Below, piece after piece: positions 1 to 64,000 of a stretch of DNA of 64,000 nucleotides; within the stretch, counting starts at the first letter, position 1; the number at the start of each line of letters is the position of its first letter. The stretch covers positions 15,996,001-16,060,000 of the forward strand of contig CM114271.1 of NCBI GenBank assembly GCA_050084515.1, given 5' to 3'. The notes under the pieces were generated by a model. That model was not told the origin of the DNA. It was given only the letters and a program-made list of their open reading frames with translations, and ran no database searches. This stretch comes from Blasia pusilla. Lineage: Eukaryota. A program made the translations under genes and the position numbers.

Positions 1-438
1 ACCCACTCTCCTAATGAGAGGTTTGGGTTACACATACAGAAGGCAACCAAGACCATAGCTCCGTTGCCTCATGCCAAGAGGTTCAACAAAGAGAGAATGA
101 GTTCTCAAGCTCTTTCTCCTTGAGGTATACTGCTCCCCTCTTCCAAGTTCTCTCCATGATAATCTATGCTCTCAAGTCACCTCCTTGGCTCTTGACCTAA
201 TGTAGGAGGTCAAGGGCCATTTACCAAAAATATAAATTTAACCATATACTCAAAATGATACTTACATAACATAGTAAGTTCTTAAATATGGCTCCAAATG
301 AGCCCAAACGAAGGGAAATCATGCTCTCTCACATTTCTTGAGCCCTCAGCAGGTCATCCTCAACCTCTTGAGCTTGTCCTCCACTACTCACAAAGGCGTC
401 ATACTAGATCTCACCAATCTATCCTAAAAGATGTGACA
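1..438 (-). repeat. Terminal repeat A2 of copy 1 (truncated by window edge)
   Basis: Collinear with 25370-25805 (roughly 80-85% identity by eye); match ends exactly at GTGACA. Confidence 0.9.
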
Positions 439-440
439 GT

Positions 441-568
441 TGTCATGCGCATACACATCGCTACACAATATATATCGTTATCATTGAACACACACACAAA
501 CACGCACGATCCCATGCTTACTCATGGCATCCAAATAACAAGACAAGAAGTACCAAAATATCTCCAAT
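441..568 (-). repeat. Repeat B1 of copy 1, preceded by a polypurine tract (568-579)
   Basis: Reverse complement matches 27650-27776 and 28297-28418; AGAGGGGCGA lies immediately upstream on the element strand. Confidence 0.85.
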
Positions 569-749
569 CGCCCCTCTAGTTGGTGGTTAGGTCCCTCTAA
601 CTCCAGATAGCCATCTATCCCTACCTACCGTTGACATACATCTCTCGGACGCTAAGAGCAAAAAGGTCGGGTCCTCATGTGGCCCCATCGTTAGTCGCCT
701 TCTTGTCATCCATGTCACAGACACAAGTTGGAATCTAGAACTACATACT

Positions 750-1169
750 TTATGTACATCTGGGACACATCCATCGTCCCTTATGAACCCTAGTGGGAGG
801 TGGCGTCAGACATGCCATATGCGATCCTCTCGAACACCCATCATGGACTAGCATAGTGGTTGTACCATGGGCGGAACCACACAATATACATCGCAAGCCT
901 CGAGGAACTACTGCTAAGCTTGGATCAACTATACCATCAATGTTCAGAAGATGACATGGCACACAATCATGCACATGGTCCTTCCAAACCATACCATCGC
1001 GTCCCTCTAATAAGAGAACACTAGATGGCAAAACCTCACGCACTCTCAAGATGGTGCATCCTATAGTCACATCCAACATCGTGGGTGCCGTCTGCTGCAA
1101 GTAGACATAGTCTCTGTGATGAAACCTCCAGATAGTAGGTCGATAACCACCTCACCGAATAGTCGCATA
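750..1169 (-). pseudogene. Integrase C-terminus with PHD finger (copy 1)
   Basis: CILC...HDGC SRGSH MAC LTPP...WMCPRC; one Cys mutated relative to copies 2 and 3. Confidence 0.85.
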
Positions 1170-1460
1170 CACTAGAAGAAAAGCATGACTTTTATGACTA
1201 CAACTAAAATGACTGATGTTTTTCATGACTCAAACGTATGACTAGAATGTCCCTTAGTCATATGGTAGTCATATCTTTCCATCAAATACTAACATCTTAG
1301 TCATATAAAATATGACTGATGTTTTTCATGACTCAAACGTATGACTAGAATGTCCCTTAGTCATATCTTTCCATCAAATACTAACATCTTATTCATATAA
1401 AAATATGACTAAGTCATTGTAGAATTTTGGGATATGGCTCCATCATGTCCCAAAATGACT
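1170..1460. repeat. CACTA left TIR and subterminal ATGACT/AGTCAT repeats, including an about 100-bp tandem duplication
   Basis: Dense ATGACT/AGTCAT motifs in both orientations; 1209-1311 repeated at 1312-1410. Confidence 0.85.
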
Positions 1461-1928
1461 TGCTAAGAATTGAGTTATTTTAAAACTCTAACACGTAATA
1501 TTTCAGTCTTATGAGAATATGAGTGAGTGATTGAATAACTTTGGATTTCTCCTTAGTTATATCATGAAATATCTCACAAAATGTTGAGTCATTTTGTATC
1601 AAATGAGTTATATTTATGAATTAATCATAAATAAAAATGCTATAAATTTTATTTATGATTAATAATTAAAAAATTCAATAGAATAATGATTTCAGCTTTA
1701 CTTTTATTTTGAACCAAATGAAAAAAAATACTCCCACCTTGATGGAATTAAACATCATTCACAAAAAAAAATTTCGCTTGTAGGTGGGTTGGGAAAAAGT
1801 CCTATAAACACTTACCTTATGAAGAGCGATGGATCTTAGCTATAGGAGGCAAGAGTAGTGTCACTCACAAGAAGGCTTTCCTAACGAAGACGATACCTAA
1901 GGAAGAGAATAAGCTTGCGGCAAATGAC

Positions 1929-2291
1929 GAGGGCGGGATCGAGCTCATATGTAGAGTCGAAGGCAAAGAGAGCAAACGCGGGAGAGATAGCTAGTGTGAG
2001 TGAGCCTAAGGCAGAGTGAGAGTCAACGCACAAGAGCTTGATTGAGTGAGCCCGAGGAGGAGAAAGACCTAATGCGAGAGTGCACAAGTTACCTTGAGGC
2101 ATAGAGAGCTAACAACAAGGGCGAGATCAAGCTCATGTGTAGAGCCAAAGGCAAAGAGAGCAAACGCGGGAGAGCTAGCTAGCGTGAGTGAGAGCTAAAG
2201 CATCAGAGGGAGAGCTAACTCATGAGAGCATGATCGAGTGAGCCCGAGGAGGAGAGAGTGCGCAAGTTAGCTCGAGGCATAGAGAGAGCTA
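1929..2291 (+). repeat. Purine-rich tandem duplication, about 185-bp unit
   Basis: GGCAAAGAGAGCAAACGCGGGAGAG and GAGTGAGCCCGAGGAGGAGA each occur twice about 185-190 bp apart. Confidence 0.8.
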
Positions 2292-2610
2292 TTTCTCGAG
2301 GAAGACATAGAATGTTGAGGCAGATCCGGAGAAAGAATGCTAAGGTAAAGAGATATGGTTCCGAATGTGGAGCACACTGCAACATTACATTGCAGAGTAC
2401 CGAGATCAAGGATCTAGGGTTGAGCTCTAGCCCTGGCTGTGGGTTTTTGGCATGACAAATGCGCTTACGGGTTAGTTTCTCTTACTTACGAAATTGGATT
2501 GAGAGTTTTTGCTCAAGTACATTCAATAGATTTCCTTCATGAATAGGAGCTATTCGTCTATTGAAATCCCCGTCTCTATCACATATATTTTTCGACGGTG
2601 ACCACTCATT

Positions 2611-3560
2611 TTACAGAATGATTATCGTGGGTAAATCCAGTGGAGTAGAAACTGGCTTTTCCTCAGCCATTCTATACCTTGTCAGCATCGCATCAATGTA
2701 GTGAGTCTGACTGAGTCTAATCCATCCTTCTGCTCTGTTCCTCTCAACTTTAGTTCCAAGAATGAACTTCACTGGGCCTATGATAGTCATAGCAAAGACT
2801 GAGCAAAGATTGTCCTTTGCTTCCTGGATTTCTTTCTTACTTTTGCCTAGCAACAGGAGGTCATCTACATACACTGCAATAAACAATGTACCATTTTTGT
2901 AGTAAACACTCAAATCTGCATGAGCTCTACAAAACCCCTGTTCCCTAAGGTAAGAGTCCAACTTTTCATACCAGGCTCTTGGAGCCTGTTTAAGACCATA
3001 CAATGCCTTCTTCAACAAACATGCATTGCCCCTATGTCCACCATACCCATCTGGAACATCCATGTAGATGGTTTCCTTCAGTCTCCATTGAAAAGCATTC
3101 TCCACATCTAATTGCTCCACCTCCCAATCTTCTTCTTGACTTGAGCTAAAAGCAACCTTATGGAACAGGACCGGTACTCTACAGGAGCAAAAGTCTCTGT
3201 ATAATCAACTTCAGCTTGCTGATTGAAACCCTTTGCTACAAGACAAGCTTTGTACTTTACCACTTCATTGTTAGCTCCTCTCTCGATCTTGAAAACCCAT
3301 TTGCAACCAATGGATCTCCTATCTTTGGGTAGATCAGTCCACTCCCATGTGCCATTCTTTGCAAGAGACTTTTCTCTTGATCAATGGCAATCTCCCACTT
3401 GCTCCAATCAGGTCTACTCATAGCCTTTGTGCAAGTGTTTTCAGTTCATCTTCTCCATCCATAGTAAGACAAGCTTCTTCATCCATTGAGGAGTGAGCAC
3501 ATTTCTCATGATGAACTCCCAACTTTGTCAATAGGTGTTCTCGTTCTTCCGGATCTCCTT
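2611..3560 (-). pseudogene. Ty1/Copia reverse transcriptase fragment inside the CACTA
   Basis: NGTWEWTDLP...CKWVFKI, QLDVENAF, LKKALYGLKQAPRAWY, YVDDLLL; frameshifted; no LTRs seen. Confidence 0.9.
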
Positions 3561-3850
3561 GGCAATGTCTCGCCACTTCTTGGTTTGTGCATCTTGAGGT
3601 ACTGGTATTTTGACAAGCTGAAAGTTGGATTCCTGATGATTCTCCTCAGTTTGGACAACTTTCTGCCTTCTCCTGACATATAGATAGTTTCATATAAATT
3701 CCACGTACTACAACACGTGAGTTCATTGTCCCACATCAACTCCAAAATGCAACAACACCGCTTCCCATGGAGTCGACCACTTCTGGAAGTGCGGATTCAT
3801 CATAGGCGAGACAATGACAGAATCCAAAGGGATCCAACACACTCACTGAC

Positions 3851-4900
3851 CTTGACTTTGAATGAGTTCAATACCCGTGCCTGCGAACTCTGTTGAAGTG
3901 GGATATTGAACGGGAGGGTCTAACATAGAACCTTCATCCTCGTCAGGCATGAGAGGGCGCACCCTGCAGAACACTCGTACATTGCCCTTGAGCTCCTGCG
4001 TATTCCAATCCAGCAAAGTTATCGTACTCCCTTCTCTTCATCAGTGATCCAAACCCGGTATCGGTGGCAGACACATGACTTATAAACAAACAGGATGTCA
4101 CAATATAGGACATCTTCATCAATGACCATGTACTGGATAGTCATGACAAAATGGCATTCAAAAAATAGTAGGAGACTCCAACGTGGAACAGAGGTTACCA
4201 AAATGGTGTTATGGAGCTTCCTTCTTACAAGCTCCCCATCATGAATTTTGATCTCAACTTCACAAAGTCTCTCCTGAACTTCTTCCAGTTTACCTTTGTA
4301 TTCGTCCCCTTTACATTCGTTCTCTGCTATTCTTTCCTCTGTCATCTGGTAAAATCGCAATGTACGGGGCTTGGTGAAGAAGGACCCAGATAAAGTTTCC
4401 AAATCTTCAGAAACCTACACCCTTCCGTGCAAGTGAAGCTTGATTGGTAAAAGTCTACTGGACATGTGCGTACCTTCAACTTTTGGTGCGCAAAGTCCAG
4501 TTTCTGTCGCAAGGCCTTCATTTGCTCACTTTGTGACGTGTATCCTTCCTAGAAAGCATCAATTCAACTGGAAAATCAACCTCATGGATCATTTTCTTGT
4601 TCCATTCATGCGATCATGGTTAGAGACCAGCCAGGTTTGGAGTAAAGCTCGACCACAGGAAAACTTGAAGGACGACGGTCAATTTCTACCAGATCTCATG
4701 TCCAACGTTAACTCACAGAATTCACAATGTAAGCGAATACTACCTCTAGGGCAACAGCTTTGCTGCTCATCAATTCAAGCTCAACAGCAAACTTCCCGGT
4801 GCATTCTTTGTACCGCATGTTCTCCTCGATGAGAGCCTGCACTTGACTGGCCCTTTGTTCTTTATAAATCGTCTGTTATTTGCACCTCCCCACGTATCCT
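3851..4900 (-). pseudogene. Captured genomic fragment of a kinesin-14 (ATK1/KIFC1-like) gene, 4 exons with introns
   Basis: Exons about 4744-4900, 4474-4548, 4199-4345, 3851-3995 with GT-AG borders; spliced product ...GELVRRKLHNTIL|ELKGNVRVFCRVRPLMPD... is the C-terminal-motor kinesin neck. Confidence 0.85.
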
Positions 4901-5169
4901 CTCGGCTTCTTCCCTCAACTCTTTATTCTGTTTCAGTCTCTCCTGCATTATGGCATGCGCATTTCGAGGCATAGAGTTCCTTCAGCTAGAAGATTCTCAA
5001 GCTACAATTTAAGATCTCCAATTGCTTCTTTGAATTCCTTGGTGAGCACCCCAAATCCTTTCATTACATTACACGTCAGTCTGGAAAATGAAATATAGAC
5101 GAATGGCAGGCAGATTTATCACTTCAATACCTTGTTTGCATCAAGCTGATCATGGAGGTCAATCAAATA

Positions 5170-5730
5170 TGTGTAATTGCATTACTGTGTAATTGCATTT
5201 GTTGCTGTTGATATTTTTGCTACTGCTGATGTTGTTGTTGCTCCTGCTGCAACAACTACTGATCTTGTTGCTGAAATAAAAGTTTTTGATTCTACTGTTG
5301 TAGCTGCTCCTATTGTTGTTACATCTGCTATTACTGTTGCATCCGCTACTGCTGTCATTGATAATGCTTTTGGTTGTACAATCTACTGCTGCTCCTGCAG
5401 CAATTTGTGTTCATGTTGCTGAAGTAAAAGTTGTTGTTGCTACTGTTGTAACTGCTCCTGCTATTGTTGCATCATCTGCTGTTGTAATTGATGTTGCTTT
5501 GGTTTTAAAATCTTTTGCTGCAACAATTACTATTCCTGCTGCTGAAGTAAAAGTTGTTGTTGGAGTTGTTATAGTTAGTCGTGTTGTTGTTGCATCTGTT
5601 GTTGCTGTAATCGATGTTGCTTTTGTTGTATAACCTTTTGCTACGTCTAATGCTATTGTAAGTACTGCTAATGTTGTGTTAATTATTGTTTTTTTTGTAG
5701 CTGTTGATGATATTGCTGTGTTTGTTGAGA
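5170..5730. repeat. Low-complexity GTT/GCT-rich degenerate tandem repeat
   Basis: GCTGAA(A/G)TAAAAGTT recurs near 5270, 5418 and 5541; Val/Ala/Thr-rich ORFs in several frames. Confidence 0.7.
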
Positions 5731-5958
5731 AGAGCCAACAAAAGAGCCCTCCCATTTATGAGATTGAATACTTTGCAAATTTTGACAAAGCTTTATGATT
5801 TTGAGCCATGCAGGATTCAGTACTACTTGTACTCGAAGCTGGTTGTTGCTTCATGTTGTGAGCGCCATCGATCACCTGTGTGTAGCTCTCCCTGTGTGCA
5901 ACTCTCCCCGATACTTTTCCAAGGTATTTTTCAGAGGACCACTACTTTACCTTGAAGG

Positions 5959-6546
5959 ATGAATCCAGTTGACCAACCACCGCTTGATGTACAAATTGAA
6001 CTTCATGGCAGCCTACGACTACATCAAAGACAACCTTCCTTGGTTCAACGCATCCAAAGTCTACCTACTGAAGTTCAAGTGATGATTTGTTCTTTACACT
6101 CACGTCACTATTGGTATTGGACCTGGCATGAACGAATTGAGAATTGGCGCTTTCATTCAAAAGCACGCCATGTATATGTGACGGTCTCTGATTTCGTGTC
6201 TAGGCAAGAGGATCGATACTCCATCCTTCTTTGGTTGATGATGGGTGTTACAGAGATCATGACCCTTCATATCTATCATGATTCTGATGGCATGGTCGTC
6301 GGTGAGGACTCTTCACCCATATTTAGGAAGGCGTTGGCTCTTATCCATGCAGCTATTGCATATTCTGGGAAACCATGTATAGTCAGATTTGAGTTCTCTT
6401 CTGTGAGAATGGAGAGACTTCCTGGTGAGAGAATATGCAGCACAACTGGTTATCGTAGGGAGAACTTGAGTGGTCTTCTTTGCCCATGTTGTGCTCATTT
6501 TTGTTGTGGCCCTATTTGGTGGCGTTCAAGGAGAGCAACTTGGTAG
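5959..6546 (+). CDS. Hypothetical 195-aa ORF within the CACTA, weak F-box-like N-terminal motif
   Basis: ATG-initiated ORF; IQSLPTEVQVMICS resembles the F-box LP.E...I pattern; nothing else recognisable. Confidence 0.3.
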   Translation: MNPVDQPPLDVQIELHGSLRLHQRQPSLVQRIQSLPTEVQVMICSLHSRHYWYWTWHERIENWRFHSKARHVYVTVSDFVSRQEDRYSILLWLMMGVTEIMTLHIYHDSDGMVVGEDSSPIFRKALALIHAAIAYSGKPCIVRFEFSSVRMERLPGERICSTTGYRRENLSGLLCPCCAHFCCGPIWWRSRRATW

Positions 6547-7662
6547 GTTTGGAACTTTCAAACTCTATAACTTTTTGAGTGAGATTGACTTCATTTTGTT
6601 AAAAAGGCAGAAAAGGATGGTTTTAAGGAACTCATGTATTACAAGTGATAGAGAAACTATTTTCACCAATGACTATAGATTGGAATTTTGGATATATATA
6701 CCAGATTTTGAGATGAAGTAAGAGGGAGCTAGTAGAGAAAGTGGAGCTCAAAGCCTATTTTGGAACACTGACTTTTGATTTAAACTGGTTTATAATGACC
6801 ATCAACTTCGGATAGAAAGCCATTGTCCAGTTGATGTAAATACGGATGATTTCAATTTTTGCATGAATGGATAGGCCAAGTGGTTTGATTTTCTATATCT
6901 TACCATACCATCAACATAGAATGCAATATCACGCAAAATTTACCACAAAATGCAGTATTCTGGATGACAAAAAAATCAGGGCAGCAAAGTGTTTGTGGAG
7001 TTGTGATGTGGCTAAAAATTGAACCGGGTTTTGTTATGTAGCGATGAGGGCTAATCCTCTGACTCTGTGGTTTTCTTTTAATGCATAATTTTCCCAAAAA
7101 AAACTTAAAGCTACAATGTTTAAATGAAGAAATGTAGAAGAAATAACCATACCTTTCAAACAGACAACCTAAAGATAAGGCATTTGACATGGAAATGGTC
7201 TGAAATTCTGAAATCATAGATAAATCATCACTTGAAGTGCACATAGACTTAGGGAAAATTAAATCTTATACCACCTTATAGTATTCAAACTATATTGATG
7301 TATTTATATCTGATCATTCACGTGATACAATCTCTATGCATATACTTAAGACATCTGCATGTGTCATGTTGTGAAGGTGTGTGTCAAAGTTCATTTGTGG
7401 ATTGTAGAGGATCAAATTATCACTATCAGAGAAGGATATCAACGAGAGGTTTATATTTCCCGGAGGGGTATACTTGATATACTCAAGGTACGTAGATAAT
7501 TACGGATTCTCCCTTCATTTATATTGAAATCAACATATTTTGCTCCAATAGATATCCACCATACTGAAACATTTTCACTTCCATGTTTATAATGTTAGGA
7601 ACAATGGGATGCCATAATTTCCTTCATTCATTTACCTCTGTTCTTATTAACTTGACGTAGGG

Positions 7663-10600
7663 GTGATGATACCACAAAGGACTGCTCACGTCCGGTTGGA
7701 TTTGACACATCCTCATAGAATCCAAGCACACGACTATAAGTTGTGGCAAAGGGAGTGCGATAAGTCTCGCAAACTAGGGAGGAAGAGGGCAAGATGCCCT
7801 TGTACAGAGTGCAAGGGCGGAACTACCTTGGGACTAGCAAAGGTAGAAGACCATCTAAGGAAAAATGGTCGATCTCATCTTTGTCGAGTTCCAAAAAGTA
7901 GGGAGGAGTGGGACTCTTCAGATGAGGAGTTGCTCACACAACAAGAGGTCAATGACAAGTAGCAACGTGAGCACATTATGCAATCCTATGTTAGACCTGA
8001 AATCTCGCATCCAGAGAATCCTGATTTGGATGTTGATATTGATGTTCCCCAGATGTTGAATGATATTTTTAGAGAATATGATCATCTCCATGATGAGGAT
8101 ATGGTTGTTGATGAAAGTGGGACAGAGAACGAGAACCTCAATGAAACCAATGATCCAAATATTCCATCAGATTTTCATGAGCTTACCGCAGCATGCAAGC
8201 CACTCTTCCCTGGAGCCAAGACTTCTTTACTTGCATTTGTTATGCTCCTTTTCAATATTGGTACGACCCATGGGGTCCCTAATATTGTAATTGATGAGAT
8301 ATTGAAACTCCTACGTAAGATGGTACTCCCATCTGAAAATCTTGTCCCACCATCATACTATGCAGCAAATAAACTCATTAGTAAACTTGATATGAGCTAC
8401 AACTCTATCCATGCCTGCCCTAAAGGTTGTGTTCTATTTCGAGGGGACTTGGAAGGTGCAGAAATTTTCCCGAAGTGTGGGAATGCTAGGTTCAAGCAAG
8501 CCAGGAAGTCTTTAGTACCAAATAAGGTATTGAGACACTTCCCTTTAATCCCGCGGATCCAGCGTATGTATAGGTGTAGGGCCTTGTCTGAGTTATTGAG
8601 TTGGTCTTCTGAGAACAAAAGTAAGGATGGCATGGTAAGACATGCAGGGGACAGTAAGGCTTGGAATCATATTGATTGTTTGTACCCAGATTTTGCTATA
8701 GAGGGTAGAAATTGTAGGTTTGGTTTAGCACTTGACGGAGTTAATCCATACTCTGATAAGGCAAGCTCATGGTTAGCATGGCCAATCCTATTGGTTAACT
8801 ACAATTTGCCACCTTGGCTTCGAAAAAAAAAGTTTTTTATCATGTTGGCTCTTATCATACCTGGTAAGGAGAGTGTGAATGGAGAGAATATCAATACCTT
8901 CTTGGCCCCCTTCGTAGAGGAGTTTAGGAAGTTGTGGAATGGAATTGAATTCCACGATGTGAAAAAGACCATATGGGTTCAAATTTAGAGCCATGATCTT
9001 ATGGACTATAAGTGATTATCCAGCCTATGGCACAATCTCAGGGCAAAGCCATGGTGGAAAACTTTCATGTACCGTATGTGGACCGTATGTGGATTCAGAT
9101 TTATCCAAACAATGTGGAAAGCCTATATTTGGCGGTCATAGAAGACATCTTCCACTAGACCATGTTTGGAGAGGGCGACCTTATGGCCCTCGATTCAATG
9201 GTGAGAGTGAGTCTAGACCACCACCGCCAAGGATTACATCAGATGAAATTCTGGAATGGGCTGAAGAGAAAAAAATATATGACGATGGAGGTGGTTGAGA
9301 GGATGCTCCTACTGATCCATACAAGAGGACAGGGGTCAAGCGGCAAAGTATACTCTTTGATTTGCCATACTGGAAAGTATCCAAAAAATATCTAATTATT
9401 TTCAAATTTTTGTTGTGATAGGTGATATAATTACTTATCTCTTGTCAACCATTAATATGCATATATTTTTCCTTGACCTCAACGTAGCATCTGCTGATAC
9501 GACACACCCTAGATGTTATGCATGTGGAGAAGAATATATCTGAGAATCTAGTTAAAACTCTATTTGGGATGAAGGATACAATGAAGGTTAGAAGAGATAT
9601 GGAGGCTCGTGGAATTTGACCTCACTTATGGTTACAACCCCATCCAAGTAAAGCAACAGGGTTAGTGAAACCTCAATGTGATTATGTTTTATCACCTCAT
9701 GAAATGTCCATTTTCCTAGCTAGGATTGAATCCACGAAAGTGCCTACAGAATATAGTGCGGAGTTGAAGAAGCACGTGGTTAAAAAGAAATTGGGATCCA
9801 TGAAGTCACATGATTATCATGTGATGATTCACCAAATCCTTCCCTTTGCCCTTCGTGGGCTAATGAAGGATCCAATTCGCTCATCAATCATGCGTTTGAG
9901 TAAGATATTTAGGTTATTGTGTTGTAAAGTGTATGATCGTACATGCTATGAACAACTACAAAAGGATACAGCAATTACCCTTTGCCTATTGGAGATGCAC
10001 TTTCCACCATCATTTTTTGATGTGATGACACATCTTCTTATCCACGTTGTCCAAGAATTGGATATATGTGGGCCTTTAGCTTGCTGATGGATGTATCGAA
10101 TGGAAAGATACATGGGTACTCTGAAAAAATATGTTAGATCTAAAGCTCGCCCAGAGGGATGTATGGCGGAGGGGTATATCAAAGATGAGGCATTGGGATT
10201 TGTGAGTGAGTATATGAAAAGATTTGAGGATGTGAGGACACGAATATGGGATGACGGCCCGAATCGAAGGGTCGGGGGGAGGAGTTGGAAGGTGCAGGAC
10301 GTGAAATCATATTATCCCGAGAAATGACTATCTTGGCACACCACTATGTCCTACACAATATGGAGTGTATGGTAATGTGGCGCAGGTAAATTTCAACTAT
10401 ATTCAATGAATTCAATGTATGGAAATCCTGAACCTGATCTTCTGAACCTTACATGTTTGTTTAAGCTTCCACGTCACCTTATTCTTTGGTGATGTTCTTT
10501 CTTTCTACCAGGAAATTTGAGGCTGAGAATGCATCAGTTTCTTTTGAAGAGTGGATTCAACCAGCTATCCTTCGAGATGCTTGGGAAAAAGATGGGAAGG

Positions 10601-11260
10601 AGGATGAAGAGCTATTGGCTTTGTCAATTCCTCCACAAGCAAAAGTTCTCTCATACAAGTCTATGAAGGCTTATGGCAATCACTATAGGGTAGAGGGAGA
10701 GGGTGGATATAATGCATACTCCACTTACGATAGTGGAATTGGAGCAATATTTTTGGATGAGGGTAATGATGATCGAATTGTGCTTATTCATATGTGGGAG
10801 TTCTGGTCGATGTAATTGCGCTTGATACGGGATTGTTGATCAACCTGTAATATTAATGAGAGGGAGGTGGGTGAGGGCAGATTGGAAATCACGGATGCCA
10901 TCCATGAAGCGAGACCGTGAAGGCTTCCTACTTGTAAACCTTAGATCTTGTGAACCTATCAACCATCAACCCTTTGTGTTCCCATCTCAAGTGGAACAAG
11001 TCTTTTTTGGAGATACGAACAAAAGAAGTGGATGGAAGGTTGTTTTGAGAAAAGAAGCTAGATCCCGTCGAGTAATTTTGGATATCTATGATGGTGGAAA
11101 CCTAGATGAAGGATATTTTGTTGCAATTGACCAGATTGAAATGCCATCAGGAAGAGTGCCACTAGCTAACACTCTAGGTGCTGTAGAGCTCACTGCTGAA
11201 GAGGTGGTGACTGCAAATAGAGATTGTAATAATGTCCCTATCATCCAAGTGTCCACATAA
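7663..11260 (+). pseudogene. CACTA transposase (TnpD-like), with introns, frameshifts and stops
   Basis: CPCTECK...HLRKNG associated domain; IHACPKGCVLF, GLALDGVNPY, YNLPPW, TISDYPAYG (Transposase_21); DVMHVEKN; MKSHDYHV, FPPSFFDVMTHL, WMYRMER; QPFVFPSQVEQVFF. Confidence 0.92.
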
Positions 11261-11473
11261 GTGCTTTATGAAGAAGAGAGCTCCAAAGAGGATGTAGAGA
11301 TTTAATTTTCCTTTTGTTCAAATATTAGAGATACATGCGGTTTGCTTTGAGAAGTGAGTCAAAAGTCATGGTTCTAGTTTAACCTTTGTGTGAGATGTTT
11401 GCATTTGTCAATCATGCATGATAACTCTCCTGATTCAACTCCTTGACGACATTTTTCAACAGAACCTTTCATA

Positions 11474-14400
11474 ATGGAGGGCCATTCATATGCCCTCCAA
11501 GGTAGTACAATAGGTGGTAAGGGGGGAACTCGATCAGACCTTGAGGCTATTCTTACTTCTGAAGGCCTACGTGATGCAAGTGGGGAACTTCCTGATGGGC
11601 TAAATCATCAGGCTTGGGCCTTGAAGTGGAGACGTCATAAGAACAAGAGTGAGATATGTGTGTATCGTTTCGTGGTGTATGATGATCTTATTGATGAGAG
11701 ATGGGGGCCCTTGCCGAGTGATGTAGAGAATGTCCCTAGAGAGGATAATATCAAGGGTGATGAAAGAATTGTTGCTGATGGTGAATTGAAATGTGCAAAT
11801 GCACATGAACAAGAGGATAAGATAGGGCAGACAAGGGAACTTGACCAAGGCCAGGAAAATAATTACGAGATGCAAAATAGGATTTCCACTGCATCTATAG
11901 TCAGAGAGAGTAGTAATACGTCAAGTGTGTGTAGACCCGATTCTATAGGGCACCTTTCAGATCTGAGTGCAACCATGGAGAGGGCTGATCTCAGCAAAAA
12001 TGTGGTGGCTTATGATTTGAGTACAGAGGGGCAAGAAAAATCTAAGGGTTTTGAAAGAGAGGCAATGACTTATGAGAGAGAAACATCACCTCTGCACATT
12101 ATAATGGATCCAGATGGTCAAGATAATGACAACTTAAGACATCCTAATACGCCCACAAACTCTTCAAACTTGGAGAACTCTGATATTGGTGATGGATTTG
12201 AGAGTCCAGACCTACTGGATAAGGACCTTCATGCTCTACTCCCGATTCAACAAGAACGGGCACGGAAGATAAGGGAAAACAAAAGAAGAGCAGAAAAAAT
12301 TCTCGGTGCTATTCCCTCAGAGTAAGTAGATCACTACCTTGCATGAGATGTGAATTGCAATAATATTGCATGGTTTTCCATTCCTTCTTGCATGCAGTTT
12401 CCTTATTCGTAGAAAATGAGACTTGCATGATCTTACATAGATGATTGATGATGAAACCATTGTTTGGAAAGGCTGAGACCAGCAAAGGCATCCAAGAAAG
12501 CCTCATGTTGTAGAGAAATAGTGGCAGAGGTAGTGAAAAAGCGACGAAGTTTGAGATTGACATCAAAGGTCTTGGAGAGCTTACCAGGTCCTTCAATGCT
12601 TGAAAGCCTTGAGGATAATAAAATGAAAGATCCAGATTATATGCCAACTGAAGATTCAGAATACCAAAATGATGAGGAAGATGTACCTGATCCTCCATTC
12701 GTGAATAAGGATACTGGGCCGACATTCCATCCGATCCAAGTCAAAAGGGTAACTACAATGATATGTTATATACCATCTTCAGTAAGATTTTGTGTGGGAT
12801 ACATAATTCTTCCAATCTCTGTGTTTATTTATTATAATACACTAACTTTTATTTATCTTTCATATGCTCAGGGTATTGGAGGGAGAGAATTCCACGAATC
12901 TCATGCCAATTATAAGGCACATGATTCAGGCCAAAGTGGGAGATCAGAAATGGGTTGGCAATATCCCCCATGGTCAGAGAGTGGTAGCCAATACTGGGGT
13001 GGACCAATGGGTGCAAGGTGGTACACTCATGAGCGCGAGCCGTCGATGTTGAATCATGGCCCACACGGCTCTTATGGCTTGCCCCTAAACCCTTCCCCCC
13101 GACCACAATGGGGACAACTCCTACAGCTGAACACATGACCGCTCAAGGCCAATGGCCTCGAGGCATGTATTGGTCACAACCTAGAGTTGTAGAACGTCCC
13201 TGGTAGGCAATACCCAGCCATCTCTACCATCTAGATCTCACGCCGAATGGGGTCCTCATACACAAACTTTTACCCCGATGGGGAGTCAACAACAATGGGG
13301 ACCCATTCAACTTGGTTCTTCAGGCCAACCATGGGCAACGCCAAGTGTAACCTTCTTTCCACATTGTGTATTTATGATCAAATTCTCTATTTTTAAGGAA
13401 TGATAACTCTTTAACTCTTGATCTTCTCATGATGACTCGAAAAGTGGCCATTATCCTTTCCTGCTTCGGTGTGTTTTTTCAGATTGTGAAATCCTGATTT
13501 CTTGTCTATAGTGTTGATGAAGGATGTAAGAGTGCTATCTCCATATGTGGACAGGATGGAGCACCATGCCCTCCGCCCCCTTATCCAACTGCAGGAGAAG
13601 GTTTTGACTCAACATTTTCTGATGGGCCATCGAGATTTGTTGGGACGAGTGTACATTCGCATCAAAGTGACAGTCAGTCTTTTATGGCCCCTAGTCTCTC
13701 CAAACCCAGAAATAAAAGTGGGGGTATGTCCACATGTAGTCGCTTTTGAGGCATGGTCTAAATGTTGACCAATAATGTTGGGTACAAGTGGTTAGTGACC
13801 TGGTCTTTTATTCCCTACATTTTGTAACATGTGCATGTCTAAATTGATTTTCTTGCGCCTTTCATTTCTTCAGGTGATAGGGCAAGTGCGAGGAGAAGTA
13901 GGACCAAGAGAGATTTGTGGAACCGTGATGTGGCTCAACGCAAGGACCAAAACCTACTACCTAGATGTGAATTGTTGCCTACTGGGGTTCCAAAGACGAA
14001 GGTGCCCGATTATGAGCCATGGTTGAATGACCTAAAGGTATGGACCCTACGCTATCTCGACTTATCATGTGTCGAGATGAGTAGGCAAGAGGCTATTAAT
14101 GTGGCAACAGTTCGCAAGCACATTGAGAGTGTGTACATATGTTGGGGCACCATCTTTATGTTTGGACTTTTTGAAGAAGAAATGTGCACAATTATTAAAA
14201 ATAGAACGGTCCACAATGAAAGCATATTGGGTGGCCAATGGGGCTCATGTTGATGTCCCTTGCCACCCTGATGCTAAGGAAGATGCAGGGGGCCGTTTGG
14301 TAGATTATTGGCTTTGTGAAGAGGGTATGTTGAAGGCCCAAAAGATGGTGAACGCAAGATCAAAGGTTATGACTTTAAATCACAGCGGACGGGGAGGTTT

Positions 14401-16724
14401 AGAGGGGTTTTCTGTAAGTTATCCTTAGCTTTCATTTCTTTTATATTTATGATTTCTGCACTTTGGTGTTCAGATTGTTAATGTTTGTCAATGTTAGTGA
14501 TTCTAATTGTGTTGTTGGGTTTCTCCATGTATAGGGCAGAGGTGGATCAACCACACAAAACAATGTAGGTGTTACTGACAATAGACCAATTCCACAACAA
14601 GAGAGTCTTGTAAGTTAGCTATAATTATGTGTGAATTATTTCCCGTGTATTGTGAGGTTTGTAAATACATTGTAAATTTTTTCACCACCTGATATATTCA
14701 CTTTCATTGGTTTTTATGTAATCTTACCAATAGGAAGGAGGTGCGACAGTACCCTTGACCACGAAAAGAACTCAAGAGCAAACACACCCAATGAGTGATA
14801 GCCTTTACACTGGAGGTTCCCGAGTGAGTATAATGCTACCGAGTTAAATATGACTTATGATAGTGTTTGATTTATCCTCATACAAAGACTGATATAGCCT
14901 TGAGTTGGAGCTATATATTTGCAAGGAACATACTAACTATATGGATATCATTTTATTTTTCAGATGAGTGTAGAGTCAAGCATAACCACTCAACTTCTGA
15001 AGGTAGAGAAGAAATGGAATGCAGATATGGGTGTTATCAAGGGTGATCTTGAGCAAAAATTGGAGAGGAACCAACTCCTCTTGGAGAAGAAGATGTCAAT
15101 CAACCAATCCCTGATTGAGGAGAAGTTGGAAAAAAACCAGAAAGAACAAAAAGAGGCCTTTTCCATGCTTGTTGATATGATCAACAAGCTTTCAGAGAAG
15201 AGGAGACCTAAAGTGAACACATGTGGTCCTTCTAAGACTCATATTATGAGTCAGCAAGAAGGTAAGAGTCCTCTCTCAAGTTCGTTTCTTTTCAAGCATT
15301 GGTGCAATTATTAGAAATTGATAATTTTTCCTTTGAAATTACATGGCAGATCTTGCTCGTGTCAAGGATGGCCCTTCGAAGATTGGAGTAGATGTTTTGG
15401 GTGCTCATAAGGAGGTATCAAGGGACTTGGATGGGCAAACTGAAGGGATTCAAGCTGGTAAGTATCGAGTTTAGAAAATCTTGATTTGGTTTATAAAAAT
15501 TATATCCTTTGTAAGTGCAGATTCTTTTAGTTTCTTATAAATATTGTTGTTGTGTGATAGTAAAAAAGGCAAACGAATCAAAACCCTGCTCGCCTTCTGA
15601 AAATCCTAAAGCAACAACTCTCTCAGGTTTGGTTTTCTTCCCCTCCGTTCTTTTGTTATCCCTACCCTTTCTATAGTTTCAAAGAGATCTTCAATGCATT
15701 ATGGTTTAAGATAATGTACAAAAATTGAATGTGAAGTTCCAGTTTTGTGTATCGTTGTTTGCTTTGACAACATACCTAAAACAAAAACCCTCTCAGATTT
15801 CCTTTTCTTCCCCTCTCTACTTTTGTTATCCTTACACTTACTATAGTTTCAAAGAGATCTTCATTTTTTTCCAGCAAGAGAATATGTACAGCAGGTAAAT
15901 ATCAATTTCCAGCTTGGTATATCCTTACACTTACTATAGATTCAAAGAGATCTTCAATTTTTTTACAGCAAGAGATTATGTACAACAAGTAAGTATGTAC
16001 AACAAGTAAATGTCAAGCTCGACTTTTGGTATATTTCCCTCTCTGATATTATAGCTATATATCAGTAGCCTTCTATGGATGTACATTCAACATAACAAAA
16101 TTACTTTTCCTTTATTTTACTATCCTTTTGTACTATGCAGGTTTCATTGCTGGGGAGAAAGAGTCTTCTCCAAACAAAAAGAGACGTGTTACAAGAGTGC
16201 ATTCTGACGTCATTCAAGCTGCAAGTAGTGAACATGACAGCGATGTAAAGTCAGGAAGCAACAAAAAATACACTGGGAAGGTATGCACGTGGACTTGGAA
16301 GAAAAACTTTCTTGCTTGGCATGATAATCAGAACTTTATTCAAGTGCTACAATATTTCAATTGAAATAATTGTAACTAATAGTGTGTTGTGTTACACTTG
16401 ATGTATTTGTCTCCTCCAAAGACTCATTCGGGGATCTTGGGTTTGGAGATTCGTGTGGGCGATGAGGTTCAACTCCTAAAGCCCAAGCTTAGCAAGACAA
16501 TTTTGGGCACTGGTGTTGTAATTGGCATGAGTGGACAACATAAATTTCATGGGAGTGATATCCCATCGGGCATGGTACGGGTGGTTCTGAAGATTGTCCA
16601 TCTTGCATTCTTGGATCATAAGTTATGGCAGCCAAATGAGGCTGATATGCCGCCCCAATACACTTTGGGTGATGCTCTTGGAGGTTCAGTACTTTGGCCT
16701 GAAGTAAATTTGAAGAAATCATAG
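11474..16724 (+). pseudogene. CACTA second gene (TnpA/Ptta-like), multi-exon, decayed
   Basis: RLVDYW...NARSK...HSGRGG (Ptta-like) near 14300; C-terminal FHGSDIP...VRVV...LGDALGGSVLWP (Tnp1/En/Spm-like); many small GT-AG exons. Confidence 0.75.
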
Positions 16725-17129
16725 GCTAATATTAGACGTTCATGCCTACATGTAGACAATACTTACTTACAGTAGTGCATGTTTTTTTGACTCGTTCTCT
16801 ATGAAATCTCAAACTCTCCACAGAGTTCACTGTTGATTACTTGTAGTAATCTTTATGACCACTGTCTTTGTTGCTGAATTTACTTTTCTTCAATATAAGA
16901 GTACACAATTTTATTCTAGTTCTTGCATTGGACAGTTAGTAGTTTCCAATCACATTTTTGTTTTTACACTGCATTCTCAGTTGATGAATGGAGTGTCTGA
17001 ACTAAAATCTCCACCTTTCCCTTGATTTGGTTAGTTTATCGATGCCTTGTGAGAATCAATGCATGAATGGATAGGCTACATTCTGCAAAGAGAACCTTAG
17101 CCTTCTATCATGAGACCTACTTCTAATTC

Positions 17130-17887
17130 CCATATCTTGAAGTCATTTAAATATCAGATGAATCATATTAGTCATAAATCATTCAGTCATATAATGTAGC
17201 CAAACTCTAGTCATAAAAGTCAAATATGTAGGTACCTAGTCATATTCATCTATCATGCACTCATATTAATGAATCGTGGAGTCATTCAGACCTGTCATGC
17301 AAAATATCAATCATATAGAAGTTAGATTCTAGTCATAAGAAAAAATGTATTAAAAAAATATGGAGTCATTTAAAACAATCACATATTTAAGTTCCTAGTC
17401 ATATTCACAAAGCATGGAGTCATACAAAGTAGTCAGACTTTAGTCATACACAAAGACCATGTCATTTATTGAGTCGTATATAACCATTTAAAGTCATTTA
17501 TAAGAAACAAAATAATCAATATGACTTAGTCATATTTGAAAGCTTAGTCATAGAATTGAATGTGAAGTCATTTTTATGAAATTCTCCGAACAATATTACT
17601 ACAGTTGACTCATACAATGTGACATGTGTCATGATTTAAGTAGTCGTACTTGATGACTTGCCACGTCATATGCTGATATGGTCGTCATATTATATGACTT
17701 TAGTGACGTGTCAATCATTTAAATGAATGACTAGGTCTCTCATCCTAAAATGACTCGAGTCATGGTATGGTAGATGACTAGGCTTTTATGACTCCATGAG
17801 TCATCAGTCATTTCCAGTCATTTTAAGGCATATATGACTTGAGGAAGTCATATGAGCCAGTCATAAAACTATGGAATTGTTCTAGTG
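17130..17887. repeat. CACTA right subterminal repeats and TIR
   Basis: Dense AGTCAT/ATGACT motifs ending in TTCTAGTG. Confidence 0.85.
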
Positions 17888-18990
17888 ATACCTCAACCTA
17901 TCCCGATGTTGCGCAATCGCCAAGTTCTCAAATGTCATAGGCATCACTCTCCGAAATAACTCAGCCCTCTGAGAACATGCTCGCATCCATTCATCAGGGT
18001 CATCAAGGTTCAACTCCTCACCAAAATCTCGACAAATGGCCGTAGGCAAATCTGGCTCTGGGCCACAAAGCAACAAATACGGTAAGAAAGACGCTAGGGA
18101 TGCCTGCCTGCTAAATATATATCCCATCGCCAACCATGGCAACTGAAGGTCCCAATCTCCTAGGTGACCTCTCTGCAAGCCGTACTTGCGTAATCCTCTC
18201 TTCATTGTCTAGACAAGGCTCTCCGCTAGTCCATCCGCCTCGTGATGATCTCGTGAAGTAGTGCGGTGATCGATCAGGGTCTGATCACCCAAGGCCTGAA
18301 ACTCCCCGTGAAACTCTGTACCCTGGCCTGTGAACACCTCAGCTGGTGCGTTGTAATGACTCAACACTCGATCTAGAAAGGTTTACGCTACTCCCTCACT
18401 CACTTTGTCAAGCAATGCAACCAACTCTATCCACTTAGAGAAGCGTTCGACCATCACCAACACATAACGACGATGGCGCTTTGTCACATGTAAAGGTCCT
18501 GCAAAATCCAAACTCCATCTATAACCTAAACCCATGATCGGAAGTGGATGCAACTGTGGAGTCAAAGGATTGAATGATGCCCTGACTCGATCACATACCA
18601 TGCACTTGGCAACAAACTGCTGAACGTCAGAGTCTGCATGCCCCGCCATCAATACTTTATCTGGAGCAAGTTGTACGTCCGCTTCACTCCACAATGACCC
18701 AACTCCTCATGGGCATGATGCACCAAACGTGCTCTTTGCAAAGGATGAGGCACCACATGCACTCTACCATCCTCCCAAACTCGCAACACATGTGTCCCCT
18801 CCCACCGAAACCGTCTGGCTCATTGTAGGATGAGATCCCGCCCTCTAGCACCCATTGTGCTCACAACACTGCATGTACGCAGGTACTCTAAGACCACTCC
18901 ATCTTCGTGAATGTCTTGGCCACCTATTGCCTCCTCATTGGCCTCTGGATCTAAGGACTCTCCATCAAACCTCACCATCGAAGTCTCAGC
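17888..18990 (-). pseudogene. DDE integrase (copy 1)
   Basis: HAHEELGH, CMVCDR, WSLDFAGP, GLAE..VxTMKR motifs; frameshifted. Confidence 0.9.
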
Positions 18991-18993
18991 AAT

Positions 18994-20100
18994 CTAGCTC
19001 CCCGTAGCCAACAAGCCCAAATAGGCTAACGCGTGCCATCCTGGCACCAACTCCTCATCACTCTCACCATGCCAATGAGCTCTAGTTTCATCTCGCTGAC
19101 TCAAGCATGGGTTACGGCTCAAACCATTTGCATCCTGGTTGAGCATCCCAGGTCTATGCACCACCTTGAAGTCATACTCTTGCAACAAAAGAGCCCACCT
19201 GGCAAGCTTCCCTGTAAGCTTGTCAGACTCCATCAACCACTTAAGTGCTTGATGATCAGTAATGATGGTAAAAAGGTTTCCGAATAGATAACACCTAAAA
19301 TGTGTGACAGCCCACACCGCAGCCAAGTACTCACCCTCATACAAGCTATACATTGCCTCTGTATCGTTGTTCGAGCGACTAGCGTAAGCCATCACGAACT
19401 CTCTACCATCATTGTCATGTTGGGTCAGCACGGCTCCATGCCCCAACATGCTCCAATCGGTATGCAATTGGAAAGGATGCCCCTTGATCGCTCTCCTCAA
19501 TATGGGCGTGGATGTCAATATGTCCTTGAGCATCTCAAATGCTCTCTCTTGCTCATCCTCCCAGTGCCACTCTTGAACCAGATTGGTCAGCAAGGTCAGT
19601 GGCTTCGCAATCAAACTGAAACCCTTGACGTACTGTCGATAGAAGTTCACCAATCCCATGAATGCACGAACTCGACTCACATCTATAGGGCGTGGAACGC
19701 TTGTGATAGCCTCTATCTTTTTTTGCTACAGACCAAGCCACCTGGGTATATCGTATGACCCAAGTACTCAATCTGGTCGTGGAAGAACTTGCACTTGCCT
19801 AGACGTAGCTTCAGCCCATGTAACTGCAATCGTCAAAACTCCTCCTCTAGACGTCGCTCATGCTCCTCAACCGTGGCGCTAAATACTATGATGTCATCAA
19901 TATAACATTCAGCAAAATCCAGACCTGCCAAGATCCAATCCATGACCCTCTGAGAAACTCAACCAGGGCGTTTTTTAACCCAAATGGTAAGAATCGCCAT
20001 TGGTACAAGCAATCCTTCCCATGAGGATCAATGCCCCAAAATACCGTACCCAAATCCTTCATTCTAAATGCAAAAAAACTCCTATAACTCCTTAGGAATT
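18994..20100 (-). pseudogene. Gypsy RT (N-terminal part deleted) and RNase H (copy 1)
   Basis: LPFGLKN, YIDDI, FMGLVNFYR, LHTDWS, AYASRS, TDHQALKWL, LARWALLLQEY. Confidence 0.9.
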
Positions 20101-20437
20101 GATGTATCTAGCGCTGCTCTCCTCTTGTCAACTAAGGGCCCATATTTGGCTCCCAAGTCTCCATCGTGACTACGGTAGGACTCTCCGGCGCGGGTGTCGG
20201 TGGTTGCCATGGTGCAATCCCGTCTCGAACAACAGAACTCTCATCTCCACGTGTAGTACCCAAAACCCCACTCGATGCTATGGCTACCATCTCCTGGCGT
20301 ACCTGCAAAACATCCCAAGAAGTCCAGAGGTGTCTCTCCCGATCACCCTTGGTGTGTCAATCTCCTCTGGTCTTGCCCCCAGCCATTGCCTTAACTGTCT
20401 CCGTAGGCATGGGGCTCACCAACGCAACTATTGTGAT

Positions 20438-21470
20438 CTATCGCATCCTCAAACGATGTTGCTCAACTACTCTTAAGCTGAAAATCCATGTCAAGTAGTT
20501 TATGTCCATCGCTTGACCCAAGACATGACGTCGTGATGCCTCTGATAGTGACGGTATTACCATCACTCCTGTGGGGAATCCCATCAGTTGCTCTTGCTCA
20601 TCGGCGTTGGGCTCCATCAACCTTTGTTCTTGGTCATCCCAAACCAAGCCACGACGGGCCTCCTTGAATGCATAGGCAGCGGGCAAACTCACCAATGTGG
20701 CAAAGGCTGCCCGTGGCATGCCAATCCTGTTGACCACAATCAACGGCGGTCGATTATCGTGCTTCACTGCCTGTGATTGACGGCCCGGATCCAATATAGA
20801 ATCCACCAACAAATCAGAGGGGCGCTCCACATTTGCATATGCCCTCCGCAACACCTCGTGTGGTACCAAGTTGGTCCACCAAAGACGCGGGTGATGTGTT
20901 TGTAAACCCACACTCACTGCATCCAACAAAATTGTTGAGCAGATCCATGCGGGCACCTCATGTACACTCGTCACCACACGGGACCTCGAATCGCCCAAAA
21001 TCAGTACATTTTCCAGAATGTATTTTGGAGGACGAGACTAATGCTCTCGCAAGTGTCGCAAGATCCGCATCATCTCCCAAAACAACCTAGACCGAGTGTC
21101 AGCTAACCCACTACCTCGTCCAACACTCGATAAGCCCTAACACGGCCAACCAACAGTGACCAAATCTGTGGCCCCTACTCGCTCCAAGTCCTACGCCCCT
21201 AGTAATGAAATATCCCACGATAGGGAACTCTGGTATCCTTGGACAAGAGACGCAGATAACAAGTCGGGAAAATGGAGGCGTAACTGCGCCATATGGTGAA
21301 GTGAAGCGCATCTTGCAACATCATCAATCTCCACATACAAGTACTGCTGCATGCGTACTCCTGCCTGCAAAACAGCAGCTAACCCAGTGCTGATCTCTCC
21401 AAAGAGATCCAACACCCGAATATCCTCCTCTTGGATGCACCACACAATCGGGGTGGTGTCCAAAGGTATC
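20438..21470 (-). pseudogene. DNMT3-like C5 cytosine methyltransferase domain (copy 1), disrupted
   Basis: VLDLFGEI (motif I), GWPC*G (IV, TAG stop), ILENV (VI), THHPRLWWTN (VIII), EQLMGFP (IX), RHVLGQAM (X). Confidence 0.88.
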
Positions 21471-21757
21471 ATAGTAGCATTCCTCGCTACTTGGGGTTCC
21501 TCTGACCTATCAAACTCTGGTACAAACGTCTTGCTCCACGCAATCTGCACATGCTCAGTGGCTAAGCGTCGAAGCTCCTCAATCGAGCCCCAAAGCGGCA
21601 CCTCTCCTCCACGGACTGATGCGGCTATCATGATACTTCTCTCCATAAAAATACCAGGAACAGGAGTATCCTCTGCATGGACATGTCCCTCAATTGAATC
21701 ACTAGGCCAAGTGATGGCACTGCTAAATGCTGCTAAGGTCACCATCTCTCCTGGCCG

Positions 21758-24221
21758 TCACTCAATCACTGCACCTGTCAATCGAACGGGTAATGAGCTA
21801 AGGCGCCCATCACCTGACTGCCATCCTGTTATGTAGGACGCTGACTCCTTCCAGTAATCCAAGGAAAACCCCATCGAGTATAACATTGCTCCATCAACCA
21901 AGACGTCGTGGGACTCTGCATCAGTCAGTATCGCCTTGGCTCGCACCATGGACTCATCTGTAGGGTGTCCCGGGCAAATCCTCACCACGAACCTCCTATC
22001 GGGTGATATACTATGTGGTACTCGCTCCACCTAAGGATTTTTGTATCCGGAATGGACAACGCTCCACATTGGCTCTCGTCAAGCCCAATCCTTTGAATGA
22101 CACTTTCACCAACATGAGGGGTTGCGCTCTTGAATCCAACAAGACGCGCTGCGGACTAAAAGCTCTACCTCCGAGACTCACCAACTGGAAGACCTCTCCC
22201 CGATCATCCAGCAACACAACACCATGAGAAGCCATGGCACGTTTTATTGTGGATCTAGTGGGCATCTCTGCCATCCTAGCAATTGCAGCTTGCCATGAAT
22301 CCGACGTGGACGGCGCGAGCATCCGCTCCAAGGGCACGTCCATCACCTCCTCTGCAATCAGCTCTGAACGTGATGCACGAACTCCAACTCCACGCTCACA
22401 TAGCGTAGCGGCCAGCCGGAACACCTTGGCAGGCGTACCTCCCAATGTCATAACATCGGAAGCAAAAAATACCGGAGCACGGTACACCATCGTGGCGGCC
22501 CCCAACATCATACTCGACACATGCTCCTTCTGAGCATCAACACACTCGTTTCTCCCATTTCCCTCCGTGCCTGCACACCAATAACATCACCAACTCTCTA
22601 GGAACTCTGATCAGGACCCATGGATGTGTCCTCATCGCCTCGGACAATGTGAAAGACTGAGGAAGCCTCATCTATTTCCTGGCTTCCTCTTGCTGTGGAT
22701 CCAACTCTACGGCTCCTCCACACGTCACAACTGCGGTGGCCTCCATCTGGGCAACCACGTACAACCAACCAGGATCCTCCATATCTCTGGATGCTCCATA
22801 TGATGTCGATGCCATAGATCCAGCATCGTGTAACCTCAATGCCATAGCGGAAATCTGCTCTTGTAGCTGCTGTATCTAAGCAACCATCCGAGCCTCAAGC
22901 TCAGCGTCTCCCTCGACGCGTCTAGGTGGTGGGACCCTACCTCCTCCACAGGAAACTCCACCATCCTGTCGGGCAACTCTTGCTCCTTGTCCTCCAATGG
23001 GACCATCTGGTGCACAACCTTCAGGCCCCACCCGGACCGGCTACTTGCTCTGGTGCCCTCTCTGGACCTCGGTCCAGACGTAACTTAGGGTGTAAATTGA
23101 AATACATGGCGTGTGTGTGACCATACCTCTGACAATAGTCACAATGATAACCTCTTGGTGTAGCACCATCTCCTCCTCCATGTTGAGGCACACGTCCATG
23201 GCCCTGACGAGTGCAATCGCACTGATGATGGGCTCCACCACATGACCAACAAGTAATCGTATGCAGTTGCTACTGAAGCGTATATGAAGGCGCCGGTCTC
23301 TGTGGCATGGCCTCCCAGTATCCTCCCTGCGCTTGCGATGCCAGAGTCAACCTATCTTGGAGTCCACGTTGTTGCATTGGTGGTGAAGGCAATCGTGACT
23401 ACTCTCGCCCACACCCATGGTGGCTACGCTCTCCTCCCCCATATTACACTCAATGTTCTTGGTAGTCCTAAAAACGTCTCTCAACGTAGGTGAGGTATTC
23501 ATAAGAAGTACCCCCTCCTACACCCGTGTCCGCAGGGTCCGGTCCAACATCGCGTACCATGATTGGATAGCCTAAGCCTCTATTATCCCCTGAGTGACGT
23601 TGATCAACCACCGTAAGCGAGTGTAAGCCTCACGCAAACTCTCGCGCGGGCACCTTTGGAAGTCGTGGATGCTCCGCAACTTCTCCGTCCGTACCCCCTG
23701 GTAGCTCGCCCTCAACTCAGCAAAGAACTCAACCACATGGTTGAACCTTGGACGAAGCCGACTAGACGGTGCAACGCTCCAGTGCGAGTTACCCCTCCTA
23801 AAACATCACTGGTGGAAGAGGAAGTAGCTTCTCTTGACTCCTCCTCCTCATCTGGGAACAGCTCCTTCCATGACACATAGTGTGGGTTATAGTAGAGTCG
23901 CCATGCCTCAATCTCTTGGGCATATCTGTGGGAGAACTCATGGTTATCGTCGATGGATGCCCCCTCTAAATTCTGGAACATACGGTTCCATGTTGTAAAC
24001 GGGTTGAACTCTATAGAGTACATAGCCCGTTATGAGCCGCACCAACTCCTAAACTCCATGATGAAGTCGTGCAACTCAATCATGCCTATTGTACTTGAGA
24101 ACCTACGCAGTCCTCTACCTTGGTCCTCCATTTTGTACGCCCAAGCAGTAGGACTACTCAATGTGAGTGGCAAAGCACTACTCAACTCCTCTACACACTC
24201 CTCCTTGTGTGAAGATGACAT
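21758..24221 (-). pseudogene. gag and aspartic protease (copy 1)
   Basis: RRFSSTIGMIELHDFI gag N-terminus homologous to 61940-62731; zinc-knuckle remnants near 23130-23270; VLLDSRAQP protease motif. Confidence 0.8.
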
Positions 24222-25285
24222 AGAAGGAGGTCAAGGTGGTCCTGCACGTGGAGACCCTCAAAACCTCGCGCCACTCCGCCTAAACCCTCTAGAGCTACTC
24301 TTTGGTCCACCACCTTGCCTATCAAAGTCCCAAAAGGACACTGTGATGATCCTTGTGCCCCCTCACACGATCATTCTCCACCTTGCGAGTAATCACGCAA
24401 TCACTCAATCTAACATGCAGCACTCAAGCTACACTCTCTGACCAAGACGCGTGCTGTGTGGCACAAGCGGCGTGGTGCGGAAAGTCAACTGATCTACAGT
24501 CTCATCGATAAACCATCCTCAACTCTGGATATCCCACACATGTCTATGTCCCCTCAATCCATACGTCATCAATGCTCTTAGCATCACCACAAAACCCAAT
24601 GTCCCAAATAACTTCCCAATATCCAAAATTCTCTCACACGTGTAGGGTAAGAGACCATAATGGATAACCTAACAATAATTTCGATGTCGCTCATCAAAAA
24701 TTGCAAATCTCGACCCCAACTTGGTCGTGAAGACAACTACTCCAATCAGCAAGTCGTACTCCTCTCGTATAGACGGTGCTCAAACTTTGCAAGATTGACC
24801 TTAACTTTTTGCTTGCAACTATAAATTGTGCACTGTTTATTGTACAACGTGCACAGCTTCACGATCTACAAAGGCATCAAAAACTATTTCAAATAAAAAA
24901 TTCCAGTAAAAATTGATGTGGATTTTTGTAAAGCCCAACGTCTCTTTCTCCTACACAAAATTTGGCAGCGCTTCCGTGCTTATTTCTCCCAACAAAAATG
25001 TAAAACCTATGAAAACACAAATCAACATGCTACATGGTGCTCCTCAAAGCACTGGCATGGGGAAATTTTCTCCCATACTCAATCCGTATTAAAAATTGGG
25101 GAGCGCTTATGCGGGCCACTCTTCCACATGAAAAATCGGCAAAGGAAATATAAAAAATGAGGAGCTCCGACTCTGGTGAGCACTCCCATGAACTCCTAAA
25201 TAGGGAATACAATCCCCAACCTACAAAACCAGCAAGTGACTAGCGAGCTCCCCCATGAAGCTCTCTCACTCATCTCATTTCTCTC

Positions 25286-25805
25286 TTTGTAAATCAAGGG
25301 GAAATCTCTCTCAACACCATAGCTCTCAAATGTGTGCACTCTCACATGTCTCTCTCAATGTCAAACCAAACCCACTCTCCTAATGAGAGGCTTAGGTCAC
25401 ACACAAAAGGCAAGCAAGACCATAACTCTGCCGCCTCATGCCAAGAGGTTCATCAAAGAGAGAATGACATCTCAAGCTCTCTCTCCTTGAGGTATACTCC
25501 TCCCTTCTCCCAAGCTCTCTCCATGATAACCTATGCTCCCAAGTCACCTCCTTAACTCTTGACCTAATGTAGGAGGTCAAGAGCCACTTATCATAAATAG
25601 AAATTCAACCATATGCTCAAAATGGTACTACCCTAAAATAGTAAGTTCCTCAATCTGGCTCTAAATGAGCCAAAACGAAGGGGAAACCTGCTCTCTCAAG
25701 TTTCCCGGGGCCTCAGAAGGTCATCCTCGACCTCCTGAGATTGTCGCCCACTACTCGCAAAGGCACCCTACTAGATCTCTCTGATCTATCCTATAAGACG
25801 TGACA
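25286..25805 (-). repeat. 5' terminal repeat A1 of copy 1 (no B segment attached)
   Basis: Matches 1-438 and the reverse complement of 27779-28296; similarity stops where B2 begins in copy 2. Confidence 0.88.
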
Positions 25806-28418
25806 AGGATGCAGATGGTTTCAGCCGTAATCCATGCTTGAGTCAGCGAGATGGACTGAAGCTCGTTGGCATGGTGAGAGTGATGAGGAGTTGGTGCCAA
25901 GATGGCATGCGTCAGCCTATTTGGGCTTGTTGGCTATGGAGAGCCACATTGCGGAGACTTTGATGGCGAAGTCTAATGGAGAGTCCTTAGATCCAGAGGC
26001 CGGTGAGAATACGACAGGTGGTCGAGATATTCACGTCGATGGAGTGGTCTTGGAGTACCCCTTTGCACTGGCAGCGTTGCAAGCACAATGGGTGCTAGAG
26101 AGCGGGATCCGATCCTACATCAAGCCAGATGGTTCCGATGGGAGGGGACACATGTGTTGCGAGTGTGGAAGGATGGTAGAGTGCGTGTAGTGCCTCATCC
26201 TTCATAGAGAGCACGTTTGGTGCGTCATGTCCACGAGGAATTTGGTCATTTTGGATTGAAGCGGACATACAGCTTGCTCCAGATACAGTGTTGGTGGTGA
26301 GGCATAGAGACTGACGTTCAGCAGTTTGTTACCAGGTGTATGGTCTATGACCAAGTCTGAGCATCGTTAAATCCTCTGACCCCATATTTGCATCCACTTC
26401 CTATCATGGGTTTAAGTTATAGATGGAGTTTGGATTTTGGAGGACCTTTGCCTTTGATGGAGGGTCATAGTCGTTCTGTGTTGGTGATGGTCGAGCATTC
26501 TTGAAATGGATAGAGTTGGTTGCATTTCATGACAAAGCGAGTGAGGGAGTAGCGTATGCCTTCCTAAATCGAGTGCTGAGTCCTTATGCCACACCACCTG
26601 AGGTGTTGATACACCAAGGTACAGAGTTTTGCGGGGAGTTTCAGGCCTTGTGTGATTAGGCGCTGATCGATCACCGCACCACTTTGCAAGATCATCTTAA
26701 GGTGGATGGACTAGCAAAGAGGGTTATGCAAATGATGAAGAGAGATTTACACAAGTATGACTTGCAAAGAGGTCACTTAGGAGATTGGAACCTCCAGTTA
26801 TCGTGGTTGGCGATATGATACAAATTTAGCAGGCAAGAATTCTTATCTCATCCGTACTTGTTGCTTTATGGCCGAGAGCCAGATTTACGTGCGGCCATTC
26901 GTCCAGATATTGGTGAGGTGTTGAACCTTGATGACCCTGATGTATGGATGCGAGCATGTTCTTAGAGGGCTGAGTTGTTTCGGAGAGTGGTGCCCATGGC
27001 ATTTGAGAACTTGGAGATTGCGCAGCATTGGGATACGTTGAGGTATGCGACTATTTGGAGAGGTGGTTATCGACCTACTATCCAGAGATTTCATCATGGA
27101 GACTATGTCTAATTGCAGCAGACGGCACCTACGATGTTAGATGTAACTGCAAGGCGCACCCTCTTGAGAGTGCGTGACATTTTTCCATCTGATGTTCTCT
27201 TATTGGAGGGACGGGATGATATGGTATGGTTTGGAAGGACCATGTGCGTAACTGTGCGCCATGTCATCTTTCAAACATTGACAGTACAATTGATCCGAGC
27301 TTAGTAGTAGTTCCTGTAAGCTTACGGTGTATGTTGTGTGGTTTCGCCCGTATTGCAGCCACTATGCTAGTCTGTGATGGGTGTTCGAGAGGATGGCATA
27401 TGGCATGTTTGACGCCACCTCTCACTAGGATTCTTGAGGGATGATGGATTTGTCCCAGATGTACATAGAGTGGATAGTTCTAGATTTTGACTTGTGTGTG
27501 TGACATGGATGACAAGAAGGCGACTAACGATGGGGCCACATGAGCACCCGACCTTTTTGCTCTTAGTGTTTGAGAGATGTATGTCATGATAGGTAGGGAT
27601 AGTTGGCTATCTAGCGTTAGACGGACCTAACCACCAGCTAAGGGGGCGATTGGAGATATTTTAGTACTTCTTGCCTTGTTTTTTGGATGCCATGAGTTAG
27701 CATGGGATCGTGCGTGTTTGTGTGTATGTTTGTTGACAGCGATGTATGTTGTATAGCGATGTGTATGCGCACGACAGTTGTCACGACTTTTAGGATAGAT
27801 CGGCGAGATCTAGTAACACGCCTTCGGGGATGCTGGAGGACAATCTCATGAGGTGGAGGATGACGAGTTGAGGCTATGGGTAATCTGCGAGAACAGGTTT
27901 CCCCTTCATTTCGGTTCATTTGGAGCCATATAGAGAAACTTACTATTTTGGGTAAATTTTCATTTGGAGCATATTTTACTTTCCACTTTGGGAAGTATTC
28001 CTTGACCCGCTACAGCATATCAAGAGCCAAGGAGATGACTTGCAAACAAAGGTTACCGAGGAGAGAGTTTGGGAGAGGGAAGGGGGTATACCTCAAGGAG
28101 AGAGAGCTTGAGAGCTCATTCTTTCTTTATTGAACCTCTTGGCACGAGGCGGCAGAGTTATGGTCCCTTGCCTTGTAAGTGTAACCTGAGCCTCTCATTA
28201 GAAGAGTGGATTTGGTTTGACATTGAGAGAGACATGTGAGAGTGCACACATTTGAGAGCTATAGTGTTGAGAGAGATTGAATCTTGATTTATTAAAGATA
28301 TTTTAGTACTATTTGGCTCTTGGTTTGGATGCCATGAGTTAGCATGGGATCATGCATGTTTATGTGTTTTTTTGTTGACAAAGATGTAAGTTGTATAGCA
28401 ATGTGTATGCGCATGACA
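25806..28418 (+). mobile_element. Retroelement copy 2, 3' half (RNase H end, integrase, PHD, PPT-B1-A2-B2); host site of copy 1
   Basis: Starts mid-RNase H (DADGFSRNPCLSQRD); integrase motifs; CMLC..CDGC..WHMAC PHD at about 27330-27465; ends GCGCATGACA at 28418. Confidence 0.9.
27650..28418 (+). repeat. Split terminal repeat block B1 (27650-27776), A2 (27779-28296), B2 (28297-28418)
   Basis: B1 and B2 are direct repeats of about 125 bp flanking A; PPT AAGGGGGCGA at 27640-27649. Confidence 0.9.
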
Positions 28419-29100
28419 TAGTGGAGCACTTCTCCGAGTGGATTGAGCTTGTAGTGTTGCTAATCAAGTTAAGTGAAGGAGTTGCATTTATGGATCAAAT
28501 GCTTAGTTATTTTGGCGTGCTAGCAAAGATGCATGCAGATCAAGGGACAAAGTTTTGGAATGAGTTATAGACCTTGTGTGATCATACCTTAGTTGATCTG
28601 AACATGATCACCACACCATATCACAACATGATTGTGAGATACATGGATTGACATATTGGGTGGTTTAGACGATGAAGAGGAGTTTATGCAAGTATAACTT
28701 GGAGCAACGACACTTATGAGATTGGGAACCGGTTTAGTTGGCATGCATACATGGCCTTCTCTTCATCTCATTTTTTTAATGGAAATTTATTAGATTTGGA
28801 ACAAAATTATTCATGGGGATGCGGTGGAGGTTGTGGATCTTGGTGACCCATATATATGGATGAGGATGCATTCTCATTGGATAGAGCTCTTTTGACAAGC
28901 CATGCCCATGGCATTTTAGAACCTAGCTATTGCTCAATATAATATCACGTTGAGATATGCAATATTTTAAAGAGATAAATATCACCCAAGGATTTATAGA
29001 TTTCATCATTATGGTAATTTTGAATTTTTGTAAAGAGCATTAGTAACTTCGGATGTAATTGCATGACATAGAGACGTATTTCCATGAGGGGTTCTTGTGT
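28419..29100 (+). pseudogene. Older, highly decayed integrase of a related element; host site of copy 2
   Basis: VEHFSEWIELV, DQGTKF and AMPMAF*NLAIAQ remnants. Confidence 0.8.
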
Positions 29101-32100
29101 GTATCCTCTTTCTTAGTACAATAGAAAATGAGAAATTCACATTTATATTTCCTACTAGACTAAAAATTGAATTTTGGTGAATATTGATTTAACCCCTAAT
29201 TCCCTACTATCAAAATAATTACCTTTTTTAGCCTTCATAGAAATAATTTAATCATGTAATCTTTACAAAATGGCTAAACAAGCGCGACTGATGGAATATG
29301 CAAGGTTGTACAAAGATGGATTTGTCGAGACATGCCACCCCGCACTTGATCCCAATTTTTTTCTCATACTGTCCCGCGCATCCCTCCTACACCCCTCTTG
29401 CATGTTGCCCATGCGCCTCCTATGCGGGCAAGATGTCAGTTAGATATGGGCCAAGGTCGCGAAAGAGCTACGTGCCAAGAGCGGGGGGTGTGGTGCAAAA
29501 TCACGTGTAGACAAAGGGGACAAGGTGCAAGATGCGGGCGGTCATTTCCTTGACAGTCTTGAGTTAGGATCATGGTTGAATGATCCAGACTTCCACCAAT
29601 TCGCTTTTTTTGCTATTGGATGTAAAGTTATATACACTCACTTCTAACATTAATCTCAAAGTCCAAGCAAAAAATGGTTCTCATGTTATGGTGGAGGATG
29701 TCCATTATAAAGATGGGATTTTCACTTCTATATCTATTAAGATTACCACTTGTGCTCAAACTATATCCATTACAAGAGTTTACTTTTCCACACTAAGTTA
29801 TAGTTTCAATTGTAAGTATTACAAAAACCACATTCACACTTTCACTTGGTTATGCCATAAGGACATAAAAGCCAAGGCCTTACTATAAAAGGTAAGTGCT
29901 TGTTGGCAGTAAAATCTGCTTTTGCGCTTTGCTTAGTTTATGTTATGCTCTCTCGAGCTCATATTAGAGAATATATAAGAATACTTTGAAAGTTGGTTCA
30001 TTCTCATTGCTTCACTTTCAACCAAGATTCCTAATCATAAGCTTTGTCGGAGTGTTACTAATAGTTCTATTTCAGAATGGCATCTTACGATAGTACTTCA
30101 AGATCAGAAGGCAACATCGTCAAATCATCCTCTCACTAACATGCAACAAGTGCAGCAAGCTCTTTCTTAGGATCATACCTCGTACAAAAATGACACAATC
30201 CTAGTTTAGACCCAAGCATCCTCAGTAGACGCGTCACAATAGCATGTAATTTGTATCATTCCTCATAAGCAATTTCCACTCATACTTGTCTTCCGTATTG
30301 CTTCTAACATCTCTATAGACCCCAGTAAACTACATGGACTTTGCCAATATGATCCTAAATGACATTCACAGATGCAAAAAAGTCGTATCCATCACACTAC
30401 GTTCAACCCACAAAAAATTAGATGCCGTTCTACGACAATCTCGACCTCTATCCAACAGTTTGGAAGAATGGTATTACTAATGGACAGATCTAGGGAATTA
30501 TCACACAAGGTAAGTGATGGGATGAAAAGTTTTGCCTCCAAAATAAGGATGCTTTTGCCATTGGTACAATTAGCAAAAAAATTTCATATTCACTAATTTA
30601 TTTCATTCCTCTGCGCGACAAATCTCCACCCTCTACTGCAATATTCAAATCTTTTATACAATTTTACCCCTCCCATATCTTACTTACACTTTGTCTCATG
30701 TGTAGGTATTCAAAAGGAGGCACTACAAGAAAGTAGAGTTTAATGAGACTACTCTTACACGTTCTTAGGCAAACAAATTCTTCTCCATATCTTATTGGGG
30801 ATAAGATTACACCAGCTCCACGCTTTGAGGCATGAGTTTCACTTACCTTTTCCAATGGTTATAGACCTTACCGCATCAAAAGCATCCCATCTCATCCCTA
30901 GGATGAAACTTGCAAGATCTAAAGGGGAACTTCGTGATTTTACACTACCGAGGATTACAAATGATACTCCTCACCTTGTCCCCATTTTGCATGACTTTGA
31001 CAATGTCAATGTGAAATTTGAACCAAATTTGTTCATCTCACCCATTGATTTTACTACATGTGAGCTTGACACTCATATTACATCACCAGAAAATCACAAG
31101 TGTCCTTAAATAGCTTCAGGTATTGCACACTCACTTTCCTTTCATTACTTTCAATTTCTAGTTATTTCTTCATGCATTTCTAACACGCTGAATTTTATAC
31201 TCTTTTGCGTCATGACCAGGATGACCATGAGTATATTTCTTGGGCAACATCCCAGATGTTATGCACTTCATATCATGTAGCAATTTTTTCTCTTTTCTTT
31301 CATGAAAAGATGTTTGATTTCCAAACTTTCAATACTACATATGTCTCATGAAGTTCTCAATATTTTGAATAATTTCATAGACACTTTATATGCACAATAG
31401 ATTCTTTATTGTCTCATATCCAATGTGTTATTTCCACACTACTTTGTTCTTCAAGATCCACTCAGTCACATATCACTACACGTCTCCAATTATCTCTTCT
31501 ATTGATATACAAATATATTTCATTTCTTTGATGGATGAATATCGTCTCAACCTTACTCATTTCTCTCACTCCCACGAATTACATTCTTTCCCATAAATTT
31601 TTTGAGTTCAATATGGCAAATGAGGACAAAACTTCCATACCGCCGTCCTCAGTTCAGTCGACCGGTAGTTTCATCATCTCCACAAATAGCAAGCATGTTG
31701 AATAATGAAAACTTGACACTCTTGCCAACATCTTCAGAATCACGTGTTCCACTTCAAGTCTATAAGAGGCTCTTTCAGAATTTGGACGAACTTCAAGACC
31801 AGAATTCAATTATGACTTTGCATGTTTCTACTCTATCTTCAAGAGTTTGTGAAGCTATGGAGAGAACTGAGAAAGCTAAATGTGACGTTGGCCAGTACAA
31901 AACCAACCTTGTGGATGCATTTGAGTTCTTCAAGAACTTCATCAACGACACAAAAATCCGTACACAAGGGAATATGAAATTGCAACTTCAGGAAGCTGTT
32001 ATAAAATCACTGTTACACACATTCATTTGATCTTTATCTTATTGTAGCAAGAGACATCATGAAAAATTACAATATAACTACTTTCAGCAAAGGTTGTAGA

Positions 32101-33762
32101 ATTAGTCTTCTATCATACAGTTTTCTTGCTCTGACTTCATCAGGTTTGCAATATATCTCAATAGCTCAGTACCTGACATATACATCACTTTGCAATGACA
32201 CTTTTTCTACTTCCTCTCAAATTTTTATGCTCACTTTCATTCATGCAAGTCTAAGCACAAAAATACAATCTTCAAAGACCAAGCAACTTGTTTACTCTAT
32301 GATTTTCGACTTTCTTATACCATACTTTAACTCAATATCTAAACTCAAACTTGCATCGCATTACACTCTTACTAATTATCACCTTCCATTTTCTTTAGGG
32401 TTAAATTCATTGAGGGCATTTCTGTCACTCTTATTCATTAGCCATTACTTCTTTATCCATACACTTCTCATCTTAGAAAAATTACCCTCAACACCTCCTA
32501 CTTTTAAGTTTTCTTTGCATTATACTTGCACACTTGTTGCAAACACTTTAGATACGGCTTAGCTGGCGCATTTTTTCCATGGAATTTCTAAGATTTTTTG
32601 AACAAATAGCCACATTGTCGTTGCTTTCTACTTTGCAAGTTGAAAGCGGGGGAGAGGGCACGGGATATCCGCATGCCACAAAAAACCATAGCCTGACTGT
32701 CCTCGCACTGATCCACAATCGCTAACTAGACACAAAATCCAACAATGTTATAATCATAACAAATCCATAATCACAAAGAACCAACGTGAATTGCTCATAT
32801 TCACTTCAGTCATTTTTTTCTATTGATAGTTTCACATAAAGCCACACACTATCAAGACGCTCATATGCCCTTCCTTATAAGCCAACACCAATTTTCAACT
32901 ACAAGTGTCCATTTTTCCTTCTACATCATTTTGGTTCATCATACTATTACAAGTTAATGTGGCCGCACAATTGTTTAAATGGGACATATGTTTTATCATA
33001 ATTCAAAAATTATTACTCCGTGTCACACTTGTAATTGGTCGTACAAGCTCAAGTGGAAATAAAAGTGCCAATTGAAGTTCTCTAATTTAGAGAAGAAAGG
33101 AAAGATGAACCTTAATAAATATGCATGATAGAAAACCCATCAGAAAAACAAAAGAGGGGGACTCAAAGAGTCGAATATACAAAGGCCACAACCGGCCCCG
33201 AAGAGGAAGAAAGTGTGAAAACTGAAAGTAAGGAGGAGAAAGTGGAGGGGGAGAGCGGAAGGAAAGCTGGAGAGAGGGGAGCGGAGAGCCCAAAAATGCC
33301 ATAACCGCGCCAAAGCAAAGGAAGAATGAGGTAAGATAGGCTTGCATGTTCATATTCCTTACTCTCAATCTCTTATCACCCATAACTTATAATTTTCGGT
33401 TTAAATAACCCGAAAATAAAACCAAAACTAGTCTCACTCTAGTTATGGCCCCTAGAGGTTCTCTTTTTCCTTGGCCATATGGAGTATCCAGGTGTCATCT
33501 ATTATTAATTACTTTCTTCTCTCCCGTTACCCGTCTCAAAGGAAACGGGCGCATGCATGTAATTTTTTCATGCATGTAATTTTTTTCGCTTTTCCCATCC
33601 ATCTGCGGCTCTTCCAGTGCGGCGCGTGAGACTCGGTGAACATCGAACGTCGATAGAACCATGTCAACGGTCGAGATGCTACCAATGCCCTACCCTGGAT
33701 TCCAGCGGCGCGGATAGATTGTCCGAACCTGACAAGCACACAGCATTCCGGCTCGTAAACAC

Positions 33763-33819
33763 CACGTGGCATAGACGGAAGAGATCGATTGTAATCCCAA
33801 GCCATTCTGTACACGTGGC
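33763..33819 (+). promoter_or_regulatory. Two G-box/ABRE motifs (CACGTGGC) upstream of ferritin
   Basis: CACGTGGC at 33763 and 33812, about 350-400 bp before the ATG. Confidence 0.55.
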
Positions 33820-34162
33820 GCGCGGGACGGAGGCCGGGGTGTGTGCAGGGCGCGTGCTCCGTTACTTTTTTGGGGTGAAATTCCTGTCTCGATTTTGCAT
33901 CGTCACCGTCTCATCCCCTGAACAAGTAGAGACCCCGTGCCCGCCCCGCCTCATTCTCAGCATTTCAGTCTCTCACCTTCCTCTTGCGCGTCCGCTTCTG
34001 CTTCTCCTTCTTCCTCTGGGATCGTTCGCGTCTTGGGAGAGTTCCTTATGCTTTGAGAGCGTTGCGGAGGATTGACAGCGCAGGACTGAGTTTGGAAAGG
34101 CGATTCGGTGAGTGTGTTGCTGTGGAGGTCGTCTGAACGAGTTCGGAAAGGTAGGGGTGGCG

Positions 34163-36183
34163 ATGGCTTTGCACTCGGCCTCTGTGGCGATTGCCGGATC
34201 ACTTGCGTGTGTTTCGCTTGGACTCCGGCAGGCGGAGCAGAGCGTGCGGAGCCTTGAGGTGCCCTCGGTTCTCCGTAGGAATAATGTGGGCAGACTGGTT
34301 ACTGTGCGAGCGGCGGATTCGGCCGTCGACTCGAAGGCGCTCACCGGTGTTGTCTTCGAACCTTTCAGAGAGGTTCAGAACGACGCCTTCTTGCTGCCTC
34401 AAAACCCCCGAGAATCGTTAGCTCGGCAGCGCTATGATGTGTCATGCGAATCAGCTGTCAACGATCAGATTAAGTAAGTACAATAGAATTGGAGGAGATT
34501 TCTCTACATAAATGAAGGTGTGCATCTAGTTCAGGGTTTGTTATGCTCCCCTCTCTTTGTTCTACATCACACGAAGAGATGTTATCTCACTCTGTGGTTT
34601 GTCATCTGCAATGTAGCGTGGAGTACAACGTCTCTTATGTATACCACGCCTTGTTCGCCTACTTCGACCGCGATAACGTAGCCCTGGCAGGCTTTGCCAA
34701 GTAAGTGAGAATCGTGCCTTCCCGTAGATTTCAGTGAAGTACACGGTTCGCAGTGGTCGCATTCGGTTTTCTGTCTTGAGTGCTTGCCCATGGCGCCAAT
34801 CTCATTATTCGGCCGTCGGAACATTCATGATCAGGTATTTCAAAGAGGCAAGCGAGGAAGAAAGGGGGCACGCAGAGAAGCTGATGAAGTACCAGGTACT
34901 GTTTCAGCCATCATCCGTTACCCTTTGCTGAGGTGTACACATCATGTCCTCCTGGTCGAACGCAGTAGGACACATTCTACCAGCGGGGAAGTATCTTCAA
35001 CCTGAAGTAGTCCGGCCTCAGTTCGTTAGGCTCGTTTTGTCGGTTCGAAAGTCTAGGAGTCTCCTAGCCATGTATCTTGCTTGCGCTCCACATTGGTTGG
35101 TCTGTTCCTGGCCCAAGTCTTCGTGATACCTATGTGAGTGGATGAGTGGATAAATCTCAGCTAGTCTCCGTACGAATGTGGAAACCTCGTTAGTGTTCTG
35201 ACCTTGGATTTGTCCTCATTCAGAACCAAAGGGGTGGCAGGGTGAAACTCCAGTCCATTGTCATGCCTCTAATGGAATTCGACAATGAAGAGAAGGGAGA
35301 CGCTCTCTACGGTAAGGACGTTTTTGACAAACTGGTTGAAGGTTCATTGGATTGTGAATATGAACGCTGAAAGATATTCGGGATGTTCTATCTTCTCTGG
35401 CCAAGACGAGCGTATCCGGGGTTCGAGTGTCGAAGCTGTTATTTACTTTTCCTCTTATTGCTGCCTGTGTATGCCAGCCATGGAGCTCGCGCTTTCCCTG
35501 GAGAAGTTGACAATGGAGAAACTCTATGGCCTTCATAAGGCATGTTCATACTTTGATACTCTATTTATTTGGTTTCTAGTGGCCATTTTACTCTTAACGC
35601 CTCATTTATCCTCAAGTATCTCATCTAGTCTTCGTTTCTGAACACTACTTGATGGAGGGCTGGTTTCATCTTGGAACAGGTTGCGGAGGATGCCCACGAC
35701 GTGCAGTTGATCGACTTCGTGGAGAGCCAGTTCCTCTCAGAGCAGGTGCTTTTTCTTATTTCCGATGGTGTCTCCACTCTTTCAATGATTGCAGAGGCCA
35801 CTCCGGAGGGTTAGGAAAATTTCCATTCGGCAGTACTTTTCTAATGATTCGGATGTGTTAATGTGGATTTTAAACAAGCAATCTAGGAAAACTAGATGTG
35901 TCTCGGCAAGTGTATGAAGGGAGTGATAATGGTCTCTGTGCAGGTTGAAGCAATTAAGGAAGTTTCCGAGTACGTTGCACAACTGAGAAGAATCGGAAAG
36001 GATGGTCACGGTAAAGATTTAACAACCTTGTCCATGTACCATTCATGCACGCTCTAGTAATCGTCTGTTTCCGTTTCTACTGGATTTGTTACCCGGACGA
36101 GTTTTCACAAATTCTTATGGGAGGCCTTGCCATCGCTGTATGTTCCAGGTATCTTCCACTTCGACCGACTGTTGCACAAGTAA
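34163..36183 (+). CDS. FER: Plastid ferritin, 8 exons, 257 aa
   Basis: Exons 34163-34473, 34617-34700, 34835-34895, 35224-35311, 35478-35539, 35680-35745, 35944-36010, 36149-36183 (774 nt); transit peptide, [41 protein letters not shown]. Confidence 0.96.
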
Positions 36184-39099
36184 ACTCTACCAATGCAATA
36201 CACCGACATTCTTTGCGGATAGTCCCCACTGCTGCGAAGGTGATTGCATTGAGGTTGCCTTTAACAGAAGCAGCCATCTCTAGTCCAGAAGTCGAGGATA
36301 GCTCTAGGTGATGTCGTCATAAGCTCCCGCCTGATTTAGTAGAATTTGTACTATCATAGGGGATTGGACCGCTGGAAGTCATCCTTGGAGTGGTCGTTTT
36401 TCATCTACGGGGCTATGATAGCTGTTGCACTTCACCACCGTACGCTGTGGATGGTTGTAAAGAAACAACATGTACTGGTTTACGAGGGTGAAATCATAAA
36501 TGTTTATAAATCATTTTTTTCTCTCTGATTGAATGTTCCGTGCCTCTCGCACTGATCGATGCTTTAGAGTCATTTCGAGTAGGACTGTGTGAAGTACCCG
36601 TGGATGTAGTGTAGAGATTTCGAATAATGAACTTTTGTTCTTTAAGAACTGGGATGGAAAGATGGAAAGAGAAACTAAAATTGAGAAGTGCGTGGTATGG
36701 TAGTGCCAAGAAAATGACTAGAAAGCTTTTGTTAAAACACTCTCGCGAATAATCCTCTGATGTGAGCAGGCAAGACTGTGAGATACTCGAAAAAGTCTGT
36801 AAAGTATCAAAGCTCGTAATGCAAGCAGTCAACCTGGGAAATGAAAGCGATACAAGAGATAAATATCGCGGAGGCTGATTGAAAATATCGAATTGTGTAC
36901 AGTAAAATTAGAAACCATAGATGATATCCAGACTTAATCGCAACTCTTCGTTGAGATATGGTACAGGTATCTGACTTCGACTTTTGCGTTGGATGCAAGC
37001 ATGTCTTAATGGAGACTCCATAAAATTGCACCAATGACTTTTGAGAACTTGACTATTACCAAACGTAGGGATAAGTAAAGGGATGCAGTTATTTATGGAA
37101 GAGGCTATCGTCAACAGACGACTAACTTTTACGTTGGATGTTGCGCGGTACGAGCCAGGTTTAGCACTAGGAAGACCGGTCCTGCACGATAAAAGTACAA
37201 GTCCACGATGTATTTCACTTATCCGAGTTAGGCAATGGAGACCCCCTGGTATGTGCCGCTGTCCTAATCCGAAGATAGGAGAGTACCGCTTCTGACGGAG
37301 GTTACGTGGTCATTTCGCCGAGTGTATATTTACAACAAAGGCGACCCATAACACTAGATAATCCTACATATCATATGACAATTGATATTCATGACTTTTG
37401 ACCTATCAAAGTTCTCATATTAGAGCGTTGAAATCATTTTTATATATATGTGGAACATCGAAGGTGAAAGATCCACCTTCTTAGAACAAAGATGGCCTTT
37501 GGTTCATATATAAAAGGTGTTACTATCTAAACATGGTTATGGCTAAGAGTAGGGATAAGTTGAGGTATGCAATCATTTATGCGAGGGCTTTTTTTTGTCC
37601 TTATGATCTTTTAGGACAACCTAAAAGGTTGTATATTAGTTGCAAGTTGTTCGAACCTTACTCCCTTTCGTTATAGTTGATTTGACAAGATGGATTAAAA
37701 GGAAGCTTATTTCCATCAAAAGTGATAAGACACGATTAATGTAATGGGACAAACTACCCAATATACTAAAACCCTATTTAGAATGCTTTCATCTAAGGAT
37801 GCTAGTGGAATTTGAAAATGGTCATTAGTCATTAAAACTATCTTATGAAAGATCCAAGATTCTTTTAATGTGAAGGAAACAAAAGGAAACTCAATTATGA
37901 ACAGAGAGTTTGTCCATGCGGGTGTAGCTACCCACGGCTTGCACCCGAGGCTGTGGCGTAGGCCGGAGCTAATTGAGCCCGCAATTGCTATGTCGTCAGC
38001 ACCAGCCCATAGGATGGATTATGTCCCCATTGGATGGGCTTAGTCGCGGGCTTTATGTGGATCTTGCGCATGCCTGAACTCATCCAATGGGGATCCAGCC
38101 CACCCTTCGGGCTAGTGTAGGCTGCGTGTGGGCCACAAGACGAGTGAGGGCTTGTACAACCCAGGTCTATGCTATGGGCTCGGTATGCTAAGGGGCAGGC
38201 TAAGATGTAAGATGCAGATACCCAAGCGGCATGTCCGTGCCATGGATCCATATTTTCAACTTCAAATATGAAGGACCCATATTTCCAACCCAACGGAACC
38301 TTGTTCAAAAGATCTTCATCTATATACATCAATATTTCCAACTCCAAATTTACGCCCACAAAGCTCAAAGAAAAAAGTCATCACTTCTTAAAAAACATAC
38401 CAATAGTGAAGATGTATAGAACTTCATTAAGTGCTATATATAATTTTTAAATCAGTTGGTAAAAAATATTCAAAAGATTACTAAATAACAAGGAAGCCTT
38501 GCAAATCCTTGACAACTTTAGGTTAGTTCAATTTTAGACTCCCTAAGAAGTAAAAAATTTCAAGACATAGAAAATCAATCTCCCCACTAAGTGTCTATCA
38601 AAATTAACAGCCTTGTGAAGATTAAAGTCTCAAAAAAAAAGTTGGGAAATTAATCCAATGGAACTTGTATCATCGTAAGGTTATCAATTGTAGCACTGTA
38701 TCCATTATGGGAGGCGGCACTATGATAGGGCATGCATCATGCTTGGTTAGCTAATATTTACGAGCCCAAGTGAATATCTTATACACACCAAACATATCCC
38801 AAGTCTCATTCCCATCGGTTGAATGATGGAAATAAGCCTCTCTCTCACCTTCATGATCATTGTGATCCTCTTAAGTTTCTATCAAAACGCATTAATCTTA
38901 GTATTAGTTATATCTCATGGGGACCATGTGGTTACACCACATCTCTTGATGTGCCCTAAAATCCTCCAATAGAAAGATATAACAAGTATTAATAGATTTT
39001 CTTGGGCCATGCTCCTTTGTGTGTGAGTTAAGAGTGATAGGAGATGGGAGAAGATAGTTCCAAGGCCTTAAAGGGGTTTTGTACTCCCCCATTTTGAGG

Positions 39100-40200
39100 G
39101 GTCATTTGTGGCATGGTCTTAGGTGGAGTAGGTCTTATAACGACTAAGTTAGTGGCGTCTTCATTTTTTTTATGGAGTTGGGTCACTGTAGCATCCCTCA
39201 TTTGCTCCTGATTTTTGGTTAGGGATAGACCACTACTTTTACAGTACGTTTCTCAGGTTGAGGATGGTCTTTTCCCACTTCAGTCTTCACTCACAACTTG
39301 TAGGGTCTCCCTTCTCGTTGAGGCTAGAGCAATTCTTCCCACTTTCTCTTCTCTAGTTACCTCCGGATATTCTGGGCTTCAATCTTCTTTGATGGAAGCC
39401 TACTTTGAGGCAGTGTTCAGAGCTATTATGTCGGATGGGAATATCCCCATTGGAGGTTCGGGCCCATATCTGCTCTTGCTCCGGAAAGGAAAAACCTCAT
39501 GGGTGGGGCCCCCCCCATCTCGGCTTTTTGCATCGCAGCACTTACCTACACTACAGCGATACGGTTCTGATTGGGCATTCCCCAACCATCGGTGGTTGGT
39601 TCGACATATTGCGAGTGTCGCCAGAGTCTGGATCCACTTTGTGTGCATTTGGCACCGTGTCCAGTTGGGGGTGAGAGGATAGCCACTCATGATGCAGTGC
39701 GGGATATTATGTTCTCTATTGCTCGGGAGAGTGGCTTCCATGTGCAAAGAGAGAGGCACTACTCCATGCGGGATTCCCTTATCCGTGTTGATCTCTACAT
39801 GACGCGGAAGTCTGAGGTGGTGGTAGCGGATGTTGTAGTGGAGAATCCTACGCGGGAGGTGGTGCGAGCCCAAGTGGTGGCACAAGGGAGATTGCTACAA
39901 GGAGCGGCGGCGGCAGAGGCGACGGTAAAGAAGACCCACGTATATAGTCAACTTCATGACGGACATCGATTTATCCTCCTAGCCATTGAGATGTACGGAG
40001 CTATGGGGGAGAGGTTTGACTCGTTTCTTACGCATTGTGCCCATCATCTCTAGTCGAGAAATGGGTTTTCCTTAGCCACTACGATACTTTATTGTAGGCA
40101 ACGGGTCCCCATAGCTTTGCAGCATGCCCAAGAAAATGGGCTTTTGCGACAGGCTCAGGTGGTTGGAGACGTCAATGCGAGAGGGCCACTTAGTAGTGGC
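39100..40200 (+). mobile_element. 3' fragment of a non-LTR retrotransposon with restriction-like endonuclease (CRE-like), decayed
   Basis: CECR...HLAPC zinc knuckle, THDAVRD, RVD, ADVVV, KKTHVY, FILLAIEMYG pattern; upstream LGGVGL. Confidence 0.75.
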
Positions 40201-42880
40201 GATAGTTCTATAGGTGTTATCTCTGCCGTTGGTTGTTGGGGGGGAGGCCCCTTCTGTCTCTTCGGGGCCGGTTTTCGTCTGCGGGTTTTTTGGCTCTCTG
40301 TGTCCCCCCTCCTTTGTATCCCGATGGGTTTTCTATCCCAATTTCTATTAAAGTTTATATTCTTTCTTTGGTGTAGTGGCATCCTTGGAGAGGTTGGCCC
40401 ACTTTTGGTGGGACTAGTGGCATGTTAGAATGCACTTAGTCTTTGTATGGTGCCACTTGGGCCTTTGAGGCTGAGGGGTAGTGTTCTATTGTGGGAGGCT
40501 ATGCCTTCTCCTTCATATATTTGGTGCCTTGGAGGTTTGGTAAAATGATAATTAAAATTTTGAAAGTTAAGATGGGAGGTAATTTAGGATTTAGGGATCA
40601 AACCCTTTGATGCCCGGGGTTACACTAATGTTCCCATCGATTTATCATTCATGACACCTTCTACTCACTCGATTTCTCGTGCTTTTGCTCTCTTTTGTTG
40701 GCCTGGACGTTTCGGTGGGTATTGACTTCCGAGATCTGAGAACGGCGTAGTACGTTAATCCAGGAAGGGAACAGTGCTCAAACTCGGAAATCCACCCCTT
40801 CGCATGACACGTTGGACACAGGACTTCGAATATAAACGCCCACCAAAACATATGCGTAAGCTGTCGAGTCGCTCACTGGCAAGTAAAGGAGCCTCCACAT
40901 TTGACCCTCCGACGACGAAGACAGATGTCAACTCAAGACACTCTACAACTTTCACCCCAGAATGATCTAGAATTTGACCGGTGCATGTAGGCTTCACATC
41001 TCTGTGGAGATGTGGAGCATCTGCCTGTCCTCCGAGCCGAGCTACAGTGGACACAAAGGCACAATTTAGCGGACGGGTTCCAAGAGATGTCCAAGAATGG
41101 AGCAGATGTTGCTAATCTATGTATTCACAGCCCTCTCCACATGTTTCGTTTGTGTGGAAGAGGACTGGAAACATAAATGAAGAAACTTTGAAATAGCTCT
41201 ACAATCATTGCCCACAGATCTGTTCCTCGGTTTCCCACATTTGCTGGGTTAGCGATCCCAGACTCCACGCATGAAACGCGTGGGCGATGATTGTGAAAGT
41301 GTTTAGCAGCCTCTTGATTTTACCCTCCCAATCGCTCTAGTCCAAATTCACTGAATCAGCCTTGTTCTTTCGTTCCTAAGAGCGAATCTTCCGAAAGCGA
41401 CCGAAGGGCTTCGTTTCTTCCACTGCACTGCTCTCAACTCCTAGCAGCGTGTGCAACAACCTCAACCGAGGGACACTCTGGTCCTCATCAAGAGATGCAC
41501 AACTGCTCCTCTTAGAAACAAGTGGCGAGGTACAATGTATGAAATGAGTACGTCTCGGGGATGGCACGAGTTTGGGGTACAGGAAGCTGGTACTGGGAGT
41601 TTCATAGTCTGGGTGAAGAGTTCACTTCAGGGGAGTAGGAGCTGTGATAGCGAAAAGACATGACGTCCGGGATCATGCTGTTTATGCACCGAATCTTTAG
41701 TGTGGTCCACAAGTTCGAACGGCAAAGCGGAACACTGCAGAGCCCTTTGTGTTTCACTTCCCAAGTCAGAGTTGACGTGTGATTCTAAAACCAGTGCCTG
41801 ACTGCCTTCCTGTCCACATAGACACCCACTTTCCAGTATTTGAGGACTGCTAGACTTGGGCGATCTGCACATGGAAGCTGTGGGAATGACGGCATGCCGA
41901 TGCATTAATACTTTAGGTGGGATCCAGGTCTGGCCCCATAGAACCGTCCGTTTACAACCGTTGCTCTGAACATCAATACTTCTTCCGATAGACGCGTTCT
42001 GACAGAATCGTGCGACTGTTGGATTGGGTCCTCCCGTAGGAAGTCTGCTCCTTCCGCCTTAGTTTTGCCTGCTAGGTGTCCTGCCCAGCGCCGTTGGGGT
42101 TGGGCGCCGTTGGGGTTGGGCTTCCAAGTCTGGTAAGATCACGCCGATCTCGGTTGGCTCAAGTAGCCGTGCTCCTTGTCGTTCATCTGTAAAAGTTAAG
42201 AGCGCACTCAGTCCATTCAGCATCGTTAGGAGGTGCGCAGGTATCAGATTGATCATTACATCCGCACCCATCCCATGCCTTTTTTAAGTTGCCTGCAACC
42301 GAGAAGGTTTCTTTCCCGGAAAATCCTTCTACACCCACTGTTACCCAGAGTCGGTCGCGAAGGATAGAAGGACCGGAACAGAAGGGGGTCTGTTAGTGCC
42401 AGGAGAGAAATTGTTCTCTTTAGGGGCCCTACTAACAGAAGGGCCGCACTCTGGTTTGAGAGTGACAACACGAGGATAGGCCCCGGAGTCAGTATTAGCA
42501 TCCATAAAAATGGTGTGAGGAAAAGCCCATAAGAGCACCCGCGGGCTAACTGAAAATGTGAGGATCGACCCAGAAAGACATGTAACATTCTGAACAAGGA
42601 AAAACACTTTCAGCACATTCTGAGGTTGCCGGCTTCGCAGGTTCTCAACAGGAAGGGGTGGTTACATCATTTGTTCCGTCCGTATGCATCGCAATGCTTA
42701 TTTCTCTCTCAAGAAGTGTGCCTCCCCAGGCCCTCCTCCAGATTGTAAATACGTCAAATGTTACGCTATGGAAAAAAATTATCACCACCTCATACTTTTG
42801 GATGGTGTGTGGACTGTAAATAATGCGTGACGGGAAAACTGACAATCCATGAGGTCACCACGCTTTGAATTCAGAAATAA

Positions 42881-46980
<4,100 letters not shown>

Positions 46981-47257
46981 CCCTCCCGCCGTCCAACGAT
47001 CTCTCACCCAAATTCGATCACTCCGCTCCAGAAATCGATCGATCGCTGCACAGAACACGAGAGCGAAGTGATACAGAGAGACCTGTAAACGCCTAAACTT
47101 TGGGCCGTGGGAACGACAGTGGAGGCGCAAGAATGAATAGAGGGACCAATATCGGGTGTGGTGACCGACAATTCCTGAGCAGGCAAGCGTGCGAGCGTTA
47201 CCGGCACCCGAAATTCACTAATGAATGCCTCCCACACTCGTTTTGCACAAACGGGGC

Positions 47258-47363
47258 GCCACGTATTGTTCAGTACTCGATACAAGAACATCCTGCGCAA
47301 GTGAATTTAAATGAATTCGCACTGAACGGCCACGTATTGTTCAGATCTTGATACAAGAACATC
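47258..47363. repeat. 35-bp direct repeat (71-bp period) upstream of AspAT
   Basis: GCCACGTATTGTTCAG...GATACAAGAACATC at 47258-47292 and 47329-47363. Confidence 0.8.
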
Positions 47364-48477
47364 GTGCTCCGGGGTCATTAACCGCCAAGGCTTATCCGCC
47401 CGGCGTGACGGCCGTTATCGTGCACGCAACGATATGCCTTAATTGTTTTGGAACTTACACGATTTTCTTCTTTTATTTAATATAATTCATTTTCATCTTA
47501 GATGAGAAGTTTGGATAGATTTTAGAGTGCACTCTCACAAGCTCAATTTTAACCTTTTTATTGTCTTTCATAGTTCATTTATATTATTACTGGAGAGTGT
47601 TTTGTTTATTTACAAACTTATGTCCGTTTACAAACTTATGTTTTGTTTATTTACAAACTTATTTACAAACTTATGTAATTTTGTTGCCCAAACACGTGGT
47701 ACTTGGGCAACAAAATAAAAATTTTACATGGACACCAAGAAAAAAAATTAGTCCCTCACTCCCGGCCCATGGGAAGGGGTGGACACTAGTTTATTATAGA
47801 AAGCATTCACACTTTTAAACTAGATGAATCATAATTGGTCAAAGATCTATGCATAATTAAAAGTTATGTTATTATGAAATTTTCATCTTGAAAAACTTTG
47901 TCCTTGATTTTTTTTTAATTTTATCATATAAATATTTCAAAATGTCATTTTCCACATGTCTTCCACTCTTATAGGCAATTGATGATATAAATAATGGGGA
48001 ATCCCCTTATTTGAAAAAATGAAAATTTACTATCCTCTTTTTGAAAAAAAAAATTTTAAGAAAGAATTTAAGGAATTGACCTTGATTCGGGAAACATGAA
48101 ATTCCCCTTTTCCTTTCCCATTTACAAAAGAAACACCCTAATATTATTTTCAAAAAAAAATCTCCACTATCCGACTTCCTCATCTTTGATCCAAGATTTT
48201 AAACATTTTTAGAACGTGGGGAATTGATGAATAAAAGGGAGCTTGGGTGGGATTTGAAGAGCGGAAAGAATTTTTTTAAAAAATTTTAAACCTCATACTA
48301 GTAAGAGTCCTCATGGTAAAATCAATATAAGAACTAAATATAAGTAAGAGATTTTACTTAATTAAACTTGTAGTAGGATAGGAAAAAGACATGTAATTTG
48401 TTACGACGGTTCTTGAAATTGTGCACTCATAGGCTACCCATGCTTGCACTTCCCATAGAATGGTGGGAACATAATGA

Positions 48478-51400
48478 TAAGTGGTAAGGTGCCCGTGCGA
48501 TGCACATGTGAAGTAAGATAGTACTGAGGGAACGTGCGTTAGACTTCAAATTTTATTTCATCCCAATATTTCTTTGTATACAACGTTTCGTTTGTAGTCA
48601 CCTTCCTTGTTTGAATGTTCGTCACTTCCAATGGTAATGTGGATGGAAATTTTCTTCCCTATATATAATATAAAGTATAGACCGAGACATAATGCTTGCA
48701 TTTATGTCGTCCATGTCTTTATTTCTCAAAGGTCAAAAATTTTGTATCTCTCAAGAAATCAATGTTATGGAATCAGCTAGGAATATTGCCATAGATCAAA
48801 TCAATAAGATTACATATCTTGTTACTTTTAGTAACAATTTCAAAAGGTAATCGTATAAATTCTTCTCCCATATGAGGGTGCAAAAGTACAGAGCCTTCTC
48901 CCACTTCCAATAACCAATCAACAAAAGCTTGTTGTTCACTACGCAAATGACCTTCCAACCTTTGAACTCGCATATTTGTTGTCAACTTCAAGACCTTTAC
49001 ATTAGACCAAAGAGATGACCTCTTTATAGTGGCTTGGATGATTTGCGGCCGATCCCCATAACGAAAAACTGGCAAAACTTGACGAAAATCACCACAAGTT
49101 TTCCACCAAATGGAAATTGTCGTAGATCATCCAAAACAACTCCCATAATATTTTGTAAAGTTCGATTCACGGCCTTCAATGCATGACGATGAGCCATAGG
49201 TGCCTCATCCCATATAATGAGAATCGCATTACGGATTAAGCGCGCTCCATCACTATCAACTGATAAACTAGAAAAAAAAAACAGAAGTAAGTTAGAAGTT
49301 GTAATACTTGGATTAATAGAATGTTATGCAGGTAACATAATTAGAGCTAATTAAAAATACTACTTGCACTTACTTGCAAGGAGAGCTTTCATTAAAATTG
49401 ATGAGGATCTTGAAGCGCGAATGAGCACTTCGTCCTACTTCAATAGAGCAGCTATCCCGAATGACGCTACAGCCAAAGCTATACCTCTTGCACTCCTGAC
49501 ACTCGCAAGGAGAAGATTCTATAAAAATATTTTTCCCGTTCCACCTAGACCATCGATGAAATTTTTTTTGGAGATGGTGGAGCAGTCACGCATGTTTGAT
49601 CAAGCTCATCATGTATAGTGTCCCAAATAATACATTGTCCTTCATTTAGACACGCTTCTCCCAATTGCACTCGCTCAAATAATTCTTCAATATTATATAA
49701 TAACTCTTGTTCCTCCATATTTGATTCTGAACAAAGGCTTTCAAAATTAGCTTGGGGCATGTCTGGAAAGTCAGACAATCTCTTTCCTTGATCTTGTAGA
49801 TAATAATGCACTTCTAACAATGTAGTATTAACAATCGCATCATTAACGGGAAGATTAGGAATCTCTGTTTTCTACAATGAAAGAGTTCCGAAAGAGGTCA
49901 AAATTATGGTTAGTATGTTGAATTTTTCATAGAAGATACTATTAGGATCAAAACGAATGATGCAAGAAGTGGTATTGATCAATTCTTACCTAACGTCGTT
50001 CATGTAAGATATCTTCTACTAGTGGAACCAAGAATTGACTCCATAGTGTAGCAGGTTGAGCATGTGTGTTGTACGCTAGAATAATTGCAAATAGACGGCG
50101 AGGTGAAGAACCTGTACAGATGATAGAAGTTTCTTGAAAGGAAAAGAACACCTCCCTATCATCCTCAAGAAGTCTTAGTTGAATAGCATCTTCCTTGAAT
50201 GTTGGACGTAATACCCCTTGAACAGTTCTTAAGCATTTGTATGTTGTTGCTCCTCGAATATGATGGAGGAGCAATCTCAACCAATGACATTCTCCTTCAT
50301 CTATGAAAAAGTTCAATAAATTAGGCCACATTCCAAAAAATATATATCGCTTTAGAGGATAGTATATATTGCAAATATACATAGAACTTTTACGTGGATG
50401 AGTAAGGTATAAGCGGCCAATGGGATGGCCACAACCATTTACATTCCGTACCCTGCGAATCCATTTATTGTTGCTCCAACAATAATATGAAGGAAAACTT
50501 AAATATAGATATTTTGGGAATTTGAATCAGATAGATTGGTTGCAAACCATTGTGTCAAAGTTGTCGCTCTTTTTTGTTGCATAATATCTTTTGGAGCCTC
50601 AACATCATTAAAGTAGACTATTTGTTGCTCTGGAAGATGAACTGCTAATCCCACAATATTTGGAAGTTCAGCATGTAGACCAAACTTAGAGAGACGATAA
50701 CATGCCTCGGAAGAAGATATATATCTGCAAAAGTAAGAATTCCAAGTATTAGAGTAAGAAGAATAAAATGAAGTTCCTAAAAAATAATAAAACATTAGAA
50801 AATTCAATTAGAGAAAGCATACCTCGCATCAAGATATGACGTTGTCTCGTCAATAACGTCAATTGTGTTGGATATACCCATATCCTTTGACAACTTAAAT
50901 GACACAGCATTAGAGCCCTTATAAACATATTTGTATAAGTACTTGACGGCAAAAACACTACTCGTGATTTCCAAATTAATGTGACAATCAAAGAGGGTGC
51001 ATAATATAGGATTATAAGGCACAACCCAACGATTGTTCAATGAATATTCTCCCTTAATTATCCCCCTCCCATTCTCCAATCTACAATAGATCGGATAGCC
51101 ATCTTCTGTCTCTATAGTGTTGGCCACAAAAGCTTAAGGATAGCCTTTTGTACACTTCTTTGTTTCCTTATCCATACATGGTGCATTTCGATTTAATGGT
51201 CCACATGGTCCATGAACCATGCAATTAGAAACGGTAGAAAACAACCTTGGATGGGTAGATTGATCAGGAATTTCTGTTGAAATAATACGATCATAATCTT
51301 AAGTAGTACGTGGTTTATCCTCTCGATCTAAAATAATAAGAACGTGCACATGTTGCAAACCTCGTATTTGGAATTCCACCACATAGATGCACCCTGCAAC

Positions 51401-52813
51401 TTGACCCAATATCTGCTTCTTGATGATAAGTCGTAACAACTCCTTCTTTTTCTTCTAAATAACCCACAGAACCAAATCTGGTCGGTCCGCGGCAGATTGG
51501 CCACATAATAAAGCGGATGTAATCTCCTCCCACTTTGGATCGCATGTCATGGTCAAAAAGTAGTCAGGCTTCCCCAAATGTCTTACGATTGCCATTGCAT
51601 CCTGATACAATCGATGCATATGACGTGGCCCACCAGTAAAAGAAGAAGGTAGTATTATGCGTCTCCCAAACCTTTGACTATCCACATCTTGTCGATGCAT
51701 GGAATCCTTTACACCTTGATATAATTCGGCCCTTAACTCCTTTTGATTTAATCGAATCCATGATAATCGTTGCATCTCCACAGTGGCATAGAGGTCAACC
51801 TTATATTCTTGAGTAAGTGGACCAAACGGCAATAAGTGATTGTCATCCTCTTCTCCAATCCGCGTTTGAAGTGGAAAACATGGAAATTGCAAGGCTGTAA
51901 CGCTCTATGTTCGTCTTTCCTCCATAATATCACCATCAACTCTTTCCTCATCCATGCAATCATCCAAAGGTTCAAAGTGACCCTCCTCCCCATGGATAGT
52001 GAGGCCCAATCCTTGGGATTCTCTGAAGCCTTCAATTCTCCCAAAGGGTATTCCAGGATGCCAATCTGCTTCACCATAGAGAAATAATAGAACAAAGTAT
52101 AACGGAATATATGCTTCATTAAGGTCGAGTATTCGCCTCACACCTCCTCCATGTAGTCATACAATAATATCACGATGATCAACATGCTCACTTCCATCAC
52201 CGGGCAATATAGCAGCAACTTCTGAAGCAGTTGGTAAATTATAACACATCAACTACTCAGCTTCAACTTCTGTAATACTCCAAACACCACAACAATAAAT
52301 GTCGGAAGTTGAAGCCTAGTGTCTGCAAATGCATGCATGTAAAGTAGTCCTGACGCTTCCTGAGCAAGTGAGTGATTGTCGAGAGCACAAAAACTTGGGA
52401 GTTGTGTAATTCGGACGTCAACAATAAATAGTCAACTCCTGCAAGTCCTTCGTGGTTTTACGACCCCAGTGACAACCTTGTGACCCCCCCCCGATGTTCG
52501 AAAAGCCAGAGGGCCTCCTATGATCGACGGATCCCCTTGGTCCAATAGATCGAATTGTCAAGGACAGCAATTTGAATTTGTACAAAATTGTTAAATCAGT
52601 GCGGTGCATTTTTCGGAACCCTAAACTGCACATTCCAATGGCTCTGAACGGCACGCGTCACACGTCATGTCCTCCAAACCTCAAAAGCCCTTAAATGCCA
52701 CATGTCAGAAGTTCCTCTATTTGCACCAGGAACTATCTTTAGTTGTCGAAAAGAACACGTGTCAGACTATGGGGCGTTTGCACATTGAGAGGCCACTCTC
52801 TTAATAGTATAGA
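48478..52813 (-). mobile_element. Helitron with decayed, intron-containing Rep/Helicase
   Basis: 5' A|TCTATACTATTAA at 52813; ILPSSFTGGPRHM, EFQIRGLQHVH (HUH), YLYKYVYKG, GGTGK, IWDEAPM, NVVYKEI; degenerate 3' hairpin GTGCATCGCACGGGC at 48491-48508 then CTTA (expected CTRR). Confidence 0.9.
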
Positions 52814-54843
52814 TGAAACTCTACCTTCGCTTTGAAAAAGTCATATCTTCTTAATTATGAATCAGGGAGAAAAGTAGTTATTGGTTCCCTTTCTAATCCT
52901 CATTTCTCAATTAAGAAATGAAAATAACTTATTTTTTGATAATTTTTTCTATCAAAGATATGATTTTAAAACTTCCTCCTAACCAAACTTAAAATTTTTA
53001 AAATGACGCAGGAAAGAAATAACTTTCATCATTTTGAAGAATAATTATTGGCTCATCCCTTCTCTTATCATCCTTTTTCATTCTTTTCCCAATCTAGTAC
53101 TTAATTTTCCCTCCCATGCAAAGATAATGCAAATGAAGGAGACTTAAGAATATTTCATGAATATTTGAGAATTTTAATATCTATAATTTTTAATTAAATT
53201 TTCCTATAAATAATAAATCCTCATTATCAAATTTAATTTTTAATAATATTTTTATTTTCATAAATTAAAATTTTAATTTGAGGGATTTTTAGGAAAAATT
53301 CATTAATATTTGATATATCAAGATATATATAATATTTTAAAACTAAAACTTGATATTTTACGAATTTCTCCTTCTCCATTTAAAAATTTAATTTAAAATA
53401 TATTTAAAAATTTTAATTTTAATTTGAGAATAATAATGACCATTAGTGAAACATAAGAACGTTTTATGAATATTGGAAAAACTAAACCATGAATTAGATT
53501 ATTTTTTAAAATTAAAAATTAATATAATTACTATACTTTTTCTCTTCATTGTACTTCTTAATGTAAGATAAAATAAATCCAAGAGCTTGAATTTATCTTG
53601 ACGCCTCTCCCACATGTCATTCAATAAGAAGCATCTCATGATGAGACGACATCTTTCATTAATTGAAAAATATGTGAATTAGAGATCATATATGTGGCTT
53701 TAAAAGGTGATGACTCCAAGCCCCCATACAAGGGCAGCTTTGAGTAGCCATAATATGCCATAGTTTATAGTTTACAATGCACACATAGTTTATAGTTTAC
53801 AATGCCCTAAAGTATGATATTATATATTTTTAAACAAGAACAAGGGAATTTCCATCTCGAGGTTGTGTACTAGATGTGTTTCATCTTTGGATGCATAATG
53901 CATAACGATGCTAAAGAACGATGCTAAAGAACAATACTGGCAAGAGTAGGAAGATTTTTTACAATTGAATGATTATGAAAATTTTCAAATTTCTATTGTT
54001 GTATATGGCAACAGGTTTAGTTTTGAAACGCAAAAATCCTGTATTAAAAATATATTTTATTCCCATAATTTTATATATTTTGTGATCACTAATTGTTCTT
54101 GAGTTTTTAAATAGATTTAAAAGCTAAAACTCCCAAAAATGTGAGAGGCATAATCAGACCACAAGCTTACTCACCAACTTAAATTTAAACTCATCAATAA
54201 TCTGCATGCATATTGATATCCCACTCACAATAAAATTTATCAGCCATTTTCCAAAAATTTGAACAAAGAATTCCTTTTCATTCTCTATTTATCCCATCTA
54301 CCTCATATATTATGGTCTTCACATACATTTCTTACTAAAATATATTTTAATGAAAATATCCATGATATAAGGCATACATAGATATTTTTGTTCTTTTGGT
54401 ATTTATCAAATTAAATCCACTTCCCAAAAGAGAAAACTCACTACTCAAAAATTATGTCAAACTTCACAAGTTCAAGCATGAACATTTAATGTTCAACTCG
54501 AATTCAATATGCAAAAAGTTGCCCAAAATTACAAGATGCAAATGATTGAGTCTTAAGCACTAGTCAAGTGCGAAGACCATAATCTGCCCGGGCTTCGCAT
54601 TGAAGCGGCGTAGGGAAGCGAGTACCCTGAGCAATGTCGGGCGTCGGTTTTAGGACTGGTATCCCCGGCGGCGGGAGACCTCGGTTATTGGCAAAGAGGG
54701 ATGGGGGGGTCGTGACGAAGTCGTTTGGGCCCCATCCCCGTCCATTGGAGGGACGGACAGGATAGTCAACGACGTCCGGTGGAGAGACGGACGGCTTCAA
54801 CGTGCAACGGAATCCGTCTCTATCTTCTCATGGACGGAGACGA

Positions 54844-55607
54844 TGTCGTGCGCATACATATCGCTACACAACATACATCGCTCGTCACATCTACACCACA
54901 CAACACCGATCTTCCCCAAACACGGGTCGATCCACACATGTACAAAAATCAACTCATACATATACATGGAGATCATACAAAAAAAATAAAGAGTAGTAAA
55001 AACGGCACACCCGGCCTAAAACTCCACTCCTCAATCTACATCGGCATATCGAGCCTTGTCCACCCTGTGCTATCAAGGAATCCGGACGCTAGCACCCTAG
55101 TCCTAGCTCACACACATACAAGGGAGGTGCTCCAGCGGCCCAACATGAGAAACACCCTGTGCTTAGGAAAGCCATCTTCCTCTCTAATATAGGGTTGGGA
55201 AGAGCCAAAAGGCTCTTCCCCTAAAAATAGCGCTCCCCTTGGTAACCTGCGCGCACAGGTTACCAGGGGCGGATGACCTGGTCAACAAGTCATCCGGTTG
55301 TAAAAGACCTCAACATGAAAGTTTTTAGAAACGACGTTCCTGACACAATGGACCTATCCTCAACCTCATCCGACACCGTGGGACAAAGTTACACTCAAGA
55401 TAGTCCGCTGGCTCCTACGCCCTATCCACGATAGATCTCGGCCTATCGGCCTACTCGGATGTGATAATTTATCGATGCGCATACATATCGTTACACAACA
55501 TACATCGCTCGTCACATCTACACCATACAACACTGATCTTCCCCACACACGGGTCGATCCACACATGTACAAAAATCAACTCATACATATACATGGAGAT
55601 CACACAA
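54844..55607 (-). repeat. Split terminal block B1 (55607-55470), inferred A2 (55466-54981), B2 (54980-54844)
   Basis: About 137-bp near-identical direct repeats; PPT AGGGGGGCGG immediately upstream of B1. Confidence 0.88.
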
Positions 55608-55684
55608 CCGCCCCCCTAGCTGGCAGTTGGATCCCCCCAACTCCAGATAGAAAATATCACATCTCTCTGACATGACCTACTACC

Positions 55685-57200
55685 CTATACACATCTCGGA
55701 CACATCCATCGTCCCGTGGGAACCACATCAAGAGGGGGGGTCAGACATGACATATGCCACCCTCGAGAACAACCATCACATACCAACATGGTGGCTGCAC
55801 CCCTCGCAGATCCGCACAATATACACATCAAGCCTGCAGGTACCACTGCCAAGCTCGGATCCACCATCCCATCTACGTTCGGATGTTGACATGGCGCACA
55901 ATTGCGCACATGATCCTTCCAAACCATACCATCCCGTCCCTCCAACATGAGGACTCCGGTTGGTAATACCTCGCGCACACGTAGGATCGTGCGCCCTGCA
56001 GTGACATCTAGCGTCGTGGGTGCCGCCTGCTGTAAATACACGTAATCTCCAGGATGAAACCTCCTAATCCCTGGACGATAACCTCCTCATAAAATGGTCG
56101 ATACCTCAATGTATCTCTATCTTTGGGCAATAGCTAAGTTCTCAAAGGCCATAGGCATAACTCTACGAAAAACTTCTGCCCTCTGAGAACATGCTTGTAC
56201 CCACACATCTGGATCATCAAGATCTAACACCTCCACCATGTCACGTCGAATCGCTGCAGGTAAATCTGGCTCTCTCCCAAAGAGCAAAAAGTACGGTGAA
56301 AATGACGCCAAGGATGCCTGCCGACTAAAGCGATAACCCATAGCCAACCATGGCAACTGTAGGTCCCACTCCCTCAACTATCCCCGCTGCAAGCCATACT
56401 TGCGCAATCCTCTCTTCACCGTCTGTACCACTCTCTCCGCCAACCCATTTGCCTCAGGATGATCTCTGGACGTGGTGCGGTAATCTATCAGCGCCTGATC
56501 ACACAAGGCCTGAAACTCTCCCTTGAACTCGGTACCCTGGTCAGTCAACACCTCCGCCGGTGCACCAAAGTGACTAAGCACACGATCTAGAAACGCATAA
56601 GCTGTTCCCTTGCTCGCCTTGTCTGGTAGTGCCACCAACTCTATCCACTTGGAGAAATGCTCCACCATGACCAACACGTACCTATGATGACGCCCTGTCA
56701 ATGGCAAAGGTCCCGCAAAGTCTAAACTCCACCGATAACCTAAACCATTAAGTGGAAAAGGATGTAAATGCGGAGTGGGAGCATTGAAGGATGCTCGCAC
56801 TCTGTCACATACCATACATCTGGCCACAAACTGCTGTACCCCAGTATGCATGCCGCGCCACCAATACTGAACCTAGAGTAAGTTGTAAGTATGCTTTACT
56901 CCGAAATGTCCCAACTCCTCATGGGCATGTCGCACTACACGTGCTTGCTGGGAAGGATGAGGTACCACTCGTATCCTACCATCTCCCCATACCCGAAAAA
57001 TGTGAGTCCCCTCCCACCTGAACCTCTTGGCTCTCTGTAGGATCCAATCCCGCTCCCTAGCACTCACTGCACTCGCAATGACGCCAGTGCGCAAGAACTC
57101 CACAACCTCCACGTTGTCATGGATATCACAACCACGTGTCGCCTCCTCACTAACCTCCGGATCCAAAGATTCATCATCCAACCCCACCACTGGAGTCATC
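55685..57200 (-). pseudogene. DDE integrase with C-terminal PHD finger (copy 3)
   Basis: HAHEELGHFG/CMVC zinc domain; WSLDFAGP, LTDQGTEF, NGLAERVV catalytic D-D-E; CILC-CDGC-WHMSC-WMCPRC. Confidence 0.93.
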
Positions 57201-58640
57201 ACTTGTGGCTCCGTGCCATCGAGCTCCTGTGTCGTCTCTCTGACTCAGACATGGGTTACGACTCAACCCATCCGCATCTTGGTTCAGCCGACCTGGCCTA
57301 TGAACCACCTCAAACTCATACTCTTGTAGTAATAGAGCCCACATGGCAAGCTTGCCCGTAAGCTTGTCGGACTCGATCAACCACCTCAACGGCTGATGAT
57401 CAGTGATAAGTTTGAAAGGGTTGCCGTATAAGTAGCACCTAAAATGTGCTACGGCCCACACTGCAGCCAAGCACTCTCCCTCGTAGGAGCTGTACTTTGC
57501 CTTTGCAATGTTGTTCGATCAGCTCGCGTAAGCCACAACGAACTCCCTCTCCTCGTCATCCCTCTGAGTAAGCACTGCTCCTAGACCCAACATGCTCCAA
57601 TGCGTATGTAACTGGAATGGGCGACCCCTAACCGGTCTTTATAAAATGGGTGAGGACGTCAACCTGTCCTTGAGCTCCTGAAATGCTCGCTCCTGATCAT
57701 CTCCCCACAACAAACCTGATCAAGTCTCGTCAACAAGGTCAAAGACTTTGCGATCGCACTAAAACCCTTGACATACCGTCGATAGAAGTTCGCCAGTCCA
57801 AGAAATACCCGGACTCGACTCACATCTGTAGGGCGTGGAATCTGCGCAATAGCCTCTACCTTCGTCTGCTGAACGCCTAACCCACTCGGGTATATGGTGT
57901 GTCCCAAGTACTCAATCTGCTCCTGAAAGAATCTGCACTTGCCTGGATGTAACTTCAATCCATGTAACTGCAATCGCCGAAACACCTCCTCCAAGTGTCG
58001 CTCATGCTCCTCAATCGTGGAACTGAAGATAAGAATTCATCTATGTAACATCGTACAAAATCCAAGCCAGCCAGAATCCTATCCATCACTCTGTGAAACT
58101 CTGCAGGCGCGTTCTTCAACCCAAATGGTAAGAACCGCCACTGATACAAGCAATCTCTCCCGAACCAATCTATCCCCCAAAATGCTGTCTTCTCCCTGTC
58201 CTCCAACCTGATAGGAAGGCGATGATAGCCGAGACGGAGATCTAAATCTTGAAGATCTTTGCATGCCCTCTTGCATCAAAGATCTCCTCGAGTAGGCATG
58301 GCGCACCCGATCGACCTCGTCTGTCGGTTGATAGGACGGTAATCTCCACACATCCGCCTATCCGTCCAATTGCCATACATATCCTTCTTCGCCGGCATGA
58401 CTGTGGCAGATGCATACTCCCCATGTGATAACTCCACAAGTCCTGCCTCCAACAAGTCCTGACTCATGCTCTGAATCAAGGCTCGCTCCATATCACAATA
58501 CGTGTAGGGTTGACGAAAGATCGGCGTATCACTAGCCAACTCAATCCATATCCCGAGACCCTTCAGCGTACCCAAGTCTCTCTCTCATCAAGGCAAAACA
58601 ACCGACATGCCCTCTCAAAAACCTATGAACTCGCCGTCGC
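57200..58640 (-). pseudogene. Gypsy RT and RNase H (copy 3), frameshifted
   Basis: RMCGDYRPIN, KTAFW, LPFGLKNAPAEF, CYID, LKLHPGKC, FLGLANFYRRY, ITDHQPLRWL. Confidence 0.92.
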
Positions 58641-58867
58641 TCTCCTCCTATCAACTTGAGACCTATCGCAGGCTCCCAAGTCTCCATTGTGACCTCACTC
58701 GGAGAGGACGCAACTTCCGGCTTTGGTTGCTATGTAGCAACCCTAGCCACCTCATATGACCACTCCACTCGACCTCCTACACCATGCTCCACATCCAAAA
58801 AATGAACATGTGCTACTCTAGCCTTCGCACTCTCTGCTCGAACGACGCCCCAGAAGTCCATGGGTGC

Positions 58868-59992
58868 CTATCTCTCCTTGTCTCGCCCCGACCAATGCCT
58901 TTTACAGACCACAGAGGCAATGGTCCAACTTCGTGGGCGTGGCGGCATGGATGACACTCGCATCCGTCTCTGCTCAGCTATACCTAGGCTGACTATCCAT
59001 GTGAGACAGTTGAGGTCCATCGCCTGCCCCAACACCTGTCTCTGGGATGCCTCAGTCATCCCTGGCACCGCCGTAGTACCGGTAGTGAACCCCATGGCAC
59101 GCTTGCGCTCATCTGCTGTAGGTTCTTCCAATGCTCCGGTCAACTCATCCCAAATCATGCCTGGACCTCCTTGACGAAAGGCATGGGATGTTGGGAAGCT
59201 CACCAACGTAGGTAAGGCTGCCCTCAACTCCCCCATCCTTTTGGCCATGGCCAACGTTGGTCTATCATCCCGTGTCACCACCTGAGATTGACGCCCTGAG
59301 CCCAAAATAGCATCCACTGTGAGATGTGGTGCTCTCTGGACTCCACCGTATGCTCGACTCAGTACCTCTGATGGTATCAGGTTCGTCCACCATAGTCGTG
59401 GATGATGGGCACGTGACCCGACTCTCGCTACATCTAACAACACAACAGGTCCCAACCAAGACCTCACCTGATGTACACTCGTCATCACACGTGCACGAGT
59501 GTCTCCCAACAACGGCACGTTCTCCAAAATGTACGCTGGGGAACATATATGACTCTCCTGCAAGTGTCGTAATACTCGCAACATCTCCCAAAACATCCCT
59601 GACCTCGGATCCTGCAATCCAAATCCTCGGCGAGTTGATGAATGACCCTGACATGGCCATCCAGCAATCACCAAATGAATGGTGCCAACTCTATCCAGAT
59701 CCTGCGCCCCTACCAAAGAGATGTCGGCGGGTAGCGTATGTTGGTATCCCCGTACTGCAGATACCGACAACAACTCAGGATACCTTTGGACCAATCTCGC
59801 CACGTGACGTAATGATACTCGCTGCCCGGTCTTATCTCTCTCCACATAAAGGTACTCATGCACCCATATGCCCGCCTGCAATAGTGCAGCCAATCCGGTG
59901 CTAATCCCTCCGAAGAGATCTAACACCCTAACACCCTCCTCTGGGCACTGCCACACAACATGTGTGGTATCTAGTGGGATCATCGTCTTCAC
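58868..59992 (-). CDS. DNMT3-like C5 cytosine methyltransferase domain of the polyprotein (open across the domain)
   Basis: VLDLFGGI (I), VERD (II), ADI (III), GWPCQG (IV), YILENV (VI), AHHPRLWWTN (VIII), ERKRAMGF (IX), RQVLGQAM (X). Confidence 0.92.
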   Translation of the reverse strand: MKTMIPLDTTHVVWQCPEEGVRVLDLFGGISTGLAALLQAGIWVHEYLYVERDKTGQRVSLRHVARLVQRYPELLSVSAVRGYQHTLPADISLVGAQDLDRVGTIHLVIAGWPCQGHSSTRRGFGLQDPRSGMFWEMLRVLRHLQESHICSPAYILENVPLLGDTRARVMTSVHQVRSWLGPVVLLDVARVGSRAHHPRLWWTNLIPSEVLSRAYGGVQRAPHLTVDAILGSGRQSQVVTRDDRPTLAMAKRMGELRAALPTLVSFPTSHAFRQGGPGMIWDELTGALEEPTADERKRAMGFTTGTTAVPGMTEASQRQVLGQAMDLNCLTWIVSLGIAEQRRMRVSSMPPRPRSWTIASVVCKRHWSGRDKER

Positions 59993-60025
59993 TCCAAGAG
60001 CCCGATCGCCATGTGACTCTCGCGG

Positions 60026-62731
60026 CTATGGGATAAAAACATGACTCCACGCCTGCCTCACAAGGTCGTCGGCACTCCTCTGTAGCTCTTGAGTCGTACC
60101 CCATAATGGTGAAGAGGCCTCGCCAACATGGGAAGAGACACCCGCCAGGGACTGTCTCTCCGTGGGACTATCCGCTACTGGGACATCCTCCGCATGTGCG
60201 TTCCCCTCCAACAACTCTATTGGCCAGCTAACACTACTTGTGAAAGCTGCCAACGTGGTCACAGACTCGCCTCGTGATCGACCACCTCGTCCCGCAAACT
60301 GCACGGGTAACTAACTCATCCGGCCGTCACCTGACCGCCATCCTGGCCGATAAGCAACGGTCTCCTCCCAGAAGTCAAGGATGAATCCTAGGAGATATAA
60401 GAGTGTACTCCCCACCAACACATCATACGAATCAGCTGGTGTCTTAATCGCACGTGTGCGCATCATAGCACTATCCGTCGCATGCTCTGGCTGGACTCTG
60501 ACAACAATCTCATGTCGAGTCATATACTGAGTGGGTGATACGCCCCCAATCGAGGTCTGTATCTAGAAGGGACAAGGCTCAATGTCGGCCTTCCGTAACC
60601 CCAACGCTAAACACGCCGCCTTCCCTAACATCAAGGGTTGCGCTCCCGAATCAAGCAGGACGCGTTGTGGGTGGTATACTATCCCCGTCACACTAACCAA
60701 GCAAAATACTCCAGCTTGGTTATCCAGTAACACTACTCCAAGTGTCACCACTGCTCGCTCTATGGCCGGTCGAGCTGGCATATCTACCAACTTTGCCGCC
60801 GCCGCATGCCATGACTCTGTGGGGAACGTCCCAAGCACCGGCTCTGAGGGCAAGTCCACCACCTCCTCAACTACCTCTGAACAAGAAGCAGTCATCTCTC
60901 CACGCTCACACAACGTGGCGGCCAATCGGAACATCTCAACTGGTCCAACTCCCAACGTCGCTAACTCTATGGCGGAAAATAGCGGAGTCTGACTCACTCT
61001 AGTGACCACCTCCAACACTATGGTCGACACTGACTCCACTCGAGCTGGCATAGGAGTTGTCACTCCAACTCCTCGTGACGTCGATGTAGGTGCCTGAACT
61101 GTAGGCACCGCTGGTCGTTGAGGCACCATCCATGGTGTGTGTAGTGCCTCTGACAATGTGAACGACTGTGGAACCCTGGTCTGCCGCCCATCGGTCCCCT
61201 CTGGTGGGTCAATCTCAACTCCACCTCTTGATGGCTCGGTGCCTCTCACAGTACCTTGAGTCACCACTACAGTTGCCTCAACCTGGGCTGCACTACACAT
61301 AAATCCCATACTGGCGAGATCCTCACCCGGGTCAGGGTAAGAGGTAAAAGCTGGAGTCACACTAGTTGCTCGCAGCTCCGTGCCTTCCCTAAGCTGCATC
61401 ATTGTCATGGCAGAAATCCTCTGCTCCAACTGATCGATGCGTGAGAGAAGTGCCGACTCTAGTGCTCCTGCTCCATCTCCTCTGGCTGGTGGTGGTCCTC
61501 TACCACCACGTCCAGGAAGAACTCCCCGAACTCCTCCAGGACGACCGCCCCCAGGCCCTCGGCCTACCTGTGGACGTGCCCCTCGGCGAAGGTCAAAACA
61601 TCTATCCCTAGTGTGACCATATCTGTGGCAATGGTCACACTGGTGCTGTGGTGGGACCATCCTCTGTGGCTCCTGAGCAATCGGAGGCGCTGGTGGTCCT
61701 CTCCCATGTTGTGGGCAGTCTCTCTGCCTATGGGCCCCTCCACACGTCCAACAAGACCACATTGGTCCCTACTGGGCAACATATGTAGGTGCGGGTCGTT
61801 GCCTCATAGGCTCACGGAACCCGCCCTGCTCTCTAGGCACACTGGTCCGCTCCCGTGGTACTGGTGCTCGCTGTGGCACCTGTGGGGTCACTGTTGCTCG
61901 TGGACCCGTCGACTCTTGAGAAAATCCAGCGGTCACTACCTACTCCTTACTCATGTTGAGCTCAATACGCTCAGACAACTCAAAGACCACCTTCAATGTG
62001 GGCTTCGCTGTATGAATCAGCACCGCATCTCGAACTCTCCTCCGTAGTTCTCGGTCCAGAACCCCATACCAATACTGGACTGAGTGCGCCTCAGTCACTC
62101 CAAACGTAGCAATGATCAGCCTCCTCATGCATGTGAATGCCTCTCTCAGACTCTCACCCAGTCGTCGCTGAAAATCCTGTAGACTCTTCAACTTGTCAGT
62201 GCGTACACCCTGGTAGCTCTTCCCCAACTGTCGGAAGAACTCCACTGAGGGGCTGAATCTGGGTGGCCCTCTACCACCAGAGGTCTCTGCCACATCGCCT
62301 ATCTCAGTGCCCTCCTCTCCATCTAGTCTCCGGGCTGATGGTGTGGGTCTCTCTCCTCTCACAATCCCATCATATGCCTCGCGACCACTAGTGGACACAT
62401 ACCCTAGAGCCCAATACATCCTCCAGGCATCAATCTCTACTGAATATAGTGATCGAAACTCCATGTAGTCATCCATCGGAGGACCCTCAAATCTTTGGAA
62501 CAACCCCTTCCATGCCATGAAAGGGTTGAACCGTGTCGGGGTCCGTATCTCCTGGAAGTCGCACCATGTGTCGAACTCCTGGATAAAATCATCTAAGTCA
62601 ATGGTGCCCACTGCACCCGAGAAACGACGCATGCGCCGATGGCCCATGTCGTCCATCTCCTGCCAAGTACTACTGTCTCTGTCTGTGATCTCGTCACCAG
62701 ACCCAATGTCCAGTGATGACGATCCAGCCAC
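60026..62731 (-). pseudogene. gag (two CCHC knuckles, RGG-rich tract) and aspartic protease (copy 3)
   Basis: CWTCGGAHRQRDC, CDHCHRYGHTRDRC, VLLDSGAQP; one reading frame broken only by TAG stops. Confidence 0.9.
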
Positions 62732-64000
62732 GGATGGATGTCGAGGGAGCTTCTCACTGGTAACCCCTCAGTATCTCACTCCACTTCGTGTCACACCACT
62801 ACTACTGCTCGCACTACCCCGTTCTTCCGAACCCTGGACGAACGCCGTGATGACAAACCCTGTCTCACCCGCTCAAGCACTCAGACTCACCGAGAGTCTC
62901 CCACATGCCTCACTAGCTCACATATGCTAACATCAATCCCGTGATGATATACCCGGCCTCACGCACACTCAACATTCGGGCTCACCATGAGCCTCCCAAC
63001 TGACTCACCTAACCTAGCGACACTCTCTCGGGTCATACACTCGACCCCTACTCGGCAATCGCCGTATATCCACCAACATGCTATACATGAAAAGAATCTA
63101 AACTCGTCACCATCACTACCCCCACCTAGCATCGGCTACTACCCGATACCCAACACTCTCAATCACACCCGACAAGTGCGGGAAAAGGGACTCGAATGGG
63201 TAACCTGATCACGCCCTCCAACCTGCTGCACTGTCAACATGCACTCCTCCACATGAGATGACAATCTCCGCAACACAACACTCTCCTCAACCTACACGTT
63301 GATCCTCCCGTCAACAGATGCGGACAACCCGTCGGCATCATGCACACTGCCCCTCCATCGTCAACTCTCACAACGCCCTGTCGCGCCCCAAAACATCATG
63401 TCACGCCTGCTGTCCAACTATGTTAGTCATTCACCACGTCGACATCCTCCCTACCATCACGTTCCCCATGCGCCACCGCGTTTGCCGGACCGACCTCGTC
63501 CGTCCTACCACGTTCGCTACAACTGCACACGGACCGAAGGGCGCTCTATAGAGTCAGAACTCAGAGCCTTTATGGCTCTGAGTTTCTGGAACTCCAGAGA
63601 CCTCGGACCCCCCTGCCGTGCCTACCCACCCGCCATTCCCCCTACCCACCCGCTATTCCCCCTACCTATCCGCTACCCTGAGTCGGTCGGAGAGTTTTCT
63701 CCGGCATTCTTATAAATATCTGCCCTCTGGGTCGGATGTGGGAGCGATAATGCTGATGGATCGATATTTACCTCGCCACATCCATGTCCATGCTCCATGT
63801 TACTGCATGGGAGGCATGGGAATTTCCATGCCTATCATCCCCACATACCTGCATTCGATGTGTCACGAACGGGAGCCAATGCCTTGTTTGCCCGGTTAGT
63901 TAGGCATATAAGCACTTTGGGGCTCTAACAGGTCTGCGGATCCACCAATAAGGGTTTAGTACGATGAGGAAGTCGATCCACCACATCAAATATCTAACCA

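What the first reader, a model, noticed from the sequence alone, without database searches (positions are those of the whole stretch)
434..445. Near-palindromic CA-nn-TG end-to-end junction encoded inside the element
Seen: the B1|A2 border reads TGACA-AC-TGTCA in copy 1 (element strand), CGACA-GT-TGTCA in copy 2 (27772-27783) and a degenerate CGATA-AAT-TATCA in copy 3 (55474-55462). This is the element's right end abutted to its left end across about 2 bp. Inference: nicking after CA on both strands would give the 2-nt 5' overhangs that integrase processing normally produces. The junction could therefore be the integrase substrate of a circular or over-long cDNA, analogous to the abutted-end junctions of IS3/IS30-type DDE elements.
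Basis: partly seen in the sequence, partly recalled or inferred. Interest (0 to 1): 0.8.

Follow-up and report, generated by a model that had tools for sequence, protein, structure and literature searches.

The report
Stored end-to-end junction in retrotransposon
The 12-base near-palindrome is the place inside a liverwort-type jumping gene where copies of its right end and its left end are stored side by side, 2 bases apart, an odd repeat layout that suggests the element's integrase cuts a circular or over-long DNA copy rather than ordinary blunt ends.

Summary
Positions 434-445 are the internal B1|A2 border of a Ty3/gypsy-type retrotransposon (GAG-PR-C5 DNMT-RT-RNase H-DDE integrase-PHD). Its repeats are split: A1 ... 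B1-A2-B2. A starts TGTCA and B ends TGACA, so abutting B to A across 2 bp gives the palindrome. As a bare motif it is not significant (7 matches against 3.7 expected). Its position is what counts: it lies exactly on the repeat border in window copies 1 and 2, in degenerate form in copy 3, in RNA of expressed relatives (CGACA-GT-TGTCAC), and as TGACA-GC-TGTCA in three algal relatives. A conserved G-rich polypurine tract lies directly 5' of B1, and B2 starts where B1 starts. Reverse transcription should therefore make a B-spacer-A repeat, and A2|B2 looks like a U5|U3 end join. Integrated copies are then permuted relative to linear cDNA. The repeat layout is already in print for KnitGypsy-Dnmt3 of Klebsormidium, in a figure legend without a mechanism. 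I file these as new members of a known but unexplored kind.

The parts
434..445 (-). Copy 1 B1|A2 junction. On the element strand: TGACA (445->441, end of B1), AC spacer (440->439), TGTCA (438->434, start of A2).
1..438 (-). Copy 1 A2. It runs off the left edge of the window, so B2 of this copy is not in the window.
   Evidence: 85.4% identical to A1 over 438 nt
441..566 (-). Copy 1 B1
   Evidence: B-profile hit, E 4e-32
567..579 (-). Copy 1 polypurine-like tract CTAGAGGGGCGAT, directly 5' of B1
25284..25805 (-). Copy 1 A1 (left terminal repeat). It starts TGTCAC at 25805, abuts the interrupted RNase H region of copy 2, and is not followed by a B.
1171..17887 (.). About 16.7 kb of unrelated nested transposons (Copia RVT_2, CACTA tnp2/DUF4218/DUF4216) that split the integrase region of copy 1
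27638..27650 (+). Copy 2 polypurine-like tract CTAAGGGGGCGAT
27651..27776 (+). Copy 2 B1 (ends CGACA)
27777..27778 (+). Copy 2 spacer GT
27779..28295 (+). Copy 2 A2 (starts TGTCAC)
   Evidence: 80.9% identical to A1 of copy 1 over 529 nt
28296..28418 (+). Copy 2 B2, the right terminus. It ends GCGCATGACA and is followed by unrelated DNA.
   Evidence: 86.4% identical to B1
25806..27650 (+). Copy 2 internal remnant (part of RNase H, integrase, PHD, 3' UTR), cut off at its 5' side by the insertion of copy 1
55608..55619 (-). Copy 3 polypurine-like tract CTAGGGGGGCGG
55470..55607 (-). Copy 3 B1 (ends CGATA)
55462..55474 (-). Copy 3 degenerate junction CGATA-AAT-TATCA
54981..55466 (-). Copy 3 A2
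   Evidence: lies between B1 and B2; sense RNA reads of relatives cover it
54844..54980 (-). Copy 3 B2, the right terminus. It ends GCGCACGACA; RNA depth is zero beyond it.
   Evidence: 95.6% identical to B1
55685..62662 (-). Copy 3 gag-pol in essentially one frame with several stops: GAG with two zinc knuckles, protease, C5 DNMT (58868-60025), RT, RNase H, integrase (56378-57244), PHD finger (55685-56086). A1 of this copy lies beyond the window's right edge.

Best explanation
The site is the internal B1|A2 border of a split-direct-repeat retrotransposon (A1 - gag/pol - polypurine tract - B1 - 2 bp - A2 - B2). The element's enzymes are of the Ty3/gypsy type, including a DDE integrase.

Shown:
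- The integrated element begins 5'-TGTCA (start of A) and ends TGACA-3' (end of B), the TG...CA short inverted ends typical of integrase substrates.
- The junction is an internal copy of the right end set next to the left end with 2 bp between them.
- It is transcribed.
- It recurs at the same border in distant relatives.

Inferred:
- The outer ends cannot both be carried in a transcript that starts inside A1, so the junction is the heritable master copy of both ends.
- A G-rich polypurine tract sits directly 5' of B1 and B2 starts at the same base as B1. Plus-strand DNA therefore most likely starts at B1.
- The repeat made by ordinary reverse transcription is then B-spacer-A, and the A2|B2 border is a U5|U3-type end-to-end join.
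- An integrated copy (A ... B-sp-A-B) is thus a circular permutation of the linear cDNA (B-sp-A ... B-sp-A).
- The simplest route is that the integrase cuts after CA on both strands of one B-sp-A junction, with a 2-nt stagger, in a 2-LTR-circle-like or over-length cDNA, and inserts the resulting A...B molecule.

My odds: about 0.9 that the site is the stored two-end junction of a split-repeat family; about 0.45 that the junction itself is cut by the integrase in unintegrated DNA.
For: Architecture.
- B1/B2 and A1/A2 pairs have exact borders, and unrelated DNA lies outside A1 and B2.
- There is no sixth B in the window.

Enzymes.
- RVT_1, RT_RNaseH, Integrase_H2C2, rve, PHD and DNA_methylase are hit; no tyrosine recombinase is hit.
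- D, D-35-E is readable in the copy 3 translation.

Conservation of the junction.
- Expressed relatives in organism A read ...GCGCACGACA-GT-TGTCACG... in 78, 123 and 88 RNA reads of runs X21, X22 and X23.
- TGACA-GC-TGTCA is exact in L009 (twice), L010 and L014, each with a G-run 16-58 nt upstream.
- L014 and L009 carry RT-RH-IN-PHD but gave no DNMT hit.
- Between subfamilies, identity is 63-71% in the last 45 nt of B and 66-71% around the G-run, against 37-40% in the rest of B and A.

Polypurine tract.
- A G-run lies directly 5' of B1 in window copies 1-3 and in L040, L054, L047/48, L049 and L056. It is weaker in L065/70 and L068/69/71 and deleted in L052.
- B2 starts at the same base as B1 in copy 2, copy 3, L049 and L056.
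- 28 DNA contigs of run X1 show the same A-end|B-start join.
- No purine tract precedes A2.

Precedent.
- Retroviral integrases cleave the palindromic LTR-LTR junction of 2-LTR circles (abstracts of PMC1905944 and PMC1180852).
Against: - No extrachromosomal DNA, cDNA ends or cleavage products were seen.
- No target-site duplication could be checked. No copy has both flanks in the window, and the metagenome copies are decayed.
- No primer-binding site was recognised after A1. The sequence there is purine-rich with no TGG, and no tRNA gene was available for comparison. The 'U5 end' reading of the end of A is therefore unsupported.
- Sense RNA reads cross the A2|B2 border at roughly half the neighbouring depth (rows 54976 and 54981). 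That fits a DIRS-like transcript running into B2 at least as well as read-through of an LTR-type transcript.
- A circle has two identical junctions. Cutting the other one predicts A-B-A-int-B copies, and none were seen here, though few copies could be examined.
- Only one 5' end (copy 1) is in the window.
- The spacer letters vary (AC, GT, GC), and copy 3 has 3 nt.
- In L014 the junction joins two full units in tandem, not A-int-B-A-B.
Confidence: 0.55

Rival explanations
1. DIRS-like template only. The transcript runs from inside A1 into B2 and lacks both extremities. The B1|A2 junction, like the internal complementary region of DIRS-1, serves only as the template or splint from which the missing 5' part of A and 3' part of B are restored. 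The finished linear A...B cDNA is then integrated by ordinary end processing, and the junction is never cut.
For: - The repeat layout is that of PAT/Ngaro elements (passages of PMC4157794).
- In DIRS-1 the internal junction is essential for retrotransposition (abstract and passages of PMC7192593).
- RNA reads cross both B1|A2 and A2|B2.
- No primer-binding site was found after A1.
Against: - With the only polypurine tract 5' of B1, every priming scheme I could write gives a left end that is over-long by B plus the spacer, so a cut at the junction is still needed. This is inference.
- The coincidence of the start of B2 with the polypurine tract/B1 border is left unexplained.
- DIRS-type junctions share their spacer with the target flanks (passage of PMC7192593). 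Here the flanks (CT before A1 of copy 1; TA and TC after B2 of copies 2 and 3) do not match the spacers.
Confidence: 0.28
2. By-product without its own function. B1-A2-B2 comes from recombination or from tandem insertion of a second, internally deleted unit next to the first, and the palindrome is merely two ends that happen to lie together.
For: - L014 shows two units head-to-tail across the same junction.
- Within-element repeat identity in copies 1 and 2 (85-86%) is hardly above between-copy identity (81-84%).
Against: - The same B1-2bp-A2-B2 order recurs in 3 of 3 window copies of two subfamilies and in L049 and L056. It is also reported for Klebsormidium (legend of Fig. 4c).
- B1 and B2 of copy 3 are 95.6% identical.
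- No homologous sequences flank the internal region that could delete it and leave A-B.
Confidence: 0.07
3. RNA-level signal. The self-complementary 12-mer acts in the genomic RNA, as a dimerisation or packaging contact between two RNAs or as part of a minus-strand primer site just 3' of B1, rather than as a DNA cleavage site.
For: - The junction is present in sense RNA.
- The first ~45 nt of A are 47-53% identical between subfamilies against 37-40% for the rest of A.
- A 2-nt gap between ...CA and the next functional block is the usual U5-to-primer-site spacing (recalled, not tested).
Against: - No TGG or tRNA-like complementarity at the start of A.
- The spacer makes the palindrome imperfect in the liverwort-type copies (GT or AC).
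- The palindrome is fully explained by TG...CA inverted ends.
Confidence: 0.1

Closest known systems
KnitGypsy-Dnmt3 of Klebsormidium nitens (de Mendoza et al. 2018, PMC5890265; section 9 and figure legends read, figures not held)
   Same: A Gypsy-type pol with a C5 DNA methyltransferase inside the polyprotein. The legend of Fig. [quoted passage not shown] 1e gives that arrangement as A-coding region-B-A-B.
   Different: - The host here is liverwort-like: best protein hits are Calypogeia and Marchantia at 63-68% identity.
- The DNMT lies upstream of RT here. The Klebsormidium domain order could not be seen.
- In the parts I read, the paper gives no junction sequence, polypurine tract position or mechanism. 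Its PDF supplements could not be read.
PAT-like / Ngaro / DIRS tyrosine-recombinase retrotransposons
   Same: Split direct repeats A1-B1-A2-B2, with the two termini stored adjacent to each other internally. In DIRS-1 the internal junction is required for transposition.
   Different: - No tyrosine recombinase; a DDE integrase instead.
- TG...CA ends.
- The methyltransferase is a C5 DNMT, not Dam-like.
- Junction spacer of 2 bp that is not shared with the flanks.
Palindromic U5|U3 junction of retroviral 2-LTR circles, cleaved by PFV and HIV-1 integrase (PMC1180852 and PMC1905944, abstracts read)
   Same: Two integrase ends abutted into a CA...TG palindrome that the cognate integrase can cut internally to give processed ends.
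   Different: - In retroviruses the junction exists only in circles formed after reverse transcription. Here it is encoded in every integrated copy.
- If the G-run is the polypurine tract, the junction lies inside the reverse-transcribed repeat, while the U5|U3-type join is the other border (A2|B2).
- Spacer of 2 bp rather than 4 bp (the retroviral value is recalled).
IS3/IS30/IS256-type circle junctions of bacterial DDE transposons (recalled, no call)
   Same: The right and left inverted ends abutted across a few bp form the transposase substrate.
   Different: DNA-only elements. Their junction is formed transiently by the transposase and is not stored in the integrated copy. No relatedness is claimed.
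Canonical Ty3/gypsy LTR retrotransposons
   Same: RT-RNase H-integrase order, zinc-knuckle GAG, aspartic protease motif, a polypurine-like tract and TG...CA termini.
   Different: No pair of identical terminal LTRs. The 5' repeat lacks B, and an extra B precedes the 3' repeat. The polypurine tract is separated from the TG terminus by B (126-138 bp here, ~56 bp in L010 and L014).

Membership tests
Ty3/gypsy (Metaviridae) LTR retrotransposon | pol with RT, RNase H and a DDE integrase (H2C2 zinc finger plus rve core), in that order | tested here: met
   Pfam RVT_1, RT_RNaseH(_2), Integrase_H2C2 and rve on copies 1 and 3; D, D-35-E readable
Ty3/gypsy (Metaviridae) LTR retrotransposon | Two identical direct long terminal repeats bounding the element | tested here: not met
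   A1 lacks B, and the 3' end is B1-A2-B2
Ty3/gypsy (Metaviridae) LTR retrotransposon | tRNA primer-binding site just 3' of the 5' repeat | tested here: inconclusive
   No TGG-led site after A1 of copy 1. No host tRNA genes were available in the window or in 67 of the 80 loci scanned.
Ty3/gypsy (Metaviridae) LTR retrotransposon | Polypurine tract immediately 5' of the 3' repeat | tested here: inconclusive
   A conserved G-run exists, but it abuts B1, not the TG-led A2
Ty3/gypsy (Metaviridae) LTR retrotransposon | 4-6 bp target-site duplication | not testable with these tools
   No copy has both flanks in the window; no genome is held
DIRS order (DIRS1 / PAT / Ngaro) | Split direct repeats A1-B1-A2-B2 or inverted repeats plus an internal complementary region | tested here: met
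DIRS order (DIRS1 / PAT / Ngaro) | Tyrosine recombinase instead of a DDE integrase | tested here: not met
   No Phage_integrase hit among 60 of the 63 window ORFs of at least 120 aa, or among the long ORFs of L014 and L009; rve is present
Gypsy-DNMT3 (KnitGypsy-Dnmt3-like) | C5 DNMT domain inside a Gypsy polyprotein | tested here: met
   PF00145 hit on 58868-60025(-); motifs FGG, PCQ and ENV readable. Assignment to the Dnmt3 clade was not tested.
Gypsy-DNMT3 (KnitGypsy-Dnmt3-like) | DIRS-like A-coding-B-A-B repeats | tested here: met
Integrase-cleavable end-to-end junction (2-LTR-circle type) | The junction is cleaved by the cognate integrase after CA on both strands | not testable with these tools
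   Needs biochemistry or sequencing of extrachromosomal DNA

The most novel reading that the evidence does not exclude
A whole clade of green-lineage Gypsy elements with a PHD-tailed DDE integrase, with or without a captured DNMT, integrates not from the blunt ends of linear cDNA but by a restriction-like double cut at a palindromic CA-NN-TG site that lies inside its reverse-transcribed repeat. The substrate is a 2-LTR circle or an over-length cDNA, so every integrated copy is a circular permutation of the cDNA. This would be a natural, obligate version of the old 'circle with two tandem LTRs is the precursor' model. It would also be an independent, integrase-based route to the split-repeat layout otherwise known only from tyrosine-recombinase elements.
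Probability: 0.4. Interest if true: 0.85.

Novelty: new member of a known kind. Interest (0 to 1): 0.6.

Why it matters
LTR retrotransposons and retroviruses are taught to integrate from linear cDNA ends, with 2-LTR circles as dead ends. Split direct repeats are taught as a hallmark of tyrosine-recombinase elements. This is a DDE-integrase family that carries its two ends abutted inside each copy, and its polypurine tract is placed so that the linear cDNA cannot have the integrated ends. If the junction is really cut, circles or over-length cDNAs are obligate integration precursors in a natural system.

The family is expressed in the source organism. It has close relatives in Marchantia polymorpha, which I recall to be a transformable model plant, so the question can be tested at the bench. 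The layout also matters for annotation: LTR-finding programs that expect two identical LTRs will probably mis-call or miss these elements (inference, not tested).

Tried and rejected
- Own genome: none is held.
- RNA holders: no RNA holder is listed among the indexed runs. The raw RNA runs were laid instead.
- Strict scan for split repeats: an automatic scan of the 45 of 80 metagenome loci that are 5 kb or longer, with strict criteria, found none. Looser self-comparison found B1-A2-B2 only in L049 and L056, plus an A|B border in L060. The L035/L036 pair turned out to be AT-rich low-complexity sequence.
- Target-site duplications: not obtainable from any locus.
- tRNA genes for a primer-binding-site test: 0 in the window and 0 in the 67 of 80 loci scanned.
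- Tf1-like self-priming: an 11-nt inverted repeat (TTCTCTCTTTG inside A, CAAAGAGAGAA at the end of A1) is seen in copy 1 only, in GA/CT-rich sequence. It was not pursued and is not counted as evidence.
- One-mismatch motif hits in L062 (inside the protease coding region) and L031 (3.7 kb past pol) were rejected as chance.
- L022's 5.6-kb exact direct duplication is not a unit-length tandem of the element.
- Symmetric variants (TGATA..TATCA in copy 3 and in one X1 contig) are not counted as compensatory change. C>T and G>A dominate all differences, and both arms present the same TGACA context on opposite strands.
- Literature: six of the eight searches bore on this layout. Terms were split direct repeat(s) with integrase or Gypsy or DDE; KnitGypsy; cytosine methyltransferase with PHD, integrase and LTR; PHD finger with integrase, gypsy and algae; REM1. 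They gave no description of the junction or of a mechanism for integrase-type split-repeat elements beyond the 2018 legend.
- The REM1 paper (PMC1291216) is not held. Gypsy-7a_cRei of Chlamydomonas has 'LTR subparts', a left LTR 8 bp shorter than the right one, and a PHD finger (legend of Fig. 6 of PMC9940879). I could not see the figure, so its relation is open.
- Supplements of PMC5890265: only an xlsx file is listed and I did not open it. The PDFs are unreadable here and may hold element sequences.

Full report
**What is at the coordinates.**
Window 434-445 reads TGACAGTTGTCA. The element there lies on the minus strand, so on its own strand the site is TGACA-AC-TGTCA.

**Chance.**
As a bare motif the site is not remarkable. 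TGACANNTGTCA with up to one mismatch occurs 7 times in the window against 3.68 expected, and 10 of 100 shuffles reach 7. Its meaning comes from where it sits.

**The element.**
Pfam scans of 60 of the 63 window ORFs of at least 120 aa, together with a read-through translation of 64000->55400, show one retroelement family on three loci. Its parts, in order, are:
- GAG with two CCHC knuckles;
- an aspartic protease motif;
- a C5 DNA methyltransferase (PF00145; FGG, PCQ and ENV motifs);
- RT (RVT_1) and RNase H;
- an integrase with an H2C2 finger and an rve core (D, D-35-E readable);
- a C-terminal PHD finger.

No tyrosine recombinase is hit. The best protein relatives are from the liverworts Calypogeia fissa and Marchantia polymorpha (63-68% identity over the DNMT ORF) and from Sphagnum (45%). 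More distant ones (34-37%) lie on unnamed JGI metagenome contigs. The rest of the window is nested plant transposons (Copia, CACTA, Helitron pieces).

**The three copies.**
Self-comparison gives the following.
- Copy 1 lies on the minus strand from 25805 to beyond position 1. About 16.7 kb of foreign transposons (1171-17887) split its integrase region.
- Copy 2 lies on the plus strand. Its 5' part was cut off by the insertion of copy 1 into its RNase H region. What remains is 25806-28418.
- Copy 3 lies on the minus strand from beyond 64000 to 54844. It belongs to a second subfamily, about 75% identical in the coding part.

**The repeat layout.**
- In copy 2, the 126 bp that precede the site (B1, 27651-27776) recur after a 517-bp block (A2, 27779-28295) as B2 (28296-28418; 86.4% identity). 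B2 ends GCGCATGACA and then unrelated DNA follows.
- In copy 3, B1 (55607->55470) recurs as B2 (54980->54844; 95.6%). B2 ends GCGCACGACA and then unrelated DNA follows.
- In copy 1, A2 (438->1) recurs as A1 (25805->25284; 85.4%). A1 begins TGTCAC exactly at the break in copy 2.
- A1 is followed by a 1.1-kb leader and gag, not by B. A profile of the five B copies finds nothing else in the window at E<=1.

So the layout is A1 - internal - B1 - 2 bp - A2 - B2. The integrated element starts TGTCA and ends TGACA, and the site in question is the right end set next to the left end.

**Is it a family feature?**
Four kinds of evidence say yes.

1. RNA. Raw RNA reads of three runs of the same species label were laid on 54500-58200. 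Nearly all reads over the coding part have the first mate on the + strand. In most stranded libraries the first mate reads the strand opposite to the RNA, so this indicates sense RNA of the family.
   - Reads that match only the conserved last 37 nt of B continue into a different A start. They give ...GCGCACGACA-GT-TGTCACGTCCTTTAGG... in 78, 123 and 88 reads.
   - A degenerate variant (CGA-AAAC-TATCAC) appears in 72 and 30 reads.
   - Two DNA-contig variants of run X1 read ...AAAA-GT-TGTCAC and ...ATGATA-GT-TATCAC.
2. Moss-associated metagenome contigs of the same family. L049 and L056 have B1 (89 bp), A2 (~290 bp) and B2 (88-91% identity between B1 and B2), and L060 has an A|B border. Their junctions are decayed and read ambiguously.
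3. Algal relatives. Three GC-rich contigs carry the exact 12-mer TGACA-GC-TGTCA downstream of pol: L009 (twice), L010 and L014.
   - L010 and L014 are about 41% identical to the JGI proteins.
   - L014 and L009 show RT-RH-IN-PHD by Pfam and gave no DNMT hit.
   - Each site has a G-run 16-58 nt upstream.
   - In L014 and L009 the sequence after the 12-mer recurs as the left end of the unit: A1 at L014:210 and at L009:8148.
4. Conservation between the two window subfamilies. Identity is highest in the last 45 nt of B (63-71%) and around the G-run (66-71%), intermediate in the first 45 nt of A (47-53%), and 37-40% elsewhere.

The pentamers and the 2-bp spacing therefore persist over a wide span. 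The spacer letters do not (AC, GT, GC; 3 nt in the decayed copy 3).

**The polypurine tract.**
No purine tract precedes A2. A conserved G-run lies directly 5' of B1:
- CTAGAGGGGCG, CTAAGGGGGCG and CTAGGGGGGCG in window copies 1-3;
- ...AGGGGGG in L040, L054, L047/48, L049, L056, L010, L014 and L009;
- weaker in L065/70 and L068/69/71, and deleted in L052.

B2 begins at the same base as B1 in copy 2, copy 3, L049 and L056. In addition, 28 contigs of run X1 show the same A-end|B-start join.

If the G-run is the plus-strand primer, as its place and conservation suggest, several things follow. Plus-strand DNA starts at B1. The repeat produced by ordinary two-jump reverse transcription is B-spacer-A. 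The A2|B2 border is what a U5 end joined to a U3 start would look like. The integrated order A...B-sp-A-B is then a circular permutation of the linear product B-sp-A...B-sp-A.

I could not write a priming scheme with this tract that yields a left end starting exactly at A. Each scheme leaves B plus the spacer in front of it. This is inference, not a result.

Cuts after CA on each strand would be 2 nt apart. Retroviral integrases are known to make such restriction-like cuts at the palindromic LTR-LTR junction (abstracts of PMC1905944 and PMC1180852).

**What speaks against, or is missing.**
- No primer-binding site is recognisable after A1. The sequence there is purine-rich, and no tRNA genes were found in the window or in the 67 of 80 loci scanned.
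- Sense RNA reads cross the A2|B2 border: for example 14 of 14 and 12 of 12 sense reads of X22 at 54976 and 54981, roughly half the neighbouring depth. A DIRS-type transcript that runs into B2 would give this, and so would read-through.
- No target-site duplication could be checked, and no extrachromosomal DNA was seen.
- A circle has two identical junctions, so permuted A-B-A-int-B copies are predicted. None were seen among the few copies available.
- Some copies look like plain A-int-B: L068/69/71, and one X1 contig that skips 54909->55536.
- L014 shows two units in tandem across the junction.
- Only one 5' end is in the window.
- The symmetric TGATA..TATCA variants are better explained by C-to-T decay of the same context on both strands than by compensation. 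C>T and G>A dominate all differences.

**Comparison with what is known.**
- The layout is the split-direct-repeat layout of PAT/Ngaro elements. In DIRS-1 the stored junction is essential. Those elements, however, use a tyrosine recombinase, and their junction spacer is shared with the target flanks. Here the enzyme is a DDE integrase and the flanks do not match the spacer. It works like a split-repeat element but is not a member of the DIRS order.
- It has the Ty3/gypsy enzymes but fails the two-identical-LTRs criterion.
- The same combination is in print once. For KnitGypsy-Dnmt3 of Klebsormidium nitens, the legend of Fig. 4c says the repeat structure is that of a DIRS element while the domains are those of Gypsy. 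A 2026 preprint refers to 'streptophytes (Gypsy-DNMT3)'.
- In the parts I read, neither gives a junction sequence, a polypurine tract position or a mechanism. The searches listed under Tried and rejected found nothing further.
- The finding that DNMT-less algal relatives (L014, L009) share the junction suggests the layout belongs to the PHD-integrase Gypsy clade rather than to the DNMT capture.

**Verdict.**
- The elements are new (liverwort-type) members of a kind that has been noted but never dissected.
- Interest is moderate to high, because the anatomy implies an unusual integration precursor and the family is expressed in the source organism.

Noticed in passing
window 58868-60025 (-), and 55685-56086 (-): The element carries a C5 DNA methyltransferase upstream of RT and a PHD finger after the integrase. 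In the distant JGI relatives P0025-P0029 the DNMT lies between RNase H and integrase. The algal relatives L014 and L009 gave no DNMT hit. The DNMT therefore seems to have moved, or to have been captured more than once, within a PHD-integrase Gypsy clade.
   Followed up: partly
window 25284-25480 (-), copy 1 A1: An 11-nt inverted repeat: TTCTCTCTTTG about 190 nt before the end of A, and CAAAGAGAGAA at the border of A1 and the leader. A TATA-like GTATAC lies about 35 nt upstream of the first. This resembles Tf1-type self-priming, but it is seen in one copy only and in GA/CT-rich sequence.
   Followed up: partly
window 54844-55470: Antisense RNA reads (first mate on -) reach 2-12x over A2 and B2 but about 0-3x over the coding region. 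The repeats are transcribed in both directions.
   Followed up: no
window 1171-17887: About 16.7 kb of nested foreign transposons inside copy 1: Copia RVT_2 at 2611-3204(-), and CACTA Transposase_21, DUF4218 and DUF4216 at 7963-11260(+).
   Followed up: partly
window 17620-17631: A second exact match to the motif (TGACATGTGTCA), 270 bp inside the right edge of the nested insertion. It is not at any A or B border and was taken as chance.
   Followed up: no
window 45448-45813 (-) and 51455-52137 (-): A class I/II aminotransferase fragment and a Helitron helicase-like N-terminal fragment.
   Followed up: no
window 28419-28700: The right end of copy 2 lies in DNA that, by eye, reads like a decayed retrotransposon integrase, so the family inserts into other retroelements.
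   Followed up: no
L014:8836-10912: In this algal contig the junction TGACA-GC-TGTCA joins a complete unit head-to-tail to a second unit that is 80% identical and begins with A and an ORF1-like region. These are tandem units rather than A-int-B-A-B.
   Followed up: partly
L009:15119-15194: Two exact TGACAGCTGTCA sites lie 64 nt apart, the second preceded by its own G-run and only 13 nt. A1 (8148) and A2 (15126) share just 27 nt. Unexplained.
   Followed up: partly
L022:1-12133: A 5577-bp direct duplication at 99.98% identity, offset 6556 bp, within a contig that carries a related gag-pol. Either a recent segmental duplication or an assembly effect.
   Followed up: partly
window junction spacers (439-440, 27777-27778): The spacer is either GT or AC on the element strand, and these are reverse complements of each other. 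This could be two transitions or a flip of the centre of the palindrome.
   Followed up: no

Follow-up and report, generated by a model that had tools for sequence, protein, structure and literature searches.

A Gypsy-type retroelement of Blasia pusilla with a DDE integrase and split direct repeats in place of flanking LTRs

Split direct repeats, in which two repeats A and B are arranged as A1...B1-A2-B2, have so far been taken as a hallmark of retroelements that encode a tyrosine recombinase, and how they arose still calls for explanation. A 64,000-nucleotide stretch of Blasia pusilla DNA (contig CM114271.1, positions 15,996,001 to 16,060,000; hereafter the window) holds an element of this layout with a readable polypurine tract (PPT), primer-binding site (PBS) and rve integrase, and its relatives have target-site duplications (TSDs) as well. 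What, then, are the repeats of such an element, and where does its integrase act? As these four signals can be read, each repeat can be given a candidate role, B+A as the long terminal repeat (LTR) and the boundary between B and A as the integrase site, an assignment that opens the origin of split repeats to testing. Read depth in sequencing runs of the window's organism points to a highly repeated family, and programs that expect identical LTRs and an outer TSD should mis-bound or miss it. It also carries a DNA methyltransferase (DNMT) and a PHD finger, and so bears on the interaction between transposons and host chromatin.

Repeat layout and coding content of the three copies

An earlier note, made from the letters of the window, had described split direct repeats in three copies of one element. 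BLAST of positions 27640–28418 against the window, self-BLAST of the window and direct reading all bear this out: copy 2 ends in PPT-B1-A2-B2, copy 3 has the same order at 55620–54844, and copy 1, which has PPT-B1-A2 at 579–1, opens at 25805 with A alone. The region as a whole is a stack of nested repeats, with the following features (coordinates and strand in the window).

Copy 2
25807–27465, plus: what remains of the coding region (RNase H end, integrase and PHD finger), truncated upstream by copy 1; tblastn with pieces of copy 3 places the integrase at 26061–26833 and the integrase C-terminus and PHD finger at 26849–27462; 83.7% DNA identity to copy 1 at 17888–19139 (self-BLAST)
27640–27655, plus: polypurine tract (AAGGGGG...), immediately 5' of B1 (direct reading)
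27654–27776, plus: B1, ending ..CGACA, with the B-end motif; 86% identical to B2 over 123 bp, E 7e-37 (BLAST)
27777–27778, plus: spacer GT between B and A, in ..GACA-GT-TGTCAC.. (direct reading); resembles two joined element ends
27779–28295 (start approximate), plus: A2; 81% identical to 25806–25290 of copy 1 A1, opposite strand, over 520 bp, E 1e-135, and 80% to 574–3 over 574 bp (BLAST)
28087–28091, plus: TATA-like box in A2
about 28116–28131, plus: predicted RNA start region in A2
28296–28418, plus: B2; its closing ..TGACA puts the 3' end of the element at the final A
28418–29099, plus: integrase fragment of a different, diverged Gypsy element, beginning mid-domain (tblastn)

Copy 1
25290–25805, minus: A1, the sole 5' end in the window, TGTCAC at 25805 (self-BLAST, direct reading)
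25496–25492, minus: TATA-like box in A1
25464–25454, minus: 11-nt stretch of A1 complementary to the PBS
25279–25290, minus: predicted self-priming PBS, 12 nt straddling the end of A1 (complementarity to A1 and A2)
17888–25289, minus: leader and coding region with gag, protease, C5 DNA methyltransferase, partly deleted reverse transcriptase, RNase H and integrase (tblastn)
about 21475–20444, minus: C5 DNA methyltransferase (tblastn)
1171–17887, no strand: foreign DNA of about 16.7 kb splitting copy 1, placed by the break in collinearity with copies 2 and 3
7963–8988: CACTA-type transposase ORF inside the foreign insert (Pfam Transposase_21, E 5.6e-36)
1–1170, minus: 3' part of copy 1, with integrase tail and PHD finger, PPT, B1, spacer and A2
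563–441, 440–439 and 438–1, minus: B1, spacer AC and A2, the last cut by the window edge

Copy 3
54844–55620, minus: 3' end (self-BLAST, direct reading, B-end motif)
55620–55611, 55607–55476, about 55466–54981 and 54980–54844, minus: PPT, B1, A2 and B2
55688–63371, minus: remnant of the leader, and gag-PR-DNMT-RT-RH-INT-PHD interrupted by frameshifts and stop codons; no A1 where the repeat breaks off near 63371

Direct reading places a G-rich purine run immediately 5' of every B1 in the window and finds that every B terminates in ..GCGCA(C/T)GACA; the 36-nt motif at the end of B occurs four times in the window versus not at all in 100 shuffles of it. B1 and A2 are separated by two bases (GT in copy 2, AC in copy 1, by direct reading), and in copy 3 the repeats B1 (55476–55607) and B2 (54849–54980) are 96% identical over 132 bp (self-BLAST). 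The A with which copy 1 begins abuts the interior of copy 2 and has B on neither side. These readings support the proposal that the element starts with the TG of A1 and ends with the CA of the last B, and all three 3' ends in the window are of the long form, B-A-B. As had been noted earlier, both ends of an element are found together in none of the three copies, that of copy 1 being the single 5' end.

A further A1 without B had been predicted for copy 3 beyond position 64000, and this expectation did not hold up: in two DNA runs labelled with the same organism, repeat depth is in the thousands up to about 63371 and close to background beyond it, and there is no copy of A from that point to 64000. 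Copy 3 therefore looks 5'-truncated within the window, with no sign of an A1 just past 64000. On the far side of copy 2, tblastn aligns integrase residues 155–221 to 28418–28612 (49% identity) and the integrase C-terminus to 28809–29099, and copy 2 appears to have been inserted into the integrase of another, diverged Gypsy element.

All three copies are of the gag-PR-DNMT-RT-RH-INT(rve)-PHD type. The rve (DDE) integrase reported in the earlier note is recovered by Pfam in copy 3, along with DNA_methylase, RVT_1, RT_RNaseH, Integrase_H2C2 and PHD, and a tblastn map gives the same Pol order in copy 1 and in related loci (see below). The C5 DNA methyltransferase (PF00145, E 3.5e-8, at 58868–60025) lies between protease and reverse transcriptase, and the PHD finger (PF00628, E 2e-11) forms the C-terminus of the integrase, where Tf1/Sushi-Tcn1 elements have a chromodomain. 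CCHC-like and DSGA motifs can be recognized in translation, Pfam returning no match for the gag and protease ORFs. No tyrosine recombinase was found in the three copies, all of whose coding space is assigned in the domain map. On the element strand, the related locus L079 has no ORF longer than about 100 amino acids in its leader.

Ends, junctions and target duplications in related loci

Eighty metagenome loci of a related family, fetched with a DNMT alignment, allowed the layout to be tested independently. The earlier note had named two findings that would speak against its reading, a complete A+B at the 5' end of other copies and the lack of B1 from most of them, and the relatives present neither: B lies beside A at 0 of 26 related 5' ends (about 21 distinct; searched 50 bp upstream and 60 bp downstream), and B1 follows the PHD finger in every related 3' end listed. 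The flanks upstream of these 5' ends are mutually unrelated. Of eight full-length loci, six carry a perfect 4-bp TSD just outside A1 and the last B, one agrees at three of four bases and one has no TSD; in both long-form loci with two ends (L079 and L048) the TSD encloses the whole A...B-A-B.

The G-run of the PPT stands immediately 5' of B1 in 24 of 28 related rows; in the other four (L024, L028, L073, L078) B is preceded by coding sequence. The two repeat junctions differ. Between B and A the junction is uniform, with a spacer that is always 2 nt long, a purine followed by a pyrimidine in L008, L044, L048, L079 and copy 1, whereas the junction between A and B is variable: exact in L044 and L079, interrupted by a 17-nt filler in L048, and occupied by different fillers in contigs from the window's organism. 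This contrast fits an A-to-B junction formed de novo by end joining. Between families with a DNMT identity of about 57%, the terminal ~36 nt of B are conserved. Within single copies, A1/A2 and B1/B2 identity is 90.6–94.5% (L079, L048, L008, L044), no higher than between copies; these values do not bear out a common template for both members of a pair in each cycle, and would suit concerted copying and positional inheritance alike. L060, with an A1/A2 identity of 63%, was set aside, as its A2 is presumably mis-set or degraded.

Among related 3' ends, about 16 of about 23 distinct ones are of a short form, with a single B and no A2-B2, a count that rests on short-read metagenome contigs and to which assembly may therefore have contributed. 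A possible short form in the window's organism, a DNA contig joint that skips 626 bp from B2 to B1, was not counted: one flank of the joint is no longer than 21 letters, and B1 shares 96% identity with B2.

Replication signals and a proposed route of insertion

The consensus of the related family has TATAAA at A139–144, and about 30 nt further on its positions A169–180 pair at 12 of 12 bases with the last base of A1 and the 11 nt that follow, the only exact match of at least 12 nt when the consensus leader is scanned against B+A. In copy 1 the predicted PBS is complementary to its own A1 (11/11) and A2 (12/12), and the complementary stretch, which follows the TATA-like box at a distance of about 32 nt, differs in sequence from that of the related family; in the subfamily of copy 3, the 9 nt after the end of A (from one DNA contig) are complementary to a stretch of copy 3 A2. 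By locus, pairing is 12/12 in 8 of 20 and at least 11 in 13 of 20, with two compensatory changes in L040, and it covaries between families. No tRNA-type PBS was seen by eye after A1, and direct reading of copy 2 and related loci found no purine tract before A2. These features suggest a self-priming PBS like that of Tf1, with an RNA start site predicted from its spacing to the TATA box. Stranded RNA reads over the element run in the sense direction and cross the B-to-A junction (80 and 124 reads); neither their starts nor their ends pile up in any usable way.

Layout, termini, TSDs, the PPT beside B and the covarying PBS pairing, all of them read directly from sequence, incline us somewhat towards a Ty3/Gypsy-type element whose LTR is B+A, since the PPT adjoins B and the self-priming PBS adjoins A, whose integrase ends lie inside that LTR, and whose insertion is shifted by one B. 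U3 would then consist of B and the first part of A, and R-U5 of the rest of A. The integrase ends would be short inverted repeats, TGTCA... opening A and ...TGACA closing B, which meet within the LTR as a near-palindrome, ..GACA-NN-TGTC..; because these ends sit at the B-to-A boundary inside the LTR, an inserted copy would read A-internal-B-A-B, an LTR element displaced by one B and flanked by a 4-bp target duplication. The earlier note had proposed a non-canonical route of both replication and integration. The placement of the integrase ends does seem unusual, but the replication signals look canonical once B+A is taken as the LTR.

The linear cDNA would have the form (B A)-internal-(B A). 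Our best guess for the origin of B2 is that the cDNA ends are joined, the end of A to the start of B, either in a two-LTR circle or by re-ligation of a released piece of B, and that the upstream LTR is afterwards cut by integrase at its palindrome. The short A...B form could result if both palindromes were cut in linear cDNA or in a one-LTR circle, or alternatively from later recombination between B1 and B2. A circle with two palindromes would also be expected to yield A-B-A-internal-B copies, of which the 26 related 5' ends include none, so that this reading has to assume something more: integrase might prefer whichever palindrome is closest to the cDNA end, or recombination might remove A-B-A more quickly. 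A wider proposal, which we offer only tentatively, is that the DDE integrase routinely acts on a palindrome within the LTR instead of on the cDNA termini, that productive insertion needs a joined-LTR intermediate, and that split direct repeats as a class, Ngaro and PAT-like ones included, are LTRs opened internally. Only at the 3' end does a B follow A; this B2 is GU-rich, and in the wider proposal it may also mark the 3' poly(A) site.

The most serious rival, although a rather unlikely one in our judgement, combines a DDE integrase with replication of the Ngaro/PAT-like kind: RNA would run from inside A1 to inside B2, the outer parts would be restored by copying the internal B1-A2 junction, and a linear A...B-A-B cDNA would be inserted at its TG/CA ends, short forms being later B1xB2 deletions. 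The layout is indeed identical to that of PAT-like and Ngaro elements (DIRS order), in which, according to sections of PMC7192593, the internal B-A junction repeats both termini. Here too the B-to-A junction resembles two joined ends, and the absence of A-B-A-internal-B copies is explained without extra assumptions. However, the PPT precedes B1, not A2, and the PBS directly follows A1, both at canonical LTR positions, which predicts B+A at both cDNA ends; and the variable fillers between A and B, although ordinary mutation could also give them, favour de novo joining over templated copying. The coding content differs as well, since those elements have a tyrosine recombinase without a DDE integrase, in contrast to the rve, H2C2 and PHD domains found here, and the 4-bp TSDs of the relatives are likewise unlike tyrosine-recombinase elements. 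PAT-like and Ngaro elements are not known to make target duplications.

Two simpler explanations fare worse. An ordinary element with A+B as its LTR, in which B1 is an extra internal duplicate and the 5' B was deleted from copy 1, would agree with an A+B unit that starts with TG, ends with CA and has short inverted repeats, and the window does hold one 5' end only; it is nevertheless very improbable, given 26 related 5' ends without B, PBS pairing that begins at the last base of A, an A2 that no purine tract precedes, and TSDs that enclose A1 and the last B. We give hardly any credence to an artefact, whether an assembly error or the chance nesting of a solo A-B unit beside an A...B element: such accidents might be looked for in a heap of nested repeats, but the layout recurs in three window copies, two subfamilies, independent metagenome contigs, and the contigs and reads of other runs, the TSD brackets the entire A...B-A-B in L079 and L048, and the gap between B1 and A2 is only 2 nt.

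Relation to known elements

With B+A as the LTR, the element resembles Ty3/Gypsy in its PR-RT-RNaseH-INT order with rve, in a PPT and a PBS that abut the LTRs, and in the short TSD of its relatives; it differs in lacking identical LTRs at its two ends, the 5' end being A alone (in copy 1 and all 26 relatives) and the 3' end B-A-B or B. In two-LTR circles, which are a dead-end product, retroviral integrase cleaves the palindrome where the LTRs meet as a side reaction. The likeness lies in a CA..TG junction of joined ends that integrase can open to processed ends; the difference is that here each LTR has this junction permanently built into it, and integrase would normally act on it. Tf1 integrase must trim extra bases past CA. 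Tf1/Sushi and plant Tcn1 elements share with the present one an RNA start, here a predicted one, that is complementary to the site after the 5' LTR, but they have two full LTRs and a chromodomain in contrast to the permuted layout, PHD finger and additional DNMT described here. Passages of PMC6317226 predict that moss and club-moss elements of the Tcn1 clade, which is related to Tf1/Sushi, are self-priming, and report plant LTR elements with TSDs of 4 or 5 bp.

The combination of split repeats with a Gypsy-type integrase had been thought undescribed in the earlier note, a claim that must be withdrawn: the legend to Fig. 4c of de Mendoza et al. 2018 (PMC5890265) already states it for KnitGypsy-Dnmt3 of Klebsormidium nitens, with a DIRS repeat structure and Gypsy domains. 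Both elements have a C5 DNA methyltransferase within a Gypsy-type Pol polyprotein and, going by that legend, a DIRS-like repeat arrangement together with Gypsy domains. They differ in host, and the text sections of that account give no TSD, termini, PPT/PBS or mechanism, although its figure and supplements may hold more. The present element is thus a further case of a layout already in print; the anatomy worked out here was not found in the literature searched. A search on split direct repeats with integrase and Gypsy gave no DDE element, judged by titles and abstract openings, one on KnitGypsy-Dnmt3 gave the original paper only, and one on a Marchantia retrotransposon with a DNMT polyprotein gave none; a passage of the preprint 10.64898/2026.05.21.726589 mentions 'streptophytes (Gypsy-DNMT3)'. 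Among the 104 + 31 protein matches listed there is no Klebsormidium-named protein. The named relatives are from Marchantia, Calypogeia, Riccia and Sphagnum, and the best named matches, to proteins of liverworts and Sphagnum, have 60–68% identity.

Copies of the element in the window

Eukaryotic and rich in repeats, the window contains three copies of one retroelement group, resolved by self-BLAST together with tblastn, for which the best-preserved copy supplied the query pieces. The earlier note had described two repeat units arranged as A1...B1-A2-B2 in place of identical LTRs, and had read this as a Gypsy element with split direct repeats; self-BLAST, tblastn, Pfam and shuffles bear out the layout at the positions listed here, and the reading was right.

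Features of the window (positions, strand, feature)
25807-28418, plus: copy 2 remnant (integrase tail with PHD finger, G-rich purine tract, B1, spacer, A2, B2)
27654-27776, plus: copy 2 B1 (self-BLAST)
between 27776 and 27779, plus: two-base B1/A2 spacer of copy 2
27779-28295, plus: copy 2 A2
28296-28418, plus: copy 2 B2
25805 (start of A) down to 17888, minus: copy 1 5' part (leader, gag, protease, C5 DNA methyltransferase, RT, RNase H, integrase)
1171-17887: foreign DNA interrupting copy 1 (~16.7 kb)
7963-8988: CACTA-type transposase ORF in the copy 1 insert (Pfam Transposase_21)
1170 to window edge, minus: copy 1 3' part, ending PPT-B1-A2
55620-54844, minus: copy 3 3' end, PPT-B1-A2-B2
58868-60025 (copy 3) and ~20444-21475 (copy 1), minus: C5 cytosine DNA methyltransferase (DNMT) domain, located in the polyprotein after protease and before RT
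55688-55830 (minus), 27330-27465 (plus), ~753-800 (minus): PHD finger at the integrase C-terminus (PF00628, E 2e-11)

Repeat matches are far above chance (BLAST E 7e-37 for B1/B2 and 1e-135 for A1/A2), and the conserved end of B occurs four times in the window vs. never in 100 shuffles. All three 3' ends are of the long form, with A2 after B1, and the sole 5' end is that of copy 1, whose RT is partly deleted. Copy 3, a diverged subfamily (~57% DNMT identity to copy 1), contains the Pfam domains DNA_methylase, RVT_1, RT_RNaseH, Integrase_H2C2, rve and PHD; the catalytic-looking motifs of its DNMT are intact. Chromoviruses carry a chromodomain at the integrase C-terminus, the position occupied here by the PHD finger, which may be a chromatin-targeting module.

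The A1 of copy 3 had been predicted to lie beyond 64000, and this prediction failed. Contigs of two DNA runs with the same organism label are thousands deep from 54624 to ~63371 and then near background, and neither self-BLAST nor a search with an A/B library found any copy of A in 62000-64000; copy 3 is thus probably 5'-truncated inside the window. The sequence past the apparent truncation, 63372-64000, is repeated at lower copy (depth in run X2 17-67, vs. ~1 in the unique flank 54300-54623) and has a short G-rich tandem at ~63640-63690.

A more distant Gypsy integrase fragment (28418-29099, plus strand, 49% identity to copy 3) begins mid-domain exactly at the end of copy 2, which implies nesting at least three deep; in the implied order the distant Gypsy element came first, copy 2 second, copy 1 third and the CACTA-like insert last. 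Two further ORFs of that insert (11447-12325 and 12455-13138) had no Pfam match.

Ends and target duplications in related loci

Relatives of the copy 3 DNMT ORF share 60-68% identity with it, those named being from the liverworts Calypogeia, Marchantia and Riccia and from Sphagnum, which makes a bryophyte the probable host. An alignment of such relatives was used to retrieve 80 loci from metagenome contigs, which were mapped with the same protein pieces as the window and an A/B sequence library. In this family both A (339 bp) and B (117 bp) are shorter than in the window copies.

A lies upstream of gag at 26 sites, ~21 of them distinct after removal of contigs with the same flank, and B was found at none of the 26 (searched 50 bp upstream and 60 bp downstream). 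At most of these sites A starts with TGTCATGACC, directly abutting flanks that are mutually unrelated. B follows the PHD finger in every listed 3' end, with a G-rich purine run immediately 5' of it in 24 of the 28 rows shown. The ~23 distinct 3' ends comprise four with B-A-B, ~16 with a single B and then unrelated flank (the short form), one B-A cut by the contig end, one B-A with a junction deletion and one undetermined.

Eight loci preserve both ends. A 4-bp duplication, scored where A1 begins and where the final B ends, was perfect in six (both long-form loci, L079 and L048, and four of six short-form loci), matched at three of four bases in one and had no match in one. Because these duplications bracket them, the element's termini lie at the start of A and at the end of B. 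A short target duplication is expected of a DDE integrase, and insertion of this element produces one.

Internally deleted derivatives recur (loci L028, L073, L005 and L056; window joints 61992 to 55608 and 54982 to 60876), in which RT or gag, for example, is fused to B, or A to the protease region; they may be non-autonomous forms retaining terminal parts only.

A predicted LTR of B+A and possible origins of the long form

The purine tract adjoins B, not A. Consensus A of the family carries TATAAA at 139-144, and its positions 169-180 are complementary (12/12) to a stretch made up of the final base of the 5' A and the 11 nt after it, the sole exact match of at least 12 nt when the consensus leader was scanned against B+A; by our own estimate ~0.002 such matches are expected by chance, ignoring that the partners sit at start-site and primer-binding site (PBS) positions. 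Among 20 related loci, eight pair at 12/12 and 13 at 11 or more, and L040 has two changes that are compensated on both sides. In copy 1 the sequence differs but the relation holds: ~32 nt past a TATA-like box lie 11-12 nt able to pair with a stretch straddling the A1 end; in subfamily 3, nine letters after an A end (one DNA contig) are complementary to a copy 3 A2 stretch downstream of a TATA-like motif. The complementary stretch reads as a signature of self-priming, for which Tf1/Sushi elements are known. The family and copy 1 share this signature with Tf1/Sushi and with the Tcn1 clade of mosses and club-mosses, for which self-priming has been predicted (PMC6317226). A polypurine tract (PPT) at B and a self-priming PBS after A indicate an LTR, in the reverse-transcription sense, of B+A. 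U3 would span B and the beginning of A, the remainder of A would form R-U5, and linear cDNA should read [B A]-internal-[B A].

A opens and B closes with a short inverted repeat: in the metagenome family A starts TGTCATG.. and B ends ..CACGACA, and in the window the two read TGTCAC.. and ..GACA. Within each LTR these repeats meet as ..GACA-NN-TGTC.., separated by a purine-pyrimidine dinucleotide that is GT or AC in the window and GC (twice), AC or AT in four related loci; GC creates a 10-bp palindrome, and the B|A site resembles a pair of unprocessed ends joined together. Over its last 36 nt B is almost unchanged between subfamilies with strongly diverged proteins, which suggests a putative binding site. 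With integrase termini at B|A inside the LTR, the inserted form is an LTR element shifted by one B. In L059/L060 (~15500-15530) a B1|A2 junction has been lost by deletion between two short, similar stretches close to the B end and A start. Besides their inverted termini, the end of B and the start of A have a direct repeat in common.

The short form, A-internal-B, could arise from linear cDNA cut at both palindromes, or from a one-LTR circle cut at its only one. The long form, A-internal-B-A-B, would require the right LTR's A end to become linked to the left LTR's B start, followed by opening of the upstream palindrome. L044 and L079 have an exact A|B junction, but in L048 it bears 17 nt of filler similar to sequence close by, and contigs of the window's organism have fillers of other kinds, whereas B|A is uniform; this variability favours de novo joining. 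A simple circle model predicts that A-B-A-internal-B and the observed form are equally frequent; the absence of A-B-A-internal-B from all 26 related 5' ends counts against such a model. One may speculate that the palindrome closest to the cDNA end is preferred, B being much shorter than A, or that the longer A-B-A repeat is lost faster by recombination. The main rival has the ends restored, as in Ngaro/PAT-like elements, by way of the internal B-A junction; it accounts for the missing form but fits badly with the PPT and PBS positions. Short forms may be direct products, B1xB2 deletions or, in part, assembly effects.

Relation to known elements and expression

Gypsy elements are defined by two identical flanking LTRs, which this element lacks. 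DIRS/Ngaro elements are defined by a tyrosine recombinase and are not known to make a target duplication, and the element differs in both. Split direct repeats are a trait of PAT-like and Ngaro elements (PMC7192593). LTR Gypsy elements with a Dnmt3 domain in Pol were reported from Klebsormidium nitens (de Mendoza et al. 2018, PMC5890265), where the Fig. 4c legend ascribes to them a DIRS-type repeat structure together with Gypsy domains, and a 2026 preprint (10.64898/2026.05.21.726589) names ‘streptophytes (Gypsy-DNMT3)’. The features reported for KnitGypsy-Dnmt3 are present here, as compared by description rather than sequence, and we file the element as a probably bryophyte member of the streptophyte Gypsy-DNMT3 kind. 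The combination, thought undescribed in the earlier note, is thus already in print, briefly and without analysis in the text consulted (PMC5890265). No paper on termini, duplications, priming or mechanism was found in the literature searched, which for PMC5890265 meant text and figure legends. The anatomy added here comprises a predicted B+A LTR, self-priming and internal palindromic integrase site, together with the 4-bp duplications and the frequent A...B short form.

Two stranded RNA libraries bearing the same species label gave raw reads that fall on the element almost only in the sense direction; most are <95% alike to it and so derive from related copies. In the two libraries 80 and 124 reads cross from the B end through GT into the A start (TGTCAC..), so the internal B|A junction is transcribed, as both de novo joining and Ngaro/PAT-like restoration require. 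Antisense reads are enriched over A in both runs (54948-55595, A2 and B1 of copy 3), at a depth of 2-10 vs. mostly <2 in coding bins.

Follow-up and report, generated by a model that had tools for sequence, protein, structure and literature searches.

The window analysed in this work is a 64,000-nt stretch of the Blasia pusilla genome (assembly GCA_050084515.1, CM114271.1, positions 15,996,001-16,060,000 of the forward strand), and the coordinates given below are counted from its first nucleotide. Three copies of one retrotransposon family lie in it. The copy that contains the stretch of interest, copy 2, is very likely a decayed member of a Ty3/Gypsy-type family carrying a DNMT3-like cytosine-5 DNA methyltransferase (DNMT). 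The following parts of copy 2 were recognized:

54849..64000, minus strand: copy 2 element (tblastn with Marchantia and metagenome polyproteins; self-BLAST map)
61940..62767, minus strand: gag, N-terminal part of ORF1 (homology to Marchantia gag-PR-DNMT proteins; no Pfam match)
61598..61753, minus strand: a pair of CCHC zinc knuckles with the sequences CWTCGGAHRQRDC and CDHCHRYGHTRDRC (translation; hand-computed coordinates, counted from the start of the ORF)
60311..60760, minus strand: aspartic protease region with approximate limits (motif VLLDSGAQ; D-S-G at 60644-60652)
58958..59950, minus strand: putative C5 cytosine methyltransferase domain, DNMT3-like, spanning P0001 residues 15-345
58868..58870, minus strand: private premature TAG, 29 codons past the DNMT domain, which ends the open frame of the first-pass annotation
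58724..58732, minus strand: TAG with CAACCA downstream (CAR-YYA context), the conserved stop of ORF1 and predicted ORF1/ORF2 boundary (linker alignment of the relatives; PMC5382211)
57174..58678, minus strand: reverse transcriptase (RT) and RNase H (RH), with four frame changes (Pfam RVT_1 and RT_RNaseH; frames of tblastn segments)
56117..57244, minus strand: integrase (IN), H2C2 zinc finger and rve core (Pfam; tblastn)
55691..55825, minus strand: PHD finger at the integrase C-terminus (PF00628, E 2e-11; PDB relatives PHF12, CHD4, KDM5B and DPF3)
54849..55607, minus strand: 3' split direct repeats, short 55476-55607, long 54981-55475, short 54849-54980 (self-BLAST)

The family order reads gag - CCHC - protease - DNMT / UAG / RT - RNase H - integrase - PHD finger. 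Since the Pfam matches downstream of the DNMT follow one another as RVT_1, RT_RNaseH, Integrase_H2C2, rve and PHD, the element was assigned to the Gypsy type. Pfam analysis found no chromodomain at the integrase C-terminus, where the PHD finger stands in its place. No Pfam match to a protease was obtained in the window copy; at the matching place of the intact relative L052, a weak Asp_protease_2 match (E 2e-4) lies under the cut-off. The 5' terminal repeat of copy 2 was not seen in the window and probably lies past its end.

The region 62767..58868 forms one 1300-codon frame interrupted by in-frame stops only (codons 276, 333, 735, 819, 914 and 1300), and a Marchantia gag-PR-DNMT protein was aligned by tblastn onto 62629..58781 as a single segment. 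These two results bear out the statement of the first-pass annotation that the methyltransferase shares its frame with gag and protease, with point stops as the only interruptions. The annotation had also placed the DNMT3-like domain of a retrotransposon polyprotein between protease and RT. Both the polyprotein and the position of the domain stand, but the domain is not internal to one continuous polyprotein: it forms the C-terminus of ORF1, before a conserved in-frame stop.

The two other copies were mapped as follows:

17887..25806, minus strand: 5' portion of copy 1, with the terminal long repeat at 25290-25806 and then gag to integrase (tblastn, self-BLAST)
1..1170, minus strand: 3' portion of copy 1 with the PHD region and the 3' repeats, running off the window start (join fit)
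25803..28418, plus strand: copy 3, 5'-truncated, RNase H/integrase/PHD and 3' repeats, the DNMT part gone (tblastn, self-BLAST)
27654-27776, 27778-28291 and 28296-28418, plus strand: short, long and short 3' repeats of copy 3 (self-BLAST)

The halves of copy 1 are separated by approximately 16.7 kb containing nested transposons, and at the join position 17887 aligns with 56100 of copy 2 and position 1170 with 56104. The DNMT of copy 1 (20441-21448, minus strand) keeps a single frame, which is interrupted by three stops, one of them directly after the catalytic Cys, and its domain shares 56% amino acid identity with that of copy 2. The first-pass observation that copy 1 carries the domain at the same place, which makes it a family trait and not a one-off capture, was thus confirmed (21448..20441).

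The terminal repeats of the family are split direct repeats and not two plain identical LTRs: a long repeat is found at the 5' end and a short-long-short set at the 3' end, also in the relatives L069 and L044. The two short 3' repeats of copy 2 are 96% alike. No convincing target-site duplications were found at the ends of L069 and L044. This arrangement is similar to that of PAT/Ngaro elements (A1 ... B1-A2-B2; PMC4157794), in which one repeat stands at the 5' end and another flanks its second copy at the 3' end. Instead of the tyrosine recombinase of these elements, the window element encodes a DDE integrase.

The stop-to-stop open frame of copy 2 (58868..60025, minus strand, 385 codons) holds the C5 cytosine methyltransferase domain, in the translation of which the following motifs were located:

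59894-59920, minus strand: motif I, DLFGGISTG
59639-59665, minus strand: motif IV, AGWPCQGHS, including the catalytic Cys
59513-59530, minus strand: motif VI, ILENVP
59378-59416, minus strand: motif VIII, SRAHHPRLWWTNL
59087-59125, minus strand: motif IX, ERKRAMGF
59015-59044, minus strand: motif X, QRQVLGQAMD

The catalytic roles given to motifs I (FxGxG), IV (PC), VI (ENV) and VIII (RxR) are those of the HhaI literature. In the Pfam analysis the copy 2 ORF matched PF00145 at 33.8 bits (E-value 3.3e-8), with a gathering score of 22 as the cut-off, and the intact relative L052 reached 51.1 bits. A phmmer search against solved structures placed the DNMT3A catalytic domain first (3.9e-7), followed by DRM2 (2e-3) and HhaI/HaeIII (0.04-0.09). 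As judged from sequence, the similarity of the putative domain to methyltransferases is far above chance, and the look-up in the ESM Atlas returned only 'DNA_methylase' clusters.

A family profile built from 38 members and searched against PDB sequences gave the highest scores with DNMT3A (2.1e-29), DNMT3C (3.3e-27) and DNMT3B (4.5e-27), with lower ones for tobacco DRM (6.9e-19), DRM2 (7.9e-16), HhaI (4.5e-11) and DNMT2 (4e-9); no DNMT1 or CMT chain was present among the best 60 of the 61 profile matches with E up to 1. The alignment of the profile with DNMT3A consists of three collinear stretches in the order I, IV-VIII, IX-X, i.e., the domain is non-rearranged, unlike that of DRM. The AlphaFold2 model of the domain (pLDDT 91.2, pTM 0.89) was most similar in Foldseek to the DNMT3A structure 6f57_D (E 5.4e-19, TM 0.85 on the target, rmsd 3.1), and all matches listed were entries of DNMT3A, 3B or 3C. 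Among solved structures, compared by score and predicted fold rather than by phylogeny, the putative domain is thus nearer to DNMT3 than to DNMT1, CMT, DRM, DNMT2 or the bacterial enzymes. Host-type N-terminal readers (PWWP and ADD, or the DUF of plants) were not found on the ORF, nor was any other Pfam match, and the domain is a homologue of the catalytic domain, not a full DNMT3. The first-pass reading that motifs VIII-X resemble DNMT3 is correct as to the resemblance, but the strings it quoted (AHRARYFWGN, ERVFGFP, RQRLLG) are letters of human DNMT3A in the alignment and not those of the window. There is little doubt about the identity of the element and the DNMT3-like nature of its domain taken together.

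Both window copies of the DNMT are dead relics without function. Copy 2 contains six premature TAG codons in ORF1 and four frame changes in the RT/RNase H region, and its DNMT has His, Lys and Gln where at least 90% of the 38 relatives have Arg, Glu and Arg; because of these premature stops, frame changes and three altered near-invariant residues it is considered non-functional. Motifs I, IV and VI are kept; the first Arg of motif VIII is replaced by His, and the other two changes fall in motifs IX and X. In the sequences sharing the window architecture, the catalytic set is mostly present (Cys in 30/34, E of ENV in 34/34, the second Arg of motif VIII in 33/34), as are most of the motif I glycines. 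Stops are lacking in only 6 of the 51 full-length DNMT segments from the fetched loci, and most copies anywhere are dead.

The end of the open frame at 58868-58870 is not the end of ORF1, since this stop is private and premature; the conserved ORF1 stop of the family corresponds to the TAG at 58730-58732. Judging from the relatives, the DNMT closes ORF1 (gag-PR-DNMT), and the in-frame stop parts it from RT-RH-IN-PHD. DNMT and RT share a frame at 34 of 49 loci, 32 of which carry a stop (23 TAG and 9 TAA) at the identical linker codon. The bases that follow fit CAR-YY in all 32 cases, and the full CAR-YYA in four, most contexts ending in C, not A. In the intact relative L052, ORF1 (1369 aa) and ORF2 (1047 aa) abut in one frame, and L056 is organized likewise. 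Among the annotated proteins, five of 11 Marchantia gene models and the Calypogeia protein P0268 end 71-75 residues past the DNMT domain.

Read-through of a stop between gag and pol is known from gammaretroviruses, and the family stop resembles the leaky stops of these viruses and of tobamoviruses in being an in-frame UAG between an upstream product, abundant in those systems, and the polymerase. In tobamoviruses the type I read-through signal consists of UAG and a downstream CARYYA (PMC5382211); the hexamer downstream of the family stop fits CAR-YY(A/C). In the window family the stop is placed after protease and DNMT and not after gag or a replicase core. Because the stop is conserved and stands in the CAR-YY context, a read-through organization with a tobamovirus-type leaky UAG is probable. 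Reinitiation instead of read-through, or a sense codon in some lineages, may account for part of the data: copy 1 has TGG at the site of the ORF1 stop, and five of the 11 Marchantia gene models continue into RT. The nine TAA among the 32 stops and the contexts ending mostly in C also speak against the read-through reading.

The relatives of the window copies in Marchantia, annotated as hypothetical proteins, are 56-72% identical, and those in Calypogeia, Sphagnum and Riccia 45-67%. A domain order compatible with GAG-PR-DNMT-RT-RH-IN-PHD was found in 78 of 80 fetched metagenome loci; of the two departing loci, one has the PHD and IN matches swapped and the other an IN match before gag. The description of the domain as a family trait is therefore supported by copy 1, by these 78 loci and by the annotated Marchantia, Calypogeia and Sphagnum proteins. 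A charophyte member with the same architecture exists in Closterium. In the unrooted trees, which were constructed from retrotransposon DNMT domains only, the window copies fall into a clade with liverwort and Sphagnum taxa (10 of 55 rows, SH-aLRT 99; 19 of 171 rows, SH-aLRT 99).

Copies 1 and 2 differ by pN 0.26 and pS 0.69 over 331 codons. For the 160 pairs with dS > 1.5 in a set of 53 DNMT sequences, the median dN/dS was 0.18. This value is rough owing to saturated dS (dN/dS was incomputable for 447 of 1378 pairs), and it indicates long-term purifying selection. The 760 pairs with dS of 0.05-0.4 gave bin medians of dN/dS from 0.53 to 0.90, and such close-pair ratios are as expected from drifting dead copies and a constrained active lineage.

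The most similar described element is KnitGypsy-Dnmt3 of the charophyte Klebsormidium nitens (de Mendoza et al. 2018), a streptophyte Gypsy-type element with a non-rearranged DNMT3-type domain within its coding region, conserved catalytic residues and Ka/Ks < 0.2, according to the cited sections of PMC5890265. Its repeats are characterized in the legend to Fig. 4c of that paper as DIRS-like and its domains as those of Gypsy. The counterparts of these features in the window family are the split direct repeats, the distant-pair dN/dS of about 0.18 and DNMT3A as the best solved relative. In the same cited sections the DNMT of KnitGypsy-Dnmt3 is placed 'in the Pol polyprotein ORF', whereas that of the window family ends ORF1 together with gag and protease. 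By analogy, the window element is of the same kind as KnitGypsy-Dnmt3, here in a land plant. The two may belong to the same family, judging from the shared kind, the repeats as worded in the legend and the Closterium member. The protein and representative searches yielded no Klebsormidium protein, and the look-up of a 10-protein cluster named Scenedesmus only.

A sister architecture, RT-RH-DNMT-IN-PHD, was found in the 'pol' protein of Scenedesmus sp. PABB004 (KAF8056149.1) and in many metagenome proteins. It has a homologous DNMT (30-41% identity), the same RT, RNase H and integrase families and a C-terminal PHD finger; its DNMT stands between RNase H and integrase, while that of the window family stands between protease and RT. 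A single branch of the DNMT tree separates the two layouts (support 98 in the 171-row tree, 94 in the 55-row tree). The same enzyme occupies two slots across two related element groups. If the DNMT did move between the PR/RT and RNase H/IN slots, this would be a rare documented relocation of a domain in a retroelement.

SymbioDIRS-Dnmt3 of Symbiodinium likewise has a retrotransposon DNMT3-type domain, and it is the only one for which de novo CG activity is shown in the cited part of PMC5890265; unlike the window element, it is a tyrosine-recombinase DIRS element of a dinoflagellate, and independent acquisition is inferred by the authors there. Animal DNMT3A/B/C, plant DNMT3 and DRM2 share the catalytic fold and the set of motifs I-X with the window domain, the best matches being DNMT3A/B/C. 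In contrast to the host DNMT3 enzymes, the window domain lacks PWWP, ADD or other host N-terminal domains, is about 20% identical to DNMT3A, and has the reading domain of its element, the PHD finger, on another protein, the integrase. DRM is circularly rearranged and scores at least 10 orders of magnitude worse. Chromoviruses, which are Gypsy elements, are similar in having a histone-reading module fused at the integrase end, but the module of the window family is a PHD finger and not a chromodomain.

Retrotransposon DNMT3s were described in 2018 in one alga and in dinoflagellates (cited sections of PMC5890265), in agreement with the first-pass statement on such elements in dinoflagellates and charophyte algae. 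The kind of element is thus already known (KnitGypsy-Dnmt3, 2018), and the addition is a land-plant host with liverwort and Sphagnum relatives. No description of such elements in land plants was found in the literature searched, and the look-up in PMC6453930, PMC5784723, PMC11982613, PMC8616336 and PMC10952607 revealed no mention of bryophyte members; a 2026 preprint uses the wording 'streptophytes (Gypsy-DNMT3)'. The suggestion that the element may be new in this plant genome holds in a narrow sense only, as public databases already contain family proteins of Marchantia, Calypogeia, Sphagnum and Riccia.

Transcription was assessed in three RNA runs chosen by species label and mapped at 95% likeness; among the indexed runs that contain the stretch none is an RNA run. 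Read depth over the region from RT to the 3' repeats was 1-12 in the three runs, with the first mate almost all on the plus strand, which corresponds to sense transcription only if the libraries follow the usual opposite-strand first-mate convention. Over the DNMT of copy 2 the depth was 0-1.6. In two of the three runs, 10-15 reads share the motif IV core alone, and by hand translation the flanks of these reads stay in frame and stop-free into the conserved residues of the family. Apart from these motif IV reads, mapping at 95% likeness is silent on diverged active relatives.

Plants defend themselves against transposons chiefly by DNA methylation, and a transposon with a de novo methyltransferase of its own would reverse the usual picture of transposon defence. 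In active members, ORF1 (Gag-PR-DNMT) would be the main translation product, and a few ribosomes would pass the UAG in its CAR-YY context, giving Gag-PR-DNMT-RT-RH-IN-PHD. Since ORF1 would be the main product and the read-through share small, the methyltransferase would be made in amounts equal to those of Gag and built into the particle; the stop between the enzyme and RT thus bears on both enzyme amount and packaging. After reverse transcription the methyltransferase may methylate the new cDNA of its own element, probably in the CG context, and the new copy would arrive pre-methylated; packaging and methylation of the cDNA had also been suggested in the first-pass annotation. The PHD finger on the integrase, which we take to be of the type reading unmethylated H3K4, could steer integration by reading histone H3 tails. 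The CG context has been demonstrated for the dinoflagellate SymbioDIRS-Dnmt3 in yeast, according to the cited part of PMC5890265.

Self-methylation of the cDNA as the function of the domain is proposed tentatively. It is rather unlikely, although worth weighing, that the domain has been kept for a different role: as a non-catalytic module that binds DNA or chromatin, as a methyltransferase of the genomic RNA, or as an enzyme working in trans on host chromatin at or near the insertion site, where it would build heterochromatin and restrain the copy number of the element. The KnitGypsy-Dnmt3 domain produced no methylation in yeast, a result called inconclusive by the authors, and RNA methylation and self-restraint are among the options listed by them (both in the cited sections of PMC5890265); in the sister architecture 39 of 85 sequences have Glu instead of the Pro that precedes the catalytic Cys. 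Against such a role, the window architecture keeps the catalytic set, as an active enzyme needs, and the nearest solved relatives are DNA enzymes, with DNMT3A/B/C about 20 orders of magnitude above the tRNA enzyme DNMT2. The CG methylation by SymbioDIRS-Dnmt3 in yeast (the same cited sections of PMC5890265) points in the same direction. The long open frame of copy 2 could also be explained by host domestication of its methyltransferase, as 385 codons are uninterrupted against five other premature stops in the rest of ORF1. This was considered very improbable: a stop-free run of 385 codons is not unusual given 6 stops in 1345 codons, and the frame has no start context of its own, being bounded by the TAG at 60026-60028 and the private TAG at 58868-58870 within a decayed element. 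Domestication was rejected on account of this decayed frame, the His, Lys and Gln at three near-invariant positions and the near-zero RNA depth (0-1.6 in the three runs at 95% likeness).

A one-off capture or an assembly chimera, with a host DNMT3 adjoining or misfused to a retrotransposon, has only its general possibility in its favour. It is refuted by the compatible domain orders of the relatives, found at 78 of 80 independent loci as well as in numerous annotated proteins from four bryophyte genera, and the chance that it applies is negligible. The two diverged window copies with the same layout and 56% domain identity also speak against it, as does the presence of the copy 2 DNMT stretch in DNA contigs of several sequencing runs.

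The self-methylation reading extends to a joint one, which is doubtful as a whole: a bryophyte-abundant, host-transcribed lineage of streptophyte Gypsy elements would make a DNMT at Gag level before a leaky UAG, package it and methylate the cDNA with it, and the PHD finger would pick the chromatin. If this joint reading were true, the logic of host DNMT3 would be split, with reader and writer on separate proteins, and the element would come into being already silenced or disguised. Elements of this kind are common in land plants: they occur in bryophytes, among them the model liverwort Marchantia, for which intact ORF1 models are annotated, and experiments are possible in this tractable plant. 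As for the window itself, the observed/expected ratio of CpG is 0.63-0.73 in the copies and 0.42-0.71 in the remaining sequence, without a clear signal of special methylation.

The element on the minus strand at 54849..64000 (copy 2) has the domain order gag-PR-DNMT-RT-RH-IN-PHD, and the content and order of domains around its cytosine methyltransferase (DNMT) identify it as a Ty3/Gypsy-type element. Its features, including the matches to Pfam models, and those of two further family members in the window (copies 1 and 3) are as follows.

58868..60025, minus strand: 385-codon frame of copy 2, stop to stop, with the product P0001
57659-58036, minus strand: RVT_1 of copy 2, downstream of DNMT (Pfam)
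57174-57518, minus strand: RT_RNaseH of copy 2 (Pfam)
56378-57244, minus strand: Integrase_H2C2 and rve of copy 2 (Pfam)
55685-56086, minus strand: PHD finger of copy 2 (Pfam)
55607..55476, minus strand: short repeat at the 3' end of copy 2
55475..54981, minus strand: long repeat at the 3' end of copy 2
54980..54849, minus strand: second short repeat at the 3' end of copy 2, 96% alike to the first
25806..17887, continuing at 1170..1, minus strand: copy 1
7963-8988, plus strand: CACTA-type transposase (Transposase_21/tnp2, E 6e-36) inside the interruption of copy 1
2611-3204, minus strand: Copia-type RT fragment (RVT_2, E 2e-36) inside the interruption of copy 1
25803-28418, plus strand: copy 3, 5'-truncated and without DNMT

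Upstream of the copy 2 DNMT, gag, two CCHC knuckles and a protease (VLLDSGAQ) lie in the identical frame. This frame (62767..58868, 1300 codons) has in-frame stops at codons 276, 333, 735, 819, 914, and 1300, and the Marchantia protein Mp_4g09160 (1278 aa) aligns with 62629..58781 in a single segment, which bears out the first-pass annotation in placing DNMT in frame with gag and protease, interrupted by stops only. It had also assigned a DNMT to copy 1, and the domain was found there at 21448..20441, in one frame with three stops, one of them immediately 3' of the catalytic Cys codon, and with Glu replacing a motif I glycine. The DNMTs of copies 1 and 2 share 56% protein identity and thus belong to different subfamilies. 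The RT/RNase H region of copy 2 contains four frame changes, and copy 1 is split by nested transposons of ~16.7 kb (1171-17886). In the nested region, short tandem or near-tandem direct repeats were observed at 5239-5642 and 15605-15926, with units of ~123-150 nt that are 65-87% alike. The 5' end of copy 1 on the minus strand and the truncated start of copy 3 on the plus strand meet to within a few bases at 25803-25806, as if one member had inserted into the other or the two had been rearranged.

As read from the translation, P0001 contains the C5 cytosine methyltransferase motifs in order: I (DLFGGISTG), IV with the catalytic Cys (AGWPCQGHS), VI (ILENVP), VIII (SRAHHPRLWWTNL), IX (ERKRAMGF), and X (QRQVLGQAMD). 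With Pfam, the frame matches DNA_methylase (E 3.3e-8, above the model cut-off). A single-sequence search of solved structures with P0001 placed the DNMT3A catalytic domain at the top (3.9e-7), followed by DRM2 (2e-3) and bacterial HhaI/HaeIII (0.04-0.09). A family profile of 38 members was searched against all PDB sequences, and the best 60 of 61 matches were examined. The E-values were 2.1e-29 for DNMT3A, 3.3e-27 for DNMT3C, 4.5e-27 for DNMT3B, 6.9e-19 for tobacco DRM, 7.9e-16 for DRM2, 4.5e-11 for HhaI, and 4e-9 for DNMT2; no DNMT1 or chromomethylase chains occurred among these best 60 of 61 matches. The profile is collinear with DNMT3A in three stretches, indicating a domain without the DRM-type rearrangement. 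The AlphaFold2 model of the domain (pLDDT 91.2) was compared using Foldseek, in which every listed match was a DNMT3A/B/C entry (top match 6f57_D: E 5.4e-19, TM 0.85 on target, identity 20%). By scores and predicted fold against solved structures, the domain is DNMT3-like; the trees described below cover retrotransposon domains. The proposed DNMT3 likeness of motifs VIII-X is real, but the letters quoted for it are those of human DNMT3A in the alignment and not those of the window.

The position of DNMT proved to be a family trait, as had been proposed: in 78 of 80 related loci from metagenome contigs, the domain order fits gag-PR-DNMT-RT-RH-IN-PHD, the exceptions being one locus with the PHD and IN matches swapped and one with an IN match before gag. 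DNMT and RT share one frame in 34 of the 49 loci having both starts, and a stop occurs at a common linker codon in 32 of these 34. This codon is number 75 in a linker of 124, or number 109-110 in the 172-codon linker of a second clade, and it reads TAG in 23 and TAA in 9 of the 32 loci. According to PMC5382211, UAG followed by CARYYA is the tobamovirus type I read-through signal; in the element family, CAR-YY directly follows the stop in 32/32 loci, and the full CAR-YYA is present in 4/32. Copy 2 has TAG CAACCA at this site (58732..58724, minus strand), and copy 1 has TGG. The TAG at 58870..58868, with which the first-pass frame ended, is private to copy 2 and lies 46 codons upstream of the conserved stop. 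In the intact metagenome locus L052, the 1369-aa ORF1 matches DNA_methylase (E 1.8e-13) and, weakly, a protease model, and the 1047-aa ORF2 contains RVT_1, RNase H, integrase, and PHD; the two ORFs abut in a single frame, and locus L056 is organized alike. In addition, 5 of 11 gene models from Marchantia and one protein from Calypogeia stop 71-75 residues past the DNMT domain. From these sequences, we infer that ORF1 (Gag-PR-DNMT) would be the main product, with RT-RH-IN-PHD produced via read-through of the linker stop.

Relatives of the window DNMT include many Marchantia polymorpha hypothetical proteins (56-72% identity), proteins of Calypogeia fissa (58-67%), Sphagnum (45-66%), and Riccia sorocarpa (63%), and many metagenome proteins. 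A search of 1.84 billion representatives yielded 2580 proteins at E<=1e-3 and 214 at E<=1e-30, many of the matches being 1000-3400 aa long. Of 326 proteins besides P0001, 176 had a BLASTP match spanning the domain; 169 segments left after removal of identical ones, together with the two window copies, gave 171 rows, which were sorted by domain order. The layout (gag-PR)-DNMT-RT-RH-IN was found in 34 rows, including both window copies, RT-RH-DNMT-IN-PHD (type B) in 85, including 'pol' of the chlorophyte Scenedesmus sp. PABB004, and DNMT alone in 52. In the FastTree tree of the 171 rows, the two layouts lie on opposite sides of one branch (support 98), and in an IQ-TREE 'quick' tree of 55 hand-picked rows all 25 type B rows fell on one side (SH-aLRT 94). 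Both trees group the window copies with Marchantia, Calypogeia, and Sphagnum (clade support 99). The layout of the window element also occurs in two proteins of the charophyte Closterium sp. NIES-54.

In motif IV of type B, Glu replaces the proline before the invariant catalytic Cys in 39 of 85 sequences, resulting in an unusual 'EC' dipeptide instead of 'PC'. Three Copia-type polyproteins of Closterium sp. NIES-53/54 (P0318, P0352, and P0354; RVT_2, gag_pre-integrs) match the DNMT profile in their C-terminal parts (E 6e-44 to 2e-71), so that a domain of this kind seems to be carried by Copia elements as well; a 2025 paper mentions this in passing. P0024, which NCBI lists under a Candidatus Obscuribacterales MAG as a DNA cytosine methyltransferase, belongs to this retrotransposon family, and since it is nested among eukaryotic gag-PR-DNMT sequences in the FastTree tree, the bin probably contains eukaryotic contamination.

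Between the DNMTs of copies 1 and 2, pN was 0.26 and pS 0.69 (331 codons). For 53 DNMT segments, taken from 51 loci with full-length matches and from the two window copies, the median dN/dS was 0.18 for pairs with dS >1.5 (n=160), a low value that is rough because dS is saturated, and bin medians ranged from 0.53 to 0.90 for pairs with dS 0.05-0.4 (n=760); saturation precluded the computation for 447 pairs. This pattern points to an active lineage under constraint with dead copies drifting. Only 6 of the 51 full-length segments lack stops. The copy 2 DNMT deviates at three columns conserved at >=90% in the family: motif VIII has His at 197 instead of its first Arg, motif IX has Lys instead of Glu at 297, and motif X has Gln instead of Arg at 317. 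Each of the six premature in-frame stops in the ORF1 of copy 2 (58730-62767, minus strand) is TAG, as are 4/6 in copy 1, and relatives have Gln at two or three of the six sites of copy 2. These stops would fit decay by C-to-T changes at CAG, which is a CHG site. We conclude that the absence of stops from the 385-codon frame is due to chance and that copies 1 and 2 are both relics.

The first-pass observation is real and its interpretation largely right, but the window element is a dead copy of an already known kind of element. De Mendoza et al. 2018 (PMC5890265) describe KnitGypsy-Dnmt3 of Klebsormidium nitens, a Gypsy element for which a non-rearranged Dnmt3 domain and a Ka/Ks below 0.2 are reported; in yeast it showed no activity, a result considered inconclusive, and a DIRS-type Dnmt3 of Symbiodinium performed de novo CG methylation. 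DNMT3 in retrotransposons of 'streptophytes' is mentioned in PMC12344493 (2025) and in the preprint 10.64898/2026.05.21.726589 (2026). A search of the main text of published papers, among them papers on bryophyte methylation, found no description of such elements in liverworts or mosses. Three points may be new: the location of DNMT at the end of ORF1, before a conserved stop of leaky type; the use of two different slots by this DNMT in sister groups of elements; and the wide presence of these elements in bryophytes. All three are open to testing in Marchantia.

The ends of the element are not two equal LTRs. Copy 3 has the same short-long-short layout as copy 2, the 5' end of copy 1 has the long repeat only, and the same arrangement of repeats, between differing flanks, is found in L069 and L044, two complete metagenome loci. 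This arrangement matches the A1 ... B1-A2-B2 split direct repeats of PAT and Ngaro elements (PMC4157794) and fits the Fig. 4c legend of PMC5890265, which assigns DIRS-like repeats but Gypsy domains to KnitGypsy-Dnmt3. The last ~40 nt of the short repeat are 85-93% alike between two otherwise unalignable subfamilies (copy 2: 54849-54890 and 55476-55517; copy 3: 27734-27776 and 28383-28418) and may serve in terminal recognition or in priming.

Three RNA runs with the same species label were mapped to the window at 95% likeness. Depth in these runs was 1-12 across the part from RT through the 3' repeats, and 0-1.6 for gag, protease, and DNMT. The first mate was on the plus strand in almost all of these reads. 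This corresponds to the sense strand only under the usual convention for stranded libraries, by which first mates are complementary to the RNA. Most reads (199/211, 262/286, and 247/266) were 95-99% alike and hence derive from related copies; they have a one-letter length difference at two of the four frame-change sites of copy 2. Two of the runs contain 10-15 reads whose match is confined to the motif IV core (35 bases). By hand translation, their flanks continue in frame and without a stop into family-conserved residues, so that DNMT-bearing relatives are probably transcribed in the host organism.

The solved structures closest to the PHD finger are PHF12, CHD4 PHD2, KDM5B PHD1, DPF3, PHF21A, ATXR5, and UHRF1, several of which read the unmodified H3 tail.
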